In this document: positions 1-34,679 of the stretch, piece after piece | Position numbering within the stretch: the first letter of the stretch is position 1 | Layout of the letters: every line of letters starts with the position of its first letter | NCBI GenBank assembly: GCA_005881235.1 | Contig: VBEQ01000147.1 | Location: forward strand, 1 to 34,679 | DNA from: Chloroflexota bacterium | Lineage (GTDB): Bacteria; Chloroflexota; Dormibacteria; CF-121 | Direction of reading: 5' to 3' | DNA length: 34,679 nucleotides | Translations under genes and position numbers: made by a program | Notes under the pieces: generated by a model | Seen by the model: only the letters and a program-made list of their open reading frames with translations | The model's database searches: none | Told to the model about the DNA's origin: nothing

Positions 1-1
1 G

Positions 2-553
2 GTTGAGGATCTTCTCCCGAGACAGCACCTTGCCGGCGTTCGACGCGAGGAAGGCGAGGAGATCGAACTCGGTGTGCGTCAGCATCACCTCGCTGGAGTC
101 GTGGAAGACGCGCCGCTCGTTGAGGTCGATTACGAGGTCCTTGAATTCCAGGCGCCCCTGGTTGACCGCTTCCTCCTCCTGGCGTGCCTTGCGCAGGTGG
201 GCGGCGATGCGGGCGAGCAGCTCACGGGTCCGGAAAGGTTTCGTGATGTAGTCGTCGGCGCCGATTTCCAGCCCGACGACCACATCGATCTCTTCCGTCT
301 TGGCGCTGAGGATGATGATCGGCACTCGGAGCCCGGCCTTGCGGATGTCGCGGCAGACGTCGAATCCGGAGACGTCGGGCAGCATGATGTCGAGCAGGAT
401 CAGGTCCGGCTTGCTCAGCTCGATCCGGCGGAGCGCCTCGGCGCCGGTCTCCGCCTCGACCACCTCGTAGCCCTCTTTCTCGAGGGCAAGATGGACCGCC
501 TTGCGGATCATGGCCTCGTCGTCGACGATCAGGATCTTCTTCGCGGGTGGCAT
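2..553 (-). CDS. OmpR/PhoB-family response regulator (WalR/PhoP-like), 3' end truncated by window edge
   Basis: Not in ORF track; read manually from ATG at 553: MPPAKKILIVDDEAMIR...DLILLDIMLP...IIILSAK...GLEIGADDYITKPF...LTHTEFDLLAFLASNAGKVLSRE. Receiver plus winged-helix motifs; starts 3 nt after the kinase stop. Confidence 0.93.
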   Translation of the reverse strand, partial: MPPAKKILIVDDEAMIRKAVHLALEKEGYEVVEAETGAEALRRIELSKPDLILLDIMLPDVSGFDVCRDIRKAGLRVPIIILSAKTEEIDVVVGLEIGADDYITKPFRTRELLARIAAHLRKARQEEEAVNQGRLEFKDLVIDLNERRVFHDSSEVMLTHTEFDLLAFLASNAGKVLSREKILN

Positions 554-556
554 CGC

Positions 557-1669
557 TTAATGTGCGCCGACGGCAACGCGCGGCCGCGTCCGGGTAGTGG
601 CCTCGGCGCGGGGCAAGATGACCGTGAAGACAGTGCCTTTCCCGTGGCGGCTGCGGACGTGAACCTGGCCGCCGAGCATCGTCACCAGGCTGCGCACGAT
701 GTACAACCCTAATCCAGTGCCTGACGTGCGGCGCACGACGGGGTCGTCGGCACGGTAGAACTTCTCGAATAGCCGGGGCATGTGCTCCTTGCGGATTCCG
801 ACCCCCTGGTCTGAAACCTCGAATCTCACCGCCGATTGATCGGCGCGCGCGTTGAAGGTGATCTGGGTTCCGGGCTCGGAGTATTTTATGGCATTGGTCA
901 AAAGGTTCACCAGGATCTGGTGAAGCTTGCGCGCCTCACCCATGATCGGCGGCAGGTCCTCGAGGGCCCGGCACTTGAGGATGCGTCCCTTGAGCATCGG
1001 CCGCACCTCGTCGCAGACATGCTCGACCACCGAGCCGATATCGACGCGCGAGAAATCGACGGAGATGCGACCGGAGTCGATCCGGCTCACCGCGAGAATG
1101 TCACCGATCAGACGTTCCATCCGGTCCGCCTGGCCGTGCAGGTCCTGCAACAGTTCCCGACGCTGGGCTTCTGATAAATCAAAGTCGAGCAAGAGCTCGC
1201 TCAATCCCTTGAGCGTGGTGAGCGGTGTTTTCAACTCGTGCGACGCTGCCAGCATCAGGGCATCGCGAGCCTCGATCGTCTCTAGCTCAGGCGTGACATC
1301 GTGGAGGATGATCACCGCCGCATCGGGCGTCTTCCCCTTGAGGCGGATGGGCGATACCGAGTAGGAGACCCGCACCGGGTCGTCGCTGGTGCGCAGCCGG
1401 AACAGGTAGGCGAAGTGGGTGTTGATGCGGGTGCCGAGCCGCAGCGCCCGCCGCAGCGCCCCGTTGGGCGCGCAGAGATTGACGCCGGTCTCGGTGCGCA
1501 CCTCGAGGATGTCGGCGGCCGGCCGCCCGATCGCGTCCCTCACGGCCCACCCAGTCAGCCGCTCGCCGACGGCGTTCAACGACAGCACGGTCGTCTCGCG
1601 GTCGACGAGGATCAGGGCCTGGGGGAATTGCTCAAAGGCCTGCTCGGAGAGCGTTCGCTCCCTCGCCAT
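557..1669 (-). CDS. PAS-domain sensor histidine kinase (HisKA + HATPase_c), no transmembrane segment
   Basis: H-box ASHELKTPL, N-box NLLTNAIKYS, G1 DQGVGI, F-box LFEKFYR, G2 GTGLGL; N-terminal PAS-like segment (LILVD...LNAVGERLTGW...AIGRP). Confidence 0.93.
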   Translation of the reverse strand: MARERTLSEQAFEQFPQALILVDRETTVLSLNAVGERLTGWAVRDAIGRPAADILEVRTETGVNLCAPNGALRRALRLGTRINTHFAYLFRLRTSDDPVRVSYSVSPIRLKGKTPDAAVIILHDVTPELETIEARDALMLAASHELKTPLTTLKGLSELLLDFDLSEAQRRELLQDLHGQADRMERLIGDILAVSRIDSGRISVDFSRVDIGSVVEHVCDEVRPMLKGRILKCRALEDLPPIMGEARKLHQILVNLLTNAIKYSEPGTQITFNARADQSAVRFEVSDQGVGIRKEHMPRLFEKFYRADDPVVRRTSGTGLGLYIVRSLVTMLGGQVHVRSRHGKGTVFTVILPRAEATTRTRPRVAVGAH

Positions 1670-2701
1670 TCACCGCAGTATATGCACTGGGGCGCGGACT
1701 TTCGCCTTCAATTGCTGAAGGCGCCGTTCGAGCTTGAGCGGAACGGGGCGCAGCACCCGCTCGTAGAGGCCGACGTAGCGGACCGTCTCGCCGCCGAAAC
1801 CGGTCTTGAACCGGTAGAGACCGAACCAGGGGTGGTCGGGCGCCGGTTCCTCCGGGATCCCCCACCAGTCGTAGGTATGGCAGCCGAGCGCTTTGAAGTC
1901 GAGCATCGCCTGCCAGTGCAGCAGGTAATTCGGCATCAGCTCGCGCTTGCGGTCGCTCGAGCCGCCGAAGAGGTAGTAGGCCGTGTTACCGAAGCGGAAG
2001 ACCATGATGCCTCCCAGGGTCTCGCCCTCGTGCTCGGCGAGGTAGAGCCGCACCTCGTCGGACGGCCCGAAGAGGTCGACCGCGGCCTGGTAGTAGGCGA
2101 CGCCCGGTAGGTGGATGCGCTGTCGCTTGCCGGTGTCGGCTGCCAGGCGGGCGAAGGTCGCCACGTCGCGCGAGGCGCGCACCGTCACTCCCTTTTTTTC
2201 CGCCAGGTTGAGGTTGTAGCGGGTCTTCGGCTTGAACCCGGCCTTGAGCGACTCCGGGTCGAGGTCGATGCGCAGGAGCCGCGTCGCCTCCGGCTGGACG
2301 GCCTTGCCCTTGCGAAAGCCGCGACCCTCGAAGAAGGCCGGCCACTCATCCCCAACTCGGGCGTTTGGCTCGACCCGGAGAATCAGCCCCCGGCCGGTGG
2401 CGGCACGGTGATCGAGGGCATCCAGCATCAGCAAGCGCTCGCGCTCGGCCACCACCGGCCCGCGCGGTACGTAGTAGACCGCGCCCCCGGGGTAGAGGCT
2501 GGCGCTGCGCAGCAACGAGCACACACCGGCGCGGCCATCGTGGACGAGGAGCCGCTCCACGGTCCACCCGAAGCGCGACTGTAGCTCGCCCCACTTCCAG
2601 CTCTGCAGCAGGTTGGCCTCGGGCTGCGCCAGCAGCAACTGGTCCCAGGCCTGCGCGCCCAGTCGCTCGCCAGGCGTAACGGCGAGGGCGGTCTCAGACA
2701 A
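1670..2701 (-). CDS. FemABX-family peptidoglycan bridge aminoacyltransferase (lipid II:amino acid ligase)
   Basis: Motifs LLQSWKWG, YVPRGPV, KTRYN, PNYLLHW, YDWWG, GLYRFKTGFGG. Start placed at TTG 2701 overlapping the upstream stop; ORF track starts at 2725. Confidence 0.88.
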   Translation of the reverse strand: MSETALAVTPGERLGAQAWDQLLLAQPEANLLQSWKWGELQSRFGWTVERLLVHDGRAGVCSLLRSASLYPGGAVYYVPRGPVVAERERLLMLDALDHRAATGRGLILRVEPNARVGDEWPAFFEGRGFRKGKAVQPEATRLLRIDLDPESLKAGFKPKTRYNLNLAEKKGVTVRASRDVATFARLAADTGKRQRIHLPGVAYYQAAVDLFGPSDEVRLYLAEHEGETLGGIMVFRFGNTAYYLFGGSSDRKRELMPNYLLHWQAMLDFKALGCHTYDWWGIPEEPAPDHPWFGLYRFKTGFGGETVRYVGLYERVLRPVPLKLERRLQQLKAKVRAPVHILR

Positions 2702-3713
2702 ACTCGGGCTGACCCGCACGCGCAAAGCGCTCCGCCAGGCGAATCGTCAGCGTCGCGGCGCGGTTGACCGGGAGATCATACAGCCCGATGAACCGCACCA
2801 TCCGCCCGTTGAAGCGCGACTTGAAGACGTAGTAGCCGTAGCCGCGCTGCCCGGGCTGCGGATCCAGTGGCACGCCCCACATGTCATAGGTGCTGCAGGC
2901 CCGTCGCTGGGCATCCTCGATCGCCCTCCAGTGGAGAAGGTAGCCGGGCTTGAGCTCCTTGGCATCGCCTCGCGTGCCTCCGTACAGGTAAATCAGCTTG
3001 GGCCCGAAGAAGAGCATCACGGCCCCGGCCAGCAGGCGGTCCTCCTGCCGGGCGAGGTAAACGGCCACCTGGCCACGCTCGCGGAAGAGGGCGAGCAGAT
3101 CCTGGTAATAGGCGCGGCTGCGGATGGTGAACTGCTCGCGCGCGGCCGTCTCCTGGAGCAGTTCATAAAAGCTGTCCATCGCCGCCGAGGCCTCCGAGGC
3201 TTCGACCTTGATCCCCTGCTTGATGCCGGCGCGGATGTTGCGCCGGGTGGACTCCTTGAGGCGCGACATCGCTTCGTCTCCGCCGCTGATGTCGACCAGC
3301 CAGCTCGCCTGGTGCTGGATCGGATGGCGGCTCGGCAGCCCGCCAGACTCGGTCAACACCGCCCGCTGCGCATCGGTCGTCCATTCCGGGTCGACCTTGA
3401 GGACGGTGCCGCCGTCCTGGGCGAGCCGGTCTCGGAGCGCCTGCCAGAACGCGGGCCACTGGTCGAGGCGGCCGTCCAGGATGGGCCCGCGCGGCGCATA
3501 GTTCAAGGCCAGTCCCCCCGGAAGGCGGCGCCGCAGCACGGCCGCCGCCCCGATCGCCGTCCCGTGATCGGTCCAGAAGTAGCGCTGAACGCCCCAACCG
3601 TAGCGCGACTTGAGGCTGCCCCAGGCCCAGGCCTGCAATACCGAAGCATCGCCAGCCTGAGAGACGAACGCGTCCCACGCCGACGCGTCGTCGCAAGTCC
3701 TCAATTCGGGCAT
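2694..3713 (-). CDS. FemABX-family peptidoglycan bridge aminoacyltransferase (second paralogue)
   Basis: Motifs LQAWAWG, YAPRGP, STRRNIR, PGYLLHW, YDMWG, FKSRFNG. ATG at 3713 chosen because TAAGCT lies 8 nt upstream and the longer ORF would overlap the divergent gene. Confidence 0.88.
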   Translation of the reverse strand: MPELRTCDDASAWDAFVSQAGDASVLQAWAWGSLKSRYGWGVQRYFWTDHGTAIGAAAVLRRRLPGGLALNYAPRGPILDGRLDQWPAFWQALRDRLAQDGGTVLKVDPEWTTDAQRAVLTESGGLPSRHPIQHQASWLVDISGGDEAMSRLKESTRRNIRAGIKQGIKVEASEASAAMDSFYELLQETAAREQFTIRSRAYYQDLLALFRERGQVAVYLARQEDRLLAGAVMLFFGPKLIYLYGGTRGDAKELKPGYLLHWRAIEDAQRRACSTYDMWGVPLDPQPGQRGYGYYVFKSRFNGRMVRFIGLYDLPVNRAATLTIRLAERFARAGQPEFV

Positions 3714-3834
3714 GCCTTGACAGCTTACCCCGGCTCTGGGAAAGTCGCGCCACAACGCGTCGCTCGCAGTTCGGTTATCGTATTTGGCCTGTGCTAGCAT
3801 TGGTTGGAAATCTCGGGGCGGTGGGAGGCTTTTG

Positions 3835-5325
3835 GTGAGTACCATCGAGCAGGCGCCGGGGCTTCTCGACAACAGGGGGTCGCTCAACCAGACACCGCTG
3901 CTCACCCTGTTGCAGTCGAAGCAAGCCCAGCGCGCTACCGGTACACTTCAGGTCCGAAATGGCGGTGAGGCGTACTCGCTGTTCTTTTTGTTCGGGCACC
4001 TCTTTCACGCCTACGGCAACGGGAGCCAGGGCGAGGAGGCCGTTTTCACACCGCTCTCCTGGCGGCAAGGCGATTACTCCTTCGACCCGAAATCCAAGCT
4101 CCCTACCGAAGAAACGATCACCGCACCGACCGCCGACATCCTCGCCGAGGCCAAGCGGCGGGGCGTCCCGGGTGCCGATAACGGACCGGCACCGGTTCGC
4201 GAATCCGCGCCGGCCCAGGCCGCCGCTCCCGTCCCCTCGGCTCCGCCGCAACGCCAGGTCAGTGAGCGCCCGGTGGTGAGCCAGCCCCCGGCCGCTGCCC
4301 AAGCGGCGCCCGCACCAGAGGAAGGGCCGCCGCCAACCGAGCTCTACCCGCTGCCGGTTGGGAAGCTCGTCTACGAGTCGCTCAAGACCGCCTTCGTCGA
4401 TTTCCCCAAACTGCTGCGCTCGCTGAGCAGCGACCGGCTCACCGGATACCTGCGACTCACCGGGCTCGCCTCGCGAGGCATGATCCTCTTCTACCAGGGC
4501 AGCCTGATCGAAAGCTTCTACGACGGGGGCGCGGTGGTCTCCACCGGACGCACGGCCTTCTCCCTCTTCAAGAACGATGTCGACCGCGGGGAAGGCAGCA
4601 TGGACGTCATCGAATTGTCCTCCGAAGTGGTCACCGCCATCTATCAGCTGCTGACGGCGCCGACCATCCTGCAGGGGTTGCTGGCGCGCTTCGTCGACAT
4701 CCGCGCGCTGCTCCAGTATCTGCAGGAAGAGAAGATCCATGGCAGCCTCCTGGTCCGCGCTCCGGAAGAGATGGGCATCATCCTCCTGCGTGACGGCCAG
4801 TTGCTGGGCGCCTTCACCCGTGGACAGCCCCAGTTGATGCAAGACCCCGAGATCGTGACCCGACTCTGCGCCGACTCGAAGACCCGCATCGAGGTAAAGG
4901 CGGTCGCCGACCTCGAGGAGCCGGCATCGGTGAGCCTCGAAGAGATGCTCGCCATGACGCCCTCGGTCCCCTCGACCGTCTACCGACCTACCCCGGCGCC
5001 GGTGCAAGCCGGCCCCGCCGCCCAGGCCCAGGCACCCCAGCGCGTCCCCAGCTATCAGGCGGCTCAACCCGTCCAGGCCCCGGCCGCCGGCGAGCCGGAC
5101 ATCGACTGGCCAGCCCTGATGAGCCAGCTGAACCAGATGGCCGACACCGCGCTCCAGAACCGGTCGAAGAAGGTCAAAGAGATGCTGAGCTCGACGGAGC
5201 ACAACGTCGATGCGCTCGACCGGACGATCGACCGGATCTCGCAGACCTCGATCATGTTTGTGGACCCGGCGCGCCTGACCAACCTGGCCAACGAGATGCG
5301 CCAGCTGCTCGAAGAGCAAAGGTAG
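3835..5325 (+). CDS. Multi-domain PATAN/DUF4388 (+DUF2226-like) protein with Pro/Ala/Gln linkers
   Basis: GTG with GGGAGG SD. N-terminal GSLNQTPLLTLLQ...ATGTLQV...LFFLFGHLFHA...GEEAV...WRQGDYSF matches the DUF4388 pattern; two further related units (FVDFPKLL...LTGYLRL...ILFYQG; FVDIRALL...IHGSLLV...ILLRDG). Confidence 0.75.
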   Translation: MSTIEQAPGLLDNRGSLNQTPLLTLLQSKQAQRATGTLQVRNGGEAYSLFFLFGHLFHAYGNGSQGEEAVFTPLSWRQGDYSFDPKSKLPTEETITAPTADILAEAKRRGVPGADNGPAPVRESAPAQAAAPVPSAPPQRQVSERPVVSQPPAAAQAAPAPEEGPPPTELYPLPVGKLVYESLKTAFVDFPKLLRSLSSDRLTGYLRLTGLASRGMILFYQGSLIESFYDGGAVVSTGRTAFSLFKNDVDRGEGSMDVIELSSEVVTAIYQLLTAPTILQGLLARFVDIRALLQYLQEEKIHGSLLVRAPEEMGIILLRDGQLLGAFTRGQPQLMQDPEIVTRLCADSKTRIEVKAVADLEEPASVSLEEMLAMTPSVPSTVYRPTPAPVQAGPAAQAQAPQRVPSYQAAQPVQAPAAGEPDIDWPALMSQLNQMADTALQNRSKKVKEMLSSTEHNVDALDRTIDRISQTSIMFVDPARLTNLANEMRQLLEEQR

Positions 5326-5380
5326 CGCCGCCGCCGCTGGACCTCGCCAGGCACCCATCTCGCTAACCTTCTAACCGGGT

Positions 5381-7072
5381 ATGCGCCGCGGAATTTTTGT
5401 GATCCTGGCCTTGTTGGCGCCTCTCGCGTCCGCCTGCGCGCTGAACCCTCCACGCATCGTCAGCATCGCGCCCGGCCGTGAGGCAACCGATGTTGCGACC
5501 AACCAGGCGATCACCATCAGCTTCGACCGCGCGATGAACCATGAATCGGTGGAGCAGCGGTTCGGGCTCAGCCCCGCCTTGCCGGGGTGCAGTGGATCGA
5601 AGAACTGCCACTTCGCCTGGAGTGGCAACACCCTGACCTTCATCCACGCCCACGTCAACTTCGACGTTTCCACCGCCTACCAGGTTTCGATGCATGCCGG
5701 CTACGCCGATGCGACCGGCCAGCAGAATGGCCTCGAGCACTCCTGGCGGTTCGTCACCGAAGGACGACCTGCGCTGGTGGCGGTCGATCCGTCCGACAAC
5801 GCGACGGCGGTCGCCCCGGATCGCAACATCGTCCTCAGCTTCAGCCGTCCCATGCTGGCCGACTCCATGCGGGCCGCCGTCCAGCTCAGCCCCGACACCC
5901 CCTTCTTGCTGCGCTCGAAGCCAGGCGGGGACGGCGCCCAGTTCGAGATCATTCCAACCGCGGTGCTCCAACCCAACCAGAGCTACACCCTCTCCGTCGA
6001 CCGGCCGGTCGACACCCACGAGAACGCCATCTATGGACGCGTCCAGACCCGCTTTCGGACGGGATCGCTGGGCCTGTCCCGAAAAATCGGGTACCTTGTC
6101 GCGCAGCCCGGCCAGCCGGCCTTCGCGGTGGGGATCGTGGATCCCCACGCGGATGGCTTCCTGGGCCGCTCGACGCCGAAAATCATCTACCGGCTCAGCG
6201 CGCAGAGCCAGCTCGAGGACGCCATCCTTTCCTTCGACTGGTCACCCGACGCCCAGCGCCTCGTCGTGGTGCAGGCGCCGCGCAACGCGGACAGCGGCCC
6301 CATCCAGATCGTCGACGTGGCGACCGGCACGGTGATCCGACCGGGCATCAGTGGGTCCGCTGTCTACTGGTCGCAGGACGGCACGATCGTGTACCGGCGA
6401 GACGGGACGCTGCGCCGCTTCCGTCCGTCAACGCTCGAGGACATTGCCCTCACCGATTTGTCGGACGGCCGCGTGAACGACCCGGTCGCGCTGAGCCCGG
6501 ACGGCAAATCGATCGCCTACAGCGCCGCGGACGCGCAAGGCGTCAACCATCTGTGGATCCTGAACCTGGACCTGCGCAGCCGTTATCGGCCGGTCGGGCT
6601 CGACGATCCGGCCGACCACCCGGCCTGGTCGCCGAACGGGACCAAGCTGGCCTTCCGGCGGCTGACCGCGGCCGGGCCGGAACTCTGGGTCTACGACCTT
6701 TCGGCCAGCGGGGCCGGTGCCTACCGCCGCGGCGGCCCGCTTGATGTCACGGGGGCCGCGTGGCTCAACGACAACAGCACCGTTTTTGTCGCCACTGGCA
6801 GCGGAGACTCGGCGGCCCTCTACCGCGTCAACATCTTCTCGGCCGGCGAGGCCGGTGGCGTGGTCAAGGTCACCGGAAGCAAGGATGCGCCGAACGGATC
6901 GACCCCCAACACACCCGTCTACGACCGCCGGATCGGGTTCGTCGGCCAGGTCGATCATCTGCCCCAGCTCTACGTCATGAACGGGGACGGCTCCCGCCCG
7001 CAGCAGCTGACCGAATGGGAAGCCGATTACCCGTATACCGGACAGGCGCCGAACTGGGTGCCGGTCGGTTAG
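5381..7072 (+). CDS. Lipoprotein with two bacterial Ig-like (Big_5-type) domains and a TolB-like PD40 beta-propeller
   Basis: Signal MRRGIFVILALLAPLASA-C (lipobox); two Ig units (PRIVSIAPG..ATDVATNQAITISFDRAM; PALVAVDP..NATAVAPDRNIVLSFSRPM); repeats WSPDAQRL, LSPDGKSIAY, PAWSPNGTKLAF, LYVMNGDGS. Confidence 0.82.
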   Translation: MRRGIFVILALLAPLASACALNPPRIVSIAPGREATDVATNQAITISFDRAMNHESVEQRFGLSPALPGCSGSKNCHFAWSGNTLTFIHAHVNFDVSTAYQVSMHAGYADATGQQNGLEHSWRFVTEGRPALVAVDPSDNATAVAPDRNIVLSFSRPMLADSMRAAVQLSPDTPFLLRSKPGGDGAQFEIIPTAVLQPNQSYTLSVDRPVDTHENAIYGRVQTRFRTGSLGLSRKIGYLVAQPGQPAFAVGIVDPHADGFLGRSTPKIIYRLSAQSQLEDAILSFDWSPDAQRLVVVQAPRNADSGPIQIVDVATGTVIRPGISGSAVYWSQDGTIVYRRDGTLRRFRPSTLEDIALTDLSDGRVNDPVALSPDGKSIAYSAADAQGVNHLWILNLDLRSRYRPVGLDDPADHPAWSPNGTKLAFRRLTAAGPELWVYDLSASGAGAYRRGGPLDVTGAAWLNDNSTVFVATGSGDSAALYRVNIFSAGEAGGVVKVTGSKDAPNGSTPNTPVYDRRIGFVGQVDHLPQLYVMNGDGSRPQQLTEWEADYPYTGQAPNWVPVG

Positions 7073-8352
7073 GCGGCGCGCGGGAGGACGTCGTCCGGCG
7101 CGATCTCGAGATTGGTGGGCGGCTTGAGGTAGTTGGCGTGGAAGTAGGCGCGCACCCAGACCGTGACGAGCATGGCAATCGCCATCAGCAGCGCCGACGA
7201 CCAGAAGGGCATGCTGACCTGAAGGCCGTACATCCAGCCGGCAATCGGGTAGGCGACGATGACTACCGCGCCGGTGACCAGGGCGAAGAGCCCGTAGCCC
7301 TTGGCCATGGCGTAGTCCGGCAGCACTTCGCCGATCACCGCGGTCATGACCTGACGAAAGGACCAGAAGGCCCCCCGCAGAAAGAAGGCGAGCCCCAGGA
7401 TCGGCAGGGCCATGGAGGAGAGCAGCAGGATCGCGGAGACCACATACGCCGCCTCGAAGCAGAGAACGATGACCACGCTGCCAAGCGTCCGGCGCAGCCG
7501 CCCCAGGCTCAGGCCCATGATGACCGAGCCCAGGTAGAGCACGCTCATCAGGACTCCGATCCAGAAGTTGTCGACATGGGCGGCCTCGCGGGCGTAGAGC
7601 GCGGTGAAGGTCCACGGGATGAAGATGATGGCCGTCACGAGCGTGAACAGCGAGAGCATGACCCGGTAGGCGGGGAAGCGCATCAGGTCTCGATAGCGGA
7701 TCGACGGCACGCTGAACCGCGGCGTCGGTTTGGCCGGCAGGAAGGCGATGCAGACGGTCGCGAGGACGAAGAAGGCGAAGGACACCCAGAAGAGCGCACT
7801 CAGGGGGACGACCTGGGCCAGCCATCCGGAGAGCACGCTGGAGGCGATCAGGCCGAGCGAGTAGGCGGAGAAGACCGTGGTCATGACGGCCGCGATCCGG
7901 TCGCGGGGCACGCCCAGCGAGAGGTAAACGCTGATGGCCGGCGTGTTGAACACCGAGACCTGGAGGAAGAGGATCCCAAGGGCGGTCCAGCCCCAGTGGG
8001 GCGCCACCGCGTAGCAGAACGGCGCCGGCACGGCGAGTGCCCAGCCGGCGATCACTGTCTTGCGCAGGTCGCGGCGCTCGGCCAGCCCGGTGCCGGGCAG
8101 CATCACCAGCGTCGCCACCAGCATGCCGATGGCGGCAAGCACGCCGATCTCGAAGGCGCTCGCGCCCAGCTCGCGCTGGTAGATGACCCCGAAGGCGATG
8201 AAGGGGCCGGCGCCCAGGCCGGAGAGCCCGTGGGCGAAGAAGAGGAGCCAGCCACCCCGGTCGATGCGGACGCGGATCTCCGGGCGATGGCCGCCAACCG
8301 GTTGCGGGAGTGGGCGCGGCGCACGGGCTGGGAGCACACCCGTATATCGCAC
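7069..8352 (-). CDS. MFS transporter (start uncertain; GTG 8337 also possible)
   Basis: About 12 hydrophobic segments; motif-A-like GTGLAERRDLRK and GRLRRTLG; 4-nt convergent overlap with the lipoprotein gene. Confidence 0.85.
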   Translation of the reverse strand: MRYTGVLPARAPRPLPQPVGGHRPEIRVRIDRGGWLLFFAHGLSGLGAGPFIAFGVIYQRELGASAFEIGVLAAIGMLVATLVMLPGTGLAERRDLRKTVIAGWALAVPAPFCYAVAPHWGWTALGILFLQVSVFNTPAISVYLSLGVPRDRIAAVMTTVFSAYSLGLIASSVLSGWLAQVVPLSALFWVSFAFFVLATVCIAFLPAKPTPRFSVPSIRYRDLMRFPAYRVMLSLFTLVTAIIFIPWTFTALYAREAAHVDNFWIGVLMSVLYLGSVIMGLSLGRLRRTLGSVVIVLCFEAAYVVSAILLLSSMALPILGLAFFLRGAFWSFRQVMTAVIGEVLPDYAMAKGYGLFALVTGAVVIVAYPIAGWMYGLQVSMPFWSSALLMAIAMLVTVWVRAYFHANYLKPPTNLEIAPDDVLPRAA

Positions 8353-8412
8353 CGATCGCGGCGACCCATCGAGCGGGCCGGCGACGAACCGGTGAAAGCG
8401 CCGGCCGCGCGA

Positions 8413-10641
8413 CTAAGCGGCGACGGGTTCGTCGGAGCCGATGCGCCGGTGCCACCTGGCGAGGCGTCGGGGCGCCCACCAGTTGGCGCGCCCCAGCAGC
8501 CGCATCACCGCCGGCACGATCAGCGCCCGCACCAGGGTAGCGTCGATGGCGACCGCCAGCGCGAGTCCCAGCCCGATCGACTTGATCAGCACGACGTCGG
8601 CGAGGCCGAACGCGAGAAAGACCGCCGCCATGATGGCAGCGGCGCCCGTGATCAGCCGGCCGCTCTTCTCCAGCCCACTCGCGACCGCCTGGGTCGTGTC
8701 TCCGGTGCGCCGGTACTCCTCCTGGATGCGGCTGATCAGGAGCACCTCGTAGTCCATGGAGAGCCCGAACACGAGGCAGAAGAGCAAGACCGGAACCGAC
8801 GGATCGAGGGGCGCGGGCGTGAAGTTGAGCAGCGAGCTTAGATGACCTTGCTGGAAGACCCAGACGAGGGCTCCGAAGGAGGCCCCGATCGACAGGATGT
8901 TCATGATGACCGCCTTGAACGGCAGCACCACGGATCCGGTCAGCAGGAAGAGGACGAGGTAGGTCACGATCATCACATAGGCCACCGCCAGCGGAATCCG
9001 TTGCAGGATGAAGTCGGTGAAGTCGAGTGAAAAGGCATCGATCAGCACGCTGCTGCCGGGAGGCGGGGTCATGCTGCGTAGGGAATGGACGATGCCGCGC
9101 GAGGCATCGCTTTCCTGCCCAAACTTGGTGACGACCGAGAGTACCGCGATCTGCGAGCCGGTGGTCCCATGGACGATCGTCTGCACCCGCGCCGGCTGCG
9201 CCGCGGCCGGCTGGGTGAGCAACGCCTGGTAGGCGGAACGAGCCAGAGAGGGGTCAAAGCTCACCATGCTCTCGACCCCTTCCACTCCGCGGATCTGTTT
9301 GATCTGCTGAGCCATGTCATAAAGATCGCCAACCCGCTCACTCGTCAGCGGACCGCCGCTCGGATAGCGCACTACCACGTTAAAGAAGGTCGATCCCTGT
9401 CCGGGAAACTTCTGCAGCTGGTCGTAGCCCCGCCGCGTCTCGGCGTTGGGCGGAAGCATGCCGACGTCACCGTTCGCAATCCGGATCTGGAAAATCGGCG
9501 AGGCCATGACCAGCAGTAGCAGGACGATCGGCACCAGCACCACGACCGGCCGTCGCATGACGCGAATAGCGAGGCCGTGCCACAGTCCGCGACCCTCTGT
9601 CCGGCGCGGCAGCGGCAGGCGCACCCAGTTCACCCGATGACCGAGGATGGCGAGCAGGGAAGCGAGGAAGGTCAGCGCGTAGAGCACCGCGATCGCGACC
9701 ACGATGGTACCGGCGAAGCCCATCGACGCCAGGAAGGAGCCCTGGAAGAACAGCATCGCGCTCAGCCCGATCGCGACCGTGATCCCGGAGAAGGTCACGG
9801 CACGCCCGGAGGTCCGCATGGCGGCGATCAGCGCTTGTTCGACGATCTGGCCGGCGGCCAGTTCCTCGCGGAAGCGGTTGACGATGAAGAGCGAGTAGTC
9901 GATCGCCACGCCCAGGCCGATCAGGGTGACGATGTTGGTGGAATAGGTCGAGACATCGGTGACATGGGCGAGCAGGCCGACTCCGGCGAGGCCGCCGATG
10001 ACCGCGAACGTGCCGACGCCGAGGGGCAGCGCCGCGCTCACAAGTGTCGCAAACACAATGAGCAGCAGGGGCAGGATGAGGAGGAACGAGACCAACTCCG
10101 CACGCTGGAGGTCGGACTGCAGGTATTTGTCGAACTCGTTTCCGATGGCGACATTGCCGGTGCCGAGCACCTCCAGCTGATTTGAGTGCACTTCGGTCCG
10201 GAGCTGCTGGTAGAACTGTCGCGCTGACGCGTAGTCGTCCTTGAGGCTCACCTGGGCAAAGATGTGGTGACCGTCGGTTGAGGTCATGGCCCTGGCTTGC
10301 TCAGCTGGTACATCGAAGGGGGTCTCGATGCTCTTCACCCGCGAGTCAGCTTTGAGCGGTTGCAGTGCGTCGAGCACCGCCTGTTTGAATGCCGGGTCCG
10401 CGACGCCCATCGCCTGACTGCCGAAGACGAGGACAAACGATGAACCGGCTCCTTCCCCGCTCTGGGGCAACTGGTCGTGCATGAGGGCGAGCGCCCGTCC
10501 GGACTCGGTGTTCTGCCCACCGCTGTTCTTCAGCGTGCCGCCGTTGCGCAGCGCCAGGATCGAGGCGGCCAGCAAGACCACCGACACGCCGAGCACGGGC
10601 CAGCGGAACCGATAGACGAAGTGACCCCACCACGCAAACAT
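8413..10641 (-). CDS. MMPL/RND-family transporter
   Basis: GLGVAIDYSLFIVNRFREE, SGRAVTFSG, FGLSMDYEVLLISRIQEE, DATLVRALIVPA..LLGRANWW; ATG 10641 with GGAGG SD lying in the tetR 3' end. Confidence 0.93.
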   Translation of the reverse strand: MFAWWGHFVYRFRWPVLGVSVVLLAASILALRNGGTLKNSGGQNTESGRALALMHDQLPQSGEGAGSSFVLVFGSQAMGVADPAFKQAVLDALQPLKADSRVKSIETPFDVPAEQARAMTSTDGHHIFAQVSLKDDYASARQFYQQLRTEVHSNQLEVLGTGNVAIGNEFDKYLQSDLQRAELVSFLLILPLLLIVFATLVSAALPLGVGTFAVIGGLAGVGLLAHVTDVSTYSTNIVTLIGLGVAIDYSLFIVNRFREELAAGQIVEQALIAAMRTSGRAVTFSGITVAIGLSAMLFFQGSFLASMGFAGTIVVAIAVLYALTFLASLLAILGHRVNWVRLPLPRRTEGRGLWHGLAIRVMRRPVVVLVPIVLLLLVMASPIFQIRIANGDVGMLPPNAETRRGYDQLQKFPGQGSTFFNVVVRYPSGGPLTSERVGDLYDMAQQIKQIRGVEGVESMVSFDPSLARSAYQALLTQPAAAQPARVQTIVHGTTGSQIAVLSVVTKFGQESDASRGIVHSLRSMTPPPGSSVLIDAFSLDFTDFILQRIPLAVAYVMIVTYLVLFLLTGSVVLPFKAVIMNILSIGASFGALVWVFQQGHLSSLLNFTPAPLDPSVPVLLFCLVFGLSMDYEVLLISRIQEEYRRTGDTTQAVASGLEKSGRLITGAAAIMAAVFLAFGLADVVLIKSIGLGLALAVAIDATLVRALIVPAVMRLLGRANWWAPRRLARWHRRIGSDEPVAA

Positions 10642-10642
10642 C

Positions 10643-11266
10643 TCAGCGCACCTCCAGAGAGACTCGCGGTCTTGTTGCAAAGGCGATCGCCATCTCACTC
10701 AAGGCGTCGATGGCGGCCTCGGCGTCGAAGTCGGGGTTCATCACCTTCTGCAGGTAGATGCCGTGCAGGCTGCCCCACAGGGCGGCCGCGATGGCGTCCG
10801 CCGAGGCAATCGGCGCCTCATTCATACCGGCGATGACGCCTTGCGTGATGCGCGCGATGAACGCCCGCCGTTCATCGATGAACGCGCGCACGGCCGCGGC
10901 GATCTTCGGGTTGTGCAGGCCGACACCGAACATGTCGAACGTCAGCAGGAAGAGCCCGCGGTAGGTCCGGAGTTCCTCCTTGGCCAGCTCGAACCCCATG
11001 CGGGCGACCACCATGGGGTCGGCGTCCTCCGGCAGCGGACCGGTGAGGTTCATGCCCGCCTGGCGCCAGGCCTCCATCACGGGCTGGCAGGCGCGTTCGA
11101 TGGTGGCCACCAGCAGGTCTTCCTTGGTCTCGAAGTAGTAGTGCGCCAGGCCCGGCGCCACCCCGGCCTCGGCCGCGATGTCCTTCATCGAGGTCTCGTG
11201 GTAGCCCTGTTTCACCAGCGCCCGGTAAGCCGCGTCGACGATCCGCTCCTTGGTCTGATCGGGCAC
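10643..11266 (-). CDS. TetR/AcrR-family transcriptional regulator
   Basis: HTH: ERIVDAA...GYHETSMKDIAAEAGVAPGLAHYYFETKEDLL; GTG start with AAGGAG SD. Confidence 0.93.
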   Translation of the reverse strand: MPDQTKERIVDAAYRALVKQGYHETSMKDIAAEAGVAPGLAHYYFETKEDLLVATIERACQPVMEAWRQAGMNLTGPLPEDADPMVVARMGFELAKEELRTYRGLFLLTFDMFGVGLHNPKIAAAVRAFIDERRAFIARITQGVIAGMNEAPIASADAIAAALWGSLHGIYLQKVMNPDFDAEAAIDALSEMAIAFATRPRVSLEVR

Positions 11267-11287
11267 ACGCGACTCCTTGCCCTTTTA

Positions 11288-11344
11288 TTTGGTCAATCAA
11301 TCAAACGCGGAGCCCATTAAACCAAACCTCGGCCCCGACGTCAA
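11288..11344 (-). promoter_or_regulatory. sigma70 promoter of tetR-mmpL-MFS with candidate TetR operator
   Basis: Minus strand TTGACG (11344-11339), 17 bp, TTTAAT (11321-11316); imperfect palindrome TTTGATTGATTGACCAAA (11305-11288) just downstream of the expected start site. Confidence 0.7.
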
Positions 11345-11360
11345 GGCCCGACAGAATGCG

Positions 11361-12629
11361 CTAGCCCGCGACAGCGGGGCGGAGGACCGGCTCGGGATGC
11401 GACGTGTACTCGGCCACCAGGCGGTCGACCGTATCCTTCCAGGTGAACTGAGTGGCGACGAGGCGGCTGCGCCGGCTGAAGCAGCGGCGGAGTTCCTCGT
11501 CGGCAAGCAGGCGACCGATCCGCTCGGCGTACTGAGCCGGTTCGTGGGACACGAGCGTGAAACCGGTCAGGCCATCTTTCACGATGGTCGGAAGGCCTCC
11601 AACACGCGCCGCGACCACGGGCGTCCCGCAGGCGGCCGCCTCGAGCGCCACCAGACCGAACGATTCGCTGTAGGAGGGGACCACGCAGACGGCCGCCAGG
11701 CTGAGGTAGCTCGCCAGCGCGGGCTGATCGACCGACCCGAGGAAGCGCACCTGCCCGCCGATGCCGAGCGAATCGGCAAGGGCCACCAGCCGGGCCTGCT
11801 CGCCACCGCTCAGCCGGCTCTCGCTGGCGCCGTTCTGGCTATCGGCGCCGATCACCAGCAGGATGGGCGGTTCGGATTGGACCCGATCTCCGACCAGGTG
11901 TGCCATCGCCCGGATGACGGTTTCGGCCCCCTTGAGTCGCTCGAGGCGCCCGGCGAAGACCACGACTTGGGCGTCGCCCAGACCCAGCCGCTTGCGAAGC
12001 GCCGCGGTCGACCGCTGGGCGAAAACCTGGAGATCCACGCCGGGGGCGACGACGCTGAGGCGGTTTCGCGCGGCGCCGTAGAGCCGGATGAGGTCATCCG
12101 CCTCCTGGGTGCTGGAGGCGATCAGGCGGTCGCAATTTCGGACGATCGCCTGCTCCACGGCGATCCGATGCTCGGGCTCGACGATCGCACCCTCCGCGGC
12201 CCGCTCATTCTTGACGCGTGCCAGCGTGTGGAAGGTGTGGAACCAGGGCACGCCCCACTCGTCGCGTAAGCGCGAGGCGACCCAGCCCGAGAGCCAGTAG
12301 TGACTGTGGATCAGGCTGTAGCCGGTTCGGCGGCGGCGCTGCTCGCTCAGGATTGCCTCGCTGAAGTCGGGTAGCAGATCGAAGAGGCGCGCCTTGTCGA
12401 TGTCCTCGGCGGGCCCCACCGCAAGCCGCGTCACCCAGCTTCGCTCGGCCAGCCGGGTCCGGTCCGGCCCTTGCGCACTCGACCGTCGCGTGAAGACTTC
12501 GGTCGCGATGCCGCGGCCGCTCAACTCCTCGCAGACCGCCCGCACATAGACGTTCATCCCACCGTTTTCGCCGGCCCCGAGGGCGGCGACCGGCGAGGCG
12601 TGCAGGCTGACGATCGCAAGCGGTTTCAA
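11361..12629 (-). CDS. GT4 glycosyltransferase, MshA-like (D-inositol-3-phosphate glycosyltransferase family)
   Basis: SLHASP..LG...GGMNVYV, IHSHYWLSG, HTFHTL..VKN, GRLERLKG, PSYSESFGLVALEA; TTG start with GAAGGAG SD. True MshA function not established. Confidence 0.85.
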   Translation of the reverse strand: MKPLAIVSLHASPVAALGAGENGGMNVYVRAVCEELSGRGIATEVFTRRSSAQGPDRTRLAERSWVTRLAVGPAEDIDKARLFDLLPDFSEAILSEQRRRRTGYSLIHSHYWLSGWVASRLRDEWGVPWFHTFHTLARVKNERAAEGAIVEPEHRIAVEQAIVRNCDRLIASSTQEADDLIRLYGAARNRLSVVAPGVDLQVFAQRSTAALRKRLGLGDAQVVVFAGRLERLKGAETVIRAMAHLVGDRVQSEPPILLVIGADSQNGASESRLSGGEQARLVALADSLGIGGQVRFLGSVDQPALASYLSLAAVCVVPSYSESFGLVALEAAACGTPVVAARVGGLPTIVKDGLTGFTLVSHEPAQYAERIGRLLADEELRRCFSRRSRLVATQFTWKDTVDRLVAEYTSHPEPVLRPAVAG

Positions 12630-12812
12630 CTATCCGTCTCCTTCTGGTTCGCGTGTCGCCATCCCATCGTCGCCGTTTGCGTAGCGCGCGGTCAACTTCG
12701 AATCCGTACCAGCTCGCTGCGAACCGGCAGCAAAGCTGTGCGGCCGACGCGACCGTCGTCCGGATTCTTAGCCACCCTGGCCCGAAGCCAAACTTCCCTA
12801 CAATGCGCGGGC

Positions 12813-13937
12813 GTGGCTTCCCCTAAGCGTCTCCTCTTTCTTTTTTCGGACACTGGCGCAGGTCATCGCGCCGCCGCCGAGGCCGTCGCTGCCGCCCTGG
12901 CGCGCCGATACCCTGACGCGTTTCAGGTCGAGCTCTTCGACCCAATGCGCGACCACACGGTGCTGGCCGGCCGCCTCACCGCGCTCTATGGGCCGATCAC
13001 GCGGCGCCTCCCATTTTTGTGGGGCGCGGCCTACCACGCCACCAACCTGCAGCCGACCGTACGCCTCTTCCAGCATGCCATCGGCCGGGGATTGCGTCGC
13101 AAGCTGCGCCAGGCACTGGACCCACGTCCCGCCCTGGTCGCGAGCTTTCATCCACTCCTGAACCATGTTGCGGTGGACGTCATCCCCCATGGCGTCCCGC
13201 GCGTGACGGTGATCACGGATTGGATCAACTTTCACAAGGCATGGACCGACCTGACCGCGGACTGCATCGTCTGCCCGTCCGACGCCGCTGTCGAGCTTTG
13301 CCGGCGGCGCGGGGTGCCCGCCGATCGCCTCGTCAAAGCTGGGCTGCCAATCCATCCACGCTTCCAGGACGCCATCGGGCAGTTCACCGACAAGCGGTCG
13401 ATGCGACTCAAACTCCGCCTGCGGCCGCACGCGCCGACGGTCTTGCTGGCGGGAGGCGGCGATGGAACGGAGCCCTTGCGCAAGTACGCGGCGGCGCTCG
13501 CCCGATCGCCCCTCGACGTCCAGGTGCTCGCCGTGGCGGGCCGCAACCAGGCGCTGGCGGAGCACCTTCGCGAGGATAATCACGCCGGCGTCCACGTGTT
13601 CGGCTTCGTCGACAACATGCCGGAGCTCTTGCTCGCCTCTGACTTGCTCGTCACGCGAGCCGGCCCAGGGATGATCGCGGAAGGCCTGGCGTGCGGCTGC
13701 CCGCTGCTGCTGACCGGCTACTTACCGGGTCAGGAAGAGGGCAATGTGAAAGAGGTGGTGGACCGCGGCTTGGGCCGGTTCGTGCCGCGCCCGAACGACC
13801 TGGTCGCGGCAGTGAGCGCGTGGTTTGCCGCGCCGCAGGCGCAACGGTTCGAGGATGCGCAAAAGGTTCGAGCCGCCGCCAATCCCGACGCGGCTTTTCA
13901 GGTCGCCGAAGTGCTCGTCAGACTGGCGGACGGATAG
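12813..13937 (+). CDS. GT28 MGDG-synthase/UgtP-like diacylglycerol glycosyltransferase
   Basis: SDTGAGHRAAAEA, TVITD..FHKAW, GLPIHPRF, GGGDG, FGFVDNMPELL.ASDLLVTRAGPG, LPGQEEGN. GTG 12813 lies 8 nt after TACAAT. Confidence 0.88.
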   Translation: MASPKRLLFLFSDTGAGHRAAAEAVAAALARRYPDAFQVELFDPMRDHTVLAGRLTALYGPITRRLPFLWGAAYHATNLQPTVRLFQHAIGRGLRRKLRQALDPRPALVASFHPLLNHVAVDVIPHGVPRVTVITDWINFHKAWTDLTADCIVCPSDAAVELCRRRGVPADRLVKAGLPIHPRFQDAIGQFTDKRSMRLKLRLRPHAPTVLLAGGGDGTEPLRKYAAALARSPLDVQVLAVAGRNQALAEHLREDNHAGVHVFGFVDNMPELLLASDLLVTRAGPGMIAEGLACGCPLLLTGYLPGQEEGNVKEVVDRGLGRFVPRPNDLVAAVSAWFAAPQAQRFEDAQKVRAAANPDAAFQVAEVLVRLADG

Positions 13938-13952
13938 GCAGGCGCAGAGGCT

Positions 13953-14513
13953 TCAGGACGCGGCGCCGAAGTCGACCTTGTTGGTTTCGACCGTCCCGGC
14001 GGTCCGCCCGGGCGCCCTCTGGTCGGTCCAGTACAGGTTGGTGTGCGCGATGACCTGGTCCGGCGGGGGCGCTCCCCATGCCGTCAAATCCTCCGTGGTA
14101 TGGGCGTCTTTGACAAGGGTCGCGTCGTAGCCCCTGACGAACGCGCCATGTAGTGTGGAGCGGACGCACATGTCCGTCTGGGCCCCAACCACGACGAGTC
14201 GCCCGACGCCCAGCCCTGACAGCACCGTCTCGAGGGTGGTGTCCTCGAAAGAGTCGCCGTAATTCTTCTCGACGAGCGGCTCAGCCTGGCCCGGACTCAG
14301 CTCGGGGACAATCTGCCACTTGTCGCTCCCCCTGGCGAGCCCCTTGTCGGAGTGCTGAACCCAGACCACGGGGACCCGTTCTCGCCGCGCCTTCTCGACA
14401 AGGCTGGCGACATTGGCGACGACCGCGTCGCGCTGGTGAGCGCCCTCGACAACCCCGTTCTGGACGTCGATGACGAGAAGCGCGGTGTTGGGCCGGTTCT
14501 GCAGCGTGCTCAC
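13953..14513 (-). CDS. Isochorismatase/cysteine hydrolase family protein
   Basis: ALLVIDVQNG, VEKNYGDSF, GAQTDMCVRST (Asp-Lys-Cys triad), DAHTT. Confidence 0.9.
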   Translation of the reverse strand: MSTLQNRPNTALLVIDVQNGVVEGAHQRDAVVANVASLVEKARRERVPVVWVQHSDKGLARGSDKWQIVPELSPGQAEPLVEKNYGDSFEDTTLETVLSGLGVGRLVVVGAQTDMCVRSTLHGAFVRGYDATLVKDAHTTEDLTAWGAPPPDQVIAHTNLYWTDQRAPGRTAGTVETNKVDFGAAS

Positions 14514-14522
14514 GGTTTCACC

Positions 14523-17315
14523 TTACACGGCCGCGCTCGGGCAGAGAAGGCGGAAGTCGCAGCCGCTGCATTTCATGCGGTCGGGCTTGGCCACAAACAG
14601 CTCGGCGCGAATCCCTTCCGCCACCTTGACGATCGTTTGCCGGTCCTCGTCGAGCCGCTCCCGTGGCTTGTCGACGGTGACCCGCTCGCTGGTCTCGAGG
14701 TAGTAGTAGGAGAGGCTCAGCGGATCGAATCGGAAGACCTCCCGGGCAGCGAGCGCATACACGCCAAGCTGCAGGTCCCGCTGTAACTCCACGGCCCGCT
14801 TCGCCGAGCCGGTCTTGTAATCGATGACCTCGTAGCTGCCGTCTGGATGACGGTCGACACGGTCGATCCGGCCGGTCAATCGGAGCCCATCTACGCGGAG
14901 GCTGAATGGCTGCTCCAGCAGCAATGGCTTGCTCAGGTCGCCGGCGTCGAACGCCCGGCGCAGGTAGGTCCGGCCCAGGTCTTGCAACGAGGGCGCCTGT
15001 TCCGGCGCGCAGAAGCGTTCTTTTGCCCAGGCCGCCACGTAGGCCGAGTCCAGCATGGCCCAGGTGAGTGGTGTCTCACGGTCGATGCTGCCTAGCGCAT
15101 CTTTGAGGGCTTCGTGCAGGATCCGTCCGAACTGCATCTGCGGCTTGGGCCGCGTCGGCAAACGGAACACGAAGCGGTACTGATACATCTGCGGGCAACG
15201 CAGGTAGGTGTCCACCTGCGTGTAGGAGAGGGCGGCGATCGGCGGTGCGTCGTTGAGCGGCAGCTCCACCTGGCGGGCCACCTCCACCAGGCCGACGGTT
15301 GCCGCGAGCAGCTGCGGACCGGCCAGCTCGCGCGCGCCCTCGCCGCGGATCGGCGTCAGGAACCGCGACGGCCGCCAGTCGCGTACGCCTTCATAGCGGG
15401 AGGCCAGCGTGCAGACGATTTCCTCACGGGCGCGCGTGAGGGCGACGTACGCCAGGCGGCGTTCTTCCGCGAGGTGCAGCTCAGCTGCAGGCAACTCCTC
15501 CTTCAAGAGCTCGTTCGGAAGCGTCAGTCCCTCGCCGCGTCGGCTCGCCGGAAAGCGCCCCTCGACAAGGTGGGGGATGATGACAAGGCCGAACTCCAGC
15601 CCCTTCGCCTGGTGCACCGTCATGAGGTGGACCGCGTTCACCGTCTCATCCAATGGCGCGATCTCCTCGTCGGCTTGCGCCGCCTCGGTCGCATCGAGGT
15701 GCTTGAGGTACGCGGAGAGGTGGTGATCGGGATGCTCGTCGCAGTACGCTGCAATCAGCTCGGCGAGCCTCTGGACATTGGCGCTGACCTGTAAACGCTC
15801 AATCGGTCCGAGAAACCGCTCCAGGTCGAGGTAATGGGTCTGCTCCATCACCTCATAGAAAAGGTCGTCGACGCCAAGCCGAAGCGCAAGGCCGTTGAAG
15901 CGCCGCAGGTCCTCGGTGAGACGGCGCGCCCCATTGTCGTTCGACTCCTGGAGGAGGTCGAAGAATCGCCGCCCATCGTCCCGCGCCTGGCGCGCCCAGC
16001 GGCCCGCTTGCACGGAGTCCGCGGCGTAACGCGGCAAGCTCAGCAAGCGCATCAGGCAGACAACATCGTCCGGGCTGTCGACCGCGCGCAGATAGGCGAG
16101 GCAATCCTTGACCTCGGGTTGTTGATAGAAACCGCGACCGCCGCTGACCTGGTAGGCGACGCCCAGGCGCTGGAGCGCCCGCGCGAAGTTGTGCAGGTGC
16201 GCGTTGGCGCGCAGCAGAATGGCGATCCCGTTCGGGCGGTACCGCCCTTCGTCGATTGCGGTTTTGACCAGGGTGGCGACGGCGTCGGCTTCCTCGGTGA
16301 CGTTGGTCGCCGTCAGCACGCTGACCGCGCGGCCCTCGCCGCGAGTCGCGAGCAGCCGCTTCTCCAGGCGCTCCGGGTCATCGCTGATCAACCGACCGGC
16401 GGCACGGAGGATGGGCCCGCGGCTGCGGTAGTTCTCCTCGAGGCGGATGACGGCGGCATCGGGAAACACGGCGTGGAAGCGCCGCAGGTTGGCCACCGAC
16501 GCGCCACGAAACTTGTAGATGCTCTGGTCGTCGTCCCCGACGACGCACAGATTGCGCTCTGTTCCGGCAAGCAACTCGAGCAGGCGGCTCTGGGCGAAGT
16601 TTGTGTCCTGAAACTCGTCAACCATGAGATGGGTGAAACGCCGGGACTGCCGGGCGGCAACCGATGGTTCCTGCGTCAGGAGCTGCACGCTGAAATAAAT
16701 GGTGTCGTCGAAGTCGAGGCGCTCCTCGGCGAGCAGCCGCGCCTGGTACTCGCCGTAGACGAGCGCGGCTTGCCGTTGGGCGGCCAGCACCGGATCATCG
16801 ACGATCGGGTTGGCCTCGGCCCACCCGCGGAATTCCAGCGGAGAGACTAACTCCTGCTTTGCTCGTTCGACCAGCTTGAGCAGCTCGCCGATGCGCTCGT
16901 AGGGCCGCTGGGGATGGAAGAGGTGGGGCGGCCGCAACTCCAGCAGGACGTCGCGCATGAGCTCCCACTTGCGCACTTCGGACACGATGCGAAATCCCTT
17001 CGGGATGCCGCAGAGCCAGCCCTCTTCCTGGAGAAATCGCTGGGCGAAGGCGTGGTAGGTGAGGACGAATCGCTCGCCGGCGGGAAGGTAGTCTTCCTGC
17101 TCGACCCGGTCAAGCACTTCGCGCGCGGCCTTCTCCGTGAAGGTCAGGAGCAGAATCTGTTCAGCCGGCACGCCGTCCTGCCGCAGTCGGCGGTAGCGCT
17201 CGACCAGCACCCGCGTCTTCCCGGTGCCCGCACCGGCCACGATCAGGAGTGGCCCTCCGGCGTGGTCCACCGCTGCCCGCTGGGCCTGCGTGAGGGCGGC
17301 GGCACTCGCGATCAT
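14523..17315 (-). CDS. UvrD/PcrA-like SF1 helicase fused to C-terminal PD-(D/E)xK (RecB/AddB-like) nuclease
   Basis: Helicase motifs AGAGTGKT, DEFQD, VGDDDQSIYKFRG, NYRS, TVHQAKGLEF, EERRLAYVALTRA; nuclease motifs SYTQ..YLRCP, GRILH, GRIDRVD, IDYKTG, QLGVYALA, CSGCDFRLLC. Confidence 0.92.
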   Translation of the reverse strand: MIASAAALTQAQRAAVDHAGGPLLIVAGAGTGKTRVLVERYRRLRQDGVPAEQILLLTFTEKAAREVLDRVEQEDYLPAGERFVLTYHAFAQRFLQEEGWLCGIPKGFRIVSEVRKWELMRDVLLELRPPHLFHPQRPYERIGELLKLVERAKQELVSPLEFRGWAEANPIVDDPVLAAQRQAALVYGEYQARLLAEERLDFDDTIYFSVQLLTQEPSVAARQSRRFTHLMVDEFQDTNFAQSRLLELLAGTERNLCVVGDDDQSIYKFRGASVANLRRFHAVFPDAAVIRLEENYRSRGPILRAAGRLISDDPERLEKRLLATRGEGRAVSVLTATNVTEEADAVATLVKTAIDEGRYRPNGIAILLRANAHLHNFARALQRLGVAYQVSGGRGFYQQPEVKDCLAYLRAVDSPDDVVCLMRLLSLPRYAADSVQAGRWARQARDDGRRFFDLLQESNDNGARRLTEDLRRFNGLALRLGVDDLFYEVMEQTHYLDLERFLGPIERLQVSANVQRLAELIAAYCDEHPDHHLSAYLKHLDATEAAQADEEIAPLDETVNAVHLMTVHQAKGLEFGLVIIPHLVEGRFPASRRGEGLTLPNELLKEELPAAELHLAEERRLAYVALTRAREEIVCTLASRYEGVRDWRPSRFLTPIRGEGARELAGPQLLAATVGLVEVARQVELPLNDAPPIAALSYTQVDTYLRCPQMYQYRFVFRLPTRPKPQMQFGRILHEALKDALGSIDRETPLTWAMLDSAYVAAWAKERFCAPEQAPSLQDLGRTYLRRAFDAGDLSKPLLLEQPFSLRVDGLRLTGRIDRVDRHPDGSYEVIDYKTGSAKRAVELQRDLQLGVYALAAREVFRFDPLSLSYYYLETSERVTVDKPRERLDEDRQTIVKVAEGIRAELFVAKPDRMKCSGCDFRLLCPSAAV

Positions 17316-17599
17316 CCGGAGGACTGCCGGAAGCGGATCTCACGCACCGCGGGCGCACCGATCCGTTCGTTGAGCCGGTCGATCAGCATGGTTCGCTCGA
17401 GATGTAGCTGGTGCGCAAGCGCCGGACTGCTGGCCGTCACCAGCAGCGTGCCGCCGGTGAGCTTGAGCGCCTTGGTCTCGCGGGCGAGGTGCTCTCCGAC
17501 CACCTGCGGCCACAACCACAGCGCCTGCGCCTCACGCGTCCGGCGCGTAATGCCGAGCGACGCCAGCGTTTTGGGAAGCGCGGATCCGATGCTACGCAT
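17312..17599 (-). CDS. DUF721/DciA-family protein
   Basis: WPQVVGEHLARETKA..L..GTLLV..SSPALAHQL pattern; canonical position directly after recF. Confidence 0.85.
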   Translation of the reverse strand: MRSIGSALPKTLASLGITRRTREAQALWLWPQVVGEHLARETKALKLTGGTLLVTASSPALAHQLHLERTMLIDRLNERIGAPAVREIRFRQSSG

Positions 17600-18722
17600 G
17601 GATTCCCCCCTGCTCGACCCGGAAGATCGCGGCGCGCTCCAGGATGCTCTTTGGCAGGTCGTTGAGGTCGGCCGCGGTGATCAGCGCCTGAGGCCCTGGC
17701 TCGAGCGCGGCGAGGAGGCGCTCGCGGCGAGCCGGGTCGAGCTCGGACATCACATCATCGAGCAGAAGCACTGGTTGCTCGCCGGTCACCTCGGCGAGAT
17801 AGTGCAGTTCCGCCAGCTTCAGGCTGAGCACGGCGCTGCGCTGCTGCCCCTGGCTGGCATAGAGCCTCGCTTCATGGTCGTCGAGCCACACCTCGACATC
17901 GTCGCGCTGCGGTCCGACAGCTGTCTGTCCACGCCCGATCTCCTCGTCGCGCGCCTCGCGCATGGCGGCCTTGAGCTGTTCCACGACGAGCTCTAACGGC
18001 GCCTCGCCGATTCGGGCACCCGCGGGCCGGTAGCGGAGCTCGAGCCGCTCACGGTCGTCGCTGAGCTCGCGGTGAAAGGCGGCCGCGATGGGCTGCAGCT
18101 CGAGGAGGCGGCGCTGCCGTTCCACCATGATGGCCGCGCCGGACTCGGCGACGGCAGCCGTCCAGACATCGAGCCCATCGACCGGCTGGCGGGCCTCCCG
18201 GATCGCCCTCAGCAAGGCGTTGCGCTGCGTCAGCAGGTGCGAGTACCGATTCAACTCCCGCGCGTGGGCACGATCGATCTGGGAAAGCAGGGTGTTGAGA
18301 AAGCGTCGCCGGCCCTCGCCCGGACCCTTGACCAGCTGCAGGTCGTCCGGCCAGAAGAGGACGACCCGAAGCGACCCAATCACGTCGCTCGAGCGGCGCG
18401 GGATCCCATTGAGGGTGAACTTCCGCGACGCTCGCGAGCCGGCAGCGGCGGGGCTGAGGTTGATGCGAACCTCCAGCTCCTTGAGGCCGGTGTCGGTCTG
18501 CACGCCGCAGGTGACGCGGGCGGCGGTCTGGCCGAATCGGACCAGCTCGACCGCTTGCTGCGTGCGTGGGGAGCGCGTCAAGGCCGCGAGCGCCACGGCC
18601 TCGAGCAGATTGGTCTTTCCCTGCGCGTTGCCGCCGAAGAATACCGTGGCGGAGCGCTCGAGCGCCAGGTCCAACTCAACGTAATTCCGAAAGTCGAACA
18701 GTGAGACGTTAGCCAGGAACAC
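17592..18722 (-). CDS. recF: DNA replication/repair protein RecF
   Basis: FRNY, GGNAQGKTNLLEA, GPQRDD, SQGQQRS, LLLDDVMSELD; follows dnaN. Confidence 0.97.
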   Translation of the reverse strand: MFLANVSLFDFRNYVELDLALERSATVFFGGNAQGKTNLLEAVALAALTRSPRTQQAVELVRFGQTAARVTCGVQTDTGLKELEVRINLSPAAAGSRASRKFTLNGIPRRSSDVIGSLRVVLFWPDDLQLVKGPGEGRRRFLNTLLSQIDRAHARELNRYSHLLTQRNALLRAIREARQPVDGLDVWTAAVAESGAAIMVERQRRLLELQPIAAAFHRELSDDRERLELRYRPAGARIGEAPLELVVEQLKAAMREARDEEIGRGQTAVGPQRDDVEVWLDDHEARLYASQGQQRSAVLSLKLAELHYLAEVTGEQPVLLLDDVMSELDPARRERLLAALEPGPQALITAADLNDLPKSILERAAIFRVEQGGIHA

Positions 18723-18738
18723 GCGGTCTGCGCGCTGA

Positions 18739-19854
18739 CTACATCGCCACTCTGACCGGCATGATGATGTAGAGGTAGTTGTCGTTCCCCACCGGCTTGA
18801 TCAGGCCGGGGTTCAGCGGGCCGGTGAAGCCGAGGGTCACCTCGTCGCTGCCAATGATGGCGAGCACGTCGAGAAGGTACTTGGAGTTGAACGCGACCTG
18901 GAGGTCCTGGCCATCGATCTGCGCCTCAACGCCGGCCACGTTCTGCCCGACTTCGCTGGTATTGGCCGTCAGGGTCAGTTTGCCGCCTTCGGCCTTGAAT
19001 TTCACGACGTTGGCGGCATCCTTGGAAAACAACGAGACCATCTTGGTGGTGAAGAGCAGGTCCTGCGTCTTGCTGGTGATGGTCGTTGTGCTCTGCCCAG
19101 GAATGACCTGCTGGTAGTTGGGATAGGTTCCCTCGATCAGCCGGCTCATCAGTTCCACATCGCGGGTCTTGAAGAAAACCTGATTCTTCTGCGAGCCGAC
19201 GGTGACCTCCACGCCGTTGTCGCCCGTCTTGAGGATCCGGCTGAGCTCGCTCAGGGCGCGCGCCGGGATGACGATCGTCTCGCCTTCACCCGGTTCCGCC
19301 TGGACCGCAAGGGTTTTGACCGCCAGCCGGTGACCGTCGGTGGCGGCAAAGGTTGCCTTCCCCCCATTGAGGTGAACGTAGACGCCGGTCAGCACCGGTC
19401 GGCCCTCATCGCTGGAGGCGGCGATCACGGTCTGCTCGATCGCATCTTTGAGCTCGGCCTGGTCGACCTTGACCTTGCGACCTTCGACGCCGGAGGGAAC
19501 GGGTGGGAAGTCCGCCGGGTCGATCCCACGGATGGTGGCGTCGAACCGATTGCTCTTGACCGCTAGCGACTGCGTCTTCTTGTCCAGTGCCATGGACAGC
19601 GGCTCGTCGGGATGCGAAGTCACGAAGTCCGTCAGCAACCGCGCCGGCACGGTGATCCCACCTTCTTCCTGGACCTCGGCCGGGATGACCTGCCGGATAC
19701 CGATCTCCAGGTTGGTCGCTGTGAGTTGCAGCCCGGTGTCGCCGGTCTGCAGCAGCACGTTGTTGAGGATGGGTAGCGTGGTCCGCGAAGAGACGGCGCG
19801 GGAAACAACCTGCAATCCCTGCCCGAGGTTTCCGGCGGTGACAGTGACCTTCAT
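18739..19854 (-). CDS. dnaN: DNA polymerase III beta sliding clamp
   Basis: TLPILNNVLL, ATNLEIGI, GRPVLTGV, ATDGHRLA, SRLIEGTYPNY, IIMPVR. Confidence 0.98.
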   Translation of the reverse strand: MKVTVTAGNLGQGLQVVSRAVSSRTTLPILNNVLLQTGDTGLQLTATNLEIGIRQVIPAEVQEEGGITVPARLLTDFVTSHPDEPLSMALDKKTQSLAVKSNRFDATIRGIDPADFPPVPSGVEGRKVKVDQAELKDAIEQTVIAASSDEGRPVLTGVYVHLNGGKATFAATDGHRLAVKTLAVQAEPGEGETIVIPARALSELSRILKTGDNGVEVTVGSQKNQVFFKTRDVELMSRLIEGTYPNYQQVIPGQSTTTITSKTQDLLFTTKMVSLFSKDAANVVKFKAEGGKLTLTANTSEVGQNVAGVEAQIDGQDLQVAFNSKYLLDVLAIIGSDEVTLGFTGPLNPGLIKPVGNDNYLYIIMPVRVAM

Positions 19855-19879
19855 GATGCTCCTGGTCTACACGACCCTC

Positions 19880-20066
19880 TAATGAAACGGGGTAATTGAA
19901 AGATACGACGTAGTCGTAGTGCGGTGCACAACAGGGAAAAACCCCTTCCCCACGTTCAAAACGGGCCAATTATAGCGTTCAAAAACTGTGCGTTCCCGGC
20001 GCGGGTATCCCCACACGAGCCCGATTGCAACAGTGTCCACGTCCCTTGCCGCGCTATTCCACAGGC
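19880..20066. other. oriC unwinding subregion (dnaA-dnaN intergenic): degenerate DnaA boxes plus DnaA-trio-like repeats
   Basis: Box-like 9-mers TTCCCCACG 19946-54, ATCCCCACA 20007-15, GTGTCCACG 20033-41, TATTCCACA 20055-63. Minus strand reads TTTTCCCTG-TTGTGCACC-GCA-CTA-CGA-CTA-CGT-CGT then an AT-richer stretch. Confidence 0.78.
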
Positions 20067-21422
20067 TCAATGCGAATAAAGAATTTCGCGGAGTTTCCGC
20101 AGGTCGGCCTGGAGGCGTTGGTCTTCTTTGGAGTCGGTATTTATTTTCTCGTAGGAATGGAGGACTGTCGTATGATCACGTCCGCCGAATGCCTGCCCGA
20201 TGGCCGGCAACGATGAGGCCGTTTCCTCGCGGATCAAGAACATCGCAACCTGTCGCGGGAAGACGATGTGCTTGTCGCGGCGCTTCCCTTTCATCTCCTC
20301 CAGGCTGATGTGATAGAAGCTTGCGACCGTGCGAGAGATGGTGTCGATCGAGAGGGTGCGGGTCTCCGTCGAGGGGATGACGTCCTGCAGCAGTTTCGCC
20401 GCCATCTCGACGTTGACGGCGCTGCGGTTGAGGGACGCATGGGCGATCACCCGGATGAGCGCACCCTCGAGCTCGCGGATGTTCCTCTGGATCTTGTGCG
20501 CGATGAAGGAGAGCACATCCTCCGGCACCAGCCGCGCATAGGGCCCGACCTTCGATTTGAGGATGGCCACGCGCGTTTCGAAGTCGGCCGCCTGGATGTC
20601 CGCGATCAGGCCCCACTGAAACCGTGAGCGCAGCCTGTCCTCCAGCGTGGGGATCTCTTTGGGGGGCCGGTCGGAGGAGATCACGATCTGCTTGTTGAGC
20701 TCATGGAGGGAGTTGAAGGTATGGAAGAACTCTTCCTGGGTCCGGTCTTTACCGGCGAGAAACTGGATGTCGTCGACCAGCAGGACGTCGACCGTCCGGT
20801 AGCGGGTCCGGAAATCGTTCATCCGTCCTTCCTGGATGGAGGAGATCATCTCGTTCATGAACTTCTCGCTCGTCACATAGGCCACCCGCCGGCGGGCGTG
20901 CTTTTCCAAAACGGCGTGGCCGATGGCGTGCATCAGGTGGGTCTTGCCCAAACCAACGCCGCCATAGAGGAAGAGCGGGTTGTAGGCCTTGGCGGGGGTT
21001 TCTGCCACCGCCCGGCAGGCGGCGTGCGCGAAGCGCGAGTTGTTGCCGACCACGAAATGCTGGAACTGGAATTTCGGATTCAGCTGGGATGCCTCGTGGA
21101 GGACCGGCTCCTCGGCTTCGGGCGGCGGCTCCTCAGCGACGGCCACCGCCGAGCGGCCGGCGGCTGCCTCAGTCTGACCAGGTATCACCTCGAACGCCAC
21201 GCTGACGTCGCCGGAGACGATCGCCGACAACGTCTCTTTGATCATCGCCGAGTAGCGGTCCTCGAGCCAGTCCTTGGCGAGCTTGGTCGGCACGCCGATC
21301 TTGAAAGCATTCTTCTCGCGGCCGACCAATGACGCATTCTTCAGCCAGGTCTCATAGCTTGGCTTACTGAGCTGGAACCGAAGTTCCTCCTGCGCCGCCT
21401 GCCAAATCTGTTCTCCGTTCAT
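20067..21422 (-). CDS. dnaA: Chromosomal replication initiator DnaA
   Basis: YNPLFLYGGVGLGKTHL, LLVDDIQFL, QEEFFHTFN, RLRSRF.WGL, NIRELEGAL, FGGRDHTTVLHS; ATG 21422 with GGAGGAG SD. Confidence 0.99.
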   Translation of the reverse strand: MNGEQIWQAAQEELRFQLSKPSYETWLKNASLVGREKNAFKIGVPTKLAKDWLEDRYSAMIKETLSAIVSGDVSVAFEVIPGQTEAAAGRSAVAVAEEPPPEAEEPVLHEASQLNPKFQFQHFVVGNNSRFAHAACRAVAETPAKAYNPLFLYGGVGLGKTHLMHAIGHAVLEKHARRRVAYVTSEKFMNEMISSIQEGRMNDFRTRYRTVDVLLVDDIQFLAGKDRTQEEFFHTFNSLHELNKQIVISSDRPPKEIPTLEDRLRSRFQWGLIADIQAADFETRVAILKSKVGPYARLVPEDVLSFIAHKIQRNIRELEGALIRVIAHASLNRSAVNVEMAAKLLQDVIPSTETRTLSIDTISRTVASFYHISLEEMKGKRRDKHIVFPRQVAMFLIREETASSLPAIGQAFGGRDHTTVLHSYEKINTDSKEDQRLQADLRKLREILYSH

Positions 21423-21539
21423 CGGCTCCTCCACGCAACACGACGCAAACTACGACTTCAGTGGAGAGCAGAGCCGGTGCTGCGCGTCAGGCCGCGAAGT
21501 CGGAAACGAGGCCCATGGACGGCGTTTGCAGGACGGAAC

Positions 21540-21604
21540 TTATACACAAGCTTCCCACAACAGTGGAGAAGTCTATCGAGGTCTCCCCAGCCTCATGTGT
21601 ATAA
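21540..21604. promoter_or_regulatory. DnaA-box cluster upstream of dnaA (second oriC subregion / autoregulation)
   Basis: Consensus TTATACACA at 21540-48 and inverted TGTGTATAA at 21596-604, with degenerate CTTCCCACA 21551-59 and AGTGGAGAA 21562-70 between. Confidence 0.85.
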
Positions 21605-21645
21605 GTTGTTGATGGCTATTTGCCGTAGCTCTCCAGGGCAGCGGA

Positions 21646-21674
21646 ATAATAGCAAACGGTTACCACCCGTGCAA
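21646..21674 (-). promoter_or_regulatory. dnaA sigma70 promoter
   Basis: Minus strand TTGCAC, 17 bp, TATTAT, with TG extended -10 (TGcTATTAT). Confidence 0.7.
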
Positions 21675-21753
21675 TCCGAAATTACGTACGAAGCGCACCG
21701 CCGCGCATGGTCGCGCATGGTATGGTTAGGCCCCGAAAAACGTTGAGGTCTGC

Positions 21754-21909
21754 ATGAAGCGTACCCACCAGCCAAAGAAGCGCCAGCGGGTCAAGGTCCA
21801 CGGTTTCCGTGCCCGCATGTCGACGACGGGCGGCGTCAAGGTGATCAAGGCACGCCGTTTGAAGGGACGCCGCCGTCTGACACCGACGTCCAGCCGGCGC
21901 TACCGGTAA
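21754..21909 (+). CDS. rpmH: 50S ribosomal protein L34
   Basis: Not in ORF track; read manually: [51 protein letters not shown]; GAGG SD; extended -10 TGgTATGGT at 21718-26. Confidence 0.97.
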
Positions 21910-21928
21910 GCGCCTGCCTCCACCGCCG

Positions 21929-22261
21929 ATGAAACGGCGGTCTCGGCTACTCCGGTCGGCCGACTTCGACCGGACGCTGCGCTCGGGCCGCCGGGCCGCC
22001 TCCGAATACTTCGCCCTATTCGTAAGCGATAATGGGCTTGGCCGGCCTCGGGTCGGCCTGGCCGTCAGTCGGAAACTCGGGAATGCCGTGGTCCGAAATC
22101 GAGTCAAGCGGCGCCTGCGCGAACTGGTGAGGCCGTTGTTGACGCGGGCAGAGGGCGGCCGTGACGTTGTAATCGTGGCACGGGCTCGTGCCGTCGACGC
22201 GGAATTTACGCACTTGCGCCAGGAGATGGAAATGCTGTGGGCGAAGGGGTGGGGGTCGTGA
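21929..22261 (+). CDS. rnpA: Ribonuclease P protein component
   Basis: [25 protein letters not shown] (RNR motif); follows rpmH. Confidence 0.96.
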
Positions 22262-22473
22262 CGGCGGCGTCGCTGGCGCTGATCCGCGTCTACCGGATCA
22301 CGCTCGGTCCCCTCTTTGGCGTGCTGTCGAGCTGCCGCTACACACCCACCTGCTCGCAGTACGGGTATGAAGCCATCCAGCGCTACGGCTGGTGGCGTGG
22401 CTGGGGCATGGCCGTCCGCCGGGTCGCGCGCTGCCACCCCTTCCATGCCGGCGGCTGGGATCCCGTGCCATGA
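22258..22473 (+). CDS. yidD: Membrane protein insertion efficiency factor YidD
   Basis: [15 protein letters not shown]...[17 protein letters not shown]; GTGA overlap with rnpA stop. Confidence 0.95.
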
Positions 22474-23303
22474 CGTCGCTGCTCGCCCTGCTGGCGACCC
22501 GCCACGAGCCCTGGGACACCCTCGGCGACCTCTGGCACCCGATCTGGGCACTCTGGTGGACACTGATCGGAGTCCCGATCCATGCCGTCCTCAAGACAAT
22601 CCTGGGTGTCCTGAGCGGGAACCCGCTCGCCGAATCGATCGGGCCCTTTGGCATCGCCATCGTCCTCTTGACCATCCTGATCAAGCTGATCATCTCTCCC
22701 ATCTTCCAGTACCAGCTGACCACTTCGCGGCGCGTCCAGGCGGAGCAGCGCCGGATCGCTCCCCAGTTGTCCGCGCTACGAAAGAAGTACAAGAAGGATC
22801 CTCAGCTCCTCAACCAGGAAACCATGAAGCTCTACAAGGAGCACAACATCAACCCACTCGCGCAAATGAGCGGTTGCCTGCCGGCGTTGGTCCAGTCCCC
22901 CATCCTGATCGCGCTCTTCTATGTGATCCGGGACGCTCACAACACGCTACCGATCCACGATTTCCGCTTCCTGGGCATCTCACTGGACCATACGGCCCTG
23001 CAACCGGGGCAGTTCGTCCCGCTCGCCATCCTTCTGCCCATCCTCGCCGGGCTCACCACCTTCGTGCAGACCAAGATGATGACCCAGCCGGGTCAAGTTC
23101 AAGACCCGACCCAGGCGGCGATGACGCAGAACATGACGCTGATCATGCCCGTCTTCATCGGGTTCATCTCACTCAACTTCGCGGCCGCCCTCGCGCTCTA
23201 CTGGGTGGTCAGCAACCTCTTCAGCATCGGCCAGCAATACTTCATCACCGGCTGGGGTTCACTCAACATACCGCCGGGCTTACGCAGGGGGAAAGCCGCA
23301 TGA
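22470..23303 (+). CDS. yidC: Membrane protein insertase YidC (short form, no large periplasmic domain)
   Basis: [45 protein letters not shown]; ATGA overlap with yidD. Confidence 0.94.
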
Positions 23304-24091
23304 GCAGCAGCAGCAACAGCGTCGAAATCACCGGAAAGACTGTCGACGAGGCCGTCGAGCAGGCTCTCGAAGACCTCGAAGAGGCACGCGAGAACGTGGA
23401 CATCGAGGTGCTGGAGGAGTCCTCGGGGCAGGCTCGGGTTCGGGTTACGCAGCGGGAAACGTACGCCGTCAAGGCGCGCCAGGTCGTGGCCGAGCTTCTC
23501 TACAAGATGGGAATCACGGCGCAGGTATTCATCAAAAAAGCTGACGACCCGGTGATGATCGACGTTGCCGGCGATAACCTCGGGTTGCTGATCGGCTGGC
23601 GGGGGGAGACGCTTCGCGCCTTCCAGACAGTTGTCAACCTGATCCTCAACGAGGGCCGCGTCGACCGGCGCCGGCTGGTCGTCGACGTCGAGCACTACCG
23701 CAATCGCCGCGAGGAGACCGTCAAGGAGATGGCCCTGCGCCTCGCCGATCGTGTGCGGCGCACCGGCGAGCGGGTGATGATGGATCCGATGCAGTCGTAC
23801 GAGCGGCGCATCGTCCACATCACGCTCGAGAAGGAGCCCGGCATCCGCACCGAGAGCCAGGGTGAGGAACCGAACCGGCGGGTCGCGATCCTCCCCGACG
23901 GTGTCACCGCGGCTCGGCGCCCAGCGGAGCGTCCGGTGCCGGCCCCCTCCCCGCCACTGACTCGCCAGGGTTCGGGCTACGGTGATCGGCCCCGTTACGG
24001 CGATCGGCCGCGCTTCGGCGACCGACCGCGCTTCGGCGAGCGCCGCCCCGGTTACCGCGAGGGCGAGGGCGGGGGAGGCGAGACCCCCTGA
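23300..24091 (+). CDS. jag: Jag/EloR/KhpB RNA-binding protein (Jag_N, KH, R3H)
   Basis: GKTVDEAVEQAL, GLLIGWRGETLRAFQ, PMQSYERRIVH, SQGEEPNRRV; ATGA overlap with yidC. Confidence 0.94.
   Translation: MSSSSNSVEITGKTVDEAVEQALEDLEEARENVDIEVLEESSGQARVRVTQRETYAVKARQVVAELLYKMGITAQVFIKKADDPVMIDVAGDNLGLLIGWRGETLRAFQTVVNLILNEGRVDRRRLVVDVEHYRNRREETVKEMALRLADRVRRTGERVMMDPMQSYERRIVHITLEKEPGIRTESQGEEPNRRVAILPDGVTAARRPAERPVPAPSPPLTRQGSGYGDRPRYGDRPRFGDRPRFGERRPGYREGEGGGGETP
23978..24049 (+). repeat. 18-nt coding tandem repeat x4 encoding [YF]GDRPR in the Jag tail
   Basis: tacggtgatcggccccgt / tacggcgatcggccgcgc / ttcggcgaccgaccgcgc / ttcggcgagcgccgcccc; differences mostly synonymous. Confidence 0.85.
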
Positions 24092-24354
24092 ACGCCGGCG
24101 CTGTCGAGGTCGGCGCGGACCCGATAGAGCGCTGCCGCGACCGCCTCGGCCGATAAACCATCGTCGAGCGCGTCCCGAGCCTGCCGGACGCCCTCTTTGA
24201 GCTTCGGGGAGGCTGCCGCCGCGGCGAGCGCCTTCAGCTCACGGGCCACCTCCACGGGCAAGCGCGCACCCGCATCTGAGTCCGCATAATTCCAGGCCTC
24301 GACGCGTGCGATGAGGCGATTCAGACGGCGGCCGAATTCCAAACGCCCCGTCAC
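24052..24354 (-). CDS. Hypothetical helical protein (100 aa)
   Basis: Fills the jag-M16 gap, has plausible amphipathic helices, and TAATAT lies 6 nt upstream of its GTG; overlaps the jag 3' end by 40 nt. Confidence 0.65.
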   Translation of the reverse strand: MTGRLEFGRRLNRLIARVEAWNYADSDAGARLPVEVARELKALAAAAASPKLKEGVRQARDALDDGLSAEAVAAALYRVRADLDSAGVQGVSPPPPSPSR

Positions 24355-24450
24355 GGTTCAATATTATCCGACACTGGATGACCCATCATGTCTACCAAAA
24401 CGGTATCGAAATGTGAGGATGTGCCGACACCCCTACGATATACTCAGCTC

Positions 24451-25731
24451 GTGCCCCAAGCCCGTCCTCCTTATCGTCTGTCCACTTTGCCGACCGGGGC
24501 CAGAGTCGTCTCGACCGAGCTAGCCGACCGGCCCTCGGTCACCATGGCGATCATGTTCAAGGTCGGTTCCCGGTATGAGTCTGACAAAGAAGCCGGCATC
24601 AGCCACTTTCTCGAACACATGTTCTTCAAAGGCTCCGCCCGCTATGCCGGCGCCAAGGAGATCGCGGAGGCGATCGAGGGGGTGGGCGGCGTCCTGAACG
24701 CCGCGACGGACAAGGAGCTGACCATGTACTGGGCGCGCGTGCCCAAGACCAAGTCGAAGCTGGCCATCGACGTTCTCGGGGACATGCTGTTCCAGCCGTT
24801 GCTCGATCCTGCCGAGCTGGAGAAGGAGCGGCTGGTCGTGCTCGAGGAGCTGCGCATGTACCAGGACTCGCCGCAGGAGTACGTGCACAGCCTGTTCGAG
24901 CAGATCAGCTGGCCGGATCACCCGCTTGGTCGCGACGTGGGAGGGACCGAGGCCTCGGTTCGGGCCCTGTCGCGCGACGACCTGCTCCGCTACCTCGAAG
25001 AGCACTACCTGCTGCGCAATCTGGTCGTGACCATTGCGGGCCCAGTGACACACGACGAGGCGATCGCCCTCGTCCAGCCTTATCTCAAGGTTCGCGGCAA
25101 CGGCGCCCCGCCACCGTCGTTCTTGCCCTCGGTCGGCAACGGGCTCAAGCCCAACGTCCTGTTGAAGTCGAAGAAGACGGAGCAGGCGCACGTGTGCGTC
25201 GGCGTGCACGCACCCTCGTACATGGATCGCGACCGTCACGTGATCGACATCCTCAACTGCGTTCTCGGCGAGGGCATGAGCTCCCGTCTCTTCCTCGAAG
25301 TCCGCGAGAAGCTGGGGCTGGCGTACGACGTCCACTCCTACGTCAACAAGATGTTCGATACGGGGGTGCTCGGCATCTACGCCGGAACCGAGCCGCGCCA
25401 GGCCGCGCGAGCGGTGGGCGCCATCGTCGGCCAGCTGCGGCGGCTCTGCCAGGAACCGGTGCAGAGCGCGGAGTTGACGAAGGCTAAAGAGTTTTACAAG
25501 GGCCGTTTGTTGCTGCAGATGGAGAGCACCAACTCCGTGGCGACCTGGTACGGCGGGCAGGAAGCCCTCACCGGCCGAATTGAGGGGGTCGATGAGAACA
25601 TGGCGGAGATCGATGCGGTCACCGCAGACGACGTTATGCGGATCGCCAACGAGCTCTTCAGCCAGGCGCTGCAGCTCGCGGTGATCGGCCCGTTTCGCAG
25701 CGAGGCGCCCTTCCTCAAGCAGATAGCTTGA
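24451..25731 (+). CDS. M16 (pitrilysin/MPP-like) zinc peptidase
   Basis: GSRYE..EAGISHFLEHMFFKGS (HxxEH), LNAAT, GMSSRLF.EVREKLGLAY; GTG 24451 lies 6 nt after TATACT. Confidence 0.93.
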   Translation: MPQARPPYRLSTLPTGARVVSTELADRPSVTMAIMFKVGSRYESDKEAGISHFLEHMFFKGSARYAGAKEIAEAIEGVGGVLNAATDKELTMYWARVPKTKSKLAIDVLGDMLFQPLLDPAELEKERLVVLEELRMYQDSPQEYVHSLFEQISWPDHPLGRDVGGTEASVRALSRDDLLRYLEEHYLLRNLVVTIAGPVTHDEAIALVQPYLKVRGNGAPPPSFLPSVGNGLKPNVLLKSKKTEQAHVCVGVHAPSYMDRDRHVIDILNCVLGEGMSSRLFLEVREKLGLAYDVHSYVNKMFDTGVLGIYAGTEPRQAARAVGAIVGQLRRLCQEPVQSAELTKAKEFYKGRLLLQMESTNSVATWYGGQEALTGRIEGVDENMAEIDAVTADDVMRIANELFSQALQLAVIGPFRSEAPFLKQIA

Positions 25732-25775
25732 GAGATAGAATGAATCGCCCTCGGATGAAGTTAAACAGCTAAAGG

Positions 25776-26375
25776 ATGGCGCAGCCGCACATGGCGCAAC
25801 CGCCGGCGCCCCAGCAACCAGCGCGCCAGAAGTCTTTTCTCAGGGACACGCTCGAGATCGTGTTCCTTGCGCTCGTTCTGTACGTGGTGATCCAGTACGC
25901 CGTGCAGACCGTCCACGTGCTGGGCTCGAGCATGTACGCGACGCTGCACGACAATGACCTCCTCGTGGCGTCGAAGATTTCCTACAAGCTCCACCAACCG
26001 CAACGAGGCGACATCATCGTGTTCAAGCCGCCCGACGAAGCCAGCCGCGACTTCATCAAGCGCATCATCGCCCTGCCGGGCGAGCGGGTGCACATCGCCA
26101 ACAGCGTGGTCTACATCAATGGGCGGGTGCTGCACGAGCCCTACCTCCCGGAGCCGTGGATCGTTAACAGCAACTGGCCCGCCTCGGGTCAGGACCAGCT
26201 CATCCCGCCGAATCAGTACTTCGTGCTGGGCGACAACCGCAACCATTCGAGCGACTCGCGCAGCTTCGGTCCCGTCGACTTGGACGCGATCCTTGGCAAG
26301 GCGGAAATCCGCATCTGGCCGCTGGGCCAGGTCGGCTTTCTCGGTGCCAAGCCGACTCTCGCCGCGGGACGATAG
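25776..26375 (+). CDS. lepB: Signal peptidase I
   Basis: GSSMYATL (catalytic Ser), FIKRIIALPG (Lys), FVLGDNRNHSSDSR; single N-terminal TM. Alternative ATG at 25791. Confidence 0.95.
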   Translation: MAQPHMAQPPAPQQPARQKSFLRDTLEIVFLALVLYVVIQYAVQTVHVLGSSMYATLHDNDLLVASKISYKLHQPQRGDIIVFKPPDEASRDFIKRIIALPGERVHIANSVVYINGRVLHEPYLPEPWIVNSNWPASGQDQLIPPNQYFVLGDNRNHSSDSRSFGPVDLDAILGKAEIRIWPLGQVGFLGAKPTLAAGR

Positions 26376-26378
26376 TCG

Positions 26379-26828
26379 GTGCAGCGCACGCTGGTCCTGG
26401 TCAAGCCCGATGGCGTCCAGCGAGGACTAGTCGGGGCGATCATCGCGCGGCTGGAGGGTCGAGGCCTGAAGCTCATCGGCCTCAAGATGATGCGGATCAC
26501 CAAAGACGTGGCGAGCCGCCATTACGTGGAGCACCAGGGTAAGCCGTTCTACGACGGCTTGATTGCGTTCATCACCTCGGGGCCGGTGGTGGCGATGATC
26601 TGGGAAGGGCGCGAGGCGGTCAGTGTCGTCCGCAGCCTGGTGGGCGCGACGGATCCGCTGAAAGCTGCGCCCGGGACGATTCGCGGCGACCTCGCCCTCG
26701 ACCTCGGCATGAACTTGATCCACGGATCGGACTCGCCCAGCCGCGCCCAAGCCGAAATCACCCTCTTCTTCGAGTCCAACGAGCTGCACGAGTACGAGCG
26801 CACCGCGGACCGCTGGATCCGCGAGTAG
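26379..26828 (+). CDS. ndk: Nucleoside diphosphate kinase
   Basis: RTLVLVKPDGVQRGL, SGPVVAM, PGTIRGD, NLIHGSDS. Confidence 0.97.
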   Translation: MQRTLVLVKPDGVQRGLVGAIIARLEGRGLKLIGLKMMRITKDVASRHYVEHQGKPFYDGLIAFITSGPVVAMIWEGREAVSVVRSLVGATDPLKAAPGTIRGDLALDLGMNLIHGSDSPSRAQAEITLFFESNELHEYERTADRWIRE

Positions 26829-26843
26829 GTTCCACGTGCAACC
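26828..26843. promoter_or_regulatory. parS-like centromere site
   Basis: GGTTCCACGTGCAACC, a near-perfect 16-bp palindrome matching tGTTtCACGTGaAACa, filling the gap between the convergent ndk and parB stops. Confidence 0.82.
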
Positions 26844-26844
26844 G

Positions 26845-27729
26845 CTACCGGGTCAAGCGGCGCCGGAGCGCCTCGAGCTCCTCGTTGCTGTAGAACTCGA
26901 TCGTCAAGCGCCCGCCCTGCTTGAGTTTGGTCAGGACGACCTTGGTCCCCAGGGCCCGACGAAATTCTTCCTCGACCGCGCGAGTTTCGGGATCGGTCGC
27001 GGCCAACCGTCGGCGTGGCTGCCGGGTCCCCGCCTCGGTCGCGCGGGCGCGAGCCCACTCCTCCGTCTGCCGCACACTCCACCGCTCCTTGATCACCCGC
27101 TCGAGGCCGACAAGTTGCTGGGCCACCGTCGCCAGGCCGAGAAGGGCACTCCCGTGTCCGGCCGTGATCGCGCCGCTTTCGATCGCCTTGATGGCGGTCT
27201 CCGGTAACCCGAGCAAGCGCACACTCTGGGCGATCGTCACCCGGTTCTTGCCGATCCGCTCGGCCAGGGCTTCCTGGGTCAGACCGAAGTCGCGCAACAG
27301 GCGCTGAATGGCGCGCGCCTCTTCGATGGCGTTGAGGTCGGTCCGCTGCAGGTTCTCGACCAGCGCCAGCTCCAAGCGTTCCTCGAGGCGTCCGCCACTG
27401 CCGGGGTGCACGATGACCGGCACCTCCTCGAGGCCGGCGATCTCCGCGGCCCGGAGCCGCCGTTCGCCCGCGATCAGCTCATAGCCGGCAAGTCCCTCGC
27501 GAACCAGCAGCGGCTGCAGGATGCCGTGGATTCGGATCGAGTCGGCGAGTTCCTGCAGGGACGCCGGATCGAACGAGCGGCGCGGCTGCTCAGGGTTCGG
27601 CTTGATCTCGGCGATCGCGATTTGCAGGGCGAAGCGGCGCCGGGCACGGTTGTCGCTCAGCTCCTCGACGTACTCCCCCGAAGGGATCAAGGCCTCGAGG
27701 CCCCGACCCAAACCACGTCGTTTGTTCAT
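26845..27729 (-). CDS. parB: Chromosome partitioning protein ParB/Spo0J
   Basis: GLGRGLEALI, PNPEQPRRSF, GILQPL, IAGERRLRAA, ENLQRTDLN, HTH region. Confidence 0.97.
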   Translation of the reverse strand: MNKRRGLGRGLEALIPSGEYVEELSDNRARRRFALQIAIAEIKPNPEQPRRSFDPASLQELADSIRIHGILQPLLVREGLAGYELIAGERRLRAAEIAGLEEVPVIVHPGSGGRLEERLELALVENLQRTDLNAIEEARAIQRLLRDFGLTQEALAERIGKNRVTIAQSVRLLGLPETAIKAIESGAITAGHGSALLGLATVAQQLVGLERVIKERWSVRQTEEWARARATEAGTRQPRRRLAATDPETRAVEEEFRRALGTKVVLTKLKQGGRLTIEFYSNEELEALRRRLTR

Positions 27730-28484
27730 CTGGCGATCAACTCCTTGGTGAGTTCCTGGTAGGCGACGGCGCCGCGTGAGGTCGGGTCATATTGCGTGAT
27801 CGGCATCCCATAACTGGGCGCCTCGCTGAGGCGCACGTTGCGCGGGATGACGGTCTGAAACGTCTTCTCCGGATAGCGTGCGCGGACCTGCTCCGCCACC
27901 TGGAGCGCCAGCGTCAAGCGAGGATCGAAAAGCGTCAGCACGATGCCGCCGATCTTCAGCCGCGGGTTGAGCTCGCGTTGGATGAGCTGCGTCGTGTGGG
28001 TCAGCGCGCCCAGGCCTTCGAGCGCGTAATACTCGCACTGGATCGGAATCAGCATGTACTCGGCGGCCACCAGGGAGTTGATGGTGAGCAGGCCGAGCGA
28101 GGGCGGGCAGTCGATGATGATGTAGTCGTAGGCGACGCGCAGCGCGTCGAGCGCGTAGAGCAGGCGCCGTTCGCGCCGGGGTAGGTTGATCAGCTCGATC
28201 TCGGCGCCGGCCAGCGAGACATGTGATGGGAGGATGTCGAGGCCCGGCACCGCGGTCGGACGGATCACTTGATTGATGTCATCGGCATCGACGATGACGT
28301 TATAGACACTACTGTTGAGCTCGCTACGGATGATGCCCAGCCCGCTGGTGGTGTTGCCTTGAGGGTCCATGTCGACGATCAACACGCTGAGGCCGAGCTG
28401 CGGCAGGTTGGCGGCCACGTTGATAGCGGTCGTGGTCTTGCCGACTCCGCCCTTTTGATTGACGACTGCGTAGACTCTTGGCAA
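27726..28484 (-). CDS. parA: Chromosome partitioning ATPase ParA/Soj
   Basis: NQKGGVGKTTT, DMDPQGN, IDCPPSLG, QCEYYALEG, IPRNVRLSEAPS; TTG 28484 preferred because TATAAT (28524-19) lies inside the longer ORF. Confidence 0.96.
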   Translation of the reverse strand: MPRVYAVVNQKGGVGKTTTAINVAANLPQLGLSVLIVDMDPQGNTTSGLGIIRSELNSSVYNVIVDADDINQVIRPTAVPGLDILPSHVSLAGAEIELINLPRRERRLLYALDALRVAYDYIIIDCPPSLGLLTINSLVAAEYMLIPIQCEYYALEGLGALTHTTQLIQRELNPRLKIGGIVLTLFDPRLTLALQVAEQVRARYPEKTFQTVIPRNVRLSEAPSYGMPITQYDPTSRGAVAYQELTKELIAR

Positions 28485-28518
28485 TTTGCTGGCTGGAACG
28501 CGGGACGGTGCTGCCCGG

Positions 28519-28575
28519 ATTATACGGTCGCCGGGATCAAACGCACGTTTGCACAAGTGGAATGCCTGTGCATAA
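28519..28575 (-). promoter_or_regulatory. parAB promoter region with DnaA boxes
   Basis: Minus-strand TATAAT at 28524-19; consensus box TTATGCACA (minus, 28575-67) and GTTTGCACA (plus, 28547-55). Confidence 0.62.
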
Positions 28576-29562
28576 CTACCTGAGCAGGTAGGGGATCACG
28601 CCGACGGCGATGTTGTAGCCGGCGTGTGTCACCATGCATGGCAGGGTGCTGCCGGAGCGAACGCGCAATAACCCGAGTCCGATGCCGAGCACGAAGACCT
28701 CGAGGGTCGCGAAGGTGACGGCGTACTGGGTGTGGAGTGCGGCGAAGAGGACGGCCGTGACCAGCACGCCGAGGCGCGGTACCAGGGCGCCACGAAACAG
28801 GGTCTCTTCCACGACCGCCGGCATCAAGCCGAGCAAGATGACGCCAAGTGGGTTGTTGAAGTGGCTGAACAACACGTTCGTCGCATTGGTGACCTGCTGC
28901 TGGCTCGACGGGCTCAGTATGTCCGCGACCCGCTCGATGCCGTAGGCGACCGCCAGGAACGCGAAGATGCCTAGCACCGCCACCAGCCACCATCGGTTTT
29001 GACGTGGCGGCACCAGGCCGAGCCGTTCGATGGCCTCGCGCGGCGATCGTCGCACGAAGATCCCGACTCCGACAAAGGAGAGGAGGAGCAACGGGATGTC
29101 CTGCGCCAGGAGATCGGCCAGCGTCAGGGGTGTGCCGGGCTGCACCTGCGCACCGGCTTGCTGCGCGATCAGCAGCAGGCCGAGCACGATCGTGAGGTAG
29201 ATAACCGGCGACCCAGGGCGTATCGGGATCACGCGCGCCAGCGCACGCTGGACCGGAGGCCACAAGTACAGCAGGCCGAGGACGCCAGCAATCGTCAGCG
29301 GGACGGCGAGAAATTCGGCCGCCCGGAATCTGTCGAGGCTCTCCGCTCCGGTGCGATACAGCACCAGGTGGCCGCCGGCGACCAGGAGGCCGAACAGCAG
29401 CGCGAGCCCGCAGAGTGCGCCACCGGCGATGAGGGATACGATGCGCGCGGTCGCGTTGCGCTCGCCGAAGTTGGCGAGCACATAGAGGGCGGCGAGGATA
29501 CCAAGGAGGACAACCGTCCAGAAATCGACCGCGGCGTCGCCGTGAACGAGAAGGCGGATCAG
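28576..29562 (-). CDS. CPBP/Abi (CAAX type II) intramembrane metalloprotease
   Basis: [20 protein letters not shown]. The frame stays open and hydrophobic upstream of GTG 29481 to a CTG at 29562 that overlaps the SPFH stop; start uncertain. Confidence 0.88.
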
Positions 29563-30356
29563 GCTTTTGCCGGTGTCGCCGATCCGCCGCCCTTGCCCTG
29601 GCGGATATCGATGAGCTGCTGGACGAGGTCGATCGGCACCGGAAAGACGATCACGGTGTTCCGTTCGACCCCGATCTCCGTGAGGGTCTGCAGGTAGCGC
29701 AATTGCAGCGCGCTAGGCTGCGTCGCGATCACGCCGGCGGCATCGGTCAGCTTCTGCGCCGCCTCGAACTCACCCTCCGCATGGATGATCTTGGCTCGCT
29801 TCTCTCGCTCGGCCTCTGCCTGCTTGGCCATCGCTCGCTGCATCGTTTGGGGGAGCTCGACATCCTTGATCTCGACGGTCGAGACCTTGATTCCCCAGGG
29901 TTCCGTCTGCTCGTCGATGATTTTTTGCAGGCGGGTGTTGATCTTCTCCCGGTTGGCGAGGAGCTCGTCCAGCGATGACTGCCCGAGCACGCTCCGTAGC
30001 GTGGTTTGCGCTATTTGTGAAGTGGCGTTGATGAAGTTGGCAACCTTGGTGACGGCGTTGCGGGGATCGACCACCAGGAAGTAGATGACGGCGTTGACCT
30101 TGATGGTCACGTTGTCGAGCGTAATGACCTCCTGTGGCGGGACCTCGAGGGTCACCGTCCGCAGATCGATCTTCACCAGGCGGTCGATGCCGAAGGGAAT
30201 GATCAGCCTCAGTCCCGGACCCTTCAGGGCCATCAAGCGGCCCAGCCGGAAGAGGACGCCGCGTTCGTATTCGTTGATGATCCGGATCGCCGAGCTCAGG
30301 CCGATGAGGACGACGAGAACGATGAAGCCGAGGACGATGAGAGCGAAAACGCCCAT
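29559..30356 (-). CDS. SPFH/band-7 stomatin-like (slipin) protein
   Basis: [64 protein letters not shown]; AGGGAGG SD. Confidence 0.96.
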
Positions 30357-30410
30357 GAGTCCCTCCCTTCGTTAACGCACCGCTGCCGTCGAGTTCATGT
30401 TACGGGTCAC

Positions 30411-30505
30411 ATCATCAGCGCGCGTGATCATCAGCGCGCTCCGGCGTGGAAAAGCGCGCCTGATCATCAGCGCCCTCCGGCGTGGAAAAGCGCGCGTGTT
30501 CATGA
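30411..30505. repeat. 36-bp tandem repeat (2 full + 2 partial copies) with internal hairpin
   Basis: tgatcatcagcgcgctccggcgtggaaaagcgcgcc (30425-60) and tgatcatcagcgccctccggcgtggaaaagcgcgcg (30461-96), 34/36 identical; partial copies at 30411-24 and 30497-505. Confidence 0.9.
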
Positions 30506-31891
30506 GGATGCCGCCTGCGGCCCTTGCGACCGCCCCGCCTCCGTTTGTTGCACGGCTTCGACTCGCAGACGAAGGCCGTCCACGCCGACCACGCGTACTG
30601 GCGCGCCGGCATCGAGCGGGCCACTGGTTGAGGTGGCTTGCCAGAGCGCGCCGTTGACGAACACCATCCCGCTGGGGTTCAACGGTTCTCGCACCGAACC
30701 GAGGCTGCCGATCATCGACTCCTCGCCCGCCGCGTACGGACGCCGCCGGGCATCGAGCAGCTTGCGCAGGATGAAGAGGAAGACGGCGGCGATGACGAGC
30801 ACCGTGATTACGAGCAGTGGGATGTTGACGCCCTCGGCCAGGAAGCTGGTATTGATCAACAGCAGGCCGCCGAGCGTCATCGCGACGATGCCGCCGGTGG
30901 TCAGCACCCCGTGGGTCACCGCTTTGAGGTCGACAATGAACAGCACCACCGCGATCAGGATGAGGATGATCCCGGCGATGTTGACCGGGAGATCGAACAT
31001 CGACACCGCGGCGAGCACGCCGGCGATGACGCCGATCACCCCGGGCAGGAACATGCCGGGGTGCGTGACCCAGAAGCCGATGCCAATCAGCGCCAGCAGG
31101 AACAGAAGGTACACGAGGTTCGGGTCGGCGACTGCCTGGAGAAACTGATCGAAGCCACTCATGTCGTAGTGCTGGATGCCGGCGTTCGCGGTTTGCAGGG
31201 TGTATGTCTGGCCGCCCTTTGAGACATGGCGGGCGTCGAGGTCCTGGAGCAACGTGTCCAGGTCCCTGCTTTCGAAATCGACCACGCCCAATTTCACGGC
31301 GTCATCCACGGGCGCATTGATGCTCTGCCGGACGGCCTTCTCGGCCCAGTCCGCGTTGCGGTGGTGCAGCGCGGCCAGGGCCCGAATGTAGGCGGCCGCG
31401 TCGTTTTCGATCTTCTGCGATTCGATATCCGGTGCCGTCGACGTGGCGCCGCTCGCGCTCGGGCTTGCCGCCGGGGTGGCGGCCGGGTTGGAGCCGCCAA
31501 GGCTGACGGGATGGGCCGAGCCGATGTTCGTCCCCGGGGCCATCACGGCGATATCGGCCGCCTCCGTGATGTAGAGGCCGGCCGAGGCGGCCCGGGCGCC
31601 TGAGGGCGACACGAAGATCACGACGGGCAGCGGCGCGCCCAGGATCTTCTTGATGATGTGGCGCATCGAGGTGTCGAGCCCACCCGGGGTATCCATCGCG
31701 ATGATCAGCGCGTTGGCCTGCCCAGAGACGGCCTTGTCGACCGCGGTGGAGACGTAGTTGTCAGTGATCGGATTGATGACCCCGTTGAGGGTCGCGACCA
31801 GGACGTGCGGCTCGGCGGCGCGGGCTTGAACCGCGGGCAGCAAAACGGCCAGCATGGTGGCCGCGAGAAAGAGCCGGGCGGCCCTCGTCAC
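30500..31891 (-). CDS. nfeD: NfeD long form (ClpP-class serine protease + membrane domain + OB fold)
   Basis: Signal peptide, MDTPGG, RAASAG, MAPGTNIGSAHPV, RNADWA, GMVFVNGALWQA; adjacent to SPFH gene; GTG 31891 lies 6 nt after TATGAT. Confidence 0.92.
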   Translation of the reverse strand: MTRAARLFLAATMLAVLLPAVQARAAEPHVLVATLNGVINPITDNYVSTAVDKAVSGQANALIIAMDTPGGLDTSMRHIIKKILGAPLPVVIFVSPSGARAASAGLYITEAADIAVMAPGTNIGSAHPVSLGGSNPAATPAASPSASGATSTAPDIESQKIENDAAAYIRALAALHHRNADWAEKAVRQSINAPVDDAVKLGVVDFESRDLDTLLQDLDARHVSKGGQTYTLQTANAGIQHYDMSGFDQFLQAVADPNLVYLLFLLALIGIGFWVTHPGMFLPGVIGVIAGVLAAVSMFDLPVNIAGIILILIAVVLFIVDLKAVTHGVLTTGGIVAMTLGGLLLINTSFLAEGVNIPLLVITVLVIAAVFLFILRKLLDARRRPYAAGEESMIGSLGSVREPLNPSGMVFVNGALWQATSTSGPLDAGAPVRVVGVDGLRLRVEAVQQTEAGRSQGPQAASS

Positions 31892-31941
31892 GACTTGATC
31901 ATAGCCCCGGTTTACGGCCTTGTCGTTCGTAGAATGGGAAC

Positions 31942-32544
31942 ATGGCCCAACGCGTGGAACAGCAGCCGCCGAAAGACGAGGAGGAGGAGATCCGGGCGCA
32001 AGTCGCGCGCTATCCACGACTGTCCAACGCGCAGGAACAGCGGCTCCTTGCCACCCAGGGGGTGGAGCGCGATGCGGCGAACCGGACGCTGATCGAGCAT
32101 AACCTCCACCTGGTGGTGGAGGCCGCGCAGGCGCGCAAGAAGCACGGCGTCCCCTTTGGCGACCTCTTCCAGGAAGGGACGGTCGGGTTGATCTCGGCCA
32201 TCGAGCACTACCAGCCCGGAGACGGCGGCTTCCATGCCCGGTTGGTACACGCGATCGACGTCACCATGGATGACGTGCTCGCCCAGACGCAAGAAGCCCA
32301 GCGCAACGACGAAGCCTTCGTCGTCGCCTGCCGCCTGCTGGAATCGGCGCAGCGGCTGCTGTCGGAGCGGCTGGACCGCGAGGCGACGCCCGCCGAGCTG
32401 GCCAAGCTTCTGCAGTGGGAGGAGGCGCGCGTCAATATCATTCTGGAGATGCTGCGAGGGGCCGAGGTGGTCCACGACCAGGAGCTGCTCGACTACCTCG
32501 ACCTCCTCGACGACGCGGACGATCCTGACGACCCCGAGGCGTAA
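31942..32544 (+). CDS. Truncated sigma70-like protein (regions 1.2-2-3 only; degenerate 2.3/2.4; no region 4)
   Basis: YPRLSNAQEQRL (1.2), LIEHNLHLVV (2.1), GVPFGDLFQEGTVGLISAIEHY (2.2), LSERLDREATPAELAKLL (3); ends in an acidic tail. ATG lies 6 nt after TAGAAT. Confidence 0.8.
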   Translation: MAQRVEQQPPKDEEEEIRAQVARYPRLSNAQEQRLLATQGVERDAANRTLIEHNLHLVVEAAQARKKHGVPFGDLFQEGTVGLISAIEHYQPGDGGFHARLVHAIDVTMDDVLAQTQEAQRNDEAFVVACRLLESAQRLLSERLDREATPAELAKLLQWEEARVNIILEMLRGAEVVHDQELLDYLDLLDDADDPDDPEA

Positions 32545-32547
32545 CGT

Positions 32548-33639
32548 TTGGTCGTGACGGCCGCGCGGACACCGCTGTACGAGGAGCATGTCCGTCTCGG
32601 CGCCCAGATGACGAACTTCGGAGGCTGGGTGATGCCGCTTCAGTACAGCACGATCCGCGAAGAGCACCACGCCGTGCGCGAGGCTGTGGGCCTCTTCGAT
32701 CTTTCGCATATGGGTGAGCTGCGCATCGGGGACGAAACCCTCGTCCAGCGTGTCCTCAGTCGCGACGTGACGCGACTGCGCCCGGGACGGATCCAGTACG
32801 CGGTGCTCTGCAACGACGCGGGCGGCATCATCGATGACGTGCTCGTTTATGCGATGCCGGACCGCGGCTACCTGCTGGTGGTCAATGCCGGCAACCAGGA
32901 CGGCGACTTCGACTGGATCCGAAAACACGCCCAGGCCGCGGACGCGGCCCGCAATGTCGGCCGGGAGTGGGCGCTGATCGGCGTGCAGGGCCCGCGAGCG
33001 GTGGATCTCGTTCAGCGGCTGACGCCGTCTGACCTCGCCAGTGTCAAGTACTATGCCTTCGTCGACGGGACCGTTGCGGATGTGTCGTGCGTGATCTCGC
33101 GGACCGGCTATACGGGTGAGGATGGCTTCGAGCTTTTTTGTGGCAACGCCGACGCCGTGCGGCTGTGGCGCGCGCTGCTGGAGGAGGGGCGGTCCGATGG
33201 CATCCGGCCGGCCGGCCTGGGCGCCCGCGACACCCTTCGCCTCGAAGCGGGCATGCGCCTCTACGGCAATGACATGGACGCGCAGACGAATCCCCTTGAG
33301 GCAGGGCTCGATTGGACGCTCAACCTCGAGAAGGATTTCATCGGCCGCGACGCCATCATGACGTCTCGCCAGCGGGGCCTCGCGCGGCAGCTGGTTGGCT
33401 TCAAGATGCTGGACCGCAGCATTCCACGCCACGGCTACCGCATCGTCAGTGATGGCGAGGGCGTCGGGACGGTGACGTCGGGAAACGTCTCCTTCACGCT
33501 TGGCTACAACATCGGGATGGCCTACGTGCCGCCTGCCATGTCCGAGCCGGGAACCCGTCTCGGCGTGGACATTCGTGGCGCCGCCGCGCCGGCCGAGGTC
33601 GTCCCGCTGCCTTTTTACAAGCGGCCTCATCCGAAGTGA
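32548..33639 (+). CDS. gcvT: Glycine cleavage system aminomethyltransferase T
   Basis: RTPLYEEH, FGGWVMPLQY, GLFDLSHMG, SRTGYTGEDGFE, GLGARDTLRLEAG, PLPFYK. Start TTG 32548 or GTG 32554. Confidence 0.97.
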   Translation: MVVTAARTPLYEEHVRLGAQMTNFGGWVMPLQYSTIREEHHAVREAVGLFDLSHMGELRIGDETLVQRVLSRDVTRLRPGRIQYAVLCNDAGGIIDDVLVYAMPDRGYLLVVNAGNQDGDFDWIRKHAQAADAARNVGREWALIGVQGPRAVDLVQRLTPSDLASVKYYAFVDGTVADVSCVISRTGYTGEDGFELFCGNADAVRLWRALLEEGRSDGIRPAGLGARDTLRLEAGMRLYGNDMDAQTNPLEAGLDWTLNLEKDFIGRDAIMTSRQRGLARQLVGFKMLDRSIPRHGYRIVSDGEGVGTVTSGNVSFTLGYNIGMAYVPPAMSEPGTRLGVDIRGAAAPAEVVPLPFYKRPHPK

Positions 33640-33655
33640 AGGAAAGGGAGTTAGG

Positions 33656-34042
33656 ATGCCAGACCTGACCGGCATGCGTTTCGCGGAGACCCACGAGTGG
33701 GTCAAGCAGGACGGAGAGACGGCGACGGTGGGGATCAGCGAGTATGCCCAGTCGCAGCTCGGTGACGTGATCTACCTCGAACTGCCGGCGGTTGGTCAGC
33801 AGCTCGACGCTGGCGCGCGGCTGGGGGTCATCGAATCGGTGAAGGCGGCTTCCGACCTGTACAGTCCCGTTGGTGGCGAGGTGACAGAGGCCAACGCGGA
33901 GCTCAAAGATCATCCCGAGTACGTCAACCAGGATCCCTACGGCAAGGGCTGGATCATCAAGCTCCGCGCCGTGAAGGACAATCCCAAGCTCCTCGACCAG
34001 AAAGCCTACGACGCGTTCGTCGAGGGCCAGTCGCACTCGTGA
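33656..34042 (+). CDS. gcvH: Glycine cleavage system H protein
   Basis: HEWV, GISEYAQSQLGDV, IESVKAAS (lipoyl Lys), VNQDPYGKGW; ATG 33656 with AGGGAG SD. Confidence 0.97.
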   Translation: MPDLTGMRFAETHEWVKQDGETATVGISEYAQSQLGDVIYLELPAVGQQLDAGARLGVIESVKAASDLYSPVGGEVTEANAELKDHPEYVNQDPYGKGWIIKLRAVKDNPKLLDQKAYDAFVEGQSHS

Positions 34043-34049
34043 TCTCCTG

Positions 34050-34679
34050 GTGACCTACCTCCCCAACGCCGACGCCGAGCGCGCCGAGATGCTCAAAGCG
34101 CTCGAGCTGGAGAGCATCGACGGCCTGTTCACGCACCTCCCCGAGGCACTCAAATTGGATCGCGTCGACCTCCCCGAGCCGCTCTCCGAGGTGGAATTGG
34201 TGCAGTACGTTCGCGAGCTCGGCCGCCTGAACGCGAGGATTTCGCCGGCGAACAGCTTTCTGGGTGCTGGCGCCTCGCGACGCTTCAGTCCGGCGATCGT
34301 CAATCAGGTCATTTCGCGACCGGACTTCTATACGACCTACACGCCCTACCAGGCGGAGGCCAGCCAGGGCACGCTGCAGGCGACCTACGAGTTTCAGAGC
34401 ATGATCACCCTTCTCACCGGACTGGATGTGGCGAACGCCTCCCTGTACGACGGCGCGACGGCGCTGGCGGAAGCAACGGCGATGGCGGTCGCCCACACGA
34501 ACCGCCAGAACGTGGTTGTGGCCGGCGCGCTTCATCCCGAGTACGCGCAGGTGCTCAAGACCTACTCCGAGGCCCAGCAGTACGAGATCCTGCGGGTCGC
34601 GCCCGGGGCCGATGGCCGGGTCGACCTCGCGAAGCTGGAGCAGGCCGTCACCAGCACCACCGCCGCGCTCATCCTGCAG
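34050..34679 (+). CDS. gcvPA: Glycine dehydrogenase subunit 1 (partial, runs off window)
   Basis: Read manually: MTYLPNADAERAEML...FLGAG...YTTYTPYQAEASQGTLQATYEFQSMI..LTGLDVANASLYDGATALAEA. Confidence 0.94.
   Translation, partial: MTYLPNADAERAEMLKALELESIDGLFTHLPEALKLDRVDLPEPLSEVELVQYVRELGRLNARISPANSFLGAGASRRFSPAIVNQVISRPDFYTTYTPYQAEASQGTLQATYEFQSMITLLTGLDVANASLYDGATALAEATAMAVAHTNRQNVVVAGALHPEYAQVLKTYSEAQQYEILRVAPGADGRVDLAKLEQAVTSTTAALILQ

Follow-up and report, generated by a model that had tools for sequence, protein, structure and literature searches.

The window, by which is meant the whole 34,679-nucleotide stretch of Chloroflexota DNA that was analyzed, carries near its 3' end an open reading frame for a 200-residue sigma-like protein, followed on the same strand by genes for the glycine cleavage system (Table 1). 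The product is an intact sigma70 paralogue; the open reading frame, its translation, and the alignments described below bore out the sequence strings and the clean stop codon quoted in the original prediction. The GC content at the three codon positions (0.80/0.35/0.86) is consistent with a genuine coding frame. The scan placed no terminator-like site on the plus strand between this open reading frame and gcvT. An RNA leader or riboswitch 5' of the operon was considered and rejected, since an Rfam search of positions 29000-34679 (E <= 1) returned no glycine riboswitch; the only match in this interval was a sub-threshold fluoride match inside gcvP. The divergent NfeD-type gene is a neighbor, and no functional link to the sigma-like gene is implied by its position.

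A leaderless-type promoter had been predicted for the sigma-like gene, and the conservation of the -10-like box agrees with it. The string gtcgttcgTAGAATgNgaac[A/G]TG is kept in 12/12 same-genus loci, and a TAnnAT box is found 5-10 nt 5' of the chosen start codon in 7 of 12 distant loci. The generic promoter scan called no plus-strand promoter for the sigma-like open reading frame and returned only the minus-strand site of the NfeD-type gene; the TAGAAT box was missed because it has no -35 match.

Table 1. Positions of the genes, promoter-like sites, and protein segments at the locus (numbered from the first nucleotide of the window)
Feature	Positions	Strand	Remarks
NfeD-type membrane protease gene	30503..31891	-	Divergent, SPFH gene behind; Pfam NfeD_membrane, NfeD, NfeD1b_N
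Promoter-like site of the NfeD-type gene	31926->31898	-	Promoter scan
TAGAAT, -10-like box	31930..31935	+	6 nt 5' of start codon, leaderless-type; read by eye and from conservation
Sigma-like protein ORF	31942..32544	+	200 aa, ATG to TAA, complete; GC3 0.86
Region 1.2 (weak) and region 2.1-like helices	31999..32139	+	aa 20-66; alignment to own SigA copies, profile alignment to Thermus SigA
Region 2.2	32140..32217	+	aa 67-92; contains DLFQEG (aa 74-79, nt 32161-32178), beta' clamp-helix binding motif
Replaced region 2.3/2.4, acidic, no Trp	32218..32313	+	aa 93-124; charge and Trp counts, dN/dS
Region 3.0/3.1-like, with family-specific W159	32314..32457	+	aa 125-172; Pfam Sigma70_r3 at aa 133-172
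Conserved C-terminal motif A-R-x-x-H-D-E-E-L-L-x-Y-L-D	32458..32502	+	aa 173-187; region 3.2 homologue after 7-residue deletion (alignment)
Variable acidic tail	32503..32541	+	aa 188-200; dN/dS 0.32; sequence and length vary by lineage; pLDDT <50 at 194-200
gcvT, aminomethyltransferase	32548..33639	+	Begins 4 nt past the stop codon; Pfam GCV_T 313.8 bits, and GCV_T_C
gcvH	33656..34042	+	Pfam GCV_H 141.4 bits
gcvP, N-terminal subunit	34050..34679	+	Extends past the window end; Pfam GDC-P 177.7 bits

Relationship to the primary sigma factors

Two domains of the protein were recognized by Pfam. The Sigma70_r2 match scored 30.7 bits (cut-off 24) and aligned residues 50-99 with positions 1-51 of the 71-position profile, and it thus ends ahead of regions 2.3 and 2.4. 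The Sigma70_r3 match scored 29.2 bits (cut-off 25.3) and aligned residues 133-172 with positions 6-45 of 78. The Pfam scan of the 200 residues gave no match to the r4, r4_2, or r1_2 models and none to a receiver or other signal-input domain, and the domain and family scans returned no module resembling a ligand-binding or enzyme-binding type. Region 1.2 is recognizable only in profile alignments, which extend back to residues ~10-20.

The homology to primary sigma factors is clear. Alignment using MAFFT with the three primary-like sigmas encoded by the same genome was found to be collinear from region 1.2 to region 3.2. The predicted collinearity with regions 1.2, 2.1, 2.2, and 3 is in this way upheld by MAFFT and by the Pfam r2 and r3 matches, with region 1.2 as its weak part. 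The family profile matches Thermus SigA at 1.2e-24, with group 1 sigmas at the top of the best 60 matches listed, and a Foldseek search with the monomer model gave sigma factors only, among the matches listed. Membership in groups 1 and 2 was assessed using the NCBIfam models PRK05949, TIGR02997, and RpoS; the best scores (56.9, 54.5, and 54.2 bits) lie far below the respective cut-offs of 530, 384.5, and 378.7 bits.

The two halves of region 2 differ in what they retain. The core-binding segment 2.1/2.2 is kept, and the DLFQEG of the sigma-like protein aligns with the DLIQEG of the organism's own primary-like sigmas. In region 2.3 of a functional sigma70, a cluster of aromatic residues (Y/W-W) melts the -10 element. 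This cluster is lost here: the FSTYATWWIRQAI of the organism's own SigA copies is replaced by FHARLVHAIDVTM. The basic surface of regions 2.4 and 3.0 that reads the -10 and extended -10 elements is likewise missing, with TQEAQRND opposite ARTIRIPV (QEAQRNDEA in place of ARTIRIPVH). The aligned 2.3/2.4 segment has a net charge between -6 and 0 in 24/24 members of the protein family, versus +5 or +6 for the SigA copies of the organism itself; none of the 24 contains a Trp in this segment. The median pI of the family is 4.58 (n = 89).

Toward the C-terminus, a 7-residue deletion is followed by HDQELLDYLDLLDD, which aligns with EEDSHLGDFVEDKD of the organism's own sigmas. The chain ends there, at the point where a linker leading to region 4 is expected, and it carries neither region 4 nor any other C-terminal domain that reads the -35 element. 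The absence of region 4, as predicted, was found to be family-wide (24/24 aligned members and, in the species collection, all 48 family loci, where at most 46 residues follow the match). The acidic tail had been proposed as a mimic of the sigma finger. The conserved part of the C-terminus is the region 3.2 homologue itself, shortened by 7 residues, but the extreme end is its least constrained part and is variable in length. The genome contains 27 Sigma70_r2 matches, and the sigma-like protein is the only one of them with no in-frame region-4 match.

Conservation and distribution of the family

Orthologues of ~200 residues were identified in 21/24 genomes of the same genus and in 32/33 other genomes of the same class, with a single match in each. 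Elsewhere in the phylum, 267 genomes gave no family-type match. Five GTDB families share an intact frame of ~190-220 residues, with identities of 28-41%, and the protein family comprises 94 clusters at 50% identity (E <= 1e-30). A search of the Atlas returned clusters labelled 'hypothetical protein' only. One member of the class (G025, 98% complete) carries neither the protein nor a remnant of it, yet it has gcvT, preceded by a divergent amidase-like gene. In one genus member (G003, also L044), the C-terminal part of the protein lies in another frame. No full-length sigma factor was found among the close or distant members of the family. In a quick tree, as distinct from a careful maximum-likelihood inference, the family forms a separate long branch and is confined to one side of a single branch (SH-aLRT 100), with the canonical sigmas on the other side.

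The sigma-like gene is maintained and not decaying. The dN/dS of the whole gene was determined to be 0.132, versus 0.134 for gcvT. This value and the lack of any full-length family member agree with the earlier view that the gene is not a recent pseudogene. Within the genus, the values for region 2.2, the 2.3/2.4 segment, and the tail (residues 188-200) are 0.076, 0.064, and 0.32, respectively. The beta'-binding motif (L75, Q77, E78, and G79) and the family-specific C-terminal residues W159, A174-R175, D179, and Y185-L186-D187 are the most conserved. Among 89 diverse members, L75, Q77, E78, and G79 are kept in 85, 86, 84, and 76, respectively, and the alignment of 24 members shows no exception at Q77, E78, or G79. 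In the region 3-like part, R146, L157, and W159 are kept in 83/89, 87/89, and 88/89. The C-terminal motif is conserved at A174 (87/88), R175 (76/88), D179 (87/89), Y/F185 (85/89), and D/E187 (85/89).

The comparison of regions 2.2 and 2.3 that was called for earlier came out as anticipated, with region 2.2 the better conserved and the -10 residues replaced, with reversed charge, in 24/24 members. The description of the protein as melting-dead holds for the residues responsible for reading and melting the -10 element; it does not hold for the segment as a whole. The replaced 2.3/2.4 segment differs among families but is under strong constraint inside the genus, and it must therefore have some role and is not simply dead.

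The position of the gene at the head of the gcv operon depends on the lineage. In GTDB families f1, f3, and f4, gcvT is directly 3' of the gene in 22/22 genomes checked, and in the species collection the same holds for 42/47 family loci that could be assessed. In family f2, gcvT adjoins the gene in 0/8 genomes that carry the protein, and G025 has gcvT alone; the predicted operon arrangement is thus right for three families and fails in f2. Since the protein persists in f2 without the gcv linkage, a general role fits better than a gcv-specific one. Across lineages, the neighbors are either NfeD and gcvT or an SRPBCC gene and DinB, and the divergent NfeD-type neighbor recurs in the 12 genus loci and in locus L015.

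In four runs of one soil metatranscriptome study, small shares of the stretch were present. The contigs (200-254 nt, 0-1 differences) tile positions 31970-32467 and document presence in RNA libraries only; none fell on gcvT or the flanks, a lack that carries no weight either way.

Modelled contact with RNA polymerase and candidate roles

The interface between sigma2 and the beta' clamp helices is a textbook one with solved structures. Modelled as a complex with a beta' clamp-helix fragment, the family scored 0.72, against 0.00 for the best of three controls. For calibration, 58 of 80 solved complexes attain the 0.72 mark, as do 2 of 110 mismatched pairs, counts that are rough because our own alignments were used. 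The check proposed earlier was thereby passed, controls included; because the interface is a textbook one, the pass may reflect memory of solved structures, and it speaks for likeness and not for binding. Contact agreement between runs was at least 41%, and the partner pLDDT was at least 77. In the model, residues 33-68 of the beta' fragment face residues 73-88 of the protein, with Q77 central, and residues 48 and 51-52 are also within the interface. The beta' contact is in this sense supported by the model.

The AF2 monomer (pLDDT 87, pTM 0.68) has continuous helices at residues 97-144 and 161-192, and its superposition on sigma in holoenzymes gave an rmsd of ~10 A and a TM score of ~0.46. 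The long helices and the poor superposition suggest that sigma2 and sigma3 may not dock canonically on core together. As a structural control for the family specificity of the continuous 97-144 helix, the matching SigA segment (1.2-3.2) of the same organism was folded from a 3-row alignment; its mean pLDDT was 52.9, too poor a model to serve for that comparison.

We tentatively favor, at a little below an even chance, the reading that the sigma-like protein occupies the sigma site of core RNA polymerase without initiating transcription. The protein is an old, class-specific offshoot of a primary-type sigma70 that retains the sigma2 scaffold, the beta' clamp-helix motif, and the sigma3 domain. 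It has lost region 4, part of the 3.2 finger, and, in regions 2.3, 2.4, and 3.0, the aromatic and basic residues with which a sigma reads and melts the -10 element. It may dock on core at the sigma2 site, and probably also at the sigma3 site, and would then display an acidic face where a true sigma has its DNA-binding face. The sigma site would be filled without promoter recognition or opening. The outcome could be competition with true sigmas, core kept off DNA, or both, as a throttle, a storage cap, or a recycling aid. This competition or capping outcome and its physiological role are what we infer from the features above, and the core-binding, sequestration, competition, and decoy roles of the original prediction were inferences of the same kind. 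A more specific version, which we regard as possible and rather doubtful, is a dedicated cap, carried by nearly all Dormibacteria-type bacteria sampled, that binds the sigma2 and sigma3 sites, presents a DNA-repelling acidic face, and either parks the enzyme in an inactive and readily recoverable state or sets how much core is left to true sigmas, at a level tied to the gcv operon in most lineages. The near-invariance of W159 and of AR..HDEELLxYLD, together with the constrained 2.3/2.4 segment, points to a partner or a function outside the sigma-site model. The model also leaves the conserved gcvT coupling in three families unaccounted for, and the lack of the protein in G025 is a further point against it.

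Anti-sigma factors commonly cover the core-binding surface of sigma2. Conservation of DLxQEG is for this reason equally compatible with a decoy that does not act on RNA polymerase and instead, in the fashion of PhyR and NepR, titrates a regulator (an anti-sigma or other sigma-binding factor) of the primary sigma2/sigma3 surface. Constraint on the 2.3/2.4 segment within the genus and its divergence among families would suit co-evolution with a lineage-specific partner, and PhyR provides a precedent for the concept in the portion of PMC8103513 that treats it. The core-contact regions of PhyR are described there as degenerate, however, and here they are the best-conserved part. The decoy is further disfavored by the lack of a candidate partner gene beside the sigma-like gene in any lineage, by the rejection of RbpA as a partner (not found in the genome, which is 79% complete), and by the missing receiver or other signal-input domain in the Pfam scan; we consider it unlikely. 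Still less probable is an unusual working initiator, a minimal sigma for -10-only or extended -10 promoters that acts alone or with a separate DNA-binding partner of the SigO-RsoA or T4 gp55/gp33 type. It could draw on the retained sigma2 and sigma3 scaffolds, the modelled beta' contact, the purifying selection on the 2.3/2.4 segment, and the existence of split and minimal sigmas, as covered in part of PMC8103513. The 2.3/2.4 segment is not conserved family-wide, though, as a promoter-reading surface would be expected to be, and its lack of Trp in 24/24 members and neutral-to-acidic charge suit DNA binding poorly. No region-4 match was found on contig C41, and the small region-4-like open reading frames on contig C212, considered as a region-4-only partner, read as LuxR/GerE-type HTH proteins. 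No DNA-binding or other candidate partner gene lies beside the sigma-like gene in either neighborhood type; the neighbors here (NfeD/SPFH and gcvTHP) include no separate sigma4-bearing partner, which for a split sigma of the SigO-RsoA type normally shares the operon, although a partner elsewhere may have been missed in a genome that is 79% complete.

A role outside initiation that is tied to glycine and one-carbon metabolism, as a regulator of the glycine cleavage complex or as an elongation-stage factor on the gcv transcript, would account for the placement of gcvT directly 3' in every checked genome of three families and in most loci of the species collection. The 4-nt spacing here and the abutting genes in several distant loci suggest co-translation. 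The unlinked f2 genomes and G025 indicate that the gcv linkage may be inherited synteny, and no ligand-binding or enzyme-binding-like module is present in the sequence; we hold this role to be improbable, about on a par with the unusual initiator. The degenerate-looking 2.3/2.4 segment, the missing region 4, and the frame-shifted C-terminal part in G003 (also L044) could be taken for a functionless, decaying remnant of a primary sigma gene. Both selection and distribution already contradict that reading: the dN/dS equals that of gcvT, and the frame is kept intact in five GTDB families, with 94 clusters at 50% identity. The conserved promoter-like box and the near-identical fragments in soil RNA libraries (presence only) also stand against it, and we give it almost no weight.

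Comparison with known systems

Competition between sigma factors for core RNA polymerase is a central idea of bacterial gene regulation, and the competitors for core that are known to us are all working sigmas. The host soil lineage is thought to be largely dormant through life. The core-binding half of a primary sigma, stripped of its promoter functions, would amount to a natural 'dominant-negative sigma' and, if the occupancy of the sigma site is real, to a simple way for the cell to throttle or store polymerase. If the cap reading is true, it would define a new class of global transcription regulator made from a disabled primary sigma. Alongside PhyR, it would also provide a second and independent example of a sigma converted to regulation without initiation, in this instance from a primary-type sigma. 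The source organisms are uncultured, and since the beta' clamp helices are 97-98% identical across the class, the proposal is probably testable using recombinant protein and core from a laboratory bacterium. No description of such a protein (a truncated, degenerate, or region-4-less sigma, a pseudo-sigma, or one from Dormibacterota) was found in the open-access papers searched.

Relative to the group 1 and 2 sigma70 factors (SigA/RpoD and RpoS), the sigma-like protein shares homology from regions 1.2/2.1 through 3.1, the same folds, the DLxQEG motif, and a beta' contact that is modelled at the canonical position. It differs from them by the absence of regions 1.1 and 4, by the replacement of the -10 residues with reversal of charge, and by the 7-residue deletion in region 3.2. 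Phage T4 gp55 (with gp33) binds the beta' clamp helices. RsoA of the B. subtilis SigO-RsoA pair carries sigma2, according to the section of PMC8103513 on split sigmas. These are likewise small proteins that bear part of a sigma, but they join in promoter opening with a partner, whereas here the melting determinants are gone and a partner gene was not found.

The sigma-like domain of PhyR, from the alphaproteobacterial general stress response, is also a non-initiating module derived from a sigma and retained for protein-protein interaction, and PhyR was the sole established pseudo-sigma precedent to surface in the literature searched. PhyR descends from an ECF sigma (sigma2 and sigma4) and carries a fused receiver, and its core-contact regions are degenerate, as described in part of PMC8103513. 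The protein reported here is derived from a primary-type sigma, stands alone with r2 and r3 matches only, and has the core-contact motif as its best-conserved part. HelD and delta of Bacillus are proposed to keep RNA polymerase off nucleic acids, delta by means of an acidic region, and a storage ('hibernation') role has been suggested in the passages of PMC7749165 that deal with them. HelD is described there as entering the main and secondary channels and leaving most sigma sites free (PMC7749165). In contrast, the sigma-like protein, which is unrelated to HelD and delta in sequence and fold, would fill the sigma site itself.

Domain Anatomy and Selection

The sigma-like gene has a codon-position GC of 0.80/0.35/0.86, in line with the neighboring genes, and all of the strings quoted from it in the original prediction are present exactly in the translated frame. 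The GC3 of the long antisense frame is 0.73 versus 0.83–0.86 for the sense genes, and thus this frame is probably an artefact of the high (66%) G+C content.

Coordinates of the sigma-like gene and associated features
Feature	Coordinates	Strand	Remarks
Sigma-like gene	window 31942..32544	+	open frame of 200 codons, ATG start, TAA stop
Antisense open frame	window 31915-33705	-	597 codons, across sigma-like gene and gcvT
NfeD-type protease gene	window 30503-31891	-	upstream, divergent; SPFH gene behind
Promoter-like site for NfeD gene	window 31926->31898	-	ACGACA-17-TATGAT; in the intergenic region (31898-31941), interleaved with the TAGAAT box
gcvT, then gcvH, gcvP			downstream; gcvT starts 4 nt past the sigma-like stop
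Origin-proximal set	window 20070-28556		dnaA 20070-21434 (-), rnpA, yidC, M16 peptidase, S26 signal peptidase, ndk, parB, parA
Primary-like (group 1 type) sigma genes	C176:9938-12186 (two in tandem); C139:6-1622 (one)	-	source genome; regions 1.2-4 intact; loci L025, L026
beta' gene	C18:3695 (start)		source genome; locus L029
Same-genus copy with shifted frame	G003:C120:107257-107843		also locus L044
Gene preceding the family ORF, f2 loci	L013:~2500-2960; L019:~2530-2986; L020, upstream of 2971		ends at the family ORF start codon

Pfam Sigma70_r2 matched the protein with 30.7 bits (cutoff 24) over profile positions 1–51 of 71 only, and Sigma70_r3 with 29.2 bits (cutoff 25.3) over positions 6–45 of 78; regions 4, 4_2, and 1.2 gave no Pfam match. 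The collinearity with sigma70 that had been proposed by eye was confirmed by Pfam and a MAFFT alignment, although region 1.2 is only weakly recognizable. In NCBIfam the protein most resembles primary-like sigmas (PRK05949, cyanobacterial RpoD, RpoS, and SigB; E 1e-15 to 1e-13), scoring far under the curated cutoff of each, and NCBIfam has no model specific to the family. The source genome (255 contigs, 79% complete) contains 27 Sigma70_r2 matches. The sigma-like protein is the weakest of these; no other match is cut short at profile position 51, and every other one shares its frame with a region-4 match.

The same genome encodes three primary-like sigmas and one SigB/F/G-like sigma (contig C159); the same pairs of primary-like matches are found in relatives from the same genus. 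With MAFFT, the sigma-like protein and its relatives are collinear with the three primary sigmas. DLFQEG is found in place of DLIQEG, FHARLVHAIDVTM in place of FSTYATWWIRQAI, TQEAQRND in place of ARTIRIPV, a 7-residue gap in place of PVSLETP, and HDQELLDYLDLLDD in place of EEDSHLGDFVEDKD, this last pair representing region 3.2, the "sigma finger". The chain ends where the linker to region 4 starts in the primary sigmas. In each of the organism's three SigA copies the segment aligned with regions 2.3/2.4 carries a net charge of +5 or +6; in 24 of 24 family members its net charge is -6 to 0, and none of them has a tryptophan there. The median pI of the family is 4.58, and proline occurs between positions 100 and 142 in 1 of 89 members.

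The dN/dS of the sigma-like gene was determined to be 0.132 (Nei–Gojobori, 66 pairs among 12 same-genus genes), and that of gcvT at 11 of the same 12 loci was 0.134. Within the same-genus genes the values for region 2.2, the replaced 2.3/2.4 segment, region 3.0/3.1, the C-terminal motif, and the tail were 0.076, 0.064, 0.079, 0.18, and 0.32, respectively. Simple decay of a sigma gene is excluded.

Residue conservation was determined with 89 diverse members (79 representatives and 10 loci); representatives outside 165–270 aa and 13 chimeric, truncated, or frameshifted representatives (P0125, P0182, P0184, P0192, P0197, P0199, P0200, P0201, P0205, P0211, P0213, P0215, and P0216) were left out. 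The best-kept positions are L75 (85/89), Q77 (86/89), E78 (84/89), G79 (76/89), and A86 in region 2.2; R146, E152, A154, L157 (87/89), and W159 (88/89) in region 3.1; and A174 (87/88), R at 175 (76/88), D179 (87/89), Y/F185, L186, and D/E187 in the C-terminal motif. Across the family, conservation does not extend to the replaced 2.3/2.4 segment. The extreme tail is dispensable. In the L008–L011 subclade an in-frame TAG shortens the tail by 6 codons, and the ancestral "...GAGGCGTAA" end can be read downstream.

Predicted Structure and Contact with beta'

The AlphaFold2 monomer model, built with the 24-member family alignment A1, is confident and all-helical (mean pLDDT 87, pTM 0.68), with an unbroken helix at 97–144 and another at 161–192. 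Foldseek, run against the PDB, listed sigma factors only (E 1e-7 to 1e-5). Whole-chain superposition on the PDB sigmas gave a TM-score of about 0.46 and an rmsd of about 10 Å, so the modeled domains match those of sigma but their arrangement in the monomer model differs. Folding the SigA segment of this organism as a control gave a model too poor for comparison (pLDDT 53).

In the beta' subunit of the source genome the clamp helices are preceded by a long insertion rich in Lys and Glu (roughly 250 residues, within about 130–390). A 150-residue beta' fragment with the clamp helices is 97–98% identical in five other members of the class. When this fragment was co-folded with the family alignment, the score was 0.72 (0.71, 0.78, and 0.72 in the individual runs), and the best of three controls gave 0.00. 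Of 80 solved complexes, 58 attain the co-folding mark, as do 2 of 110 mismatched pairs; with our own alignments these figures are approximate. At least 41% of the contacts agree in the runs, and the partner pLDDT is at least 77. The confidently predicted interface joins beta' fragment residues 33–68 to protein residues 13, 17, 20, 48, 51–52, 73–88, and 119–127, with Q77 at its center, and has the canonical sigma2–clamp-helix geometry. Since many sigma2–clamp-helix complexes have been solved, this result shows a preserved likeness to sigma2 and is no proof of binding.

Distribution and Genomic Context

Of 1547 candidates from a word-indexed protein search, 467 had E ≤ 0.001; those listed (120) have lengths of 188–200 aa and identities of 78–97%, and one is labeled "Candidatus Dormibacteraeota" at NCBI. 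Matches at E ≤ 1e-79 were found in 21 of the 24 other genomes of the genus. The three without a match are 66%, 84%, and 71% complete; one of them, G019, is unpublished and was used in this count only. The copy in G003 changes frame after about codon 155 (the last ~48 residues), owing either to a frameshift or to misassembly. Twelve distant copies (28–41% identity) come from GTDB families f2–f4 of the same class. With the start codons chosen by us, all 24 family proteins are 194–220 aa long, and region 4 is absent from every one.

A search of 1.84 billion representative proteins with the A1 profile yielded 94 clusters at E ≤ 1e-30, most of them 170–230 aa in length, with coverage to profile position ~190–197; ordinary sigmas appeared only from about 1e-26 and covered positions ~17–172 only. 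Of the 150 sequences listed, the first 100, minus about eight, were inspected. Among these, a WW motif together with region 4 in a long sequence was seen only in P0182, P0201, P0205, and P0211, four canonical sigmas in which segments are duplicated. In a phylum sample of 301 genomes (E ≤ 1e-25), 32 of the 33 other genomes of the class had one match each (f1 6/6, f2 12/13, f3 9/9, f4 4/4, and f5 1/1); the unpublished G199 and G296 were used in this count only. Two of the 267 genomes outside the class had a match, and both were rejected as ordinary sigmas because only profile positions ~10–171 are covered, inside open frames of ~500 codons.

A pattern scan of a 185,579-species collection yielded at least 600 stretches, and the best 80 split cleanly by family-HMM score into 48 family members (140–229 bits, coverage to position ~189–196, at most 46 residues past the match) and 32 canonical sigmas (51–114 bits, coverage ending by ~171, 79–206 residues past the match). 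The family loci are labeled Dormibacter-type or "Chloroflexi bacterium", with six exceptions from one MAG catalogue (L039, L046, L057, L063, L068, and L087; their labels are Binatus, Limnocylindrales, Verrucomicrobiia, Baltobacterales, Eisenbacteria, and Nitrosopolaris). One of the six is 89% identical to the sigma-like protein, and thus these labels look wrong.

In a quick IQ-TREE of 55 rows selected by us (25 family members, 4 of the organism's own sigmas, and 26 canonical sigmas from the species-collection scan), all of the family members lie to one side of a branch whose SH-aLRT is 100. A long internal branch parts the family from other sigmas, nor are its members nested with the SigA copies of this organism. 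The family has no name in any of the libraries; its Atlas clusters are labeled "hypothetical protein". Language-model neighbors at Atlas ranks 10 and 16 are Bacillota clusters of 171–173 aa, in one of which 70% of the members have Sigma70_r3 only; as a lead only, this may point to a further type of truncated sigma-like protein.

The dnaA, rnpA, yidC, parB, and parA genes cluster 4–12 kb upstream of the sigma-like gene, with dnaA at about 10 kb. A TAGAAT box ends 6 nt 5' of the start codon, inside a 20-nt string kept in 12 of 12 loci of the genus (ATG start in 3, GTG in 9), and a TAnnAT box is found 5–10 nt before the start chosen by us in 7 of 12 distant loci. The arrangement fits a leaderless or near-leaderless mRNA. 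The intergenic region shared with the NfeD gene is 50 nt long, and both genes could be leaderless.

The gcvT gene is directly downstream at 12 of 12 f1 loci, 5 of 5 f4 loci, in 5 of 5 f3 genomes, and at 42 of the 47 assessable family loci among the best 80 of the at least 600 stretches. In none of the eight f2 genomes with the protein does gcvT adjoin it, being 7 kb or more away or on a different contig; the linkage is lineage-dependent. In L019 and L020 the preceding f2 gene overlaps the start codon of the family ORF. In L019 that gene has an SRPBCC/Polyketide_cyc2 domain, and a DinB-type polymerase gene lies convergent and downstream of the family ORF in L013 and L019. The f2 genome G025 (1.5 Mb, 98% complete) has gcvT and lacks the sigma-like protein.

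Possible Function

Region 2.2 is the part of sigma70 that holds the core enzyme, as established by genetics and structures. In its anatomy, the sigma-like protein keeps the core-holding half of sigma function, and this half is the most conserved part of the family. The DNA-reading and melting half is lost, with region 4 removed and regions 2.3, 2.4, and 3.0 replaced by an acidic surface. The simplest mechanism, to which we give slightly less than an even chance, is that the protein would occupy the sigma site on core RNA polymerase and that, once there, it could not start transcription. This account is incomplete in that it does not cover the coupling to gcv, and the strong within-genus constraint on the replaced segment, the near-invariant W159, and the AR..HDEELLxYLD motif point to a putative further contact.

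In the open-access full texts searched, we found no natural sigma paralogue described as lacking region 4 and being unable to melt DNA. The protein, as a derivative of the sigma70 family, is conceptually close to sigma mimicry and is of real interest for transcription biologists; the case is so far computational only.

That the protein still works as a sigma of an unusual type, or forms half of a split sigma, is improbable; the 2.3/2.4 segment is acidic, tryptophan-free, and unconserved, and a partner gene was not found. Family f2 and G025 weaken the case for a gcv-specific role, which we hold to be quite unlikely as well. The main rival is that the protein serves as a decoy for a putative sigma-binding regulator, which we consider doubtful. 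For this reading PhyR is a precedent, but PhyR is described as an ECF-derived sigma-like domain fused to a receiver domain (PMC8103513). According to the same source, the core contacts of PhyR are degenerate (PMC8103513), whereas in the sigma-like protein the corresponding regions are the most conserved part.
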